From: an uncultured Kofleriaceae bacterium
GTDB lineage: Bacteria; Myxococcota_A; Polyangia; Haliangiales; Haliangiaceae
NCBI GenBank assembly: GCA_964617845.1
Contig: CAZUAR010000026.1
Location: 42,821-106,820, forward strand
DNA length: 64,000 nucleotides
Direction of reading: 5' to 3'
Shown here: positions 1 to 64,000 of the stretch, one piece after another
Layout of the letters: the number at the start of each line of letters is the position of its first letter
Position numbering within the stretch: position 1 is the first letter of the stretch
The notes under the pieces: model-generated
The model's database searches: none
What the model saw: the letters and a program-made list of their open reading frames with translations, nothing else
Told to the model about the DNA's origin: nothing
Translations under genes and position numbers: made by a program

Positions 1-368
1 TCGAATTGCTCGCGAGCCATGACTGGCCCGGCAACGTGCGCGAGCTACGCAATGTCGTCGAGCGCGCGCTCTCGCTCGGCGATGCCGCGCTGCAGGATCT
101 CGGCGAGAGGCGTCCGTCGTCGCCGGCCATGGGCGAAGGAGAACCGCGCCGGCCGAGCACGCCACTGCCGGTGGGCGGCGACGTGCTCGAGCTGCCGTTC
201 AAGGAAGCGAAGGCCGCGCTCGTCGAGAGCTTCGAGCGCGACTACCTGACGGCGCTGCTCGCGCGCCATCGCGGCAACATCTCGCGCGCCGCCGCCGAGG
301 CGGGCATCGATCGCAACTACATCCATCGACTCGTGAAGAAGTACGGGCTCGAGGTCGACCGAGGCTAG
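1..368 (+). CDS. sigma-54-dependent (NtrC/Fis-family) transcriptional activator, C-terminal fragment; gene starts upstream of the window
   Basis: Translation carries the end of the AAA+ sigma54-activation domain (...HDWPGNVRELRNVVERA...) and a C-terminal Fis-type HTH (RNYIHRLVKKYGL). Runs off the 5' end of the window. Confidence 0.7.
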   Translation, partial: ELLASHDWPGNVRELRNVVERALSLGDAALQDLGERRPSSPAMGEGEPRRPSTPLPVGGDVLELPFKEAKAALVESFERDYLTALLARHRGNISRAAAEAGIDRNYIHRLVKKYGLEVDRG

Positions 369-370
369 CG

Positions 371-1564
371 ATGAAGACGGTCGCGCTCGTCATCGCGTGC
401 GGCCTGGTCGCGTGCAAGGACAAGCCGAAGTCCGGGCCGGCGCCGACGCCACCGCCGGCTCCGGCCGATGCGGGCTCGAAGTACCACGTCGAGTCGCACG
501 CCATCCCCGTCGACGCGGCGCCACCGCCGGTCGGCGAGTGGGCCGTGTGCAAGGCCGCGCTCGAGGGCGCCGTGACCGCGCCGCCGACCAAACGCGCGCA
601 GATGATCATCGACGCGTGTCATCCGTGCGGCGAGTGGAAGCCGCTGCTCGACTGGCAGACGCTGCAGGAAGAGGGCGGCCCGAACCGCAAGGTGATCGAG
701 TCGACGCTCGCCGGCTGCAACGCGTGGTGCAACCCGAACGCGAAGGTGCGGTTCATGGGGGCGCTCGACGACGCGCGCGCGAGCAAGACGCGCACGCCGT
801 GGCGCGAGCTCGCGCAGCAGTGCAAGGAGGGCGTCAGCGCGCGCCCCGACGGGCGGTTCTTGAACGCGCCGTACTTCGCGCTCGACCGCATCGCGCGCTG
901 GGCGGCGACCCAACCCGACGGTGCAAAGGCGCTCGAGCCGATCGTGATCCCGCTGCCCGCGGTCACGCAGACCGGCATCGGCGTGAAGCTGCCCGAGAGC
1001 GCGGTGACCAAGCCCGACCTCCTGCCGGTCCAGATCACGGTGACACCGACGATGATAACGGTGGGGCCGATGCCGACCGCGAAGCTCGGCCCGGATGGCG
1101 TGACCCCGCAGGGCGAGCCGTATCCGGGAACGGCGATCGAGTCGACGAAGGCCGCGCCGTTCAAGCTGCGAGACGCCGCCAAGAAGCTCGGCGACAAGGC
1201 GGCGATCTTCGCGGCGCCCGCTCTCCCGGCGACGCGGATCTATCGCGCCGTCGCCGACGCGGGAATGCCGGCGTTCCTCGCGGTCAGCTCGTCGATCGGC
1301 CCGACGGGTTGGCAGCAGCACGGCACGTCGCCGGTCAAGCTCTCGATCTCGAAGCCGAGTCAGTCGGAGATCGCGCTCGTCCTCGATGACACGGGCGATG
1401 CCGCGGTGGCCGAGGTAAAGAAGCTCGGTGCAGACGCGGCGACCAAGCCGATCCGGATCGTGCTCGATGACAAGGCCACCGTCGCGAGCCTCGCGAAGCT
1501 CCTCGGTGCGCTCGCGTACTTCGAGGTGCCCGGCGTGAACCTCGAGGCGAAGGCGAAGAAGTGA
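371..1564 (+). CDS. hypothetical lipoprotein
   Basis: N-terminus MKTVALVIACGLVAC is a lipobox-type signal peptide. 397 aa with no recognisable catalytic motifs. Stop overlaps the glpD start. Confidence 0.55.
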   Translation: MKTVALVIACGLVACKDKPKSGPAPTPPPAPADAGSKYHVESHAIPVDAAPPPVGEWAVCKAALEGAVTAPPTKRAQMIIDACHPCGEWKPLLDWQTLQEEGGPNRKVIESTLAGCNAWCNPNAKVRFMGALDDARASKTRTPWRELAQQCKEGVSARPDGRFLNAPYFALDRIARWAATQPDGAKALEPIVIPLPAVTQTGIGVKLPESAVTKPDLLPVQITVTPTMITVGPMPTAKLGPDGVTPQGEPYPGTAIESTKAAPFKLRDAAKKLGDKAAIFAAPALPATRIYRAVADAGMPAFLAVSSSIGPTGWQQHGTSPVKLSISKPSQSEIALVLDDTGDAAVAEVKKLGADAATKPIRIVLDDKATVASLAKLLGALAYFEVPGVNLEAKAKK

Positions 1565-3246
1565 CAGGGCCCGAGGCCGGAACCGATGAGGCGGGCCGCC
1601 GACCTACGAGTCGGGGGCCCGCGTTCGATATCGTCGTGATCGGCGGCGGCATCACGGGCGCCGGCATCGCGCGCGACGCCGCGCTGCGCGGGCTCAAGGT
1701 CGCGCTGTTCGAGAAGGGCGACTACGCATCGGGCACCTCGTCGAAGTCGAGCAAGCTCGTGCACGGTGGCCTGCGCTACCTCGAGCAAGGCGAGATCGGG
1801 CTCGTGTTCGAGTCCGTCAGCGAGCGTCGCGTGCAGACGCAGGTCGCGCCGCACCTCGTGCGCCCGCTGCCGTTCCTGATCCCGATCTACAAGGGCGCGA
1901 AGCCAGGCCTCGAGCTGATGAACGTCGGCCTGTGGATCTACGACTCGCTGGCGCTGTTCCGCGCGCCGCGCATGCACAAGACGTTTCGCGGCAGCAAGGC
2001 CGCGCTCCAGCTCGAGCCGCAGCTCAAGCCCGAGGGGCTTCGCGGTGCGCTCGAGTACTACGACTGCGCGACCGACGACGCGCGCCTCGTCCTCGAGAAC
2101 GCGATCGACGCGCGGACATTGGGCGCCGATTGCCGCACGTACACCGAGGTCGTGCGCTTCGAGCGCGCCGCGAACGGACGCATCACCGGCGTCCACGTTC
2201 GCGACCGCCTGTCCGACACGACCTCGCTCGTCACCGCGCGCGTCGTGATCCTCGCGGCCGGCGCGTGGACCGACGAGATGATCCGCCGCTTCGAGATCCC
2301 GATGGAGCGGCCGCTGCTCCGCCGCACCAAGGGCGTGCACATCGTGCTGCCGCGCGAGCGCCTGCCGCTCGCACGCGCGATCACGCTGATCTCGCCCGTC
2401 GACGGCCGCGTGATGTTCGCGATCCCGTGGCGCGAGCGCACCGTGCTCGGCACCACCGACACCGACTTTGTCGGCAGCGCCGACGAGGTCGCCGCCGACA
2501 TGGACGACGTCCGCTATCTGTGCGAGTCGGGCAACGGCTACTTCCCCGGCGCGAACCTCACCGTCGACGATGTCATCTCGACGTGGGCCGGGTTGCGCCC
2601 GCTGATCGCCGCGCCGCCGAACGTCGACGAGAGCGAGATCTCCCGCGAGCACGAGGTGTTCTCGCGCAACGACGGGCTCGTCATCATCGCGGGCGGCAAG
2701 CTCACCACGTACCGGCGCATGGCGCGCGAAGCCGTCGACAAGACGATGGAGCTGATGCGCGAGCTCGAGGAGCCGATCGACGTACCGCGCGCCTCGACCA
2801 AGCAACGCCCGCTCCCCGGCGCGGTCGGCCTGACGAACCTCTCGCTCGAAGGCGTCGCCGAGATCGGCCGCAAGCTGATGGACGACAGCGGCCTCGACGT
2901 CGACACCGCCACGCACCTGTGCGGCGTCTACGGCACGCGCGCGCCGTTGATCGCCGCGCGCATGACCGAGCGGCGCGACCTGCGCGAACGCATCGATCGC
3001 GAGCTGCCCTACGTCTGGGCCGAGGTCGAGTTCGCCGCGACGCACGATCTCGCGCGCACCGTCGAGGACGTGCTCGGCCGGCGCGTCCCTCTCCTCCTCG
3101 TCAGCCGCGATCAGGGCCTGTCCGCCGCCGAGCGCACGGCCGACATCCTCGGCGCGATCCACCGCTGGACGCCCGCGCAGCGAACCGCGATGCTCGACGA
3201 GTACCGCGCGGAGGTCGAGCTCAGCCGCCGGTGGCGGCACGAGTGA
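1561..3246 (+). CDS. glpD: FAD-dependent glycerol-3-phosphate dehydrogenase
   Basis: N-terminal FAD-binding fold DIVVIGGGITGAGIARDAALRG; conserved GlpD block SSKSSKLVHGGLRYLEQ; length 561 aa is typical of GlpD. Confidence 0.85.
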   Translation: MTGPEAGTDEAGRRPTSRGPAFDIVVIGGGITGAGIARDAALRGLKVALFEKGDYASGTSSKSSKLVHGGLRYLEQGEIGLVFESVSERRVQTQVAPHLVRPLPFLIPIYKGAKPGLELMNVGLWIYDSLALFRAPRMHKTFRGSKAALQLEPQLKPEGLRGALEYYDCATDDARLVLENAIDARTLGADCRTYTEVVRFERAANGRITGVHVRDRLSDTTSLVTARVVILAAGAWTDEMIRRFEIPMERPLLRRTKGVHIVLPRERLPLARAITLISPVDGRVMFAIPWRERTVLGTTDTDFVGSADEVAADMDDVRYLCESGNGYFPGANLTVDDVISTWAGLRPLIAAPPNVDESEISREHEVFSRNDGLVIIAGGKLTTYRRMAREAVDKTMELMRELEEPIDVPRASTKQRPLPGAVGLTNLSLEGVAEIGRKLMDDSGLDVDTATHLCGVYGTRAPLIAARMTERRDLRERIDRELPYVWAEVEFAATHDLARTVEDVLGRRVPLLLVSRDQGLSAAERTADILGAIHRWTPAQRTAMLDEYRAEVELSRRWRHE

Positions 3247-4244
3247 TGGGCATGACCGGAACTGGAACCATCGTACGCACCATCCCCGTGGGCATCGCCG
3301 AGGCCGCGGTCGCGCTCGGGGCCGACCGCGAGTCCCTCCTCGCGCTCCTCGGCGATCCCGACGACGAACGCATCCCGATCGAGAACCTCTACAAGATCTG
3401 GGAGATCGCCGCGCGCACGGGCCGCGCGACCTCGCTGCCGATCAAGGTCGGCGCCGCGTCGCGCTTCGACAAATACGGCGCGTTCGGCATCGCGGGCTAC
3501 GTCTCGCGCACCAACGAGATCGCGCTCCGCCGCATGTGCCGCTACCACGATCTGCTCACCGACTCCGGCGTGTGGTCGATGCGCACCGAGGGCGACGACC
3601 TCGTCATGACGTGGACGCGCGACGGCGAGCGCACCGTGGGCGTGCGCATGGCGAGCGAGCAGCTCCTCGCGTCGTTCGTCACCGTCGCGCGCCAGATCTC
3701 GACGCCGACCACCGTCCGCGAGGTCCGGCTCCGTCACTCGCTCGCGAAGCTCCCCGCCGCCGAGCTCGCCGATCACCACGCGCACTTCGCCGCGCCGATC
3801 CGCGACAACGCCGCCGAGGACGCCGTCGTCCTGCCGATCTCGTATCTCGCGCAGAAGCCCGATGCGGCCGATCCGTTCGTCGAGCGCTTCATCGTCGAGC
3901 AGCTCGAGAAGGCCGTCGGCAACACGGACAAGGAGTCGTTCGCCTCGCAGGTCGGCCGCATGATCGTCGAGGCGCTGCCCGACGGCGTGCCGTCGATCGT
4001 CGAGATCGCCGCGCGCCTCGACACGAGCGAGCGCACGCTCCGCCGCCGCCTCGCCGACGAGAAGACGTCGTTCGACGAGCTGCTCGCCAACCTGCAGCGC
4101 GAGCGCGCCGAAGCGCTCCTCGCCGGGCCCTACGCGATCCGCGAGATCGCGCTCGCCGTCGGCTTCGCCGATGCCTCCGCCTTCTCGCGCGCCTTCAAGC
4201 GCTGGACGGGCAAGACGCCGACCGAAGCGCGCAACAAGACGTGA
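3246..4244 (+). CDS. AraC-family transcriptional regulator
   Basis: C-terminal AraC-type HTH (IVEIAARLDTSERTLRRRLADEKTSF...IREIALAVGFADASAFSRAFKRWTGKTPTEAR). The start ATG overlaps the glpD stop (TGATG). The upstream part of the long ORF 1932..4244 is antisense/alternate-frame artefact. Confidence 0.8.
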   Translation: MGMTGTGTIVRTIPVGIAEAAVALGADRESLLALLGDPDDERIPIENLYKIWEIAARTGRATSLPIKVGAASRFDKYGAFGIAGYVSRTNEIALRRMCRYHDLLTDSGVWSMRTEGDDLVMTWTRDGERTVGVRMASEQLLASFVTVARQISTPTTVREVRLRHSLAKLPAAELADHHAHFAAPIRDNAAEDAVVLPISYLAQKPDAADPFVERFIVEQLEKAVGNTDKESFASQVGRMIVEALPDGVPSIVEIAARLDTSERTLRRRLADEKTSFDELLANLQRERAEALLAGPYAIREIALAVGFADASAFSRAFKRWTGKTPTEARNKT

Positions 4245-4245
4245 G

Positions 4246-4473
4246 TTAGCCCCGACGGTCGCGACGGAGGCGGCTGAGCTGCGCGCTGGTCGGGCTTCGC
4301 ACGGGGATCAGCGCCAGCGCCAGCGCACCGCCGAGCACGAGGGTCGTGATCGCCACGACGTCGAGGGATCCGGCGCCGAGCGTGGGGACGATGCGGAGCC
4401 CGAAGAGGATGACGACCGCAAGCACCACGACGACGCCGACGCGATCGACATGACGATGTTCGCGAGGTTCCAT
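4246..4473 (-). CDS. small hypothetical membrane protein (75 aa)
   Basis: Two hydrophobic segments (VGVVVVLAVVILFGL..., ITTLVLGGALALALI). Sits between the AraC gene and kup. No homology recognised. Confidence 0.3.
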   Translation of the reverse strand: MEPREHRHVDRVGVVVVLAVVILFGLRIVPTLGAGSLDVVAITTLVLGGALALALIPVRSPTSAQLSRLRRDRRG

Positions 4474-4550
4474 GGTGACCAGGGTAGACGTCGGCGCAGC
4501 AAGAACGCGTAAACGTCAGATCAAGACCTCGGAACAGCTCTATCTGCGCG

Positions 4551-6518
4551 TCACAGCTCGATTTGCAGGCCGAGCTCGACGACCCGGTTCGGCGGCAGGT
4601 TGAAGAACGCGCTCGGCGGGCGCGCATTGCGCGCGAGGAAGGCGAACAGGATCTTGCGCCAGCGCGCGACCTTCACCTTCCCGTTCGTCAGCAGCGTTTG
4701 CCGGCCGAGGTAGTAGGTCGTCGTCATCGCATCCGTGGTGATGCCGTGCCGCTTGCACACGCCGAGGATCTTCGGCACGTCGGGCGTCTGCATGAAGCCG
4801 ACCTGCGCGACGACGCGGAAGAAGCCGTGTCCGAGGTCCTTCACCTCGATGCGCTTGTCGATGTCGACCCACGGCACGTTGCGCGTGTGAATCGAGAACA
4901 GCACGACCTGTGGATGCAGCACCTGGTTGTGCTTGAGGTGGTGCATGAGGACGTTCGGGATACCCGTGGGCGAGGAGGACATGAACACCGCGGTGCCCTT
5001 GACGCGCGGCGGCGAGTTGGCCGCGACGTCGGCGAGGAACAGCTCCTCGGGAATCGTGCCCGTGTCCATGATGTTCGAGAGCTCGATGCGCCCGCGCCAC
5101 CACGTGGTCATCACCACGAACACGCACACGCCGATCGCGAGCGGGAACCAGCCACCGTCGAGGATCTTCGCCGCGTTCGCGCTGAAGAACGCGAGATCGA
5201 TCGCGAGGAACGGGACGAGGAACGCGAGCGCCTTGCCGCGCGACCAGCTCCAGCGATTGCGCGCGACCAGATAGAACAGGTACGAGGTGATGCCCATCGT
5301 CCCCGTGACCGCGATGCCGTACGCCGCGGCGAGCCCCGACGACGTGCGGAACTGCAGCACGAGCGCGATGCAGCCGAGCATGAGCAGCCAGTTCATCTCG
5401 GGGATGTAGATCTGGCCCTCGGTGTCCGCGCTCGTATGCACGACGGTGACGCGCGGCCAGAAGCCGAGCTGCATCGCCTGGCGCGTCAGCGAGAACACGC
5501 CCGAGATCAGCGCCTGCGACGCGATGATCGCGGCCATCGTCGCGAGCACGAGCATCGGGATCAGCAGCGGCCCCTCCACCATCTGATAGAAGGGGTTCGA
5601 GATCGTGCCCGGCGGATGCGACATCATCAGCGCGCCCTGGCCGAAGTAGTTGAGGACGAGGCCCGGCAGCGCCACCACGAACCACGCGAGGCGAATCGGT
5701 CGCTTCCCGAAGTGACCCATGTCCGCGTAGAGCGCCTCGCCGCCCGTGACGACGAGGAACACGAGGCCGACGATCAGGAAGCCGTGAACACCGTGGGTGG
5801 CGAGGAAGTGCACGCCGTGTCGTGGGTCGATGGCGTACAGCACCTCGGGCGTCTGCGCGGTCCAGTAGATGCCGATCGCGCCGATCGCGAGGAACCACAC
5901 CATCATCACCGGACCGAACGCGAAGCCGATCTTGCCCGTACCGTGGCGCTGCACGAGGAACAGCCCGACGAGGATCGCGATCGTGATCGGAACGACCAGG
6001 TGGCTCAGCGCCGGGCTCTGCTCCGACAGACCCTCCATCGCGCCGAGCACGGAGATCGCGGGCGTGATCGCGCCGTCGCCGAACAACAGGCCGGCGCCGA
6101 ACAAGCCGAGCAGCAGCGCGATCGAGAGCCCTCGCTTGGTCTTGCGACCCGAGTCCTCGACGAGCGCCGCGAGCGCGAGGATGCCGCCCTCGCCCTTGTT
6201 GTCGGCCCGCAGCACGAACCCCAGGTACTTCACGCAGACGACGAGGAGGATCGCCCACAGCATCAGCGACAGGACACCGAGCACGTTCGCGGCGAGCGTC
6301 TCCGGGGTCGACACGATCGCGTGCGGCGACGTCGGGAATGCGAGGCACTCCTTCATCGCGTAGAGCGGCGAGGTGCCGATGTCGCCGTAGACGACGCCCA
6401 GCGCGCCCAGCGATGCCAGCATGACCGCCTTGCGGCCGACCGGTGCGTGGTGATGTGCGGTCTCGCTCGTCGCGGACTCGCTACCGGCAGTCGCGGCCGG
6501 TTCGGCAGGAGCTTCCAT
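4551..6518 (-). CDS. kup: KUP/HAK/KT-family potassium uptake transporter
   Basis: 655 aa polytopic membrane protein. N-terminal Kup signature LGALGVVYGDIGTSPLYAMKE, about 12 TM segments and a C-terminal cytoplasmic domain. Confidence 0.9.
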   Translation of the reverse strand: MEAPAEPAATAGSESATSETAHHHAPVGRKAVMLASLGALGVVYGDIGTSPLYAMKECLAFPTSPHAIVSTPETLAANVLGVLSLMLWAILLVVCVKYLGFVLRADNKGEGGILALAALVEDSGRKTKRGLSIALLLGLFGAGLLFGDGAITPAISVLGAMEGLSEQSPALSHLVVPITIAILVGLFLVQRHGTGKIGFAFGPVMMVWFLAIGAIGIYWTAQTPEVLYAIDPRHGVHFLATHGVHGFLIVGLVFLVVTGGEALYADMGHFGKRPIRLAWFVVALPGLVLNYFGQGALMMSHPPGTISNPFYQMVEGPLLIPMLVLATMAAIIASQALISGVFSLTRQAMQLGFWPRVTVVHTSADTEGQIYIPEMNWLLMLGCIALVLQFRTSSGLAAAYGIAVTGTMGITSYLFYLVARNRWSWSRGKALAFLVPFLAIDLAFFSANAAKILDGGWFPLAIGVCVFVVMTTWWRGRIELSNIMDTGTIPEELFLADVAANSPPRVKGTAVFMSSSPTGIPNVLMHHLKHNQVLHPQVVLFSIHTRNVPWVDIDKRIEVKDLGHGFFRVVAQVGFMQTPDVPKILGVCKRHGITTDAMTTTYYLGRQTLLTNGKVKVARWRKILFAFLARNARPPSAFFNLPPNRVVELGLQIEL

Positions 6519-6669
6519 ATGCCCGAGGGGCCTCTCCTCTCGGTTACCACCGCCGGATCAAGGACACATAAAGAGCCGTATCAAGATTCCATCAAGACCG
6601 AGGAACCCGAGCCACGAGCTTGATCTCGCCTTAACGCGAACTTTACGCGAGCGCCGGTACAACGGCGAC

Positions 6670-6897
6670 ATGAGCGACGACGACGATATCGAGCGCGAGG
6701 AGCGAGGAATCTACCTCGTCATCCTCGGTGCCATGATCCCGATCGTCCTCGGGACCTTGTACGCGCACGACGTGTTCGATGCCGGGAGCACGATCAGCCT
6801 CGGGCTGCTCGTACTCGCGGTGTTCGGGCTGTTCAGCCGAGCGATCTTGCGTCGCCCGACGGTTCGTGTACCCGCGGCACGCGCCAAGCTGCGTTGA
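6670..6897 (+). CDS. small hypothetical 2-TM membrane protein upstream of the kdp genes
   Basis: 75 aa with an acidic N-terminus followed by two hydrophobic helices. Weak Shine-Dalgarno sequence. Confidence 0.3.
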   Translation: MSDDDDIEREERGIYLVILGAMIPIVLGTLYAHDVFDAGSTISLGLLVLAVFGLFSRAILRRPTVRVPAARAKLR

Positions 6898-6927
6898 CCG
6901 GTGCGTATACGCGGGCTCGACGCGGTC

Positions 6928-6944
6928 TTGACGCGAGCTTGACG
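6928..6944 (+). promoter_or_regulatory. direct repeat TTGACG-N5-TTGACG (11-bp periodicity) about 40 bp upstream of the first kdp-locus small ORF; candidate OmpR/KdpE-type binding site or -35 element
   Basis: Read directly: cTTGACGcgagcTTGACGaacg. Spacing is consistent with winged-helix response-regulator direct repeats. No functional proof. Confidence 0.25.
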
Positions 6945-6982
6945 AACGACCGTGTATCCAGGTTCTCGCGAAACGAGGACCA

Positions 6983-7066
6983 ATGCTGGACCTGATCTAC
7001 ATCGTCGTCATCGTGGCGCTCCTCGTAGCGTCGCTCTGGATGATCCGTGTCTTCGACCGGATGTGA
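6983..7066 (+). CDS. 27-aa hydrophobic peptide (MLDLIYIVVIVALLVASLWMIRVFDRM), possible kdp-associated small subunit
   Basis: Good SD (GAGGAcca ATG) and a single TM helix. Lies 10 bp upstream of kdpF in the same orientation. Below the ORF-track length cutoff; found by eye. Confidence 0.4.
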   Translation: MLDLIYIVVIVALLVASLWMIRVFDRM

Positions 7067-7075
7067 GGTGATTCC

Positions 7076-7168
7076 ATGACCGCCCTCTACTGGCTCGCCG
7101 GCGTGTTCTCCGTCGGCCTCTTCCTCTACTTGCTGGTGGCGTTGTTCCGCCCGGAGAAGCTCCAATGA
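7076..7168 (+). CDS. kdpF: K+-transporting ATPase small subunit KdpF (30 aa)
   Basis: Translation [30 protein letters not shown] matches the KdpF pattern (hydrophobic helix then ...YLxxALxxPExF-like tail). SD is GAGGTG. Stop overlaps the kdpA start (ATGA). Confidence 0.7.
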
Positions 7169-8931
7169 CCAGCGCTGGAATCGCTCAGATCGTTGTCTAC
7201 GCCGTGCTGCTCGTCGCGCTCGGCATTCCGCTCGGCGCGTACATGGCTCGCGTCTATACCGGCAAGGCGACGTTCGCGCAGAAGATCCTCGGACCCTTCG
7301 AGCGCGTGCTGTATCGCATCTTCGGGATCGACTCGAACCACGAGATGTCGTGGAAGCACTACGCGTTCGCGGTGATGATGTTCAACACCCTCGGCATCCT
7401 GATCGCGTTCCTGCTGCAACGCCTGCAGGGCTCGTTGCCGGGCAACCCGCTGGACCTCCCCGGCGTGGATCCGCGCGTCGCGTTCAACACGGCGATCAGC
7501 TTCGGCTCGAACACGAACTGGCAGGCGTACGGCGGCGAGACGACGATGAGTCACTTCGTCCAGGCGCTCGGGCTCGGCGTGCAGAACTTCGTGTCCGCCG
7601 CCACCGGCATGGCCGTCCTCGTCGCGATCACGCGCGCGTTCAGGCGCAAGCACGCCGACTCGATCGGCAACTTCTGGGTCGATCTGACGCGCTCGACGAT
7701 CTACATCCTGCTCCCGCTCGCGGTCGTCACCACGGTCGCGCTCGTCGCGACTGGCGTGCCGCAGACGACGCAGGGCTCCGAGACCGTCCAGCTCATGGAC
7801 GCGCAGCCTGGCACCCCGCCGGCCGACGCGGCCGAGGGCACGCCGGTCCCCGATGTCACCGAGCAAGGCATCGCGACCGGCCCGGTCGCGTCGCAGGTCG
7901 CGATCAAGCAGCTCGGTACGAACGGCGGCGGCTTCTACAACGTGAACTCGTCGCACCCGCTCGAGAACCCGTCTCCACTGTCGAACCTGATCCAGTGCCT
8001 GGCCATCCTGCTGATCCCAGCGGCGCTGTGCTTCACGTTCGGGCGCATGGTGAGCTCGCGACGTCAGGGCATCGTCTTGCTCGTGACGATGGCGATCCTC
8101 GTGATCCCCTTCCTCGCGCTCACGCTGCAGCAGGAGCAAGCCGGCAACCCGGCGCTGACCTCGCTCGACGTGGACCAGATCGCCTCGACGATGCAGGCCG
8201 GCGGCAACATGGAGGGCAAGGAGACGCGGTTTGGCATCAGCGCCAGCTCGCTGTGGGCGAACGCGACGACCGCTGCCTCGAACGGCTCCGTCAACTCGAT
8301 GCACGACAGCTACACCCCGCTCGGTGGGCTCTCGCCGATCGTGCTGATGGCGCTGGGCGAGGTCGCGTTCGGCGGCGTCGGGTCGGGACTGTACGGTCTG
8401 CTCATCTTCGCCATCGTGGCCGTCTTCATCGCCGGCCTCATGGTCGGGCGAACGCCCGAGTTCCTCGGGAAGAAGATCGAAGCGTTCGAGATGAAGATGG
8501 CTTCGCTGGCCATCCTCGTGCCGGTCGCCGCCGTGCTCGTCGGGACGGCGCTCGCGTGCATGGTCGACGAGACCTACGCGAAGGCGCTCGCGAACCACGG
8601 ACCGCACGGCTTCTCCGAGGTGCTGTACGCGTTCACGTCCCAGGGCAACAACAACGGCTCTGCCTTCGCGGGCCTGACGGCGAGCGGCACGTTCTTCGCG
8701 ACCGCCGGCGGCATCTGCATGTGGGTGGCGCGCTACTGGATCATCATCCCCACGCTCGCGATCGCGGGCTCGCTCGCGCGCAAGAAGATCGTTCCTCCGT
8801 CGAGCGGGACGCTGCCGACGGATGGCGTCCTGTTCGTCGTGTTGCTCGCCGGCACCGTGCTGCTCGTCGGCGCGCTGTCCTTCGTCCCCGCGCTCGCGCT
8901 GGGACCCATCGTGGAGCACTTGTTCCTATGA
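7165..8931 (+). CDS. kdpA: potassium-transporting ATPase subunit A
   Basis: 588 aa polytopic protein whose N-terminus [31 protein letters not shown] is typical of KdpA. Followed by kdpB and kdpC. Confidence 0.95.
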
Positions 8932-11030
8932 CGACCCATCGTCCTGCCCCCAAGAAGCTGTTCGACGGACCGATCGTCCGCCGCGCGGTTCGCGATTCGT
9001 TCGTGAAGCTCGACCCGCGCAAGATGATCCGCAACCCGGTCATGTTCGTCGTCGAGATCGGGAGCCTGTTCACCACGCTCCTGTTCGTGCACGCGCTCGC
9101 GACGGGCGCCGGCGACGCGTCGCCCGCGTTCGTCGGAGCGATCTCGTTGTGGCTCTGGTTCACGGTGCTGTTCGCGAACTTCGCCGAAGCCATGGCCGAA
9201 GGCCGAGGCAAGGCGCAGGCGGACGCCCTCCGCAAGGCGCGCAAGGACGTGCCGGCGGCCGTTCTCGACGAACCGCGGCGCGACGCGCCCCGGCGCGAGA
9301 AGCCCTCGTCGCAGCTGCGCGTCGACGACATCGTGCTCGTCGAGGCCGGCCAGGTCATCCCCGGCGACGGCGAGATCGTCGAGGGCGTCGCGTCGGTCAA
9401 CGAGAGCGCGATCACCGGCGAGAGCGCGCCCGTCATCCGCGAGAGCGGCGGCGATCGCAGCGCCGTCACCGGCGGCACCACCGTTCTCTCGGACTGGCTG
9501 ATCGTGAGGATCACGACACAGCCCGGGCAGACGTTCCTCGACCGCATGATCGCGATGGTCGAGGGAGCCAAGCGCAAGAAGACGCCGAACGAGATCGCGC
9601 TCGACATCCTGCTCGCCGGCCTGACCATCGTGTTCCTGCTCGTCACGGTCACGCTGTGGCCGTTCTCGCTGTTCGCGGTGAAGGAGGCGACCGCGGCGGG
9701 CGGCTCGGGACAGGTCGTCACGCTGACCGTACTCGTCGCGCTGCTCGTGTGTCTCATCCCGACGACGATCGGCGGCCTCCTCAGCGCGATCGGCATCGCC
9801 GGCATGGATCGCATGATCCAGGCGAACGTGATCGCGACGAGCGGCCGCGCCGTCGAGGCGGCGGGCGACGTCGACGTGCTCCTGCTCGACAAGACCGGCA
9901 CGATCACCCACGGCAACCGCCAGGCGACGGCGTTCATCGCCGCGAAGGGCGTCACCGAGACACAGCTCGCCGAGGCCGCCGTGATGGCTTCGCTGTCCGA
10001 CGACACGCCCGAGGGCAAGAGCATCGTCGCGCTCGGTGTCGGCAAGCTCGGCAAGACCGTCGACGCGCCGGCAGGCTCGAAGTTCGTCCCGTTCACCGCG
10101 CAGACGCGGATGAGCGGCGTCGACTTCGACGGGCGCTCGATCCGCAAAGGCGCGAGCGACGCGATCGGCAAGCACGTGGCGACGATGGGCGATCCGTACC
10201 GCACGAGCGGCGGCCTTCCCCCCGAGGTCCGCGCTGCCGTCGACGAGGTCGCGAAGAAGGGCGCCACGCCGCTCGTCGTCGCCGACGGCGGCACGGTGCT
10301 CGGTGTGGTGCAGCTCGCGGACATCGTCAAGGACGGCATCCGCGATCGCTTCGCCGAGATGCGGCGCATGGGCATCAAGACGGTGATGATCACCGGCGAC
10401 AACCCGCTCACCGCCGCGGCGATCGCCGCCGAGGCGGGCGTCGACGACTTCCTCGCCGAGGCGACGCCCGAGGCGAAGCTCGCGATGATCCGCGACTACC
10501 AGGACAAGGGTCACCTCGTCGCGATGACCGGCGATGGCACCAACGACGCACCTGCGCTCGCGCAGGCCGATGTCGCCGTGGCGATGAACAGCGGCACGCA
10601 GGCGGCCAAAGAGGCCGGCAACATGGTCGACCTCGACTCGAACCCGACGAAGCTGCTCGAGGTCGTCACCGTCGGCAAGCAGATGCTGATGACGCGCGGC
10701 GCGCTGACGACGTTCTCGATCGCGAACGACATCTCGAAGTACTTCGCGATCATCCCGGCGGCGTTCGTCGGTACGTACCCGCAGCTCGGCGCGCTGAACA
10801 TCATGGGCCTGCACTCCCCGGCGAGCGCCGTGATGTCGGCGGTGATCTTCAACGCGCTCATCATCATCGCGCTGATCCCGCTCGCCCTGCGTGGCATCGC
10901 GATCAAGCCCGCACCGGCGCCGGTCGTGTTGCGCCGCAACCTCCTGGTCTATGGCCTCGGCGGCCTGCTGCTGCCGTTCCCGTTCATCAAGCTGATCGAT
11001 GTGATCATCTCCGGCCTCGGGCTGGTGTGA
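8928..11030 (+). CDS. kdpB: potassium-transporting P-type ATPase subunit B
   Basis: P-type ATPase motifs [13 protein letters not shown] (DKTGT phosphorylation site), [14 protein letters not shown] and [17 protein letters not shown]. Start overlaps the kdpA stop. The longer ORF 7350..11030 is a frame artefact at its 5' end. Confidence 0.95.
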
Positions 11031-11037
11031 GGACGTC

Positions 11038-11619
11038 ATGAAGGAACTACTCCAGACCATTCGCCCTGCCCTGATCTCGCTGCTCGTGTTCACCGTGCTG
11101 TGCGGGGTCGTCTACCCCGCGGCGATGATCGGTGTCGCGGCCGTCGTCCCTCACCCCGAGCCACCCGAGCTCGTCGGCCAGCCGTTCGACGATCCGGCGT
11201 ACTTCTGGGGCCGTCCGTCGGCGATTTCGTACAACGCGATGGCGTCGGGCGGCCTCAACGCCGGTGCCGGCGGCTTCATCGACGACAAGGGGACCATCGG
11301 ACCGAACAAGGCCCTCGTCGACGTCGCGCAGAGCCGCATCCAGGCGCTGCGCGACGCGGACCCCGGCAACACCGCGAAGGTCCCGGTCGACCTGGTCACG
11401 GCGTCGAGCTCCGGCCTCGATCCGGACATCTCGCCGGCCGCGGCGTACTACCAGGCGTCGCGCATCGCGCGCCTGCGCCAAGTCCCCGTCGAGAAGATCC
11501 GCGCGATCATCGATCGCGTGACCGAGGAGCGCACCCTCGCGGTCCTGGGTGAGCGCCGCGTGAACGTGGTACGCCTCAACAAGGCGCTCGATCAGGAGGT
11601 CGCGCGCCCGAAGAGCTAG
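11038..11619 (+). CDS. kdpC: potassium-transporting ATPase subunit C
   Basis: 193 aa with an N-terminal TM anchor and the conserved KdpC C-terminal region (SGLDPDISPAAAYYQ...). Confidence 0.9.
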   Translation: MKELLQTIRPALISLLVFTVLCGVVYPAAMIGVAAVVPHPEPPELVGQPFDDPAYFWGRPSAISYNAMASGGLNAGAGGFIDDKGTIGPNKALVDVAQSRIQALRDADPGNTAKVPVDLVTASSSGLDPDISPAAAYYQASRIARLRQVPVEKIRAIIDRVTEERTLAVLGERRVNVVRLNKALDQEVARPKS

Positions 11620-11626
11620 CGGCCTG

Positions 11627-14290
11627 ATGGAAGCTGCCGACGACGACCGTCCCGATCCCGACGCGCTCCTCGCGCAAATGAAAGCCGAGGAGACGCGTGC
11701 GAACCGTGCGCGCCTGAAGCTCTTCTTCGGAGCGTCTCCAGGCGTCGGCAAGACCTACACGATGCTCGAGGAAGCGCGGCGACTGCGCCTCGCGGGCGAG
11801 GATGTCGTGATCGGCATCGTCGAGACACACGGCCGCCCCGAGACAGAGAAGCTCGTCGGGGACCTCCCGCTGATCGCTCGGCGCCAGATCGACCATCGCG
11901 GCGTCCGGCTCACCGAGCTCGACCTCGACGCGGCGATCGCGCGCAAGCCGGGCGTGATCCTCGTCGACGAGCTCGCGCACACGAACGCGCCGGGCAGCAA
12001 GCACGTCAAGCGCTGGCAGGACGTGCTCGAGCTCCTCGATGCAGGGATCGACGTCTACACGACGTTGAACGTCCAGCACCTCGAGAGCCTGGGCGACGTC
12101 GTCCAGCAGATCACGGGCGTCAAGGTGCGCGAGACCGTGCCGGACGCGGTGATCGAACGCGCCGACGAGATCGAGCTGGTCGACATCCCGCCCGAGGAGC
12201 TCCTCGAGAGGCTCGCCGAAGGAAAGGTGTACCTCCCCGACCAGGCGCAGCGCGCCGCGAAGAACTTCTTCCAGCGCGGCAACCTGCTCGCGCTGCGCGA
12301 GCTCGCGCTTCGCCGCACCGCCGAGCGCGTCGACGCCGACGTGCTCGCGTATCGAAAGCAGCAGGGGATCAGCGCGGCGTGGCCGGCGTCCGAGCGGATC
12401 CTGGTCGCCGTCGGACCGAGCCCGGGCTCCGAGCGACTGATCCGCGCGACGAAGCGAATCGCCGAGGGCCTGCACGCGCAGTGGGTCGCCGCCCACGTCG
12501 AGGTGCTCGGGGCACCGCCGCTGTCCGACAAGGACCGCGAGCGGATCGAGAACCACCTGCGACTCGCCGAGTCGCTCGGCGCGGACATCGTACGGCTCGC
12601 GGGCAAGACGGTCGCCGACGCACTGCTCTCCCACGCGCGCGAGCACAACGTCACGCGCATCGTCGCCGGCAAGCCGACGCACTCGCGCTGGCGAGACCTC
12701 GTCCGCGGCAGCCTCCTCGACACGCTGATCCGTGGATCGGGAGCGATCGAGATCCACGTGATCGCGCCGATCGAAGGCGGTCCACCCTACCGCCCCGCAC
12801 CGCCGACCATGGAAGCGGCGCAGGTCAGCGCGTATCTCTACGCGGCCCTCGCCATCGCGATCGTGACGGTCCTGGGGTTGCTGCTCGAGCCCTACACCGA
12901 GCTCGCGGACATCACGATGCTGTACCTGATCGGCATCGCCGTCGCGGCGATGTTCGGGCGCGGACCGTCGCTCCTGGCCTCCTCGATGGCCGTCGCGGCG
13001 TTCGACTTCTGCTTCGTCCCGCCGCGCTTCACGTTCGCGGTCTCGGATGCGCGACACCTGCTGACGTTCGCCGTGATGTTCGGCGCGGCGCTGGTGATCA
13101 GCACGCTCACGCTCCGGTTGCGACGACAGGAGCGCGACGCGATCGTGCGCGAGCGGAATACCGCCGCGCTCCTCGCATTCACGCGCGAGATCGCGGCCGC
13201 GACGACGACCGGCGACGTCGCCGCCGTCACCGTGAAGCACATCGAGGACGTGTTCCCGGTCGCCGCGTCCGTCCTCGTTCCGGAGGACGACGATCCGGGC
13301 GCGCTGTCGTCGGCGGCGGGCCTCATGCCCCTCGCCGGTCAGGAGCAAGCCGTCGCCCGGTGGGCCTTCGAGCACGGCGAGCCGGCCGGCCTGGGCACCG
13401 ACACGTTACCCGGCTCGCGGGTGCTCGCGGTCCCGCTCGTCGCCGGCGAGGAGCAGCCCGGCGTGGGCGTCATCGCCGTCCAGGCGCGGCAGGACCCGCG
13501 GCGGCTCGGTGGTGCATCGCTTCCCATGCTCGAAGCGTTCGCGCGCCAGGCCGGCCTCGCACTCGCGCGCGTGCGCTCCATCCAGGAGGCACAGAGGTCC
13601 GCGTTGCGCGCTCACACCGAGGAGCTACGCAGCTCGCTGTTGTCGGCGGTCTCGCACGACCTGCGCACGCCGCTCGCCGTGATCACCGGTGCGGCGACGA
13701 CGCTTCGCGACGATGGCGCACGACTGGCACCCGCGGCACGCGACGAGCTCCTCGGCTCCATCGTCGAAGACGCGAAGCGCCTGGAGCGCGTGCTGGGCAA
13801 CCTGCTGCAGCTCACGCGCGTCGAGAGCGGCCTCAAGCCGAACCGCGAGCAGATCCCGGTCGAGGAGCTCGTCGGTGGGGTGCTCACCCGCCTGGAGGAC
13901 TCGCTCGGGGATCGCCCCGTCGTGATCGACGTACCATCCGATCTCGTGATCTCGGTCGATCCGGTCCTGTTCGAACAGGTGTTGATCAACCTCGTCGACA
14001 ACGCCTTGAAGCACGGCGCACCGCCGTTCGAGATCTCTGCGAAGCGGACCGCGACCGGTCCCGGCGCCTCGATCGAGATCTCGGTGCGCGATCACGGCGC
14101 TGGTGTTCCGGACGGTCAGGAGACACGCCTGTTCGACAAGTTCGTGCGTGCCTCCACGGCACCCGGCGCCGGACTCGGCCTCGCCGTCGTGCGCGCGATC
14201 GTCGAAGCGCATGACGGTCAGGTCTCGGTGGAGCGACCGAGCGACGGAGGCGCACGATTCCGCATCGTGCTACCCACGGGGGCGCCATGA
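11627..14290 (+). CDS. kdpD: osmosensitive K+ channel sensor histidine kinase KdpD
   Basis: N-terminal KdpD domain with P-loop GVGKTYTML, a Usp-like region, a TM block, a GAF-like domain, HisKA H-box VSHDLRTPLAVI and an HATPase_c region. Confidence 0.9.
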   Translation: MEAADDDRPDPDALLAQMKAEETRANRARLKLFFGASPGVGKTYTMLEEARRLRLAGEDVVIGIVETHGRPETEKLVGDLPLIARRQIDHRGVRLTELDLDAAIARKPGVILVDELAHTNAPGSKHVKRWQDVLELLDAGIDVYTTLNVQHLESLGDVVQQITGVKVRETVPDAVIERADEIELVDIPPEELLERLAEGKVYLPDQAQRAAKNFFQRGNLLALRELALRRTAERVDADVLAYRKQQGISAAWPASERILVAVGPSPGSERLIRATKRIAEGLHAQWVAAHVEVLGAPPLSDKDRERIENHLRLAESLGADIVRLAGKTVADALLSHAREHNVTRIVAGKPTHSRWRDLVRGSLLDTLIRGSGAIEIHVIAPIEGGPPYRPAPPTMEAAQVSAYLYAALAIAIVTVLGLLLEPYTELADITMLYLIGIAVAAMFGRGPSLLASSMAVAAFDFCFVPPRFTFAVSDARHLLTFAVMFGAALVISTLTLRLRRQERDAIVRERNTAALLAFTREIAAATTTGDVAAVTVKHIEDVFPVAASVLVPEDDDPGALSSAAGLMPLAGQEQAVARWAFEHGEPAGLGTDTLPGSRVLAVPLVAGEEQPGVGVIAVQARQDPRRLGGASLPMLEAFARQAGLALARVRSIQEAQRSALRAHTEELRSSLLSAVSHDLRTPLAVITGAATTLRDDGARLAPAARDELLGSIVEDAKRLERVLGNLLQLTRVESGLKPNREQIPVEELVGGVLTRLEDSLGDRPVVIDVPSDLVISVDPVLFEQVLINLVDNALKHGAPPFEISAKRTATGPGASIEISVRDHGAGVPDGQETRLFDKFVRASTAPGAGLGLAVVRAIVEAHDGQVSVERPSDGGARFRIVLPTGAP

Positions 14291-14979
14291 GCTCGACCAT
14301 CCTTGTCGTCGACGACGATCTGCACGTGCGCCGCTTCCTGCGCACCGTCGTGACCGGCCACGGCCATACGGTCGTCGAAGCGGGCACCGTCGCCGAAGCG
14401 ATCGACGCGATCGATCGCGTCCACCCGAGCGTCGTGCTCCTGGACCTCGGCCTGCCCGACGGTGACGGACTGCAGGTGCTGCGCGCCCTCCCCGCGGAGA
14501 CGCGCCCCCCGATCATCGTGCTCTCCGCGCGCGGCCAGGAAGGCGACAAGGTCGCGGCGCTCGACGCCGGCGCGGAGGACTACCTGACCAAGCCGTTCGG
14601 CGCGGGCGAGCTGCTCGCGCGCATTCGCGTGGTGCTGCGGCGCACCGGTGGGGCGGCCGCACCCGACGTGATCGAAGTCGGTCCGATCAAGATCGATCAG
14701 CCACGTCACTCCGTCACCGTCGGCGGTACCGAGGTCCACCTCACCCCGATCGAGTTCAAGCTGCTCGTCGAGCTCGCTCGCCAACCCGGCCGCGTGCTGA
14801 CGCACCGCCACCTCTTGATCGCTGTGTGGGGACCCAATGCGATCGAGCAGACGCACTACCTCCGCGTGCACATGGCCGCGCTGCGCCGCAAGGTCGAGAG
14901 CGATCCGGCACGTCCCCAGTGGCTCCTGACAGAGGCGGGCGTGGGCTATCGCTTGCGCGAGCCCGTGCCGGCAGCTTGA
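14287..14979 (+). CDS. kdpE: OmpR-family response regulator KdpE
   Basis: Receiver domain (ILVVDDD...LLDLGLPDGDG) plus winged-helix output (trans_reg_C). Overlaps the kdpD stop. Confidence 0.85.
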   Translation: MSSTILVVDDDLHVRRFLRTVVTGHGHTVVEAGTVAEAIDAIDRVHPSVVLLDLGLPDGDGLQVLRALPAETRPPIIVLSARGQEGDKVAALDAGAEDYLTKPFGAGELLARIRVVLRRTGGAAAPDVIEVGPIKIDQPRHSVTVGGTEVHLTPIEFKLLVELARQPGRVLTHRHLLIAVWGPNAIEQTHYLRVHMAALRRKVESDPARPQWLLTEAGVGYRLREPVPAA

Positions 14980-15084
14980 TCGCCATCGCGGCGGGCATCG
15001 CGCCGACATCGCTGGATCTCGTGCGTCTCGGTCCGATCGGTGTGAGCCGGCGGAGAGCAGCGAGCGTCGCGTTACGATGCGATC

Positions 15085-16038
15085 ATGCTGCTGCTCCGAA
15101 TTGTCGCGCCGCCCGAGACAGCCGCGACGGTCGTCGCGTACCTCGAAGGTCTCGACGTCTTCGATCTGATCCACTTCCCCGGGGTGAGCCGGCGGCCCAA
15201 AGGTGATCTCATCCAGTGTGTCGTGGGCTCGGATCTCGCGAGCGTGATCGTGTCGGCGCTTCGCGAGCTCGGAGTCTCGGACACCGGCTCGATCACGATC
15301 GACCGGCTCGACGCGACGGTCGCGAAGGATTCGTGCAGCGATCCCGATCCGGGCGTCGTGGTGTGGGAGGAGGTCGAGGCGAAGACCGCGACGATGGCCG
15401 AGCTCTCGACCGCGTTCCTCCTCTACATGATGGCGGCCACCGTGATCGCGGCGGTCGGAATCCTGACCGACTCGGTCGTGCTGATCATCGGCGCGATGGT
15501 CGTCGGTCCCGAGTTCGGACCACTTTGCGGGTTGAGCGTCGGACTGATCCAGCGCCGGCGCGAGCTCGTCCGCCAATCGATGCTCAGCCTCGGGGTCGGT
15601 TTCGCGCTCGCCTTCGCGGCTGCGTTCGTCGCGACCTGGGCGTTTCGGTCCGCGGGCGTCGCGCCGGAGATCCTCGATGCGAGCCACCACCCGGCGACGC
15701 TGTTCATCTCGCGACCGGACGTGTACACGGTGGTGATCGCGGCGCTGTGCGGCGTGGTTGGCATGCTGTCCCTCACGACGGCAAGCGCGGGCACGCTGAT
15801 CGGCGTTCTGATCTCGGTCACCACGATCCCCGCAGCTGGCAACGTCGGGGTCGCCGCAGCCTACGGCAACACCGACGAGATGGTGGGCGCGCTGATCCAG
15901 CTCGGCGTCAACCTCACGGTGATCCAGATCGCCGGCTTGATCACGCTGCGGATTCAGCGCGCCGCGTTTGCATCGCGTGTCACAACCTTCGTCGAGCGTC
16001 TCCGCCGGCTCCGGCTGCGAAGGATCTTGCGCCGGTAG
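15085..16038 (+). CDS. DUF389-family membrane protein
   Basis: Soluble N-terminal domain followed by a hydrophobic domain containing the DUF389-typical MVVGPEFGPLCG block. Confidence 0.55.
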   Translation: MLLLRIVAPPETAATVVAYLEGLDVFDLIHFPGVSRRPKGDLIQCVVGSDLASVIVSALRELGVSDTGSITIDRLDATVAKDSCSDPDPGVVVWEEVEAKTATMAELSTAFLLYMMAATVIAAVGILTDSVVLIIGAMVVGPEFGPLCGLSVGLIQRRRELVRQSMLSLGVGFALAFAAAFVATWAFRSAGVAPEILDASHHPATLFISRPDVYTVVIAALCGVVGMLSLTTASAGTLIGVLISVTTIPAAGNVGVAAAYGNTDEMVGALIQLGVNLTVIQIAGLITLRIQRAAFASRVTTFVERLRRLRLRRILRR

Positions 16039-16052
16039 CCGTTCGCTTCGAC

Positions 16053-17840
16053 TCAGCGTCCCGGCAACGTGAAACGCAGGATCGCGCCCTCGCCCGTCGA
16101 TCCTTCCGCCCAGATGCGGCCGCCGTGGCGCGTGACGATCTTGTGCGCGGTCGCGAGGCCGATGCCGCTGCCTTCGAACTCGCTCGCCGCGTGGAGGCGC
16201 TGGAACGGCGCGAACAGCTTGTCGACGAACGACTGGTCGAAGCCTGCGCCGTTGTCGCGCACGTAGTAGACGCGCTCGCCTGCCTTCTCCTCCATCCCGA
16301 CCTCGATCCGCGCCGGCGTACGGTGACGCGTGAACTTCCACGCGTTGCCGATCAGGTTCTCGTACAGCGCCCGGAGCAGCATCGGATCGCCCATCGCCGT
16401 CATCCCGTGCGCGATCGTCACGTCGACGGTTCGCTCCGGCTGTCCGGACACGAACGACGATATGACGTCGTTCGCGATCGTCCCGAGATCGATCCGCTCG
16501 CGGGCGATGTCCTTCTTCGTCAGCCGCGCGAGCGCGAGCAGCGCATCGATGATCGACTGCATCTGCTCGCCGCCGCGCTGGATCCGCGCCAGGTAGTCGC
16601 GGCCGATATCGTCGATGCGATCGCCGTAGTCCTCGAGGATCGCGACCGCGAAGTGGCCCATGGCTCGCAGCGGCGCGCGCAGGTCATGCGCGACCGAGTA
16701 GCTGAACGCCTCCAGCTCGCGGTTCGCGAGCTCGAGCTCGCGCGTGCGCGCCTCGACGCGTGCCTCGAGCTCGGCGAGCAGGGTCGCGTTCTCGATCGCG
16801 AGCGCGGCGCGGTCCGCGAGGTCCTGCGCGAGACGCTGGTCGTCGAGCGTGAACGGCGACTCCGTGTTCACGCGGCGCAGGTTGAGCACGCCGAGCACCC
16901 GACCACGCGCGATCAGCGGCACCGCGAGGATGCTGATCACGCCCTCGATCTCCTTCACCAGCTCCCGATGTGTCTCGTGCATCTGCGCGAGCATCTCCGA
17001 CGCCGCGAGATCCGCGACGAGCACCGGCCGTCGCGTCGCGATCACGCGCCCGCCGATGCCTTCGTTCGGCCGCAGGGGCGCTCGCTTCCACAGGTCCTCG
17101 AGCTTCGCGGCGAGAGTCGGATCGAGATCGTGGATCGCCTGGACCTCGAGCTGGCCGTCGGCGCCGACGAGTTGCACCGTCGTCGCTGCCACGAGCTCCT
17201 CGGCGAGCGTGCGCGCGATCGCCTGCACGAGCACCTGCACGTCTGGGATCAGCGACGCGAACCATCGCGTGCTCGCCGCGAGGATCCGCAACCTCGCTGC
17301 ACTCGCTTGCTCGGCGCGGCGGCTCTCCTCGATCTGCGCCTGAAAGCGAATGCGCCCGGCGGCCACCGCGATCTGCTCGCCCATCCCAGCAAGCATCGCG
17401 AGCTCGTCCGGCGACGGTGGTCGTACGCCTTCGTCGCCGAACGTCCCGGTACCGAATGCACCGAGCGCGCGATCGAGCAAGCGCAGCGGGATGTTGATGA
17501 TCGTCCGGCTACCGAGCGCTTCGACGATCTCCTTGTTCGTGCGCGGATCGACGCGGGCATCTTCGACGACGACGGGCCCGGTCCCGCGATAGAGCTCCTC
17601 GAGCATCGCGTCCCCTTCGACCCGCAGCACCGTCGCGGTCGCCCAGGCGCCGTCCCTCTTGGCCCCGACCACGTCGATCAACCTCCACTCGGCACTCTCG
17701 CTGTCCGTCGCGAGGAACATCCAGGCATGCGGGTATCCAATCGACGCACACACGCGCTGCGTGATCTCGAGGAGCTCCGCGAACGTCGTCGCACGCTGCA
17801 GATCGCGCGCGTACGCCAGGACTCGACTCGCCGCGCTCAC
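16053..17840 (-). CDS. multi-GAF sensor histidine kinase
   Basis: C-terminal HisKA (FSYSVAHDLRAPLRAM) and HATPase_c (NLIGNAWKF...RDNGAGF...GSGIGLA) preceded by about 350 aa of GAF-like sensor sequence. Start overlaps the corA stop. Confidence 0.8.
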   Translation of the reverse strand: MSAASRVLAYARDLQRATTFAELLEITQRVCASIGYPHAWMFLATDSESAEWRLIDVVGAKRDGAWATATVLRVEGDAMLEELYRGTGPVVVEDARVDPRTNKEIVEALGSRTIINIPLRLLDRALGAFGTGTFGDEGVRPPSPDELAMLAGMGEQIAVAAGRIRFQAQIEESRRAEQASAARLRILAASTRWFASLIPDVQVLVQAIARTLAEELVAATTVQLVGADGQLEVQAIHDLDPTLAAKLEDLWKRAPLRPNEGIGGRVIATRRPVLVADLAASEMLAQMHETHRELVKEIEGVISILAVPLIARGRVLGVLNLRRVNTESPFTLDDQRLAQDLADRAALAIENATLLAELEARVEARTRELELANRELEAFSYSVAHDLRAPLRAMGHFAVAILEDYGDRIDDIGRDYLARIQRGGEQMQSIIDALLALARLTKKDIARERIDLGTIANDVISSFVSGQPERTVDVTIAHGMTAMGDPMLLRALYENLIGNAWKFTRHRTPARIEVGMEEKAGERVYYVRDNGAGFDQSFVDKLFAPFQRLHAASEFEGSGIGLATAHKIVTRHGGRIWAEGSTGEGAILRFTLPGR

Positions 17841-18856
17841 AACAGCTTGTTACGGCGCATCGCGTAGATCAGTCCGACGATGATCGCGACCGCCGCTCCC
17901 CAGAACAACGCGTAGCCGTAGTGCCACTTCAGCTCGGGGATGATGTCGAAGTTCATGCCGTACACGCCGCAGAGGAACGTCAGCGGCAAGAAGATGATGC
18001 TGACGACCGTCAGCTTGCCCATCGTCTTGTTCGACTTGTGTGCGACGAGGGACATGTAGTTGTTGAGCGAGCCGTTGAGGATGTCGCGATCGACGAGGAC
18101 GTCCTGGAGCACGCGCTCGATCGTGCCGACCATGTTGTTCAGGTACGGCTGCGTCGCCTCGCTGACGAACGCCGACTTGCGCGTCGACAGGTCGGTCAGC
18201 ACGGAGCGCGCGGGCAGCACGATCTTGCGCAGGTGCAAGAGGTCCGCGCCGAGCTCGGACGCTTCGGAGAACACGGACTCGTCGACCTCACCGACGAGGC
18301 GGCGCTGGACCTCGTCGACGCGCTCCTCGAACTTCTTGTGGACCGAGAGGTAGTTGTCGACGAGGTGATCCCACAGCTCGTAGAGCAAAAAGCTCGGGCT
18401 CTGCGCGAACTTCACGAAGTCCTGGATGTACTGCTTGCGCACCGCCTCGAGAAACACGGGCTGTCCACGGTGGAGCGTGAGCATGAACTTCTCGCCCATC
18501 ATCACGTCGACGCGCTCGAGGTCGAACTTGCTACCGACGAGGCGGCACCCCGAGAGGACGAGGTGGAGGAAGTTCTCGTAGCGTCCGATCTGCGTCGCCG
18601 GTTCGCGGCTCAGCGCGTCTTCGACGATCTCGGGCTCGTACATTCCTTCGAGCTTCGCGAGGATCTTGCGGGCTTCGTCCTTGTTCGCGATGTCCACGTC
18701 GATCCAGACGAACCTGCGCTCGCCCTCCATCGACTTCTTGATCTCGTCGAGGCTGACCTTGCGATGTTGTTTGGTCGCGAAGTCCAGCTCGACGGCGTTC
18801 CACGTCGGATCGGCCGCGGCTGCAAATTCACCCGAAGCACCAGCCAGCATCGTCAA
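17837..18856 (-). CDS. corA: CorA-family Mg2+/Co2+ transporter
   Basis: C-terminal two TM helices with the YGMNF (GMN) signature; 339 aa. Confidence 0.85.
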   Translation of the reverse strand: MTMLAGASGEFAAAADPTWNAVELDFATKQHRKVSLDEIKKSMEGERRFVWIDVDIANKDEARKILAKLEGMYEPEIVEDALSREPATQIGRYENFLHLVLSGCRLVGSKFDLERVDVMMGEKFMLTLHRGQPVFLEAVRKQYIQDFVKFAQSPSFLLYELWDHLVDNYLSVHKKFEERVDEVQRRLVGEVDESVFSEASELGADLLHLRKIVLPARSVLTDLSTRKSAFVSEATQPYLNNMVGTIERVLQDVLVDRDILNGSLNNYMSLVAHKSNKTMGKLTVVSIIFLPLTFLCGVYGMNFDIIPELKWHYGYALFWGAAVAIIVGLIYAMRRNKLL

Positions 18857-18922
18857 CGATGGTACCCGAATCGGTCGAACCGGTCGTAGCGGCTCACCAA
18901 TATTGCTTCGGGGCGGGATGCC

Positions 18923-21058
<2,136 letters not shown>

Positions 21059-21125
21059 CCGAGGACTGTACTCGTAGTGGCGCTCGAGCGCGCGACGGGG
21101 AGACCCCGTCCGACTGACGATGTAC

Positions 21126-24100
21126 CTAGAACTGCGTGCCGTACCCCGGCTTGCCGCGCTCCAGCAGGTTCTTCGCCTGATAGACCTGGCTCATCCAGAT
21201 GTCGTGCCACTTGCCCTTCGCGACCTGCTCGAGCAGCGCGTCGCCCTCGGCGGTGCGGCCGAGCGCGATCAGCGCCTGCGCCTTGCGGACGCGTGGCGTC
21301 GGGTTGGTCTGATCGATCACGATCGCTTGCTGCCAGTAGTCGAGCGCCTCGGCGACCTTGCCCTGCGCCTCGAACGACTGGGCGACGGTCATGTAGCCCG
21401 CGCCGCTCATCGGATCGCGCTCGATCACGCCGGAGAGCTGGCGCCACGCTTCGGCCTTGTTGCCGACCGCGAGCTGCAGCTCGCCGAGGATGCGATCGAT
21501 GTCGGTGTTGCCCGGATCGATCGCGCGCCACTTGGCACCCCAGATCATCGCGCGCTCGGTCGCGGCGACGCGCGCCGCGCCCGTGGACTCCATGGCGAGC
21601 TGCTTCGCGGTCGCGATGATCTGCGCCAGCTCGCCGCGCACCGTCGAGATCGAGACCGCCTCGTCGGCGGCGGCGGTCTGCGCGGCCTCGAGGTGCGCGA
21701 GCGCCTTGGCGGTGTGCCGCTGTTGCTGCGCGAACTGCGCCGCCAGCTTGTGGAGCGCGGCCGTGTGGTGGGTCTTGACCAGCTCGTCGACGAGGGCCTC
21801 GGCGAGCTGCGCCATGCCCCGCGCGAGCGCGAAGTTGGCGACGTCGACCTTGCGTTCGATGTCGTCGCCGGCGAGCTCGACCGCGCGCGCGAACACGGCG
21901 TTCGCGTCGGCGGGCTGCGACTGGACCTGCGCGGCGAGCGCCATCACGTGCTCGAAGCTTCCACCCGCGAGGACGCGGTCGCGCCAGCGCCCCCACAAGA
22001 GCTGCCAGCCCGCGTTCCCGCGGCGCGACTGCTGGATCGCGTAGGCGCCGTTGCCGAGGAACGGGGGAGCGGCGGTGAGATCGAGGTCGTCGATCATGAG
22101 CGCGATCATCTCGGCCGCCTGCTCGTATGCGCCGCGGTTGTACAGCGCGGTCGCGGCGTTCGAGCGCGCGACGTTCTTGAGGCGCCCGACGGCGACCGTG
22201 TTCCACGCCCGCGCGATGTCCGCGGGCTTGAGGTCGTAGCGGTTGCTCGTCATCGCCGCGCCGAGGATGCGGAACTGGAGCGCGCGCGTACCGAACGCGA
22301 CGATCTTGTCGACGGCGGCGGCGCTCTTCGACGCCGCGAACAGCGCGGTGACCTCGCGGTGCTGCCACAGCGCGCCGAGCACGCCGGTAGTGACCTGTGG
22401 CTTCATGCGCTCCGGGCGGGGGCTCTTGCCGTACGCGCGACCCGCGATCAGGTAGCGCGCGACCGGCGCGCCGGCGTGCGGTGCGAGCGCCTCCGCGAAC
22501 TGCTTGTCCGTCGATGACGTCGCGATGCCGCCGCTCGCGAGCACGATGTCTCCGATCTCGACGCCGCCGTTCTGGCGCAGCGCCTCGTAGATCGCGAACT
22601 GCGTCGCGCGGTCGCCCGTCGCAGCCACGCTCGCCAGGTGCTGGCGCTGCGCGCGCCGCCACGGCTCGCTGCCCGCGGTCTCCTTCTTCACGCGCTCCGC
22701 CCAGTAGGCGGGCATCCGCGTCGGCAGCTCGACGACGGTGCGCTGCGCCGCCGCCGCGCCATGCGCCCATGCGACCGAGTCGTCGATCGCCTGGCCGGTG
22801 AAGCCGACCGCCACGGCGTTACCCTGCATCTGCGCCGCGATCGGACCGATCGGGCCCCACGTCACGGACAGCAGCGTGTTCCCCTCGCCGTCGCGGATCG
22901 CGACGAGGTGATGGTTCGCGTCGAGCTCGAGCTCGAGCACGACGCTCGCCTTGCCGCTCGCGTACGACGACAGCGTGATGGTGCGCGGGCCCTTCGTCTT
23001 CACCTCGAACCAGCGCGCGTAGTGCGACGGGTCGGCGATCCAGATCGGGAGGTACGCGAACGCGAGCGCGATGTCGTCGCTCGTGATCGGCCGCGTGACG
23101 TCGAGGCCGAGCTCCGCGTAGCGCCGCGTGAACGTCGCGCCGTCGAACGACGCGGTCTCGAGGAGGTCCGCGTCCGTCGTGCGGCGCCACCCGAAGCGGC
23201 CCGACGAATCGACGCCGATCTCGAGCTCGCCCCAGCGATACACGCCGCTCGGCAGCGCGCCGCGTGCCTTCTCGAGCAGCGCCTTGGCGGCGGGCTCGAT
23301 CGGATGCACGAGCGCCGCCGCGGACTCCTCGAATTGCGAGCGCCAGAAGTCGCTCGCGTCGGGGAACAGCGCCGGGACGAACGCGCTGAGGTCGTCGAAC
23401 GCCATGTCGGACGGGTACGTGAACCGCTGCGGCATCATCGGTCCCGCCAGCGCGCTCTCGCCGCCGATGTTTTTGTCGAACGCCCAGCGCGTCGCGCCGG
23501 TCTTGAGCTCCTCCGTCGTGAGGCGCACGCGGCGCTCGCCGCTCTCGAGCGGAGTGTCGATGTTCGCGCGCACGGATTGCTCCGCGCGATCGACCTTGCG
23601 CGCCTTCGCGATCGCGCCGCGGAAGTTCTGCTCCTCGTCACCGTCGTCGAGAGGAATCGTGACGGCCTCCGCGATCGGCTGCTGCACCTGGAGGTCGAGC
23701 TGGCGCCGCGTCCGCGCGCCCGCAACGCGTCCGCCGCCACCCGCTCCGCGTCCGAAGCCCGCGCCCGAGCCGTGGCCGATGGTGCCGAAGCGGCCCGCGC
23801 CGAGCGTGATGCTGTTGTCGAGCCCGCCCCAGCCGCCGACGTCGCCGTTCGCGAATCCACCCGTGAAGTCCATGTTCGCGTACGAGTAGAAGATCTGCAG
23901 CGGCATGCGGAACAGCTCCGCGTCGTCGGTGACGTCGACCGGCTTGGTCTGCGCCATCGTGACGATCGGGATCGTCGCGGGCATCGCGTACGGCGCCCAC
24001 GTGTCGCCCTGCCCCTTGCGCACGCCGTACTTCGCGTACATCGCGTCGTTCTCGAGGACGATCAGCGACGTGTGCCGCGAGAGCAGGAAGTACTGCTTGC

Positions 24101-26438
24101 CGAGCTCGACGACCTCCTTGCGGATCGCCTCGTCGCGCTCGTTGCGCACTTGCTCCTCGGTCTTGCAGACCGCGGCGCCGGACGTGGCCGTCTCCGCGCA
24201 CGGCGGAGCGACGACCGGTTCGTGCTTCGCGAGCAAGCGCGCCGCGACGTGGCGGTGTGCCCACAGTCGCGGGAGGTAGCCCGCGTGCGCCGTGCCCGCA
24301 TCGAGCGCGATGCGCTGCTTCCACGCGGCACCGTTCGCGATGCCCGTGAGCTCGAGCGCCGCGGGCGTGCCGTCACCGGCGAGCTTCGCGACGAGCTCGA
24401 TCTCCTCGCCGTCGGTGATCTGCGGCGAGCGCAGGTACGACGTCGAAGGCACGAGCTGGCCGTTCGCGTCGACGAGCCGCGCTTCGATGCCGGTCGCGCG
24501 CGAGGTGTGAAGCGCGGCGACGAGGTCGAACGCACGCCAGCCGAGGTCGTCGGCGAGGTCCACCGTCGTCGTGTAGCCGCCGGTCGCGGCCGCGAGCGCT
24601 TCGAGCGTCTGCGTGTCCGCGCCATCGCCGACGCCGACACCGACGAAGTGCGCCTTGCCGGCGAGCTGCGTGCGCAGCGCGTCGAGCTTGCGCGTACCGC
24701 TCGTGACCACGCCGTCGCCGAGGTAGACGATCATCGCGTCGTCGGGGTTCGTCCCCGCGAGCAGCTTGGTCGCCGCGTCGAGCGCGACCGCGAAGTCCGT
24801 CGCACCGACGTCGCCCTCGCCCGCGAGGGCCTCGCGCAGCTTTTGGCGATCGATATCGAGCACGCGCGTCGGCGCGAGCTTCTGTCGCGCGGTGACATCG
24901 AACGCGATCACCGCGAGCTTGTCCTCCTCGTCGAGCTCGCGAACGAACGCGTCGACGAGGTCCTGCTGCGCGCGCCGCTCCATCGAGCCGCGCGAGGCGC
25001 TGACGTCGTCGAGGATGACCCACGTGCGGGGACGATACGCGCGCGCCTCCTTCGACAGCTCCGCCGGCGAGCGGACCATCAGGTAGCGAGCGCCGTCGAC
25101 GGTCTCGTGGACCACGGACGGCTTCTGCCGCGCGTCGCGCACCCGGAGCACGAGCGAATCGCCGATCGTGTCACCGTTCTTCCGGTACGTGACCTTCGCG
25201 TCCTCGCCCTTGCGCTCGACGGAGATCGGGTGACTCGTCGACGTGATCTCGCAGTTCGCGCAGCCCTTGATCGAGACATCGAACGCGACCTCGCCGACCG
25301 GCGCATCGATCTCCGGCAGCGGGACCGTGAGCGACCAGTCGCCGTACAGCTTCGCGATGCTCTGCGTGTACGCGAGCATCAAGCGCTTCTCCTGCCGCGC
25401 GGGCAACGGATAGACGCGCAGCGAGACCTTGCCCGTGCCTTCCCACTCGAGCAGCGCCGGATCGACGCGGCGATACACGAGCTCCTCGTAGATGCGGCGC
25501 GCGCGCATGCGCTCGACCACGGCCGACTCGGTCAGCTTGCCGTCGACGTACATCGCGAGGCGCTGGAGCGCGGCGTCCGACGGGATGCCGAACTTGTAGA
25601 CGCCCTCGAGCACGCGGTCCTGTGCGTTGAAGAACGTCTGATCGAGCGCGACGCGCGCGACCTGGTTGTCGATGACGATGTCGACGCCGAGCTTCTTCAG
25701 CGGCAGCGGATACTCCGCGCCGAACACGCCGTTGCGGACGCCCGGATCGCGGGCGAACAGCGTGCCGTTGCGCAGCGGGCGCACGTCGTGCTCCGCGCGC
25801 CGGCGCGCCTGCGCCGCCCACGACACGAGGTGCGAGAGCCGCGGCGCGGGTCCGCGCGTCGGCGGCCGCCCCGGCTCCGCCACGGCTTGCTCGCCCGCGT
25901 GGAGGACGACATCGCCGTCCTTCGTCGCGAGCTTCACCTGACCGCGAACCACCGCGGCCGTCGTGCGCTCGTCGCTGGCGTCGACGAGGAACCGCGTGCC
26001 GAGCACCTGGATCTGGCCGTGCTTCGTCTCGACGACGAAGGTGCCGTTACCGGGCGCGATGTCGAGCAGCGCCGCGCCGTCGACACGAACGCGTCGATCG
26101 GCGAGCACGGTCACCTTCGAGTCGCCCTCGGTGATCCACGAGGATCCATCGGCGAGCTTCGTGACGTTGTCGCTCGTCGTCGCGTCGCCGCCGCCGGCAT
26201 CGTCGCCGACAAACCGCGTGACGATGATCGCGGCCGCCGCGGCAGCCGCGAGGCCCAGGCCGACCGCGCGCAAGCCGCGCATCGGGGACTTCGCCGCGGC
26301 CTCCACGCCGTGCTTCGCGATCAGCTGCGCGCGCATGCGGGCACGCGCGTCGTCGGTGAGCTTCGGCGCTTCACCGCCGGACTCGAGGAGCGTCGAGACG
26401 TTCTGCTCGAGAACATCGTGGGACTTCGATTCGTTCAT
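21126..26438 (-). CDS. giant FecR-type anti-sigma factor fused to VIT + von Willebrand A + TPR domains (about 1770 aa)
   Basis: Cytoplasmic N-terminus (MNESKSHDVLEQ...) is followed by a TM helix (GLGLAAAAAAAIIV) and a FecR-like domain. A VIT-like block follows (YPLPLKKLGVDIVIDNQVARVALDQTFFNAQDRVLEGVYKFGIPSDAALQRLAMYVDGKL), then a vWA domain with MIDAS DVSASRGSM, a long helical region and C-terminal TPRs. The ATG overlaps the sigma-factor stop (ATGA). Start choice within the longer ORF 21126..26828 is inferred. Confidence 0.75.
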   Translation of the reverse strand: MNESKSHDVLEQNVSTLLESGGEAPKLTDDARARMRAQLIAKHGVEAAAKSPMRGLRAVGLGLAAAAAAAIIVTRFVGDDAGGGDATTSDNVTKLADGSSWITEGDSKVTVLADRRVRVDGAALLDIAPGNGTFVVETKHGQIQVLGTRFLVDASDERTTAAVVRGQVKLATKDGDVVLHAGEQAVAEPGRPPTRGPAPRLSHLVSWAAQARRRAEHDVRPLRNGTLFARDPGVRNGVFGAEYPLPLKKLGVDIVIDNQVARVALDQTFFNAQDRVLEGVYKFGIPSDAALQRLAMYVDGKLTESAVVERMRARRIYEELVYRRVDPALLEWEGTGKVSLRVYPLPARQEKRLMLAYTQSIAKLYGDWSLTVPLPEIDAPVGEVAFDVSIKGCANCEITSTSHPISVERKGEDAKVTYRKNGDTIGDSLVLRVRDARQKPSVVHETVDGARYLMVRSPAELSKEARAYRPRTWVILDDVSASRGSMERRAQQDLVDAFVRELDEEDKLAVIAFDVTARQKLAPTRVLDIDRQKLREALAGEGDVGATDFAVALDAATKLLAGTNPDDAMIVYLGDGVVTSGTRKLDALRTQLAGKAHFVGVGVGDGADTQTLEALAAATGGYTTTVDLADDLGWRAFDLVAALHTSRATGIEARLVDANGQLVPSTSYLRSPQITDGEEIELVAKLAGDGTPAALELTGIANGAAWKQRIALDAGTAHAGYLPRLWAHRHVAARLLAKHEPVVAPPCAETATSGAAVCKTEEQVRNERDEAIRKEVVELGKQYFLLSRHTSLIVLENDAMYAKYGVRKGQGDTWAPYAMPATIPIVTMAQTKPVDVTDDAELFRMPLQIFYSYANMDFTGGFANGDVGGWGGLDNSITLGAGRFGTIGHGSGAGFGRGAGGGGRVAGARTRRQLDLQVQQPIAEAVTIPLDDGDEEQNFRGAIAKARKVDRAEQSVRANIDTPLESGERRVRLTTEELKTGATRWAFDKNIGGESALAGPMMPQRFTYPSDMAFDDLSAFVPALFPDASDFWRSQFEESAAALVHPIEPAAKALLEKARGALPSGVYRWGELEIGVDSSGRFGWRRTTDADLLETASFDGATFTRRYAELGLDVTRPITSDDIALAFAYLPIWIADPSHYARWFEVKTKGPRTITLSSYASGKASVVLELELDANHHLVAIRDGEGNTLLSVTWGPIGPIAAQMQGNAVAVGFTGQAIDDSVAWAHGAAAAQRTVVELPTRMPAYWAERVKKETAGSEPWRRAQRQHLASVAATGDRATQFAIYEALRQNGGVEIGDIVLASGGIATSSTDKQFAEALAPHAGAPVARYLIAGRAYGKSPRPERMKPQVTTGVLGALWQHREVTALFAASKSAAAVDKIVAFGTRALQFRILGAAMTSNRYDLKPADIARAWNTVAVGRLKNVARSNAATALYNRGAYEQAAEMIALMIDDLDLTAAPPFLGNGAYAIQQSRRGNAGWQLLWGRWRDRVLAGGSFEHVMALAAQVQSQPADANAVFARAVELAGDDIERKVDVANFALARGMAQLAEALVDELVKTHHTAALHKLAAQFAQQQRHTAKALAHLEAAQTAAADEAVSISTVRGELAQIIATAKQLAMESTGAARVAATERAMIWGAKWRAIDPGNTDIDRILGELQLAVGNKAEAWRQLSGVIERDPMSGAGYMTVAQSFEAQGKVAEALDYWQQAIVIDQTNPTPRVRKAQALIALGRTAEGDALLEQVAKGKWHDIWMSQVYQAKNLLERGKPGYGTQF

Positions 26439-27067
26439 TGCGAAACCTCCGCAAGGTTGGCGGACATGGTCGTCGCCAAGGTGGAAAACGTGTCGCGGAA
26501 CGCTCGTCGCGCGCGGGCGAGGAGCGACTTGGTGGCGTCGACGGAGATGCCGAGCTCGGACGCGAGCGTCTCGAGGGTCTCTCCATCGACGTACTTGCGC
26601 GTGAGCGCCGTCTTGTACTGCTCGGGCAGGTGCGCGATGGCCATGTGGACGAGGTCGCGCGTCTCGGCGCGCTCGAGCACCTCGCCGGGCAGCGGACGCT
26701 CGGCCATCGCGGCGAACGTCTGCGCGAGCGTCGCGTCGATGCGCTCCCACGTCGATTGCAGCTCGTCGCTGCGCTTGTGCGCGCGCAGGTGATCGCGAAT
26801 GACGTTGCGCGAGAGCACGGTCAGCCACGTGCCGACCGATCCGCGATTCGCGTCGTAGTCCGCCTGGCGCGAGAGCGCGATCGTGAACGTCTCCTGGACG
26901 ATGTCCTCGGCCAGGGTGTGGTCGCGACCGACTCGATAGAACACGAACGCGTACAGGCCATCGACGTGGGCGTCGTAGAACCTGCCGATCGCGTCCTTGT
27001 CACCGGCCTTCGCGGCGCGCAGATCGGCGCCGGGGCCTGTTCGAAAGAGGCGGGCGAGAAAGCTCAT
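26435..27067 (-). CDS. ECF (sigma-70 family group 4) RNA polymerase sigma factor
   Basis: Region 2 (FYDAHVDGLYAFVFYRVGRDHTLAEDIVQETF) and region 4 HTH (YKTALTRKYVDGETLETLASELGISVDATKSLLARAR). Start inferred at MSFLARLF (ATG at 27067). Translationally coupled to the downstream anti-sigma gene. Confidence 0.85.
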   Translation of the reverse strand: MSFLARLFRTGPGADLRAAKAGDKDAIGRFYDAHVDGLYAFVFYRVGRDHTLAEDIVQETFTIALSRQADYDANRGSVGTWLTVLSRNVIRDHLRAHKRSDELQSTWERIDATLAQTFAAMAERPLPGEVLERAETRDLVHMAIAHLPEQYKTALTRKYVDGETLETLASELGISVDATKSLLARARRAFRDTFSTLATTMSANLAEVSQ

Positions 27068-27075
27068 GGCGATAG

Positions 27076-28455
27076 GTGTCAGCGCGCCTCCCCGAGGTGT
27101 CGCGCGATGTTGCGAGCACACCGCGAATCGATGGTGCCGAGCAACGTTTTCAGGGGGATACTGGTCGTATTCACGTGCGCCAGGGCTCTCCGATCCCGCT
27201 GACGATCGCCCTCTCGGCCATCGTTCACGTCGCCCTGTTCGGCGCCGCGCACCTCCTGCCCGATCCACCGCACCTCGAGCACGATCCACCGGTCACGATC
27301 GAGCTCGTCCCGCCGCTCCCGGTCGCGCCGAGCACCGAGGAGGCCCCACCGATCGACGTCGTGTTCGTCGATCCACCCGTCGATCCCCCCGTCGATCCGG
27401 CCGTCGATCCGCGCATCGCTTTGCCACCGAACGTCGATCGTGGACCGAGCGCCGAGCCCCCGGCGGCGATCGACGCGACGCGAGGCGATCCGGGCCGGAT
27501 CGATCAGCGCGGCGCATCGACGTCGGAGGCCACCACGGTCGCGATCACCACCCCGGGCCCATCGTCGGATGCGCCGCCGTCGCGCAACCCGTACCTCGAC
27601 ATGCGTCGCGCGCCGAGCCCGCGCGTCGCGGTGCGCGGATGGGACGACCTCGAGCACGTCCCGCGAGGCACCGCGCCCGAGCAGGACATCTCGACCGGTC
27701 AGCTCGCGCCCGACGGTGGTGGCACGCACAAGTCCGATCAGGGTGCGTTCACCGCGAAGGTTGCCAAGGACGGCAGCATCACGCTGAAGGACAAGAAGAA
27801 CTTCCACATTCGCCTGACGCTGCCGTCGGCCAAGGACATCGGCGACATGTTCCAGGCCTGGTACTACGACCCGAACAAGCCGGTCGGCACGCTCGGTCCG
27901 CCGAACATGCCGAAGCGGCAGGCGAACCTGACCCGCGAGGACATCTCGGGCGCCGAGCGTCTCTCCGGCGACGACTCGCCCGTCTACGCCCACGAGAAGG
28001 ATCCGAACCCCGCGTCGGGCGGTGGCATCCCGATCGCAGCCGGCGGCTTCGACATCACGGACGCGTTCATGCGGAGCAACGGCGATGATCCCTATGCGAG
28101 CAAGAAGCTCGCGTTCCTCGACTCGACGCGCGACGAGCGCGTGCGGATCGGCCAGAAGTACAAGCGCGAGCAGCTCGCGCAGGTCGCGCAGATCGTGAAG
28201 AAGAACCTCGCGCGCGTATGGGCGGCGACCGAGGATCCGCAGCTGCGCAAGCAAGCGCTGTTCGAGATGTGGGACGAGTGCGTCGAGACCGGCAGCGCGG
28301 AGGTCGTCGAGGCGGCGGCCACGGCCCGCAAGATGATCATCGGCTTCATTCGCGCGAACTTCCCCGCGGATGGACCGCATCCGTACACGGCGGCGGAGAT
28401 CGCGGCATGCAATCGCGCGAAGCAATCCAAGGCCGCGTTCTCCCCCTATGAATAG
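27076..28455 (+). CDS. proline-rich membrane-anchored hypothetical protein (true start probably near GTG 27175)
   Basis: One TM helix (LTIALSAIVHVALFGAAHLL), a Pro-rich segment with PPVDPPVDPAVDP repeats, then a conserved-looking C-terminal globular part. Divergent from the ECF sigma gene. The annotated ORF start lies only 9 bp from the sigma start, so a downstream start is likelier. Confidence 0.5.
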   Translation: MSARLPEVSRDVASTPRIDGAEQRFQGDTGRIHVRQGSPIPLTIALSAIVHVALFGAAHLLPDPPHLEHDPPVTIELVPPLPVAPSTEEAPPIDVVFVDPPVDPPVDPAVDPRIALPPNVDRGPSAEPPAAIDATRGDPGRIDQRGASTSEATTVAITTPGPSSDAPPSRNPYLDMRRAPSPRVAVRGWDDLEHVPRGTAPEQDISTGQLAPDGGGTHKSDQGAFTAKVAKDGSITLKDKKNFHIRLTLPSAKDIGDMFQAWYYDPNKPVGTLGPPNMPKRQANLTREDISGAERLSGDDSPVYAHEKDPNPASGGGIPIAAGGFDITDAFMRSNGDDPYASKKLAFLDSTRDERVRIGQKYKREQLAQVAQIVKKNLARVWAATEDPQLRKQALFEMWDECVETGSAEVVEAAATARKMIIGFIRANFPADGPHPYTAAEIAACNRAKQSKAAFSPYE

Positions 28456-28571
28456 CCGAATCAGGCCCTCACGCGGCCCTCATTCGTTTGATGACAAAGT
28501 ATTTAGCGGTGAAGTCTAGCAGCTGAGCCCCGTCGAACGGGGCTAGCGTAGGGACCTACCAAGGAGACTTC

Positions 28572-30383
28572 ATGCGCAGATGGCTACCCATCCTCGCGGC
28601 GATCTCGCTCGCCGCGCCCGGCACGATCGCGGCGCAGCCGCGCGATCATCGCGATGACAAGAAGGAGCGGCGGATGCCGCCTCCCACCGACGATGGCCCG
28701 CGCGAAGCGCCCCCGCCCCCCAAGGCCGAGGCCTCCGGCACGAAGGCCGGCTACATCTGGGTCACGGGTCGGTGGACCTGGAAGGGCGGCAAGTACGAAT
28801 GGCTGCCCGGGCACTGGGAGCGAGCGCGCGCGAAGAAGACGTGGCGCGAAGGCAAGTGGGAGAAGCGCGGTGATCGCTGGGCGTATGTCGACGGTGCGTG
28901 GGTCGACGCGAATGCACCGACGCCGCCGACGACACCGACCACGCCGCCGCCGGTCGCCAACGATGGACCGCGGGAAGCACCACCGCCGCCGCGCGACGAG
29001 AAGCACGACGCGCGCGCCGGATACGTCTGGGTCGCGGGCGAGTGGGACTGGAAGAACGGCAAGTACGAGTGGATCGCCGGCCACTGGGAGCGCGAGCGCG
29101 CGAACAAGGAGTGGCGCCCGGGACGCTGGGAGCAGCGCGAGGGTCGCTGGCAGCGCACGCCCGGCAACTGGTTCGATCGCTCGGGTCCGCCGCCCGTCGC
29201 GCCGCCCGTCGCGCCGCCCGTCGCCAACGATGGACCGCGCGAAGCGCCGCCGGCGCCGCGCGACGAGAGGCACGAGCCCTCGCGCGCGGGCTACGTCTGG
29301 GTCGCCGGCGAGTGGGACTGGAAGAACGGCAAGTACGAGTGGGTCCCGGGCCACTGGGAGCGGGAGCGCGCGAACAAGCAGTGGCGCGCCTCGCGCTGGG
29401 AGCAGCGCGATGGTCGCTGGATGCGAACGCCCGGCGACTGGATCGATCGCGACGGTCGCGACGACGATCGACCGCGCGAAGCACCGCCGCCGATGCGCGA
29501 CGAGAAGCGCGAGCCGTCTCGCGCGGGCTACGTGTGGGTCGCCGGCGAGTGGGACTGGAAGAACGGCAAGTACGAGTGGATCGCCGGCCACTGGGAGCGC
29601 GAGCGCGCGAACAAGGAGTGGCGTCCCGGACGCTGGGAGCAGCGCGATGGCCGCTGGGTGCGCACGCCCGGTGACTGGTTCGATCGCGGTGCCATCGATC
29701 ATCGCCGGCGATCGTGGAAGTTCGAGCGCCCCGTCGTGTCGAACTACTGGCCGGCCAAGGGCAAGCCCGGCGCGAGGGTCGTGATCCGCGGCAAGAACTT
29801 CCCCAAGGACGCGGTCGTCGTCTGGGGCGGCAAGGAGATCCGCGGCGTGAAGGTCGACGACGACCAGCTGCGGTTCGTCGTGCCGAACGACGCGACGAGC
29901 GGCTTGATCTCGGTGCGCGTCGGTCGCGGTCGCGATCTCGCGGTCGGCAACTTCGAGGTCGCGGCGTCGTTCGATGCCGAGGCCGAGCGCCGGCGGATGG
30001 AGGAAGAAGCGCGCAAGAAGGCGGAGGCCGAGTGGGCCGAACGCCGGAAGCAGCTCGCGAAGGACCGCGCGGCGCGTGAAGCCGCCGTGCGCCAGCGCTG
30101 GGAGGAGCGCGCCGCAAACCGCCAGCAGCGCCGGGCCGAGCGCCTCGCGCAGATCCGTGCGAGGTACGCGGCGGCGTTCCTCGCCGACGAGGAGACGCAG
30201 GCCGAGATGAACCTGCACGCGCAGCGCATCGCCGAGCTCGAGCGCATGGCCGACGTCGCCGAGATCAAGGCGGATACCAAGCTGGGCGTGCGCATCGACG
30301 TGCTCCGCCAGCGCGAAGACCAACGTCACGAGGATCGCATGGCAGCGCTCGATGCCGCGTTCCGCGCAGGAGGTGCACGATGA
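28572..30383 (+). CDS. secreted repeat protein: 4-5 WxxGxW-type repeats (YVWVAGEWDWKNGKYEW...), an IPT/TIG-like domain and a C-terminal coiled coil
   Basis: Signal peptide MRRWLPILAAISLAAPGTIAAQP; tandem repeats visible at protein and DNA level; IPT-like block PVVSNYWPAKGKPGARVVIRGKNF...ISVRVG; C-terminal heptad-rich region. Confidence 0.8.
   Translation: MRRWLPILAAISLAAPGTIAAQPRDHRDDKKERRMPPPTDDGPREAPPPPKAEASGTKAGYIWVTGRWTWKGGKYEWLPGHWERARAKKTWREGKWEKRGDRWAYVDGAWVDANAPTPPTTPTTPPPVANDGPREAPPPPRDEKHDARAGYVWVAGEWDWKNGKYEWIAGHWERERANKEWRPGRWEQREGRWQRTPGNWFDRSGPPPVAPPVAPPVANDGPREAPPAPRDERHEPSRAGYVWVAGEWDWKNGKYEWVPGHWERERANKQWRASRWEQRDGRWMRTPGDWIDRDGRDDDRPREAPPPMRDEKREPSRAGYVWVAGEWDWKNGKYEWIAGHWERERANKEWRPGRWEQRDGRWVRTPGDWFDRGAIDHRRRSWKFERPVVSNYWPAKGKPGARVVIRGKNFPKDAVVVWGGKEIRGVKVDDDQLRFVVPNDATSGLISVRVGRGRDLAVGNFEVAASFDAEAERRRMEEEARKKAEAEWAERRKQLAKDRAAREAAVRQRWEERAANRQQRRAERLAQIRARYAAAFLADEETQAEMNLHAQRIAELERMADVAEIKADTKLGVRIDVLRQREDQRHEDRMAALDAAFRAGGAR
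28748..29687 (+). repeat. four tandem copies (period about 240-270 bp, about 85-90% identical) of a coding repeat (consensus TACGTCTGGGTCGCCGGCGAGTGGGACTGGAAGAACGGCAAGTACGAGTGG...)
   Basis: Copies start near 28751, 29025, 29292 and 29532. Read directly from the sequence. Confidence 0.8.
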
Positions 30384-30676
30384 AGGCGAAGGCACTCGTT
30401 CTCGCGCTCTTGTTCGCGGCCGCGTGCGGCAAGTCGACGGAGAAGGGCCCGCCGCTCGATCCGCCGGGCAGCGGAAGCGCCACCGCGGACACCGGCAGCG
30501 GCAGTGGCAGCGGCAGCGCCGCGGGCAGTGGTAGCGACGCCGGAAGCGGCAGCGCCGCCGCCGCCGTCGACGTTCCGACCTCGATGGACTACGAGGAGCT
30601 CGCGAAGGAAGAGATCACCGACAAGACGGTCGAGGCGCGTCTCAAGACGCTCGAGACCGAGCTCGCGCCGCAGTAA
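30380..30676 (+). CDS. small lipoprotein with Gly/Ser-rich linker
   Basis: MKAKALVLALLFAAACGKS lipobox and a GSGS-rich low-complexity segment. Start overlaps the upstream gene stop (ATGA). Confidence 0.55.
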   Translation: MKAKALVLALLFAAACGKSTEKGPPLDPPGSGSATADTGSGSGSGSAAGSGSDAGSGSAAAAVDVPTSMDYEELAKEEITDKTVEARLKTLETELAPQ

Positions 30677-30690
30677 CTCGCACCGATCGC

Positions 30691-39148: not shown

Positions 39149-42148
39149 ATGAAGAGGAGACTCGGGGTTGGAGTCGGGCTTGCTGTCGTGGTGCTGGCCG
39201 TCTTGCTGTGGCGCTGCCGCGGCGAATCGACGGGCGAGCACTCGGCCGCGAAGCCCACGTCATCGGATCACGCGTCGAGCTCCAGCGGCGCCGGTGCGAT
39301 CGGCGTGACGCCGAAGAAGAAGATCGATCCGCGCACGCAACCCAAGGGATCGATCTCCGGCACGATCCGCGACACGAGCAAGCGACCGATCGCGAACGCG
39401 ACCGTCTGCATGTCGCTCTACTCGGAGGAGCTCCCGCCCGACTTCTGGGCCGAGTCGCCGTGCATGACCGCCGATGCGAACGGCGTCTATGAATGGAAGG
39501 ATCTGTTCTCGGCACGCTACGAGGTGATGGCCGGTGCGCGCGGCTATCGCTTCGCCACGCACTATCCCACCGGTCCGCGCGAGAAGACGACGTTCAAGCT
39601 CGAGCCCGGCGAGCACAAGAAGAACGTCGACGTGATTCTTCACGCCGGCGGCGTCGAGATCAGCGGCGTCGTCAACGACATCAGCGGCGGGCCGATCGCG
39701 CATGCACGCGTGCGCGCGTCGATGGGCTCCTGGGGCGAAGGTGGAACGTCGCCGGCGACGGAGACCGACGAGAAGGGCGCGTTCACGCTGTGGGTGCCGC
39801 CGGGCGGCCTCCAGGTGTCGGCGAGCGCCGATGGCTACGCGAGCGGCTCGCAGCGCGGGCGTGCGCCGGGCACGTTCGAGGTGCTGCTCACGCCGGAGAG
39901 CTCGCTCTCGGGAATCGTGATCGACGCGCGCACGGAGAAGCCGATCGAAGGCGCGGACGTCAACCTCGAGCGGACGGAGTGGGAAGGCATGCTCGACTCC
40001 TCGCGGAAGCGCACCGACGAGAAGGGCGCGTTCCGCATCGATGGCTTGTCGCCGGGCCGCTACGTCGCCGTCGTCCACGGCGAGAAGGGCTACGGCCGCT
40101 CCGAGGGCTCGACGCTCGTCGGCCTCGGCCAGCACGTCACCGGCGTCGTCGTGCGCGTGCATCCCACGGCGCGGATCATCGGCAAGGTCGTGATCGGCGC
40201 GACGAAGGAGGTATGCAAGGAAGGCGGCGTGTGGATGCACGACGAGGATCACGACCGCTGGATCGGCGGGCGCGCGGACGAGGACGGGACCATCACACTG
40301 CACGGGGCGGCCGGCACGTACACCGTGCGAGTGTGGTGCGCGAAGAAGCTGGCGCGCGACGAGTACGACAAGATCGTCGTCGCCGACAAGGATCTCACCG
40401 GACTGGTCTGGGAGGTCGACGAGGCGGCCGTGCTCGCCGGCAAGGTGACCACGAAGAGCGGCGCCCCCGTCGCCGACGCACGGGTGACAGCGCAGATCAC
40501 CGGCGGTGCGGCGCGCGCCAAGGAGGACTGGAAGAACGAGACCACCGACGTCGAGGGAGCGTACGAGATGCGCGGGCTCAAGTCCGCGACGTACAAGATC
40601 GAGGTGTCGAGCGAGGCCGGCGTCGCCGAGCGCGACGGCTACAAGGTCGAGACCAAGGCGGGGACCACGGTCACCAAGGACATCGTCCTCGACGACGGCG
40701 GCACGCTGACCGGCACCGTCGTCGACGAGCAAGGCAAGGCCGTCCCGAATGTCACGATCAACGCGACGGCGCTGACCGAGGACACCTCCATGTTCTTCGG
40801 CGACGCGCCGAACAAGTCCGACGCCTCGGGTGCGTTCACCATCATGGGCCTGCGCCCCGGCGACTACCGCGTGACCGCGTCGCGCGGCTGGTTCGAAGGC
40901 CTGCGCAAGCCGGGCACGAACGACGACGCGCGCCAGGGCGAGAAGACGAAGATCGAGGCCGGGAAGACCTCGACGGTGAAGCTCGTCGTCGAGTCGCAGT
41001 CGGGCTCGATCAAGGGCGTCGTCCTCGACGCCGAGGGCAATCCGGTCACCGACGCGTTCATCTCCAAGGCGCGCGAGTCCGACGCCGCCGGCGCGAACGC
41101 GTCGCGCGCGCACAGCACCCGCGCCTGGGGCTGGGGCGACACGAAGCCGGTGCTCACGGGCGTGGACGGCACGTTCGCGCTGACCGAGCTCGCGCCCGGC
41201 AAGTACACGCTGCGCGCCTATCGCAAGGGCGGCGGCGAGGCGCTGCTCGAGCACGTCGCCACCGGTACGACGAACGCGAAGCTGCAGATCAAGCCGACCG
41301 GGTCGATCGAGGGCACGGTGAAGATGGCGGGCGGCACCCTGCCCGACGAGATCCAGGTCAGCGTCGAGGACCTCAAGACCGGGTTCGAGCGCAGCGAGAA
41401 GTTCTACAAGACCGATGGTCACTTCGTCCTTCGCGATCTGCCGGCGGGACACTTTCATCTGGGGGCGAGCGCCGCGGGTGGCCAGGCGAAGATCGAGCTC
41501 GATCTCGCGAACGGCGAGACCAAGACGGGCGTGACGCTCACACTCGAGGAGCTGATCACGCTCACCGGCCGCGTCGTCGACTACGTGACGAAGGCGCCCG
41601 TCCCCGGGATCCGTGTCTTCGCGCAGATCGCGCAGGGCGGCGCGATCTCGTTCCGCTGGAACGACGACATGGACAACACGTCGGACGAGTCCGGGGCGTT
41701 CACGGTCAAGAAGGTCCCGCGCGGCAAGCTCGCGGTCCAGGGCATGGCCAAGGACTGGGGGGAGAGCGACTACACCTGGTTCCGCGTGGTCCGCGACGTG
41801 ACCGCGACGAAGGAGTCGACAGTCGACATCGGCGACGTCGGTGTGATCAAGAAGCGCATCAAGAACGGCGAGCCGTCCGGCGAGACGGGCCTGCACTTCA
41901 AGGAGCAGCCGCCCGACACGCCGCCCGAGAACCAGGAGATCCGCGTCAGCTTCATCGAGCCCGACGGCCCGGCCGCGAAGACCGACATCAAGGTCGGCGA
42001 CGTGATCGTCTCGGTCGACGGAGTCGACGTGAGTGGCGCGAACGGGATGCACGCGTGGACGCTGATGAACGCCCCGCCTGGCACGAAGCTCGTGCTCGGG
42101 CTCGCGCGCGGCGCATCGATCACCCTCACCCTCGCGCCGCCGTCATGA
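39149..42148 (+). CDS. large secreted/membrane-anchored protein with about nine carboxypeptidase-regulatory-like (CarboxypepD_reg) repeats and a C-terminal PDZ domain (paralogue A)
   Basis: N-terminal signal anchor. Repeated GxVxDxxGxPIxxAxV blocks (ISGTIRDTSKRPIANATV, ISGVVNDISGGPIAHARV, LSGIVIDARTEKPIEGADV...). C-terminal PDZ-like region (IRVSFIEPDGPAAKTDIKVGDVIVSVDGVDV). Start inferred at MKRRLGVGV. Confidence 0.75.
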   Translation: MKRRLGVGVGLAVVVLAVLLWRCRGESTGEHSAAKPTSSDHASSSSGAGAIGVTPKKKIDPRTQPKGSISGTIRDTSKRPIANATVCMSLYSEELPPDFWAESPCMTADANGVYEWKDLFSARYEVMAGARGYRFATHYPTGPREKTTFKLEPGEHKKNVDVILHAGGVEISGVVNDISGGPIAHARVRASMGSWGEGGTSPATETDEKGAFTLWVPPGGLQVSASADGYASGSQRGRAPGTFEVLLTPESSLSGIVIDARTEKPIEGADVNLERTEWEGMLDSSRKRTDEKGAFRIDGLSPGRYVAVVHGEKGYGRSEGSTLVGLGQHVTGVVVRVHPTARIIGKVVIGATKEVCKEGGVWMHDEDHDRWIGGRADEDGTITLHGAAGTYTVRVWCAKKLARDEYDKIVVADKDLTGLVWEVDEAAVLAGKVTTKSGAPVADARVTAQITGGAARAKEDWKNETTDVEGAYEMRGLKSATYKIEVSSEAGVAERDGYKVETKAGTTVTKDIVLDDGGTLTGTVVDEQGKAVPNVTINATALTEDTSMFFGDAPNKSDASGAFTIMGLRPGDYRVTASRGWFEGLRKPGTNDDARQGEKTKIEAGKTSTVKLVVESQSGSIKGVVLDAEGNPVTDAFISKARESDAAGANASRAHSTRAWGWGDTKPVLTGVDGTFALTELAPGKYTLRAYRKGGGEALLEHVATGTTNAKLQIKPTGSIEGTVKMAGGTLPDEIQVSVEDLKTGFERSEKFYKTDGHFVLRDLPAGHFHLGASAAGGQAKIELDLANGETKTGVTLTLEELITLTGRVVDYVTKAPVPGIRVFAQIAQGGAISFRWNDDMDNTSDESGAFTVKKVPRGKLAVQGMAKDWGESDYTWFRVVRDVTATKESTVDIGDVGVIKKRIKNGEPSGETGLHFKEQPPDTPPENQEIRVSFIEPDGPAAKTDIKVGDVIVSVDGVDVSGANGMHAWTLMNAPPGTKLVLGLARGASITLTLAPPS

Positions 42149-45105
42149 GGAAGCGCCTCCCGTGGATCCTCGCGCTCGCGGTCGCCGTGATCGCGGTCGT
42201 CGTCTGGCGCTGGCGGGCGAGCGCGAGCGATGACGTCCCGCCCACCCACGTCGCCGGCTCCGCACGTGGCTCGAGCACGAGCGACAAGCCGCGCGTCGTG
42301 CGCGCGACGCCGCGTCCGGATCCGAAGACGCTCGGCCGCGGCTCGCTCGCGGGTACGATCACCGTCGACGACGAATCCCGCGCTCCAATCGCGGGCGCGC
42401 AGGTCTGCGCGTACGGCACCTCGAACGTCCTCGCGACGGAGCTGCTCCGGCAGCCGACCTGCGTCACCACCGACGCGCAGGGACGCTACACGATGGCGAA
42501 CCTGCTACCGGCGCAGTACCGCGTGGGCGCGAACGCGAGGACGTATCGCCCTGCCGTGTTCCACCCGAACGGCAACCGCAAGCGCGACATCGTGTACCTC
42601 GCCGCGAACGAAGCGAAGACGGGCATCGATCTCGCGCTGCGCACCGGCGGCGTCGAGGTCACCGGCACGGTCCTCGATCTCACCGGCGGCGTGGTCGCGC
42701 ACGCGCGCGTATGGTCGGGCGAGCGCGGCGAGCGCGTGCTCGGCTCGACGGAGAGTGACGACAAGGGCCGGTTCTCGATGTGGGTCGCGCCCGACTACAC
42801 GACGATCCACGCGACCGCCGATGGCTACGACGACAGCGAGGAGTGGATCGATCCGCCGGCGAAGGACATCGAGCTGATCCTCACGCCCGAGTCCACGATC
42901 GGCGGCATCGTCATCGACGCCGCGAGCGAGCAGCCTGTCGAGGGCGCGCGCGTGCAGCTCGGCGAATGGAGCGGCGGCGACTACACGTTCAGCGACGCGG
43001 AGGGCAAGTTCCGCCTCGGCAAGCTGTCGCCGAGTCGCTACGTCATCATCGCGCGCACCGATCACGCGTACGGCCGCACCGAGGGCTCCACGCTCGTCGG
43101 GCTCGGGCAGAACGTCGACACCGTCGTCATCAAGCTGTTCCCCGCCGTGCGCGTGAGCGGCAAGGTGATGATCTCGACGACGAAGCAGCCCTGCGACGAA
43201 CCACAGGTGTACCTGCAGGACACCAAGGCCGAGCGCTACATCACGATGCGCGGCGAGCCCGACGGCACCGTGTCGGCGGAGGGCGTCCTGCCTGGCAGCT
43301 ACGAGCCGTCGGTCAGCTGCGAGGGCTACCAGACGCGCGACAAGTATGACCGCATCGAGATCACGACCGAGGACGTCAGCGGCGTCGTGTGGGAAGTCGA
43401 TGCCGGCGCGACGATCCGCGGCAAGGTGCTCGCGCGCTCCGGCACGCCGATCGAAGACGCTCGCATCTGGGCGCGCACCACCGGCGGCGCCGCGCGCGCG
43501 AAGACCGGCTGGGGCGGCGACGAGTCCGCGCGCGACGGCAGCTACGCGCTCGAGGGGCTCAAGCCCGGCACGTACACGCTCGAGGTCTCGAGCGATCGGG
43601 GCGCGCCGCCCAAGGACGGCTACAAGATCGACGTCGCCGCGGGCGCGACCGTCGAGAAGGACCTCGTGCTCGAGGACGTCGGCACGATCAAGGGCGTCGT
43701 CGTCGACGCGAACGGCGCACCGGTCACCAAGGTCAACGCGAGCGCGTACCTCGTCAGCGGTGGAGGGCGCGGCTGGGCGAACCGCGAGGTCGACGAGAAC
43801 GGCGCCTTCACCCTCGAGGGCCTGCGCCCCGGCGAGTATCGCGTGAACGCGCAGCGCGGCTGGAGCGACGCGCTCAAGAAACCCGGCCAGACCGACGACG
43901 CGAAGAAGGGCGAGAAGGTGCAGGTCAAGGCGAACCAGGTCACCACGACGCGCATCGTCGTCGAGGCGCTGTCCGGACAGATCCGCGGCACCGTGGTCGA
44001 CGGCGCGAACCAGCCGGTCACCGACGCGTACATCTCCGCGGTGCGCGAGTCCGACGCCGCGGGCGCGAAGGCATCGAACGTCAGCGAGTCGCGCTGGAAC
44101 TGGGACGAGAAGCCCGTGCTCACCGGCGTCGACGGTTCGTTCGTCGTCGAGAAGCTCGCACCCGGCAAGTACACCGTGCGCGCGTATCGCCGCGGTGGTG
44201 GCGAGGCGGTCGCCGAGCACGTCCCCGTGGACAGCACCACGAAGCTGCAGATCAAGCCGACCGGCTCGATCCGCGGCGTCGTCACGCTCGCGGCCGGCGA
44301 CAAGGCCTCGCTCGCGGAGCTCGAGATCACGATCGAGGATCGCAAGAACGGCTTCTGGCGCGGCGAGGGCTTCTACATGACCGAGGGCCGCTTCGTCATC
44401 GAGGACCTGCCGCAAGGCAACTTCGACGTCACGGCGAAGGTGCCGGGCGCGAGCAAGACCATCCAGATCGATCTGAGCGAGGGCCAGCAGAAGACCGGCG
44501 TCACGATCGAGCTCGAAGGCGCGACGACGCTGCGCGGCCGCCTCGTCGAGTACGGCACGCACAAGCCCGTCCCCGGGATCCGGATGATGGCGAGCCCGAT
44601 CATCGGCAACGGCGGGTTCGACAACTGGGGCCAGGACGACCAGCCGAACATCACCGACGATCGCGGCGAGTTCGTGATCGAACAGGCACCGCGCGGCCGC
44701 GTGTTCATCCGCGGCTATCCCAAGGACTGGAACGACAGCGAGTACACCTGGCTCAACCTCGTGCGCACGCCGGGCCCCGACGGCGACCTCGGCGAGCTGC
44801 CGATCTTCAAGCGTCGCGTGAAGAAGGGCGATCCGCGCGGCGAGCTCGGGATCAACTTCGTCGAGCAACCCGAGGACACGCTGCCCGACGATCGCGAGAT
44901 CAAGGTCAGCTGGATCGATCCGCAGGGCCCCGCCGCCAAGGTCGACATCAAGGTCGGCGACGTCGTGACGACGATCGACGGGATCGACGTCACCGGGGCG
45001 AACAACTACAGCTCGTGGGCGCTGCTCAGCGCGCTCCCCGGGACGAAGATCACGCTCGGTCTCCAGCGCGGCACCAGCGTCGCGATCGTCCTCGCACAGC
45101 CGTAG
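42145..45105 (+). CDS. paralogue B of the CarboxypepD_reg-repeat/PDZ secreted protein
   Basis: Same architecture and many shared blocks (RAYRKGGGEA, VPGIR, the C-terminal PDZ IKVSWIDPQGPAAKVDIKVGDVVTTIDGIDV). Start overlaps the paralogue A stop (ATGA). Confidence 0.75.
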   Translation: MRKRLPWILALAVAVIAVVVWRWRASASDDVPPTHVAGSARGSSTSDKPRVVRATPRPDPKTLGRGSLAGTITVDDESRAPIAGAQVCAYGTSNVLATELLRQPTCVTTDAQGRYTMANLLPAQYRVGANARTYRPAVFHPNGNRKRDIVYLAANEAKTGIDLALRTGGVEVTGTVLDLTGGVVAHARVWSGERGERVLGSTESDDKGRFSMWVAPDYTTIHATADGYDDSEEWIDPPAKDIELILTPESTIGGIVIDAASEQPVEGARVQLGEWSGGDYTFSDAEGKFRLGKLSPSRYVIIARTDHAYGRTEGSTLVGLGQNVDTVVIKLFPAVRVSGKVMISTTKQPCDEPQVYLQDTKAERYITMRGEPDGTVSAEGVLPGSYEPSVSCEGYQTRDKYDRIEITTEDVSGVVWEVDAGATIRGKVLARSGTPIEDARIWARTTGGAARAKTGWGGDESARDGSYALEGLKPGTYTLEVSSDRGAPPKDGYKIDVAAGATVEKDLVLEDVGTIKGVVVDANGAPVTKVNASAYLVSGGGRGWANREVDENGAFTLEGLRPGEYRVNAQRGWSDALKKPGQTDDAKKGEKVQVKANQVTTTRIVVEALSGQIRGTVVDGANQPVTDAYISAVRESDAAGAKASNVSESRWNWDEKPVLTGVDGSFVVEKLAPGKYTVRAYRRGGGEAVAEHVPVDSTTKLQIKPTGSIRGVVTLAAGDKASLAELEITIEDRKNGFWRGEGFYMTEGRFVIEDLPQGNFDVTAKVPGASKTIQIDLSEGQQKTGVTIELEGATTLRGRLVEYGTHKPVPGIRMMASPIIGNGGFDNWGQDDQPNITDDRGEFVIEQAPRGRVFIRGYPKDWNDSEYTWLNLVRTPGPDGDLGELPIFKRRVKKGDPRGELGINFVEQPEDTLPDDREIKVSWIDPQGPAAKVDIKVGDVVTTIDGIDVTGANNYSSWALLSALPGTKITLGLQRGTSVAIVLAQP

Positions 45106-45125
45106 TGCCGTGCGATGATGCGGTG

Positions 45126-46070
45126 ATGAGACTCGCCTGGTTCGCAGTCGTCGCGGTGTGGGGGTGCGGTGAGGTGAAGCCCAACAAGTTGCCGGACGCA
45201 CCGACCGGTGACGGTGCCACCCCAGACACGGCGATCGACGCGCCGGACGTCGACGCGCCGCCACCGCGGTGCGATCCCGGCAAGCCGTTCGGCGTGCCCG
45301 TCGAGATCACGGAGCTCAACTCCACCGCGAGCGACACGTCGGCCGCGCTCACGCCCGACGAGCTGACCATCACCTTCGCGAGTGCGCGCCCCGGCGGCCT
45401 CGGCGGGTTCGATGCGTACATCGCGACGCGCACGTCGAGGACGGCTCCGTGGGGCGCGCCGTCGCTGATCGCCGGCGTGAACACGCAGGGCAACGATTCG
45501 CGCCCGCACATGTCGGCCGATCAGCTGACGATGTACCTCGAGCACACCGTGTCGCTGAGCAGCGGCGAGTACAACATCGTGGCGGCGACGCGGACATCGA
45601 CCAGCAGCGCGTTCTCGACGCCCGTCGCCGTGGGGCCGGTCAACACGGCCAACCCCGATACGGCGCCGTATGTCCTGCCGGATCACTCGGCGATGTACCT
45701 CGTCAATAACCGCATGCTGTGGCGCGCGACGCGCACGGGCACGACGTGGAGCGCACCGACGGTCGTCGCGGGCACGAACCTGCAAGCCGGCGACTTCGAC
45801 TACCCGGCAGCGACGCCGGACGAGCTCACGATCTACTTCGCGTCGAGCCGCGGGCCCTCGCAAGGTAGCTTCGACATCTTCATGGCGACGCGCGCATCGG
45901 TGGTCGCCGGATTCGACGCGCCGGTCAACGTCGCCGCGTTGAGCTCGAACCGATCCGATTCGCCGGGATGGGTCTCCGCCGACAACTGCGTCATCTACTT
46001 CGCGCGTGATGTCGGCGCTGCAGGTGCGGGCGCGAACTACGATCTCTACCGCGCCGAGAAGCCGCTCTAG
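45126..46070 (+). CDS. lipoprotein with TolB-like PD40 beta-propeller repeats
   Basis: Lipobox VAVWGCG and repeated LTPDELTITFASARPGG...FDAYIATR / PDELTIYFASSRGPSQGSFDIFMATR PD40-type blades. Confidence 0.65.
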   Translation: MRLAWFAVVAVWGCGEVKPNKLPDAPTGDGATPDTAIDAPDVDAPPPRCDPGKPFGVPVEITELNSTASDTSAALTPDELTITFASARPGGLGGFDAYIATRTSRTAPWGAPSLIAGVNTQGNDSRPHMSADQLTMYLEHTVSLSSGEYNIVAATRTSTSSAFSTPVAVGPVNTANPDTAPYVLPDHSAMYLVNNRMLWRATRTGTTWSAPTVVAGTNLQAGDFDYPAATPDELTIYFASSRGPSQGSFDIFMATRASVVAGFDAPVNVAALSSNRSDSPGWVSADNCVIYFARDVGAAGAGANYDLYRAEKPL

Positions 46071-46092
46071 CAGCCCTCGCGAACGCGACCGG

Positions 46093-46665
46093 TCAGTTCA
46101 CGAGCGTCCAGATGAAGCCTTCGTTCGCTTTTCCGTAGGGGAACTCGCGGGTCAGGCGCATCTCCAGCGTGTTGCTCACCGGCTTCATCGCCGGGCAGAA
46201 CCATGCCTCGCGGCGCACGATCGGGTACTCGTCCGTCGACGGCTGCGTCAGCGTCAGCGCGCCGACCGCGGTGTTCGACAGAAAGCTCGCGTCGAGCAGC
46301 GTGCGCTCGCTCGCGACCTGGACCGCGTCCTGCGTGAACGTCTCGTGCTCCGGGAACACGGGCTCGCCGTTGATCGTCGGGCTCCACTCGCCGAACGGCG
46401 CGTCGTGCTTCGCGCCCGTGCGCATGACGAGGTGGACGCAGGTGACGCCGTCGGCGCGCTGGCCGAGCATCGCGACGTCGGTGACGAGCTCGGGCGACTG
46501 GCCCGGCACGGTCGCCTCGATCATGCCGTCGTCCCAGAGAAAGCGCGACGTCACGCGCGTGCGCTCGGGGATGTTGATGTCACTCGTGCGCACCGCGCGC
46601 TTCACCGGCTTGTAGGCGGGCGTGCACGCGGCGAACAGGACCACGACGAGGGCGAGGAGCTTCAT
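46093..46665 (-). CDS. hypothetical lipoprotein
   Basis: MKLLALVVVLFAAC lipobox; 190 aa; no family recognised. Confidence 0.55.
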   Translation of the reverse strand: MKLLALVVVLFAACTPAYKPVKRAVRTSDINIPERTRVTSRFLWDDGMIEATVPGQSPELVTDVAMLGQRADGVTCVHLVMRTGAKHDAPFGEWSPTINGEPVFPEHETFTQDAVQVASERTLLDASFLSNTAVGALTLTQPSTDEYPIVRREAWFCPAMKPVSNTLEMRLTREFPYGKANEGFIWTLVN

Positions 46666-46714
46666 GGGCGCGGGTCATAGAACGGCCCCCTCGCCCAGAC
46701 AACGACAATCTTGG

Positions 46715-47353
46715 CTACGCCGCGCGAGCTATCGTCGAGAGCTTTGCGGCCAGACCCTGCCGGTAGAAACGGCGCAGCTCGCCGAGCATCTCGGGAATAC
46801 GGCGCCGGGCCACGAACGTCTCCTCGAGCCACTCCGCGTAGCGGTTCGCGTTGTCGTTCGCGACGCGATAGCGATCCTGCTCGTCGTCATCGAGGTCGGG
46901 CTCGTACGCGGCGTCGTCGAACAAGCGGCGGCGCAGCGTCGCCGACATCTCGACCTCGGGCTCGGTGGTCAACAAGCACGTCACGTACTTGTCGACCTCG
47001 GCCTGCAGCTCGAGCTCGAGCTGGCTGACGCGCCGCTCGGCGCGCGCGCAGCAGACCGTATAGATGAAGTGCGAGACGCCCTCGATCGCGAGCAGGAAGT
47101 CGCCGAGGTTGTGATCGCCCAGGCGATGCGAAGGATCGTGCGAGTCGAGGTTCGCGATGATGTTCGGCTCGAGGTAGAGCGCGACGTTGAGCTCGCCATC
47201 GGCTTCCACGACGAGCAGCTGCTCGCGCGCGCGCCTCGCACGAACGAGCTCGTCGCGATACTCGGTGCCGACGACGAAGTCGCCGACGGCACAGCCGGTG
47301 TCCACGCGATACAGCGCTTCGAGACCGCGCTGTACGCGGCCGATCGTTCTCAC
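46715..47353 (-). CDS. hypothetical protein (212 aa), second gene of a 2-gene module
   Basis: Protein-like composition and codon usage. Start overlaps the stop of the upstream gene 47353..47922. Confidence 0.5.
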   Translation of the reverse strand: MRTIGRVQRGLEALYRVDTGCAVGDFVVGTEYRDELVRARRAREQLLVVEADGELNVALYLEPNIIANLDSHDPSHRLGDHNLGDFLLAIEGVSHFIYTVCCARAERRVSQLELELQAEVDKYVTCLLTTEPEVEMSATLRRRLFDDAAYEPDLDDDEQDRYRVANDNANRYAEWLEETFVARRRIPEMLGELRRFYRQGLAAKLSTIARAA

Positions 47354-47922
47354 TACTGGAAGCCCTTGCCAGGGTCGACGATCAGGCCGGCGGCCTTGAG
47401 CTTCTTTTCGATCCAGTCTTCGCGCGTGCGAAGCCAGACCTCGTAGAGCTTGCCGATGTCGGTGGAGCCGTTCAGCTCCGCGAGCGTCGTGCGCTTGCGA
47501 ACCTCGGCGAGCACGTCGACGAACCGCGGGAACTTGGCCGCGAGCTCCTCGTAGATCTTGCTGATCGACTTGCCCGCGCCGAACGAGCGCGCGAGCTGGA
47601 GATACGCGTTCTGGCCGAGGCCGATGTAGTAGTCCGCGTCGACCAGCGAGCGGTTGAGGGACTCCGCGAAGAAGCCCGCGACGTAGAGCGACGTGTCGCC
47701 GACCTGCTTGAGGTTTCGTACACGCTCCGCGGCGTCCGGAGTCGGTTGCGCGAGCTTGAGCCCGAGGGGCTCGTCGGTCAGGCGGGCCTTGGTGAAGTCA
47801 CCGAGGAGCCCGACCAGGTACCAGCTCGCAGGTTCGGAGGCATCGAGATCGACCGCCGAGAGGGCGTCGGTCACCACCTCGTGGAAGTACTCATCCACAG
47901 ATGCAGCCAACGTAACGTCCAT
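47353..47922 (-). CDS. hypothetical protein (189 aa), first gene of a 2-gene module divergent from groES
   Basis: Protein-like composition; no family recognised. Confidence 0.5.
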   Translation of the reverse strand: MDVTLAASVDEYFHEVVTDALSAVDLDASEPASWYLVGLLGDFTKARLTDEPLGLKLAQPTPDAAERVRNLKQVGDTSLYVAGFFAESLNRSLVDADYYIGLGQNAYLQLARSFGAGKSISKIYEELAAKFPRFVDVLAEVRKRTTLAELNGSTDIGKLYEVWLRTREDWIEKKLKAAGLIVDPGKGFQ

Positions 47923-48125
47923 GTTTCGATCTTCTGCCAGTTCGAGGCCAATGCAAGAACCCTACAAATGTTTGGGAGTTAGCGAGTCGCCGTCAGCGGT
48001 CGCCGCGGAAAACACCGGCGGGTTTGACGGGGGTGGGCCCCACCGCTCGGGGAGGCTCAACTCGCGAGGAAATTCGGTCGGGTAGCCCTTGCGCGAAATC
48101 GCCTCGGATCTTACGAAGGCGCCCG

Positions 48126-48152
48126 TTAGCAGTCGGCAGGGTCGAGTGCTAA
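48126..48152 (+). promoter_or_regulatory. CIRCE operator (HrcA-binding inverted repeat) upstream of groES
   Basis: TTAGCAGTC-ggcagggtc-GAGTGCTAA against consensus TTAGCACTC-N9-GAGTGCTAA, 70 bp upstream of the groES ATG. Confidence 0.8.
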
Positions 48153-48221
48153 CAAAGTTCGTCCGGGACACCCCGGATCCCCCCGAATCAAATCGGAAAC
48201 ACAGCGAGGAGTGCCCAAGTC

Positions 48222-50176
<1,955 letters not shown>

Positions 50177-50246
50177 TCCACGCGCTCTGCTCGTCGAAGA
50201 CGGCGTCCGTCGATCACGCGATCGCGGGCGCCGTTCTCGTTTTCGG

Positions 50247-50642
50247 CTACAGCGCTTTCTCGAGCTTCGCCTGCATCACGTCGGCATAGATGTAGCCGCT
50301 GCTCGACGAGCCGAAGTACGCCTTCCATGTGATGGTGCCGCCCTCGAAGGCGAAGCTCGTGTCCTCGGCCTTCGCAGGCGCGATCACGATCTTCTTCAGG
50401 GCGCCCTTGATCGCTTCCTTGCCGATATCGTCGACGGTGATCGATGCGAGCGCCTTCACGAGGTTGCCGAGCCCGTAGCTCTCGTTGGTGATGTACTGGA
50501 CGTCATCGAGGTTCTCGCTGAAGCCATCCCAGTCGATCTCGATCGCGCAGTCGAAGCCGAGCGTTCCGAAGACCTGCGACTTGAACGCCGGCTCGTCGGT
50601 CTTCTTTCGCTCCGCGGCCCACCGCTTTTCTGCCAAGCCCAT
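50247..50642 (-). CDS. hypothetical protein (131 aa)
   Basis: Protein-like ORF convergent with groEL; no family recognised. Confidence 0.5.
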   Translation of the reverse strand: MGLAEKRWAAERKKTDEPAFKSQVFGTLGFDCAIEIDWDGFSENLDDVQYITNESYGLGNLVKALASITVDDIGKEAIKGALKKIVIAPAKAEDTSFAFEGGTITWKAYFGSSSSGYIYADVMQAKLEKAL

Positions 50643-50702
50643 GTTCGTTGCCTTTCCCGAAGTCGTGCTTCGATGGACTTTTGAACGCGGGCGGCGCGAG
50701 CG

Positions 50703-51158
50703 TTATTGCAGATCGTCGGTGCAGTCGTGCTGCGCTTGCGCGCTCGCCTGCGTCTCGTGGCCGGTCGCCGGATCGCAGACGAAGTGCTCCGTGATGCACG
50801 CGTACGTCTGCTGGTTCGTCGCGGTGCGCTGCGCGTTGGGATCGTCGACGCGAATCACTTCCTTGAGGCACTGATCGCGCGCGGGCCCCTGCAAGTGCTC
50901 GCAGCACTGCTCCTGCACCTGCACGCCGCGCGCATACGTGTCGCTGCCTTTATTTCCTCCGCATGCAGCGATCACGCAAAGAAATGCGAATGCGGACAAC
51001 GCGATCCACCAGCGAGTAGGTGTGACTGAAGCGCGACGCTTGGGCGTGGTGCGCTGTTCACGGACCGCATCGGCGATCACCTGCTTTCCTTCGAGCAGCG
51101 CGTGCAAGTAGGCGTCATGCCGTACGTTCAACTTCCCCATTGCGCGGATGCGTCGCAA
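50703..51158 (-). CDS. Cys-rich putative lipoprotein (true start probably internal, before WWIALSAFAFLCVIAACGG)
   Basis: Internal lipobox-type signal peptide followed by a domain with about 8 Cys. Confidence 0.45.
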   Translation of the reverse strand: MRRIRAMGKLNVRHDAYLHALLEGKQVIADAVREQRTTPKRRASVTPTRWWIALSAFAFLCVIAACGGNKGSDTYARGVQVQEQCCEHLQGPARDQCLKEVIRVDDPNAQRTATNQQTYACITEHFVCDPATGHETQASAQAQHDCTDDLQ

Positions 51159-51206
51159 TTGCGGGGCCAGGTGCCCGGGGCCGCTGCTTGCAACTCATCG
51201 CGGTCG

Positions 51207-52787
51207 ATGCGGAGCAGGACGATCCTCGTGTGTGCCTTGGTGTCAGGCTGCGCGGGGCGATATCACACAGAATTCGTTGGCCACGGAACCGCCATCGTGC
51301 AACCGCGCACCGATCTCGCCGCGTCGGGACCGACGGACAACGCCCCGCTGTCGCGGAATGCGCCGTGGGCCGTCGGCGGCGGCATCCAGCTGCCCGCCGG
51401 CACCTACGACCTCGCGATGGCGTTCGATGTTCCGCGCGCGCAAGAAGTCGAGTGGAGCGTCTCGTGTCCCGGCGTGCAGCTCAGCGGCATCGCCGGCGAG
51501 ACCTTCGAGCGCTATCGCGAGCGGCGCCTCGCCGAGCTTCGCGCGCAGGCCGAGCGCGATCGCGAGCGCACCGCGGCGGTGACGAGCACCGTCGTCGGCG
51601 CGTTCGCTCCGCGCGTCGGCGTCACCGGTAACGCCGGTCCCGTCACCGTACAGGGCGACGTCGGCGTCAACGCGAACGCGGTCGGCCGCGCCGTCGCCAA
51701 CGAGACCGTCTCTCTCGACGTGATGCTCCCCGCGGGCGATGTCGGTCGCGGCCGCATCGCCAAGCACGTCCACGTCACGACGACGGGCGCCGGCATGTGC
51801 GTCGTCACCGCGATCACCGACGACGCGAACGTGCTCGGCACCTTCGAGGTCTCGCGCATCCGCGATCTCGACGCCGAAGCGCGCGTCGCGGTGATGTCGC
51901 AGCGCTCCGCGGCGATGTCGGTCCGCACGCGCCTGCAAGCGCGCCTCGTCGCGCACGGCGCCGACGCCGAGCTGCGCCAGCGCGAGGAGCGCGCCGCGAT
52001 CGAAGCGCGCTACGCCGCCGACGCGAAGGCGCACGCCGAGCTCGAGGTGAAGATGCGCGCCCGTGCCTCGCTCGAGGAGCAGTGGCACCGCGAGGCGCTG
52101 ATCGCGCGCTATCGCCTCCGCGGTCGCTGCGAGGGCCACGGCGCCGATCCGCATCGCCGCGAGCGCATCGCCGAGGAGCAGCGGCTCGCCACGGAAGCCG
52201 AAGCGCGGCTGCGCGTCGACATCGAGCAGCGCCGCCTCGACATGGCGCTGCACGCGCGCACCTCGCTGCGCTCGCGCTGGCTCCGCTTCGGCGCGATCCC
52301 TCGTCCGCCGATGCCCGAGCTCATCGCCGAGAATCCCGGCGACCCGCCGTTCGACGGCGCCGTGTGGATCGCCGGCAAGTGGACGTGGATGAACGGCCGC
52401 TGGGAGTGGACCGCGGGCGGCTGGTCCGATCCGGACGTGTTCACCGAGGTCGGCGGCGACGGGCCCGTCGAGGTCGTCGAGGACGGCAGCACGATCATCG
52501 ACGACGTGCTCGACGTCGGCGTCGGCGTCGGCGTCGGTGTCGGCGCGGGCGCGGTCCGCGAGCAGACGCGCGATCACCGCCGCGAGCCACGCCCGCAGAT
52601 GCGCGATCACCGCACGCCGCCTCGCGAGACCGTCCGCGATCATCGCGCCACGCCGACCTCGTGGACGCCCTCGAAGAGCGAGCCGCCGCCGGCCCGCGAC
52701 AACAAGCGCGACGACGAGGAGCGCGAGGACAAGCGGAACGACAACGATCGCGGCGGCGGCCGCATGCTCCGCGATCACCGTCGCTAG
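51207..52787 (+). CDS. putative lipoprotein with one WxxGxW repeat and a C-terminal RDHR-repeat tail
   Basis: Signal/lipobox MRSRTILVCALVSGCAG; coiled-coil-rich middle; motif VWIAGKWTWMNGRWEWTAGGW; tail with RDHR repeated four times. Confidence 0.55.
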   Translation: MRSRTILVCALVSGCAGRYHTEFVGHGTAIVQPRTDLAASGPTDNAPLSRNAPWAVGGGIQLPAGTYDLAMAFDVPRAQEVEWSVSCPGVQLSGIAGETFERYRERRLAELRAQAERDRERTAAVTSTVVGAFAPRVGVTGNAGPVTVQGDVGVNANAVGRAVANETVSLDVMLPAGDVGRGRIAKHVHVTTTGAGMCVVTAITDDANVLGTFEVSRIRDLDAEARVAVMSQRSAAMSVRTRLQARLVAHGADAELRQREERAAIEARYAADAKAHAELEVKMRARASLEEQWHREALIARYRLRGRCEGHGADPHRRERIAEEQRLATEAEARLRVDIEQRRLDMALHARTSLRSRWLRFGAIPRPPMPELIAENPGDPPFDGAVWIAGKWTWMNGRWEWTAGGWSDPDVFTEVGGDGPVEVVEDGSTIIDDVLDVGVGVGVGVGAGAVREQTRDHRREPRPQMRDHRTPPRETVRDHRATPTSWTPSKSEPPPARDNKRDDEEREDKRNDNDRGGGRMLRDHRR

Positions 52788-52852
52788 CTCCGCCCGCCCA
52801 GAAGCAGCGTGGCTCCTCACCGCGGGCACGGCGGCCCGACGCGACCGATTGA

Positions 52853-54682
52853 CTAGCCGGCGATCTTGCCCATCGCCTCGTACTCGAGCCTCGCCGCGCG
52901 CTCGAGGTGTGCGGTTCCGATCACGGCGCCCTCGCCCGCCGCCAGAAAGGCCGCGCGAACTACCGCGTTCTTGATGTAGCCGCCGCTCATCTCGAAGCTC
53001 GCCGCGAGCTTGGCGACGTTGATGTTCGCCGCTTGCGCCGCTCTCGCCGGAATCATCGTCCTCCACATCAGGGCGCGTTGCTCCTCGTCCGGCATTGGTA
53101 CCCTCAGGTGAAACGCGAGGCGCCGCTGAAAGGCAGGGTCGATCGCCTTCTCGTGGTTCGTCGTCAGGATCGAGATGCCCGAGAACTGCTCCATGCGTTG
53201 GAGCAGGTAGTTGACCTCGAGGTTCGCGTAGCGATCGTTACTCGTCTTCACGTCCGTTCGCCTGCCGAACAGCGAGTCCGCCTCGTCGAACAGCAGGATC
53301 GCGTGGCCGCTCTCAGCAGCGTCGAACAACGCGGCGAGCTGCTTCTCGGTCTCGCCAATGTACTTCGAGACGAGCTTGGACAGGTCGACTTGATACAGGT
53401 CCAGACCGAGCTCTTTGGCCAAGAGCCCCGCGATCATCGTCTTGCCGGTGCCCGGGGGGCCAGACAGCAGTACGCTCATCCCTAGCCCGCGCCCGATTTT
53501 GTCCGCAAAGCCCCAGTCGTCCATCACCTTCCCGCGGAACCGCACACGGGCGATCAGCTCCAGCAGCACGTCCTGCTGATCGACGGGTAGAACGAGATCC
53601 TCCCAGGTCTGCTTCGTCTCGATGCGTGTCGCGACACCCGCCAGCTGCCGCTCGAGCAGCCCGCGCAGTGCACGATGTACGTTGGCGACCGCGACACTCC
53701 GCTGGCCCGCCATCGCCATCGCGCTACGCGCTGCAATCTCGATCGTGCGCGCAGAGATCGCGTAGCGACGCGCGCACTCCGCTACCACATCGCGACTCGC
53801 TCCGACGAGCGCATCCTCCCACAGGACGGCACGATGCGCTGCGTCCGGCAACGCGACCACGATCGGCACCACGCTGCGCTCGGTGTTCCATACGCCGACA
53901 GCTGTGGCGGTCGCGAACACGCGGGCCTCGCTCGCCAGGAGCTCGCGCTCGATCAGTACGGCCTTAACCGCGTCCACGTCGCGGAGCACGATGACCGCGT
54001 CATGGAGCAGCGCTTCTCGCACGATAGCGCGCAGCACGCGGTCGTCGTCGTCGACCAGTCGCCGGCAATCGACGGCGAGCATCGCGACTCCGTTCGTGAA
54101 CGCGCGCAGCCGCGCCATCCGTCCGCTGCCATTCGCTCCGACGGCGACGACGAAGTCGCTCGTGACATCGCGTGCGCTTCGGCCGAGCTCGAGCGATGCG
54201 CAATCGCGCAGCCTGGGATCCAGGTCCATGCGTCCACGCGCGAGCTCGAGCACGCGATCGCTGGCGCGAACAGGGCGACGGAAGCGCGGCAGTCGTCGAT
54301 CGTCGGGTGTCTCGATGAGGCCATGTCGCGCGAGCTTCCCGAGCCCGATCTCGTCGACGCCCGTCAGCAGCTCGATGACCTGCGCGTTGAGCTCGTGCAC
54401 GCCGTGCGCAGCCAGAACCTGCGATCCCGCGGCGACATCCGGGAAGAGCTCGGTACAGGCGAGGATCCAGAGCGTTTCGAGCTCCGCATTCGAGAGTCCC
54501 ACTCGCGACGCGAGGACCGCGAGCGGTGAAGTGACATCGGCGACATCAAACTCGTTTGGATCGGCGACCCCGTCGATAATCTCGCCGGGTAGCCATCCCT
54601 CGCTACGACCGAGATTGATGAGGCGGCCCAGCTTCGTGAGGGTCCAGCGACGGCGCACGTCGAGCAACATGTGCCCACCCAT
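52853..54682 (-). CDS. AAA+ ATPase (classic-clade C-terminal AAA domain, degenerate N-terminal domain)
   Basis: Walker A LLSGPPGTGKTM, Walker B ILLFDEADSL, sensor-1 ILTTNH, arginine fingers PAFQRR, and an AAA lid. The roughly 380 aa N-terminal region resembles a degenerate AAA-like domain. Confidence 0.85.
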   Translation of the reverse strand: MGGHMLLDVRRRWTLTKLGRLINLGRSEGWLPGEIIDGVADPNEFDVADVTSPLAVLASRVGLSNAELETLWILACTELFPDVAAGSQVLAAHGVHELNAQVIELLTGVDEIGLGKLARHGLIETPDDRRLPRFRRPVRASDRVLELARGRMDLDPRLRDCASLELGRSARDVTSDFVVAVGANGSGRMARLRAFTNGVAMLAVDCRRLVDDDDRVLRAIVREALLHDAVIVLRDVDAVKAVLIERELLASEARVFATATAVGVWNTERSVVPIVVALPDAAHRAVLWEDALVGASRDVVAECARRYAISARTIEIAARSAMAMAGQRSVAVANVHRALRGLLERQLAGVATRIETKQTWEDLVLPVDQQDVLLELIARVRFRGKVMDDWGFADKIGRGLGMSVLLSGPPGTGKTMIAGLLAKELGLDLYQVDLSKLVSKYIGETEKQLAALFDAAESGHAILLFDEADSLFGRRTDVKTSNDRYANLEVNYLLQRMEQFSGISILTTNHEKAIDPAFQRRLAFHLRVPMPDEEQRALMWRTMIPARAAQAANINVAKLAASFEMSGGYIKNAVVRAAFLAAGEGAVIGTAHLERAARLEYEAMGKIAG

Positions 54683-54918
54683 CGCAACGCACGAGGTCGG
54701 GTTGCGTGCATTTTCGCGGGACGCAGATCCCCAAGCTGCGTGACCGATCGGCCGTGCGGTCCGAGAGTCTGTGCCATACGAGTCTCGTTGCTGCTCTTGA
54801 TCGCGGCCAGCCGAGTCGATGGCACTGCGCTGTTCCTCTTGCTCCGGCGTTTTCGTTAGCTCGCCGCAACCGAGATGCCACTCTTGACCGCGTTCCGCCT
54901 ACCCCGCAGAGTCGGAGC

Positions 54919-55458
54919 ATGCCGCGACCGGTGTTCTTGCTGCTTCTGCTCGCCGCATGCCGTACGCAGACGGAAGCACCAGCAGCGGCATCGAGAACGG
55001 CGAACTTTTCCACCACCTCACTTCCGTGCTTGATCCCGGCAGGGACTGCGCCACGTGCCGGAGCGTCTCCTGCAGCTCTCACGATGAGCGGGCCGGATTG
55101 GTGCCTTCCGGTTCTCGACACCTTTCTCGCCAAGAATCCCGACTCGCGCATCGTCACGGTGCTGCCAATCGAGTTTCGTCTCGAGAACGAAGAGCCTGGA
55201 GTGCGCGATCAGGGAACACAGGAGCTGTTGGTCGTTCTCGCAGACGCGGGTGACTGGCCTCGTGCCCGAGAGCTCCAGGCCTCGCTCATTAGCTGCTCCT
55301 CCGTAGGAAGAGGCCCCAAGGCGTGTGGATCGGCGATCCTCGGTTCGGCCGCTCTGATCCCGCAGACGGTGTTCTGGGTGCCGTTGTCACGGATGCACGA
55401 CACGCCGCAGGCGGAAGCCGGAACTCGATACGTGATCATGGGTTGGTTGAAGTCTTGA
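54919..55458 (+). CDS. hypothetical lipoprotein in lower-GC segment
   Basis: MPRPVFLLLLLAAC lipobox. Local GC is visibly lower than the flanks. Confidence 0.4.
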   Translation: MPRPVFLLLLLAACRTQTEAPAAASRTANFSTTSLPCLIPAGTAPRAGASPAALTMSGPDWCLPVLDTFLAKNPDSRIVTVLPIEFRLENEEPGVRDQGTQELLVVLADAGDWPRARELQASLISCSSVGRGPKACGSAILGSAALIPQTVFWVPLSRMHDTPQAEAGTRYVIMGWLKS

Positions 55459-55461
55459 GCA

Positions 55462-56904
55462 CTATCCGTCCTTCGTTGGCTCGAAGCGCGGGCCCACCAT
55501 TTGGTTGGTTGTCTTGAAAAGCTCGTCGCGCCGTCTACGCCATGTCGCTTCCTCGCTCTCGCCATAACTGCGCGCTGAAACGATATCGCGACTGCTTTCT
55601 ATGAACGGAATCGCGGCTGGATGCGCGTGTGCGTGCGCGATGCCCAATCCACGCCCCGCCGCTTCGTTGTAGCTGGGAAGAACTGCGACCTCGCGTATGG
55701 CTTCAGCCTTCGCCACAACCATCTCGGCAAATGGGAGTGCCGCAGGAATCGCCGCGAGCTTGCGTCGACTTCCTTCGTACTCTTTGGGTACCGCCGCACC
55801 GACGCTGGTTCCAAGGTCGCTGTACGCACTTCTCCTCTCACCGACAGCAACGAGCACCAGATCGATCTGTGCGCCGAGAGCGTACGTCGCCTCGACCACT
55901 TGCACGAGCCCACTTCGAACCGCAGTGCGCGTGATCTCGTCCAGGTAGGTCGCGCGTTCCACTTCCGCCCTCGTTCTCTCGGCCCCAGCGGCGGCGAGTT
56001 CTGCGTCTCTCGCGTGACTCATGACCTCGCCTGCCAGCTCGCCGACCTTCTCGATCGCGTCGCCGACTCCCCCTTGCGCTAGATGCCCGATCATCGCGAA
56101 GAAGCTCGCTGTACGCTGGATGACCGTACGCGTCGACTCGAGCTCCGACCGTAGCGCGTCGATCTTTGCCTGTGCGCTGGCCTCGCGCTTTGTGGCGTCG
56201 TTTGCGCTCAGAAGCAGGACCGACGACGAGTAGCCAAGTTGCGCCACCTCGAGTCTGCTGACCGCAGACGCAACAAAGCGCAATGCCGAGGAGAGCTTGC
56301 GATCAGCTGCGTACACGCTCCTTCGCGTGACGCCAACGTTCTGCGCCTGCCCTTCCTCGACGGCCGATGAAACCCCATCAATCGCCAGGCGATCCTCGGG
56401 AGTTAGCGCGAGCTGATTGTCAGGATGGAACAGCCGATCGAGGCGCTCTCCTCCTTGTTCCGGCAACTGCACCCGGTCGGTCATACTTCCAAGGTCTCCG
56501 TCGACGTTCGGCGGCAAGTGAAAGTCCATGGCTTGCGCCTGAGGGTCTTGTTTGACGTTCGTGAACGCGTTGACGTGATGCTGAACGCGCTCGTGCGTGG
56601 ACCGCATTTCGGCAACCTTCACGGCGAACGCGCGCCAGTACCTGTTTCGACGGAGATAGTCCGGATCGCCAGCAACGAACCAGTGCGGAAGGTTTGGTTC
56701 CACCGCCATCGCGCGCGCAGGTATTGGCAAACGCAACGCGCGATCGACGCTGCCCCAAACGATCGGCACCTCATCCGGTCGCTTGACGTCCTCCTCTACC
56801 GGTCCGGGACGTATCGCTTCGTTCGCCTCTTCGAAGCGAGCTACGCTTCTGACGGTTTCGATCTTCCGATCTCGTTCGAGTTGCTCATCGACAAAGTCGC
56901 CCAT
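55462..56904 (-). CDS. hypothetical cytoplasmic protein (480 aa), alpha-helical, no recognised family
   Basis: Only the 3' 1.44 kb of the 55462..58512 ORF has protein-like composition, starting at MGDFVDEQLERDRK. The rest of that ORF is an Arg-rich artefact. Confidence 0.5.
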   Translation of the reverse strand: MGDFVDEQLERDRKIETVRSVARFEEANEAIRPGPVEEDVKRPDEVPIVWGSVDRALRLPIPARAMAVEPNLPHWFVAGDPDYLRRNRYWRAFAVKVAEMRSTHERVQHHVNAFTNVKQDPQAQAMDFHLPPNVDGDLGSMTDRVQLPEQGGERLDRLFHPDNQLALTPEDRLAIDGVSSAVEEGQAQNVGVTRRSVYAADRKLSSALRFVASAVSRLEVAQLGYSSSVLLLSANDATKREASAQAKIDALRSELESTRTVIQRTASFFAMIGHLAQGGVGDAIEKVGELAGEVMSHARDAELAAAGAERTRAEVERATYLDEITRTAVRSGLVQVVEATYALGAQIDLVLVAVGERRSAYSDLGTSVGAAVPKEYEGSRRKLAAIPAALPFAEMVVAKAEAIREVAVLPSYNEAAGRGLGIAHAHAHPAAIPFIESSRDIVSARSYGESEEATWRRRRDELFKTTNQMVGPRFEPTKDG

Positions 56905-56954
56905 GGACGTGCCTCGTCGTGCGAACCGCGCAACGGTTGCGCGTTTTCTTCGAG

Positions 56955-57281
56955 CTAGTCGTCTTTCGCCGAGCACTTCTCGGCTTCGGTGCCCGTCTTC
57001 GCGTTCGTCATGCACTCGATCTGCTCGTCGTTGTTCGCCGAGCTGCACTGGTTCACGCACATCTCGACGCCTTGCTCGAGGTAGTTCGTGAACTCCGAGA
57101 GCTTCTTCTTCTTCAGGTTCTCGCGCTCGGCCTCGGGGGCGGCCGCGATCTCCGCGTCCGTCTTCTCCCAGTAGACCAGCGTCGCGTAGTTGCGGCACGC
57201 CGTCTCGCACTTGTTGCGGTCGCCCTTGCAGCCGAGGGCAGCGGTGGCGAGAGCGAGGACAAACAGCGCGGTGCGGGCCAT
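56955..57281 (-). CDS. small Cys-rich lipoprotein (108 aa)
   Basis: MARTALFVLALATAALGC lipobox with 7 further Cys. Lies 50 bp upstream of, and co-directional with, the 480-aa gene. Confidence 0.5.
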   Translation of the reverse strand: MARTALFVLALATAALGCKGDRNKCETACRNYATLVYWEKTDAEIAAAPEAERENLKKKKLSEFTNYLEQGVEMCVNQCSSANNDEQIECMTNAKTGTEAEKCSAKDD

Positions 57282-57321
57282 GGCCGTGCGTACCACGACG
57301 GGAACGCGATAGGCTGCGGCC

Positions 57322-58452
57322 GTGTGGCGCATGCTGCCCGCGCTCGTGGTGCTCGCCGTCGGCGGGGCGGCGAGTGGTGCGCCCGTGGTCGTGACGCTCG
57401 AGGGCGGCGCCGAAGGCGACACCAATGTCCAGCGCGTCGAGACGGGGCCGGGCCTGGGCACGGCGCGGATCGCCGCGGGCGTTGTGCGCGTCGGAGGGAA
57501 GCTCGACAAGCGCGATCGGCTGTGGGGCGGCGGGTATCAGCTGATCGCCGGCGCGCTGGCGCGAGCGGTCGCGGATCCGGTGGCGTCGACGGAGAACGTG
57601 GCGCTGTTGACGGCCGAGGCGCGGTATCTGCGGCCGCTCGAGGGGCGCGGCGTGTCGCTGGGCGCGGGGGTCGTGGCGGCGGATGCGGTGCCGCTGACCG
57701 ACGAGATCGGTGCGCGGACGTTTCGCAATCTGGGTGCCGACGCGCTGCTGGTGATGGACGCGAGCGAGGCGACCCACCTGTCCTTCGGGTTCGGCGGGCG
57801 AAGCTTCGTGTACAAGGAGAACAGCGAGTTCGACTGGAACGGCGTGGCGGCGACCGCGCGGCTCGACTCGACGCTGTGGCAGCCGAGCGGCGGCACGCGC
57901 AGCGTCGAGCTCGCGGTGATCGCGGGGTTCGAGCTGCGCGACTACGACTCGGTCGCGCTCGCGAACATCTGCGAGCCGGGCGCGGACGTGAACGATGGCT
58001 GCTCGGCGGCGACGTCGAGGCAGCGACGCGATCGGCTGCAGCGGATCGGTGCGGAGGTGACGTGGATCGGGCGCGTGGTGGCGGCGGCTGGATATCAGGT
58101 GACGGTGATCGACTCGAACAGCTACGGGCAGAGCCTGGTGCGGCACAAGGCGACCGCGAGCGCGACGACGACGCTGTGGAAAGGCGTGTACGGGACGCTG
58201 CTCGGGCAGCTGCAGATCGATCAGTACCTCGACGGGCTGGTGATCAAGACGGACACCCAGCGCAGCGAGTTCACGAGCCTCGACGACGAGAATCGCAGCT
58301 CGCTGCAGATCCGGATCGGCCGGCCGGTCTCGGACGCGTGGTCGATCGAGGCGCGCGGCGCGATCTGGCGGAACCTCGGCGGTGACGTGAGCGAGGCGGA
58401 CGTCGAGTTCCGGCGCGCGTCGATCTACGTCGGCGCGATCTACAGCCGCTGA
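57322..58452 (+). CDS. secreted hypothetical protein (beta-rich, possible outer-membrane protein)
   Basis: Signal peptide MWRMLPALVVLAVGGAASGAP and alternating-hydrophobic beta-strand-like pattern. Divergent from the Cys-rich lipoprotein gene. Confidence 0.5.
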   Translation: MWRMLPALVVLAVGGAASGAPVVVTLEGGAEGDTNVQRVETGPGLGTARIAAGVVRVGGKLDKRDRLWGGGYQLIAGALARAVADPVASTENVALLTAEARYLRPLEGRGVSLGAGVVAADAVPLTDEIGARTFRNLGADALLVMDASEATHLSFGFGGRSFVYKENSEFDWNGVAATARLDSTLWQPSGGTRSVELAVIAGFELRDYDSVALANICEPGADVNDGCSAATSRQRRDRLQRIGAEVTWIGRVVAAAGYQVTVIDSNSYGQSLVRHKATASATTTLWKGVYGTLLGQLQIDQYLDGLVIKTDTQRSEFTSLDDENRSSLQIRIGRPVSDAWSIEARGAIWRNLGGDVSEADVEFRRASIYVGAIYSR

Positions 58453-58605
58453 TTCGCTCGATCTGCGACGAGAACGCTCGGGGTCCTGTAGCGAGCGTAA
58501 GGACGGGAACACTTGGTCAGACCGTCATTGAACTTTGGTCAATTGTGCTTGACGAGTTGCGTCGTGAGGGCGCAAAACCGTCGGCGCTGACTGGGGGGAC
58601 CAGAG

Positions 58606-61134
58606 ATGCCGATCGCGAGAAGCGTAGTCGCTGTCGTAGTAAGCGGAGTGATCACAGGAGTCGGAGCGGGATGCTCGAACCTCGAGCTGGATCCGCCCGT
58701 CACGTTGATCCACGCGCGATTCGATCCGGAGGCGCGGGTCATTCCGATGCCGACCGATGTCTTGCGCGACAAGGAGGCGGGGCAGCTCGACCTGCCGAAC
58801 GACACGGCCGAGGACGTCGAGAAGCTGACCGCGGCGGAGGCGGAGTTCTACGACTATCTCGAGACGCTCGACGGCTGGTCGACGCTGATGACCGCGACCG
58901 TGGAGTTCACGGGTGCGATCGATCCCGCGTCGATCACCGACGGCACGGTGCAGGTCTGGCACTGGGGCGCGGTGCCGGATCGCGTCGAGGCCGTGCGGAT
59001 GCACCTGTCGGCGGACGGCAAGAAGCTGTCGATCGATCCGCCGCGGACCGGCTGGCTCCGCGGTGACCGGTACATCGCCGTCGTGCGCGGCGGTGCGAAC
59101 GGCGTGAAGGGCCAGCAGGGCGAGCGCGTCGAGTGCGATGCCGCGTTCTACTTCTTGCGGCAGCAGGAGCGGCTGGACACGCCGGAGCACGAGCGCGCGT
59201 TCCCGGGCGAGACGGCGGAGAAGCGACGCGACAACGCGGCCAAGCTCGAGAAGATCCGCACGGACCTCGAGAGCGCGTTCGACTTCATTGCAGACGCGCG
59301 CAGCATCCCGCGTGACGAGGTCGCGGCGCTGTGGGCGTTCACGGTCACCCGGCGCACCGAGGTCGCGATGGATCAGCCGTCGCAGCGCATCCCGCTGCCG
59401 ATCGATCTCATGATCGAGCCGACGACGGGCAAGGTGGATGCGCCGGTCGCGCCGTGGGACACGCCGGTCGAGGCGGAGGCGAAGCAGAAGCTCGCGGTGT
59501 TCGACGGGTTCGGCCTGTCGTCGAGCCAGCTGTTCGAGCTGACGCAGCCGATGAGCACGACGACGATCAACGAGAACACCGTGAAGCTGTATCGCATCGA
59601 CGGCGGCGCGCCCGTGCTCGTGCCCGCGACCGTCGAGGCGCTCGCCGACAAGACGCACATGGTCGTGACGCCGAAGGCCAAGCGGCTCGCGGAGAAGGCG
59701 ACGTATGCGGTCGTGCTGTCGAAGGACGCGCGCGACGCGGAGGGCAACGCCCCGGTGACGATGCCGATCGGCCACTTCTTGATGGCGAAGGCGCCGATCC
59801 TCGTCGACGGCAAGAGCCAGATCCCGGCGATCGACGATCACGACGCGATCAAGCTCGAGGACTCGCGCACCAAGCTCGCGGCGGCGCTGGATACGATCGG
59901 GCGCGACGACGTGCTCGCGGCGTGGCCGTTCACGACGATGAGCGTGACCGAGCCGCTCAAGGAGCTGCGGCTGACCGCGGAGCGCGAGGGCACGAGCGTG
60001 AACCCGGCGAACGTCGTGCACATGACGCCGGGCGAGGCGCTGCTCGACTTCCCGATCGGCATCGGATCGATCCTGAACGTCAGCGACGTCTATCACGGCA
60101 CGATCGAGTCGCCGGTGTTCCTCGATCCGGTCACGCGGGGCTGGCGCGAGGACGGCGGGCACGCGGTGCAGGACATCAAGTTCACGATGACAGTGCCGAA
60201 GAACAAGCCGGCCGGCGCGATGCCCGTCGTGATCTTCGGGCACGGCCTCGTCACCGAGCGCCGCTTCGTCCTCGCGATCGGTGACGCGCTCGCGGCGAAG
60301 GGCTATGCGGCGATCTCGATCGACTTCCCGTTCCACGGCGAGCGCAGCTACTGCGCGAAGGGCGGACCGATCAGCGTCGTGGATCCGACCGACGGCAGCC
60401 TGACGTCGCTCGAGCCATGTCAGAGCGGCACCACGTGCAACGACCTCGGCAAGTGCGTCGACGCCCAGGGCAACGGCAACAAGCTGGCGAAGTTCCCGGT
60501 GCTCGACATGCCGGTCGCGACCGGCGCCGTGTTCCTCGAGATCGAGCACATCTCCAACAGCAAGGATCACTTCCAGCAGGCGCTGATCGATCTCGGCGCG
60601 CTCGATCGCTCGCTGCGCGAGGGCGCGTGGCAGCCGCTGCTCGGTCGCGCCGTCGACACGACGCGCATCTACTACGCGGGCCAGTCGCTCGGCGGGATCA
60701 TGGGCGCCGTGTTCCTCGGCACCGACCCCGACGTGAAGCGCGCCGTGCTCAACGTGCCCGGCGCGAACCTCGTCCCGATGTTCGACGACTCGACGTTCTT
60801 CAGCGCGCAGATGGATGCGTTCTTCACGCGCCAGCACATCGAGCGCGACAGCTACGAGGGGCGACGGTTCATCACCGTCGCGAAGTGGTTCATGGACGCG
60901 GTCGATCCGCAGCACCTCGGGCCGATCACCGGCGCGCGCGCGTTGATGATCCAGATGGCGACGCTCGACTTCATCATCCCGAACGACAACACCAAGGTGC
61001 TGCAGGACGTGACGGGCGCGCCGCGGCGCGACTACATCGGCGAGCACGCGTTCATCACGATTCCCGTCGAACCGGCGTACTTCCGCGGCGTGCGTGACCT
61101 CGCGGACTTCCTCAGCGGGGAGCTCGTGCCATGA
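58606..61134 (+). CDS. secreted lipase / alpha-beta hydrolase lipoprotein (bacterial lipase N-terminal domain plus catalytic domain)
   Basis: Lipobox VGAGCS; GQSLGG nucleophile-elbow (GxSxG) in the C-terminal half; long N-terminal domain resembling Lipase_bact_N-type virulence lipases. Confidence 0.7.
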   Translation: MPIARSVVAVVVSGVITGVGAGCSNLELDPPVTLIHARFDPEARVIPMPTDVLRDKEAGQLDLPNDTAEDVEKLTAAEAEFYDYLETLDGWSTLMTATVEFTGAIDPASITDGTVQVWHWGAVPDRVEAVRMHLSADGKKLSIDPPRTGWLRGDRYIAVVRGGANGVKGQQGERVECDAAFYFLRQQERLDTPEHERAFPGETAEKRRDNAAKLEKIRTDLESAFDFIADARSIPRDEVAALWAFTVTRRTEVAMDQPSQRIPLPIDLMIEPTTGKVDAPVAPWDTPVEAEAKQKLAVFDGFGLSSSQLFELTQPMSTTTINENTVKLYRIDGGAPVLVPATVEALADKTHMVVTPKAKRLAEKATYAVVLSKDARDAEGNAPVTMPIGHFLMAKAPILVDGKSQIPAIDDHDAIKLEDSRTKLAAALDTIGRDDVLAAWPFTTMSVTEPLKELRLTAEREGTSVNPANVVHMTPGEALLDFPIGIGSILNVSDVYHGTIESPVFLDPVTRGWREDGGHAVQDIKFTMTVPKNKPAGAMPVVIFGHGLVTERRFVLAIGDALAAKGYAAISIDFPFHGERSYCAKGGPISVVDPTDGSLTSLEPCQSGTTCNDLGKCVDAQGNGNKLAKFPVLDMPVATGAVFLEIEHISNSKDHFQQALIDLGALDRSLREGAWQPLLGRAVDTTRIYYAGQSLGGIMGAVFLGTDPDVKRAVLNVPGANLVPMFDDSTFFSAQMDAFFTRQHIERDSYEGRRFITVAKWFMDAVDPQHLGPITGARALMIQMATLDFIIPNDNTKVLQDVTGAPRRDYIGEHAFITIPVEPAYFRGVRDLADFLSGELVP

Positions 61135-64000: not shown

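Follow-up and report, generated by a model that had tools for sequence, protein, structure and literature searches.

Pairs of ECF sigma and anti-sigma factors belong to the main routes by which bacteria sense the outside of the cell, and ligands are known for very few of their sensor domains. The locus analysed here lies in a Kofleriaceae MAG, and it raises two questions. The first is whether a giant protein encoded directly behind an ECF sigma gene regulates that sigma factor. The second is whether its VIT and vWA domains, in the vicinity of a gene for a major vault protein (MVP) homologue, indicate a vault-like partnership recruited into sigma signalling, as the preliminary description had suggested. 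The features of the locus are listed in Table 1; the window is the whole 64-kb stretch of DNA that was analysed.

Table 1. Features of the sigma locus (positions in the window).
Feature	Position	Strand	Basis
ECF sigma factor gene, 210 aa	26435..27067	-	Pfam and NCBIfam matches over cut-off
Putative single-pass anti-sigma factor/sigma regulator, 1770 aa	21126..26438	-	ATGA overlap with sigma gene, full-length homologues
N-terminal cytoplasmic segment, aa 1-54, presumed sigma-binding part	26277..26438	-	Strong conservation
Single transmembrane helix, aa 55-79	26202..26276	-	Kyte-Doolittle scan
FecR domain, aa 94-169, with LG147-T148-RF (codons 25995-26000)	25932..26159	-	Pfam FecR, E 2.6e-9
VIT domain, aa 247-357	25368..25700	-	Pfam VIT, E 9.8e-21, full profile 1-111
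vWA domain, aa 474-622, MIDAS DxSxS at 24993-25007	24573..25019	-	Pfam VWA_3, E 5e-11
Gly-rich low-complexity linker, ~aa 850-990	23469..23891	-	Read from sequence
Beta-rich domain, ~aa 1064-1240	22719..23249	-	AlphaFold2 model m172cff7f2800
TPR-like superhelix of ~510 aa, aa 1243-1760	21159..22712	-
Motif M1, CGACACCT-N10-CGnTGACAC	27075..27103	-	Ends ~8 nt before sigma ATG
Motif M2, GGCAACG-N16-GGTCnTA	27140..27171	+	Ends 3 nt before GTG of divergent gene
'unk426', divergent lineage-specific membrane protein, candidate sigma target	27175..28455	+	Adjoins pair in 42/48 species
MVP homologue, 776 aa	30836..33166	+	MVP_shoulder (9e-16), Vault_3 (7.6e-9)
Ser/Thr protein kinase, C-terminal TM segment	33257..34408	+	Pfam Pkinase, 5.3e-33

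The Sigma Gene and the Giant Protein Coupled to It

The sigma protein contains the Pfam domains Sigma70_r2 (aa 31-99, E 2.8e-13) and Sigma70_r4_2 (aa 138-189, E 1.9e-12), and with the NCBIfam model sigma70-ECF (TIGR02937) it reaches 78.9 bits (cut-off 42.9). At a length of about 200 aa, with sigma2 and sigma4 as its sole domains and neither region 3 nor region 1.1, it is an ECF (group 4) sigma factor. Its nearest relatives of solved structure are SigW, AlgU and RpoE; the top NCBIfam models are of the SigW/BldN type and no FecI model is among the best 25 listed. The C-terminus reads ...TFSTLATTMSANLAEVSQ and has no G/D/E-rich tail.

The sigma stop codon TGA (26435-26437) overlaps the ATG of the giant ORF (26436-26438) as ATGA. 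In 64 species the giant ORF is immediately preceded by a sigma orthologue of 65-92% identity. Since the whole unit recurs in these species-level genomes, 62 of them with the 4-nt overlap kept as [A/G]TGA, the two-gene arrangement is not due to chance. The sigma factor and the 1770-aa protein are thus translationally coupled, as the preliminary description had concluded from the overlap in this one genome.

The relatives carrying the pair are almost all Kofleriaceae/Haliangiales, and the pair is widespread in Kofleriaceae (Myxococcota). Full-length homologues of the giant protein have 1700-1800 aa and 54-79% identity; the architecture is kept in the most distant orthologues (38-42% identity), and remoter giant FecR-VIT-vWA proteins (33-40% identity) are also found behind ECF sigma genes. 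An exhaustive HMMER search with the N-terminal 860 residues as query returned at least 150 cluster representatives (50% identity clusters) at E <= 1e-86, most of them of 1.6-2.35 kaa and generally aligning from FecR to beyond vWA. An ECF sigma gene was directly upstream in two of the three distant FecR-VIT proteins that were inspected.

The domain composition proposed earlier for this anti-sigma candidate was borne out: the matches to FecR, VIT, VWA_3 and TPR_19 (aa 1691-1740, E 2.8e-7) all exceed the Pfam curated cut-offs. The MIDAS motif is indeed intact, with D478-x-S480-x-S482, T547 and D575 invariant in an alignment of 25 homologues. With a vWA domain bearing the MIDAS DxSxS...T...D behind a VIT domain, the protein has a VIT-vWA (ITIH-like) module; a match to TIGR03788 spans aa 377-804, and ITIH4 is matched weakly by direct sequence comparison. 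The same order of VIT and MIDAS-bearing vWA occurs in VPARP/PARP4, ITIH heavy chains and TIGR03788 sortase targets, but in the present protein the module is joined to a membrane anchor of FecR type and predicted to be extracytoplasmic. The 'long helical region' of the preliminary description was correct as far as the TPR-like superhelix is concerned, but the Gly-rich linker, the least conserved stretch in the homologue alignment, and a beta-rich domain lie before it. The AlphaFold2 model of aa 985-1770 (pLDDT 86) shows the beta-rich domain, with about 14 strands and block-mean pLDDT of ~78-94, followed by the superhelix. Two fold searches with this modelled C-terminal region gave no assignable fold for the beta-rich domain, because TPR matches dominate both.

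Topology and Comparison With Known Systems

The transmembrane helix is the only hydrophobic segment of the giant protein (Kyte-Doolittle) and is flanked by K/R on the N-side and D on the C-side. The N-in orientation is favoured by the positive-inside rule and needed for anti-sigma function, and it is therefore the orientation we predict; with a single TM helix, it would place VIT-vWA outside the cytoplasm. The predicted extracytoplasmic part of ~1690 aa comprises the FecR, VIT and vWA domains, the Gly-rich linker, the beta-rich domain and the TPR superhelix. An adjacent coupled gene, one TM helix and a predicted cytoplasmic N-terminus are the general features of transmembrane anti-sigma factors. 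The cytoplasmic segment is one of the most strongly conserved stretches of the protein, with L10, N13, V14, L17, G21, G22, P25, R34, R36 and L39 invariant. Pfam gave nothing for aa 1-54 even at E <= 10 and a profile of the N-terminal 82 aa matched no anti-sigma factor in the PDB, so that neither a class I domain (ZAS/RskA/RseA-type) nor a FecR N-terminal type domain was recognisable by these searches. As no known anti-sigma domain matches there, binding of sigma by this segment is presumed.

In the FecR domain, G147, T148 and F150 are invariant in the 25-homologue alignment, and the LGTRF motif aligns to VLG[A/G]SF of the 'putative anti-sigma factor' PDB 4m0n/4m0h. A periplasmic FecR domain with a Gly-Thr motif is characteristic of FecIR-type systems, and self-cleavage is predicted from it. 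E. coli FecR cleaves itself at G181/T182 and is subsequently cleaved by RseP, and the fragment thus freed joins FecI and activates transcription (PMC12036975). The FecI-FecR-FecA systems (E. coli; FoxR, PupR) share with the present locus the position of the FecR periplasmic domain right after a single TM helix, the Gly-Thr self-cleavage motif, the coupled genes and a cascade that probably ends with RseP. They differ in several respects. No TonB_dep_Rec or STN domain was found here among the neighbours, the large ORFs of the window or the annotated loci L002-L006, the sigma factor is nearest to SigW/AlgU/RpoE among solved relatives, and the periplasmic part has ~1690 aa, with VIT, vWA and TPR, instead of ~230 aa. 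In addition, the cytoplasmic segment has 54 aa instead of ~85 aa and lacks a twin-arginine motif, whereas FecR uses Tat; both of these count against the mechanism proposed below.

Judged by group descriptions, the closest described group is ECF267, which lies within the ECF02 (RpoE) clade, is described from Sorangium and Chondromyces only and in which no conserved promoter motif was found (Casas-Pastor et al., 2021). [quoted passage not shown] In contrast, ECF267 sigmas are G/D/E-rich at the C-terminus, whereas the present one ends in ...MSANLAEVSQ; VIT and vWA, both present here, are unmentioned in the description of the group; and the locus studied here is from Kofleriaceae and has the strongly conserved motifs M1 and M2. 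ECF226 and ECF289 also have a predicted single-pass anti-sigma factor with vWA in its extracytoplasmic sensor, but theirs carry ZAS/CAS-type anti-sigma domains and DUF3520, lack FecR, VIT and the long TPR array, and are from Acidobacteria and Planctomycetes. To the RpoE-RseA-RseB and SigW-RsiW systems (ECF02, ECF30) the likeness lies in the sigma factor itself and the single-pass anti-sigma factor, and M2 resembles the ECF02 consensus GAACTTT-Xn-GTCT; unlike these systems, the locus has no RseA/RsiW-type class I domain and no RseB/RseC, and its sensor is far larger.

Motifs, Neighbouring Genes and a Proposed Mechanism

Upstream of the two divergent genes are two motifs that are conserved at fixed spacing and occur once each in the window and per locus. 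M1 keeps its spacing in 62 of 63 orthologous loci, with one occurrence per locus over 1.4 Mb; its single match in the window scores 33.3 (next best 12.9, shuffles <=16.8). Its halves are alike (GACACC / GACACC, 21-bp spacing), which would fit a transcription factor binding in tandem as well. M2 has an RpoE-like -35/-10 geometry, GGCAAC-N17-GGTC, with the CAAC-N18-GTC spacing in 38 of 40 instances, and is also matched once in the window (score 42.2; shuffles <=14.7). It is missing from most loci that lack an adjacent divergent gene by tblastn (e.g., L026, L063 and L019). Because M1 and M2 differ, at most one of them is the promoter of this sigma factor.

The divergent gene behind M2, unk426, is the best candidate target of the sigma factor. 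Its product has an N-terminal TM helix, a Pro-rich linker and a conserved C-terminal helical domain, and belongs to a family of 123 proteins whose named sources are Kofleriaceae, Deltaproteobacteria, Myxococcales and Polyangiales; none of them has a Pfam match. The C-terminal helical bundle was modelled by AlphaFold2 with pLDDT >90 and the model found no fold match in the PDB. An orthologue of the Ser/Thr kinase lies upstream of the sigma gene in 42 of 48 species. The locus lies in a block of the core genome with conserved synteny (Kdp, CorA, helicase, PanC). Much of the surroundings is kept for this reason alone, and the position of unk426 or the kinase next to the pair is therefore weak functional evidence.

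The 1770-aa membrane protein is probably an envelope-sensing anti-sigma factor of the coupled, stress-type sigma factor. We consider it reasonably likely that the locus is a chromosomal ECF sigma/transmembrane anti-sigma module of Kofleriaceae that works by the following mechanism, in which self-cleavage, proteases and ligand are proposed by analogy. The sigma factor would be held at the membrane by the N-terminal 54 residues. As in FecR and FoxR, the FecR domain would cleave itself, here at the invariant G147/T148, and the large C-terminal fragment would stay attached non-covalently as a protective cap. The MIDAS of VIT-vWA, together with the TPR superhelix, may bind a macromolecule of the periplasm or cell surface, which could be a protein or an acidic component of the envelope, and binding of this ligand, or its loss, would release or destabilise the cap. 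The sigma factor would be freed by a site-1 protease followed by intramembrane cleavage of the RseP type, with no part played by a TonB-dependent transducer. The freed sigma factor would most likely read M2, leading to transcription of the apparently leaderless unk426 gene, and M1 could be either the autoregulatory promoter of sigma or a promoter/operator of another factor.

Since no anti-sigma domain is recognisable, the giant protein could instead be a co-transcribed, signal-anchored VIT-vWA/TPR scaffold or adhesin of the envelope or surface, with the sigma factor controlled otherwise, for example by phosphorylation through the kinase that adjoins it in most species. VIT-vWA proteins are often secreted or located at the surface (TIGR03788, XrtN/PEP-CTERM targets) and phosphorylation control was already proposed for kinase-associated ECF groups; for ECF267, Casas-Pastor et al. 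did not decide between the kinase and the FecR-like protein as the regulator. Still, we regard this alternative as unlikely. A strongly conserved N-terminal segment is not expected of a mere signal-anchor, a TM helix with a FecR domain and its GT motif right behind it is a layout that is the hallmark of sigma regulators, and the 4-nt coupling is near-universal. Furthermore, sigma and giant protein travel together without the kinase in distant lineages, and in two genomes the kinase stays with MVP, apart from the sigma pair. Lastly, the sigma factor retains the acidic 'AEDIVQETF' motif of region 2.2, which is replaced in phosphorylation-dependent ECFs. The kinase could nonetheless be the actual regulator or an additional one.

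The giant protein might also act as a FecR-type positive 'sigma regulator', whose freed N-terminal fragment is needed to activate the sigma factor beyond merely sequestering it. The presence of the FecR domain with its GT motif and the action of the RseP-released FecR fragment with FecI in E. coli (PMC12036975) speak for this. However, the sigma factor appears SigW/AlgU/RpoE-like, and such sigmas are inhibited by their anti-sigma factors; moreover, the N-terminal segment has no similarity to the cytoplasmic domain of FecR. This makes a positive regulator an improbable alternative to the anti-sigma factor proposed above.

The MVP Homologue and Implications

The neighbouring MVP is a true homologue, as the preliminary description had it: besides its MVP_shoulder and Vault_3 domains it matches rat MVP at E 1.4e-14, and its gene, which has the orientation of the divergent gene, is 3.77 kb away from the start of sigma. 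The gene order sigma - unk426 - MVP - kinase is found again in the sub-lineage to which the window belongs (L002, L027, L048, L087, L089/L090 and L154), where M2, unk426, genes for a WXXGXW protein and a lipoprotein, MVP, kinase and GST follow each other on one strand. MVP adjoins only 2 of the 48 orthologous sigma loci with the upstream side covered; conversely, of 51 loci centred on MVP, only 3 have the sigma pair next to it. Two genomes carry MVP at another place of the same contig (~45 kb off in one), accompanied by the kinase-GST genes. MVP is absent from locus L007, where the anti-sigma factor is 75% identical, and from the vicinity of two more distant sigma + FecR-VIT pairs.

VIT-vWA had been taken as the hallmark of VPARP, hinting at a link to vaults. 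However, the contact of VPARP with MVP is made by the C-terminal INT domain (residues 1563-1724) and by neither VIT nor vWA (PMC5665922), and VIT-vWA is a common bacterial secreted module, as the TIGR03788 match illustrates. Nothing in the giant protein is specific to VPARP, since Pfam detected no PARP, BRCT or INT domain in it, only FecR, VIT, vWA and TPR. Since the MVP homologue lacks both a signal peptide and a TM helix at its N-terminus, it and the predicted periplasmic VIT-vWA would be in different compartments. MVP also has its own conserved sigma-54-like -24/-12 element with upstream palindromes, whatever the neighbourhood, and neither M1 nor M2 was found upstream of MVP in any locus. 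A search of the window against Rfam gave no match, be it to vault RNA, to Y RNA or to any other family.

A partnership like that of VPARP and MVP, in which MVP binds VIT-vWA or the 28.5-35 kb cluster with the MVP gene is under the control of the sigma factor, is therefore the least probable explanation and we largely reject it: co-conservation by gene neighbourhood fails in both directions and no in-silico sign of co-regulation was seen. As no terminator-like site was detected on the + strand in 26900-33400, read-through from M2 into MVP upon sigma activation could in principle tie MVP to envelope sensing without contact to VIT-vWA, but we consider this very unlikely. The closeness of MVP is a local accident of gene order and the module is independent of it. 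The nearby homologue is thus no evidence for a bacterial vault or VPARP-like complex, and the conserved sigma-54-type promoter of Kofleriaceae-type MVP genes offers a better lead on the role of MVP in bacteria.

The large set of proteins that this locus represents combines a FecR-type membrane module with VIT-vWA, a metal-dependent module for adhesion, and with a long scaffold of TPRs, without a TonB-dependent transducer. We tentatively propose that giant FecR-VIT-vWA-TPR proteins make up a large, so far uncharacterised class of anti-sigma sensors that cleave themselves and work independently of TonB, which is more probable than read-through into MVP. If the mechanism set out above is right, signalling by FecR-style cleavage would also serve to sense macromolecules of the periplasm or surface in the predatory and social Myxococcota.

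The ECF sigma factor gene and its giant partner

The window has a G+C content of about 69%, and exact database matches of its proteins carry the locus tags AB7T06_11480 and AB7T06_11495 (Kofleriaceae bacterium MAG, Myxococcota). The ECF sigma gene lies directly upstream of a gene for a giant protein, a putative anti-sigma factor, and the TGA stop of the former overlaps the ATG start of the latter as ATGA. The preliminary description had read the two as a coupled sigma/anti-sigma pair whose second member combines FecR, VIT, vWA and TPR domains. Its coordinates, lengths and domain calls are right, as Pfam places FecR at residues 94-169, VIT at 247-357, VWA_3 at 474-622 and TPR at the C-terminus, all above their cut-offs. 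The coupling also holds beyond this genome, since an [A/G]TGA overlap with correct frames is found in 62 of 64 orthologous loci; it supports the sigma/anti-sigma reading, in which we infer the anti-sigma role. No known anti-sigma domain was found in the N-terminus of the giant protein, either by Pfam at E <= 10 or by a profile search of the PDB, and the protein has no Tat motif. A hydropathy scan revealed a single transmembrane helix at residues 55-79. Because K/R residues precede it and acidic residues follow it, about 54 residues are predicted to be cytoplasmic and about 1690 extracytoplasmic. Among 25 homologues, the MIDAS residues D478, S480, S482, T547 and D575 are invariant, as is the LG147-T148-RF motif of the FecR domain.

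Features of the sigma factor locus and its surroundings in the window
Feature	Position	Strand	Description
CorA, GAF histidine kinase and Kdp genes			downstream of giant gene
DEAD/DUF3516 helicase	18923-21058	-	downstream of giant gene
Giant ORF	21126-26438	-	1770 aa
ECF sigma ORF	26435-27067	-	210 aa; Sigma70_r2 and Sigma70_r4_2; above NCBIfam ECF superfamily cut-off
Motif M1	27103..27075	sigma strand	CGACACCT-N10-CGnTGACAC
Motif M2	27140-27171	+ (opposite to M1)	GGCAACG-N16-GGTCnTA
unk426	27175-28455	+	426 aa; without Pfam match; divergent from sigma gene
WXXGXW/TIG protein	28572-30383	+	secreted
Lipoprotein ORF	30380-30676	+	98 aa; begins MKAKALVLALLFAAAC
Two palindromes	30694-30712, 30756-30776		GTGCTCC-N5-GGAGCAC; upstream of MVP
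Sigma-54-like -24/-12 element	30804-30820		TTGGTCGCGAACGTGCA; upstream of MVP
MVP homologue	30836-33166	+	776 aa; MVP_shoulder and Vault_3; E 1.4e-14 to rat MVP
Ser/Thr kinase	33257-34408	+
GST	34405-35142	+

More than 120 full-length homologues of the giant protein (1700-1800 aa, 54-79% identity) were found, and those named by source are mostly from Kofleriaceae. Scanning one genome per species yielded the 64 orthologous loci, in which a sigma gene (65-92% identical) is located directly upstream of the giant gene. The most distant orthologues (38-42% identity) retain FecR-VIT-vWA, and one of them has TPR matches too. With a threshold of E <= 1e-30, an exhaustive HMMER search with residues 1-860 of the giant protein returned 1059 cluster representatives. 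Of these, the 150 best (E <= 1e-86) are mostly 1.6-2.35 kaa long with 32-83% identity, and their alignment generally spans the FecR domain to beyond the vWA domain. Pfam confirmed FecR and VIT in three of four checked. An ECF sigma gene was directly upstream in two of three distant homologues examined, with a 4-nt overlap in one; both of these show a FecR match, and the third has neither a FecR match nor an upstream sigma gene. Given its recurrence across orthologous and distant loci, the combination of an ECF sigma factor and a giant FecR-VIT-vWA protein is a broad, recurrent two-gene module.

Gene neighbourhood and the major vault protein

The upstream side of the sigma gene was covered in 48 of the 64 orthologous loci. 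The gene unk426, which encodes a membrane protein, and an orthologue of the Ser/Thr kinase each adjoin the sigma gene in 42 of these 48, and in 38 of 43 species the helicase gene is found downstream of the giant gene. Because some relatives (e.g. L002) carry the helicase gene in the other orientation, its linkage is conserved synteny and not an operon. Some of the conservation around the pair reflects nothing more than synteny, and the kinase, so often a neighbour, may act as an alternative or additional regulator. Positions 1-18900 and 38215-62342 of the window are ordinary core chromosome, with genes for a glycerol-3-phosphate oxidase-like DAO, the potassium systems Kup and KdpA/KdpC/KdpD-KdpE, CorA, PanC, a CarboxypepD_reg/PDZ protein of 1018 aa, a chaperonin of the Cpn60 family and an outer-membrane protein of the FadL type. 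Among the scanned ORFs, nothing with a mobile-element signature was noticed.

For the function of unk426, no Pfam match, no name from any source and no PDB fold match was obtained. Its family comprises 123 proteins and is lineage-restricted. In these proteins, an N-terminal transmembrane helix and a Pro-rich, TonB-like linker are followed by a helical domain at the C-terminus that is highly conserved and has the motif GGFDxTDAxMR..DPYASKKLxFLDSTRDERV..LFELWDE. In the structural model this domain is predicted as a helical bundle with very high confidence (pLDDT >90), and confidence is low elsewhere.

MVP homologues have already been reported in Myxococcales (bioRxiv 10.1101/872010). The proximity of such a gene to the giant gene had led to the proposal of a vault-like partnership between MVP and the VIT-vWA anti-sigma factor. 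Firstly, MVP adjoins the sigma pair in two of the 48 covered sigma loci (L027 and L048). When metagenomes were scanned with an MVP alignment, 51 MVP-centred loci covering 2 kb or more of upstream sequence were recovered, of which four contain unk426 and three the sigma pair; the MVPs in these unk426 or sigma-pair loci are all at least 72% identical to that of the window. In two genomes where a single contig carries both genes, MVP is found at another site (about 45 kb off in one), beside AAA+/TPR genes and with kinase-GST still attached. Judged by gene neighbourhood, co-conservation also fails in two distant sigma plus FecR-VIT modules, which have neither MVP nor the kinase nearby, and in the 75% identical locus L007, where the WXXGXW gene is present and MVP absent. 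Secondly, VIT-vWA is predicted to be outside the cytoplasm and MVP has no signal peptide. Thirdly, it is the INT domain at the C-terminus of VPARP (residues 1563-1724) that contacts MVP, and neither VIT nor vWA does so (PMC5665922); PARP, BRCT and INT gave no Pfam match in the giant protein. VIT-vWA itself is a common bacterial exported module (TIGR03788). No Rfam RNA families (vault/Y-type or other) and no tRNAs were detected within the window. The vault partnership is not supported and was rejected in view of two-way synteny, topology, the VPARP-MVP interface and the promoter analysis (see below).

The adjacency in the window is best explained as one filling of the variable slot that separates unk426 from the kinase, which in relatives holds MVP, the WXXGXW gene or other ORFs, or is empty, and which sits inside a syntenic core-genome block. 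In the window, the part of this slot between unk426 and MVP is occupied by the WXXGXW gene and the lipoprotein ORF, which starts within the last 4 nt of the WXXGXW gene (30380-30383). The same slot holds a WXXGXW gene in L007 and L017, both without MVP.

Promoter-like motifs at the sigma gene and at MVP

Two conserved bipartite motifs, M1 and M2, lie in the 107 bp that separate the sigma ATG (27067) from the unk426 GTG (27175). Of 63 non-redundant loci, 62 have M1, always with the same spacing, and it occurs once per locus over 1.4 Mb of related loci; its score in the window is 33.3, with 12.9 for the runner-up site and at most 16.8 for shuffles. M2 keeps the spacing CAAC-N18-GTC in 38 of 40 instances and is the sole match in the window (score 42.2 versus at most 14.7 for shuffles). 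It is missing from most loci without an adjacent unk426 (tblastn). Since the sigma ATG is only about 8 nt past M1, the sigma mRNA would be leaderless or nearly so. M2 ends 3 nt ahead of the unk426 GTG, so that both divergent genes appear leaderless, with starts closely following -10-like elements.

In geometry and letters M2 corresponds to RpoE-type ECF promoters; the ECF02 consensus is GAACTTT-Xn-GTCT (Casas-Pastor et al.). Since the closest solved relatives of the sigma factor are SigW, AlgU and RpoE, M2, and hence unk426, is the first candidate target of this sigma factor. One sigma factor cannot read both motifs because their -10 parts differ, and M1 is either the autoregulatory promoter of the sigma gene or belongs to another factor. 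A sigma-54 reading of M2 was rejected on inspection, as the spacing is GG-N10-AG and not GG-N10-GC. In the window and in 0.8 Mb of MVP-centred loci, neither motif precedes MVP, the kinase gene or the WXXGXW gene. Two scans of 26900-33400 were uninformative: no sigma-70 promoter-like sites were found, and terminator-like sites (intrinsic terminator scan) were on the minus strand only.

A partial M1 copy is located antisense at the sigma/anti-sigma junction (window 26440-26468, +, score 12.9), and copies scoring 21-26 are present in L022, L027 and L074 at about 9984-9990 (-). They are probably a by-product of the conserved sigma C-terminal peptide ..NLxEVS, but may act as an antisense promoter. 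In most relatives (loci L004-L076), a tiny uORF of 4-12 codons or a pair of them (e.g. MQAP*, MTFxVTP*) precedes the sigma gene. These uORFs start 1-13 nt past M1, and at their ends the stop overlaps the start codon that follows, as ATGA/GTGA. A simple coupled uORF is found in 33 of 63 loci, and about ten more resemble two-uORF cascades; the arrangement is conserved, the peptide sequences are not. In the clade of the window (with L007, L027 and L002) the sigma ATG directly follows M1.

The MVP gene has promoter-like signals of its own. The sigma-54-like element is only 17 nt from the ATG at 30836. A strict -24/-12 match no more than 67 nt from the ATG was found in 25 of 77 distinct regions upstream of MVP (shuffles: mean 1.6, maximum 6), and the palindrome in 15 of them (shuffles: 0.3). 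These signals are independent of a nearby sigma pair, occurring with or without it (e.g. L086, L094, L158, L118, L109). The palindromes look like enhancer-binding-protein sites, and their conservation together with the -24/-12 element across MVP loci (L084-L166 besides the window) suggests that Kofleriaceae-type bacterial MVP genes are under RpoN/EBP control. L084 and L085 are MVP loci of genomes that also gave the sigma loci L018 and L072, with MVP apart from the sigma pair. There, MVP is divergent from a trio of genes for an AAA+ ATPase, a small protein and a TPR protein; a TonB-dependent receptor-ExbB-ExbD-TonB cluster is near, and the downstream side has kinase-GST-Omp85-metallophosphoesterase-PanC genes. 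A further Ser/Thr kinase gene is divergent from MVP in L086.

Relation to known systems and proposed mechanism

Canonical FecIRA iron signalling was rejected, since no TonB-dependent transducer or STN domain was found in the window or in annotated relatives and the sigma factor does not look FecI-like. Among described groups, ECF267 (Casas-Pastor et al.) comes closest; it was defined from Sorangium and Chondromyces, whereas the pair described here is from Kofleriaceae. ECF267 sigma factors have a G/D/E-rich C-terminus, a tail that is lacking here, nor did that group yield a conserved promoter motif, in contrast to the conserved M1 and M2. We therefore term the pair ECF267-like and not a member of ECF267. 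Anti-sigma factors bearing vWA domains have already been catalogued in ECF226 and ECF289 (Casas-Pastor et al.); literature searches found no experimental study of an anti-sigma factor with the FecR-VIT-vWA architecture.

FecR and FoxR undergo self-cleavage at Gly-Thr, after which the C-terminal fragment dissociates and a second cleavage and then RseP follow (PMC12036975). By analogy, we propose that the N-terminal 54 residues of the giant protein would hold the sigma factor, and that the periplasmic part would self-cleave at G147/T148 and remain attached as a cap. The MIDAS site and the TPR superhelix would engage a periplasmic or surface macromolecule, and altered engagement would expose the stub to proteolysis and free the sigma factor. 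Since neither the window nor the examined annotated relatives encode a TonB-dependent transducer, the signal must reach such a sensor directly. The locus represents an architectural variant within a known type of system and belongs to a large uncharacterised family.

Follow-up and report, generated by a model that had tools for sequence, protein, structure and literature searches.

Why should an ATPase that recalls the accessory ATPases of injection machineries be encoded in a stretch of low-GC DNA with no such machinery nearby? This question is raised by a locus in the window, i.e., the whole 64-kb stretch of DNA that was analysed, from a myxobacterial (Kofleriaceae-like) genome. The original prediction had taken the locus for a horizontally acquired island, flanked by the AAA+ ATPase and harboring a 480-aa protein paired with a small Cys-rich lipoprotein, neither of a recognisable family. 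The reading frames that it had given for the ATPase, the 480-aa protein and the 108-aa lipoprotein were recovered at the same positions and on the same strand (Table 1).

A strain-variable islet between native genes

Comparison of the locus with related genomes, as had been suggested, revealed the insertion boundary: the variable unit is a presence/absence islet of ~4.17 kb, delimited on each side by the stop codon of a native gene, the two genes being convergent. In blastn comparisons with L017 (GCA_050183415.1), window positions 64000-56957 aligned at 98.9% and 52786-51564 at 99.3% identity, with an unrelated 217-bp spacer in place of the islet. The gene order of L018 is that of L017, and the islet is missing from both of these close, conspecific relatives. 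On the left flank, the 561-aa lipoprotein is 99.5% identical in L017 as far as its stop codon; on the right, the 108-aa lipoprotein is 100% identical in islet-free L017 and L018, as is the product of a 376-aa gene in relatives without the islet. By this comparison, the segment 56957-58452, comprising these two genes, is native DNA. The island as first drawn thus has to be revised, with the 108-aa and 376-aa genes outside it and the ATPase inside rather than flanking it. The pairing of the 108-aa lipoprotein with the 480-aa protein is likewise positional only: this lipoprotein is missing beside the family member in locus L021, and the conserved partner is a 179-aa lipoprotein that had been missed. 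Neither flanking direct repeats nor an integrase or tRNA was detected.

The predicted dip in GC content is real. In 1-kb windows, GC falls to 0.614-0.630 at 54.5-56.5 kb (61-63% across 54.5-57.0 kb) against a whole-window mean of 0.685 (sd 0.026). The window has no lower values, though near-equal dips lie at 6.5 kb, at 17.5-19 kb and at 47-50.5 kb. GC3 is 0.68 in both the 480-aa gene and the adjacent 179-aa gene, 0.82 in the ATPase gene and 0.92-0.94 in the next two genes. Because all relatives examined, among them lineages that have the pair at the same locus, show a low GC3 (0.64-0.78) for the 480-aa/lipoprotein pair, the low GC is not the mark of one recent foreign insertion. Of the proposed horizontal acquisition, the accessory nature of the DNA therefore stands, given the two islet-free genomes, whereas the argument from base composition does not. 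The ATPase and 179-aa lipoprotein genes diverge from an intergenic region in which both promoters presumably lie; it shows no nucleotide similarity to the related locus L009 and no match to the sigma-70 consensus, which is uninformative for a myxobacterium of 68% GC.

Table 1. Features of the islet and its flanks (window coordinates)
Feature	Coordinates	Strand	Remarks
Left-flank lipoprotein, outside islet	51102..52787	+	561 aa (or shorter), Arg/Asp/His-rich tail
Strain-variable islet	52787..56956		ATPase, lipoprotein and 480-aa helical protein
Afp15/Pvc15 (Cis15)-family AAA+ ATPase	52853..54682	-	609-aa ORF; N ~1-165, D1 ~170-350, D2 ~355-609
D2 catalytic motifs	53120..53461	-	Walker A to arginine fingers
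D2 arginine fingers FQRR	53120-53131	-	motif
D2 sensor 1 ILTTN	53156-53170	-	motif
D2 Walker B LLFDEAD	53276-53296	-	intact
D2 pore loop KYIG	53354-53365	-	motif
D2 Walker A GPPGTGKT	53438-53461	-	intact
D1 Walker-B-like VIVLRDVD	53972-53995	-	without catalytic Glu
D1 degenerate Walker A GANGSGR	54119..54139	-	Arg replaces catalytic Lys
Divergent intergenic region, ATPase/lipoprotein gene	54683..54918		236 bp, from gene coordinates
179-aa lipoprotein, candidate immunity protein	54919..55458	+	conserved partner of helical protein
Lipobox LAAC of 179-aa lipoprotein	54949-54960	+	lipoprotein signal
480-aa cytoplasmic all-helical protein, candidate eCIS-type cargo/toxin	55462..56904	-	sequence and AlphaFold2 model
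RPDEVPIVW, residues 42-50 of 480-aa protein	56755-56781	-	conserved motif
108-aa Cys-rich lipoprotein, native right flank, outside islet	56955..57281	-	GC3 0.94

An ATPase and a helical protein with eCIS affinities

The probable true start of the ATPase is Met5 (54670; 605 aa), at the equivalent of which its relatives begin. Pfam detects an AAA module at residues 404-529 (3.6e-30) and, as predicted, the motifs indicate an intact C-terminal module and a degenerate N-terminal half. The likeness to injection machineries was borne out by profile-profile comparison: hhalign against the ATPases of five loci for extracellular contractile injection systems (eCIS) gave a probability of 100% and E = 7.8e-97 for residues 50-609, the 549 aligned columns spanning the N domain, D1 and D2. 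Each of the five best hits whose gene context was inspected lies in an eCIS locus, namely those of Rhodococcus pWB1, Nostoc pn3, Mycobacterium JS623, Deinococcus grandis and a Serratia Afp/PVC-type plasmid. By tblastn, eCIS ATPases scored 189-264 bits; in other comparisons, the best solved Cdc48/VAT chains reached ~119 bits and an IetA model 121 bits. The identity of D2 to ATPases from real eCIS loci is 45-52% (e.g., 48% over 255 aa for a cyanobacterial one). Close relatives of the N-terminal half number only seven in 5.8 billion proteins, with a single locus in 185,579 species genomes, and no Pfam WHD was detected in the N domain.

The islet ATPase shares with Pvc15/Afp15/Alg15 (Cis15) the N domain, D1 and D2 layout, the Lys-to-Arg change in the D1 Walker A together with the missing catalytic Walker B Glu, and a classic-clade AAA D2 in which the Walker B reads DEAD and sensor 1 and a pair of arginine fingers are present. 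The D1 signature G-x-x-G-x-G-R is invariant across seven relatives, and D1 of Pvc15 shows the same Walker A change and loss of the Walker B acid (PMC11495950). These motifs and alignments identify a Pvc15/Afp15-family two-ring AAA+ protein, with an inactive D1 and an active D2. It differs from Pvc15/Afp15/Alg15 in its setting: instead of adjoining Pvc16/cap, tape-measure, sheath and tube genes, it lies in a three-gene islet amid unrelated native genes. The original prediction was right that machinery genes are lacking nearby, as neither the 64-kb window nor the 10 kb past its right end contains an eCIS structural gene (for sheath, tube, baseplate, spike or cap).

The 480-aa protein, in which neither Cys nor a transmembrane segment was found, consists of an acidic flexible N-terminal 40 residues, the RPDEVPIVW motif and a long helical bundle; AlphaFold2 models it as all helical (pLDDT 82.1, pTM 0.80), with low confidence for residues 1-37. 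The low-confidence N-terminal 40 residues resemble published disordered loading signals (bioRxiv 10.64898/2026.05.27.728243). As far as Pfam, NCBIfam, PADLOC and PHROGs are concerned, the claim that neither it nor the 108-aa lipoprotein has a known family is correct; the 179-aa lipoprotein had no match in such libraries either, and the helical domain of the 480-aa protein matches no Pfam toxin family or specific solved fold. The 480-aa protein is nevertheless no orphan: a word-indexed search recovered only itself and two relatives, whereas an exhaustive profile search returned 101 cluster representatives (66 at E <= 1e-10), defining an unnamed family of ~100 clusters.

An N-terminal PF13699 eCIS_core (DUF4157) domain is present in 27 of the 71 scanned members and is the sole known domain fused to them; the family homology extends behind it to the C-terminus. 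In many relatives, then, the family aligns with the C-terminal “toxin” position after DUF4157/eCIS_core, and DUF4157 is a marker of eCIS toxins (PMC8213781; PMC3482391). One relative (P0072) belongs to a complete eCIS locus, whose other genes include two for tube proteins, one for a sheath, Pvc16_N and a WHD+AAA ATPase; at L020 an ATPase with a 52% identical D2 lies directly upstream of another (P0081). The 480-aa protein thus resembles DUF4157/eCIS_core (“PVC-metallopeptidase”) cargo (e.g., AlgoCIS Cgo1 and Cgo2, and the EATs of Geller et al.) in its homology to the toxin-position region of the 27 DUF4157 proteins (PMC8213781), and in its flexible N-terminus with a Cis15-type ATPase next door (bioRxiv 10.64898/2026.05.27.728243). 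Unlike such cargo, the window copy lacks DUF4157, its helical domain belongs to no Pfam toxin family or specific solved fold, and it has a conserved lipoprotein partner; identifiable immunity genes are missing for most eCIS toxins (PMC8213781; PMC3482391).

The lipoprotein partner and cassette exchange

The 179-aa lipoprotein has mature-chain Cys at residues 37, 62, 126 and 136 and the conserved motifs GTQ[ED]L and WP.A. In an eight-homologue alignment, the signal peptide and lipobox Cys are present in every full-length sequence and C126 and C136 are invariant; the protein is exported and probably disulfide-bonded. Genes of this type adjoin or converge with a 480-aa-family gene in L003, L005, L006, L007, L009, L014, L021 and L023, and the pairing was counted at nine other loci. 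Identities to the window copy (lipoprotein/cargo: 66/67% in L003, 47/62% in L005, 31-34/30-31% in L006 and L009) mark the lipoprotein as a conserved, co-diverging neighbour of the helical protein. The two genes are convergent and not co-transcribed.

The window, L003, L006, L007, L009 and the distant L023 all have the three genes side by side, which makes six of the seven loci with sufficient flank. The L023 cargo retains DUF4157, the lipoprotein and ATPase genes of this locus share a 4-bp overlap, and no eCIS structural gene occurs within 10 kb of that trio, for which the flank is known on one side only. The exception, L021, has the helical protein and lipoprotein with no ATPase within -3.6/+10 kb; therefore, the pair can exist without a dedicated adjacent loader.

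Window positions 54667-56933 show zero nucleotide similarity to L009, against 83-87% identity in the flanks, and the cassette can be only ~30% identical between genomes with ~90% identical flanks. L006 and L009, which represent diverged lineages, have a nearly identical cassette in common (dS 0.043 for the cargo and 0.016 for the lipoprotein vs. 0.15-0.39 for the flanks). The cassette of L003 is the closest to that of the window despite an ATPase N-terminus that is the outgroup (50-55% identical to all others). Judged by these alignments, the genes for the helical protein and its lipoprotein behave as an exchangeable cassette within the genus, and the module undergoes gain, loss and swapping via homologous recombination in the conserved flanks. 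On whether the genes are core rather than island, the outcome is mixed: syntenic orthologues do exist in L006 and L009, but the closest relatives lack them, and between genomes with ~90% identical flanks the cassette is only ~30% identical.

In these respects the islet resembles polymorphic toxin-immunity loci (e.g., type VI effector-immunity pairs in which the immunity protein is a periplasmic lipoprotein, and the myxobacterial SitA/SitI): a cytoplasmic candidate toxin is encoded beside a co-diverging exported lipoprotein, with allelic cassette replacement, presence/absence in close relatives and GC below that of the flanks. It differs from them in its lack of Rhs, PAAR, VgrG and lipoprotein-toxin architectures and in its convergent genes, which form no single operon; the toxin and immunity roles are those of candidates.

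Possible functions of the trio

We favor, with a probability of roughly 0.55, the view that the three islet genes form an orphan module for cargo loading, toxicity and immunity that serves a putative phage-tail-like eCIS particle of the PVC/Afp type. By analogy with published work on Pvc15 and Alg15, the ATPase would bind the 480-aa protein by its flexible N-terminus, unfold or stabilise it, and feed it into the tube lumen of a putative eCIS particle encoded elsewhere in the genome. The 480-aa protein would be a toxin acting on the cell envelope and the lipoprotein its cognate immunity protein, guarding sister cells against incoming particles; immunity genes or periplasmic action are on record for some eCIS toxins (PMC8213781). 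The pattern of gain, loss and swapping would then be that of a polymorphic toxin-immunity locus for kin discrimination. Sitting uneasily with an eCIS module are the missing DUF4157 in the window's protein, the lack of structural eCIS genes near the trio in the window and L023, the L021 pair without a nearby ATPase, and the convergence of the cargo and lipoprotein genes, which is unusual for effector-immunity pairs.

The location of the trio away from structural eCIS genes in at least two distant lineages (window/L006/L009 and L023) would also suit a conflict system complete in itself, for which a contractile particle is no longer required. In such a system, the Pvc15-like unfoldase would restrain or activate the helical protein (e.g., upon phage infection or non-kin contact), which would damage the membrane from inside (abortive infection) or leave by another route, with the lipoprotein as sensor or immunity protein. 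We regard such a system as unlikely, even though the islet is small, strain-variable and polymorphic, as defence islets are, and its ATPase D2 matches the PADLOC models of IetA (1.7e-35), the AAA+ ATPase that acts with the protease IetS in the anti-phage system IetAS. This was the sole match when the islet was run through PADLOC, as had been proposed, and it covers the generic AAA core only: the NCBIfam IteA model reached 1.2e-32 and 113 bits against a cutoff of 510, IetA itself has a single domain and ~370 aa, and no IetS-like serine protease is present. Moreover, the full-length homology of the ATPase is to eCIS ATPases, members of the 480-aa family occur within real eCIS loci, the other two proteins match no known defence model, and the L023 flank is known for 10 kb on one side.

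A cytoplasmic protein without a signal peptide beside a periplasmic lipoprotein is the classic type VI effector-immunity layout. The helical protein and lipoprotein have this layout and occur without the ATPase in L021, and could constitute an effector-immunity pair of another route (type VI or myxobacterial outer-membrane exchange), with the ATPase a mere neighbour. This is improbable, as no PAAR, VgrG, MIX or Rhs element was found in or beside the 480-aa gene, eCIS_core is the one known domain fused to family members, and the ATPase is adjacent in nearly all judgeable loci. Finally, an ATPase and a cargo-like gene without machinery, the latter having lost the DUF4157 of its relatives, might be the decaying, functionless remnant of a former eCIS locus. 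We consider this very improbable: all three reading frames and the D2 catalytic motifs are intact, dN/dS is 0.09-0.15 for the cargo and 0.09-0.16 across cargo and ATPase, the trio is kept in lineages with protein identities of only 30-40%, and a near-identical cassette is common to two diverged lineages.

Limits and composition of the islet

The lowest GC content in the window lies at 54.5–57.0 kb (61.4–63.0% in 1-kb windows, vs a mean of 68.5% with a standard deviation of 2.6), much as the original prediction had it. The two genes lying there, which encode a 480-aa helical protein and a 179-aa lipoprotein and together form a cassette, both have a GC3 of 0.68, compared with 0.82 for the adjacent ATPase gene, 0.94 for the 108-aa Cys-rich lipoprotein gene and 0.92 for the 376-aa gene. 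The GC3 of this helical protein/lipoprotein gene pair is 0.64–0.78 in every lineage examined. Since low GC3 is common to all alleles of all lineages, it is a property of the cassette and not the sign of a single recent foreign insertion, which we reject as its cause. Comparable dips, to 62–64% GC, are seen at 6.5 kb, 17.5–19 kb and 47–50.5 kb, e.g., at the CorA gene and in the GroEL region; such GC depth by itself is no marker of an island in this window.

The limits of the accessory DNA were established with two near-identical genomes, L017 (GCA_050183415.1) and L018 (GCA_050248555.1), which were retrieved by look-up with a protein from the window's right end. Their flanks show 98.9–99.3% nucleotide identity to the window, and the 108-aa and 376-aa proteins of the native right flank are 100% identical. 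In both genomes the gene for the 561-aa lipoprotein of the native left flank directly follows the 108-aa gene, with no islet between them; the L017 sequence, when read across this empty site, has 217 bp between the stop codons, a spacer without similarity to anything in the islet. Thus, a segment of ~4.17 kb containing the ATPase, 179-aa and 480-aa genes (the trio) is a presence/absence polymorphism among near-identical genomes, in agreement with the acquired nature predicted for the low-GC DNA. The island limits initially proposed, 52853–58452, mixed accessory with native DNA, and the pairing of the 480-aa gene with the Cys-rich lipoprotein gene was mistaken: the 108-aa gene belongs to the native flank and the conserved partner is the 179-aa lipoprotein.

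At each edge the islet meets the stop codon of a native gene, the two genes being convergent. No direct repeats were found flanking the islet and Pfam detected no integrase among its genes, which led us to reject an integrase/att-type island; such edges, together with the missing repeats and integrase, suggest that the islet is gained and lost through homologous recombination between flanking sequences. A 7-bp GC-rich hairpin lies within the 50 bp that separate the 108-aa and 480-aa genes; its T-run is on the plus strand only, and it is thus a terminator for neither gene.

Coordinates of the islet, of other features of the window and of related loci
Feature	Sequence	Position	Strand	Remarks
1957-aa protein gene	window	21126–26999	-	FecR, VIT, VWA and TPR; just upstream of the vault-like gene region
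829-aa vault-protein-like gene	window	30677–33166	+	MVP_shoulder 9.4e-16, Vault_3 5.2e-09; followed by a Ser/Thr kinase gene
561-aa lipoprotein gene	window	51102–52787	+	native left flank
33-nt tandem repeat	window	52557–52622		in the 561-aa lipoprotein gene
Islet	window	52787–56956		polymorphic unit
ATPase gene	window	52853–54682	-	Cis15 family by sequence and architecture
179-aa lipoprotein gene	window	54919–55458	+	candidate immunity gene
480-aa helical protein gene	window	55462–56904	-	candidate cargo gene
R-x-D-E-x-P-[IV]-x-W motif	window	56755–56781	-	residues 42–50 of the 480-aa protein
Hairpin	window	56927–56943
Two-cassette locus	L007	1–4599
Three extra genes	L006	7744–9819		between ATPase and left-flank genes
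Three extra genes	L009	11846–13922		between ATPase and left-flank genes
464-aa family member with lipoprotein	L021 (Kofleriaceae MAG)	3649–7654		no ATPase within the available flank
Trio in a distant lineage	L023 (soil-metagenome scaffold)	962–5527

The ATPase and its genomic setting

Pfam recognizes a single AAA domain in the ATPase, at residues 404–529. The second ATPase domain (D2) has intact motifs (GPPGTGKT, LLFDEAD, ILTTN and FQRR), and the first (D1) has GANGSGR and VIVLRDVD, i.e., the Walker A lysine is replaced by arginine and the Walker B acid is absent. This combination of a deviant D1 with a classic-clade AAA D2 resembles Pvc15, whose D1 shows the same lysine-to-arginine change and has neither the Walker B acid nor the second region of homology, its D2 being the sole active ATPase (PMC11495950). 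A tblastn search of 72,556 plasmids returned best matches in loci of extracellular contractile injection systems (eCIS; PVC/Afp type) in all five contexts inspected: Rhodococcus pWB1 (ATPase, Pvc16, sheath, tube, LysM, gpD, PAAR, gp25 and baseplate), a Serratia plasmid (VgrG/Pvc8, gp25, tape measure, ATPase and Pvc16), Nostoc pn3, Mycobacterium JS623 and Deinococcus grandis. Alignment with hhalign of the window-family profile (A9) against that of five eCIS-locus ATPases (A8) gave a probability of 100% and E = 7.8e-97 over residues 50–609 vs 64–659, covering the N domain, D1 and D2; solved Cdc48/VAT chains and the IetA defense model matched the AAA core only, with lower scores. This full-length homology bears out the injection-machinery flavor that the original prediction noted in the ATPase. 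The motif pattern, the eCIS-locus matches and the profile homology together place it firmly in the Cis15 (Afp15/Pvc15) family as judged by sequence and architecture and not by genomic context: unlike Afp15, Pvc15 and Cis15, it does not lie inside an eCIS gene cluster (tape measure, Pvc16/cap, sheath, tube and baseplate).

Searches with the N-terminal half of the ATPase brought up seven relatives in 5.8 billion proteins and, among 185,579 species genomes, a single locus, in the Kofleriaceae MAG L009; within the gene, divergence is greatest in the N domain and D1. We also considered an IetAS defense system and rejected it, because the score against the NCBIfam IteA model is 113.5 bits vs a cutoff of 510 and the islet has no gene for the IetS serine protease, or any protease, by Pfam.

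No sheath, tube, baseplate, spike or cap genes were detected by Pfam in the 64-kb window or in the 10 kb beyond its right end. By the same searches, the rest of the window encodes potassium transport (Kup and Kdp), two-component systems, CorA, a helicase, a giant VIT/VWA protein, a vault-protein-like gene, kinases, PanC, GroEL and a lipase-like protein, and the 10 kb past the right end contain TPR, FHA, kinase and competence genes. A FadL-type (Toluene_X) gene is present in the precomputed Pfam marks of L001.

The helical protein and its lipoprotein partner

The 480-aa protein has no signal peptide, cysteine or transmembrane segment. It has no match in Pfam, NCBIfam or PADLOC, nor do the two lipoproteins or the 376-aa and 561-aa proteins, and PHROGs gave no match for it or either lipoprotein. 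A word-indexed homolog search recovered three to four matches, giving it the appearance of an orphan, which was overturned by an exhaustive profile search of 1.84 billion representatives that yielded 101 members (66 at E <= 1e-10). Family members align to residues ~80–475, many with long N-terminal extensions; in 27 of the 71 scanned, the eCIS_core domain (PF13699; DUF4157) precedes the homologous region, which then extends to the C-terminus. DUF4157 marks eCIS toxins, in which the toxin domain is C-terminal (PMC8213781; PMC3482391), and eCIS cargo, which the Cis15 ATPase loads, starts with a disordered N-terminal loading signal, may then have a DUF4157 and ends in a C-terminal effector (bioRxiv 10.64898/2026.05.27.728243). 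Pfam found no PF13699 in the window's 480-aa protein or its neighbors. At the cyanobacterial locus L022, the family member P0072 is accompanied by two tube genes, a sheath gene, Pvc16_N and a WHD+AAA ATPase, and P0081 (locus L020) is encoded immediately downstream of an ATPase that shares 52% identity with the window's in D2; an ATPase also adjoins a family member in the window, L003, L006, L007, L009 and L023. These domain fusions and contexts lend good support to the 480-aa protein being a putative eCIS cargo, with a candidate role as a toxin; by analogy, the ATPase would load or stabilize it via its N-terminal signal.

The AlphaFold2 model from a 71-sequence alignment (pLDDT 82, pTM 0.80) predicts a long, generic helical bundle with the first 40 residues poorly defined; pLDDT is <50 at residues 1–9, 22–26 and 28–37 and a low-confidence helix spans 8–29. 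The motif R-x-D-E-x-P-[IV]-x-W is common to the long relatives, where it sits just after the DUF4157 domain and a linker; at least 90% of 71 family members retain its Trp50, and the motif could serve in processing or docking. A tape-measure-like effector (Tme/Sle1) was rejected for the 480-aa protein, which has no PHROG tape-measure match and no transmembrane hairpin. The protein had no tblastn match in the plasmids, and a DUF4157-bearing relative matched them solely through that domain; a metagenome scan with a narrower alignment gave two short contigs, and a scan of viral contigs none.

The 179-aa protein has a lipobox (LAAC) and four further cysteines, two of them invariant across eight aligned sequences (A7) and the other two conserved by eye but not listed as invariant. 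Its homologs adjoin a gene of the 480-aa family, usually convergently, in ten loci including the window (L003, L005, L006, L007 twice, L009, L023 and the more distant L014 and L021), and lipoprotein divergence tracks cargo divergence in identities to the window copies; conserved adjacency and co-divergence, as expected of a toxin-immunity pair, are thus both found in the cassette. An exported partner beside a cytoplasmically made candidate toxin usually points to an envelope-acting effector whose immunity protein is periplasmic, and we infer that the lipoprotein is a candidate periplasmic immunity protein for an envelope-acting 480-aa effector.

In L023 the cargo is a 681-aa protein with DUF4157, the lipoprotein homolog has 175 aa, and the ATPase (663 aa; 40% identical) has the D1 motif GPNGVGR; the lipoprotein and ATPase genes overlap by 4 bp, and the next 10 kb contain no eCIS structural gene and include Tol-Pal genes. 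In L021 an HNH-endonuclease-type gene (524 aa) adjoins the pair.

Cassette exchange and readings of the islet

In L006 (GCA_020054605.1) and L009, whose flank proteins have 87–97% amino-acid identity to the window's, the trio occupies the same site together with three extra genes. Nucleotide similarity between the window and L009 covers 49220–52790 and 52853–54666, is gone over 54667–56933 and is back at 56934; proteins across this gap have 30–34% identity to those of L006 and L009. Between L006 and L009 the background is 92–96% identical, the cassette 98–99.7% and the ATPase gene's first 1.2 kb (N domain, D1 and the start of D2) merely 83–87%, and synonymous sites have diverged by 0.043 in the helical-protein gene and 0.016 in the lipoprotein gene vs 0.15–0.39 in flanking genes. 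On the metagenomic contig L003, the ATPase N-terminus is the most divergent of all (50–55% identity to all others) and the cassette is the one closest to the window's (67% for the helical protein and 66% for the lipoprotein). Pervasive positive selection behind cassette divergence is unsupported, with dN/dS of 0.09–0.15 within allele classes, between which synonymous sites are saturated; the picture from these comparisons is one of old, purified allele classes moving between lineages, rather than of runaway positive selection. Allelic replacement and presence/absence among close relatives, as expected of a polymorphic toxin-immunity pair, are both observed, and the presence/absence and cassette swaps within one Kofleriaceae-like genus point to a role in competition among close relatives, a familiar theme in social myxobacteria.

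We favor, with a probability of roughly 0.55, the islet, which is strain-variable and exchanged by recombination, being an orphan eCIS cargo module made up of a loader ATPase, a helical protein as polymorphic candidate toxin and a lipoprotein as candidate immunity protein, the eCIS particle presumably being encoded elsewhere in the genome. The main rival, that the trio works on its own without a contractile particle, appears unlikely; it draws on the recurrence of the trio away from structural genes in two distant lineages. It would, if true, constitute a new type of conflict system. A more elaborate version, marginally less probable again, has a Pvc15-type unfoldase exapted to arm or export a new helical envelope toxin, the lipoprotein serving as immunity or sensor and the whole moving among Myxococcota as a mini-islet for kin discrimination or phage defense.

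The islet bears on two open questions of eCIS work: the selection and loading of cargo, and the reason why no immunity gene accompanies most antibacterial eCIS toxins. As a cargo module, it would unite in one exchangeable unit a dedicated loader, a cargo whose family (~100 clusters) is unnamed and an exported partner that is conserved, making it a compact and testable system for loader-cargo specificity and eCIS immunity. Moreover, eCIS cargo repertoires may differ between strains via small orphan islets far from the structural locus, which would escape surveys centered on structural loci.

The extra genes of L006 and L009 encode a zinc-ribbon protein (261/270 aa), a membrane protein (214/217 aa) and a cNMP-binding protein (197 aa), and all three are missing from the window and the empty-site genomes. 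The 561-aa left-flank lipoprotein, with an Arg/Asp/His-rich tail that includes the tandem repeat, has 67–70% amino-acid identity to its L006/L009 counterparts vs 87–97% for other flank genes. In L007 the ATPase is flanked by two cassettes, in the order helical-protein gene end, lipoprotein, ATPase, second helical-protein gene (482 aa) and second lipoprotein; a 21-aa remnant of the 108-aa lipoprotein gene's 3' end lies just upstream of the second copy, which suggests that this 3' end travels with the cassette or acts as a recombination anchor.
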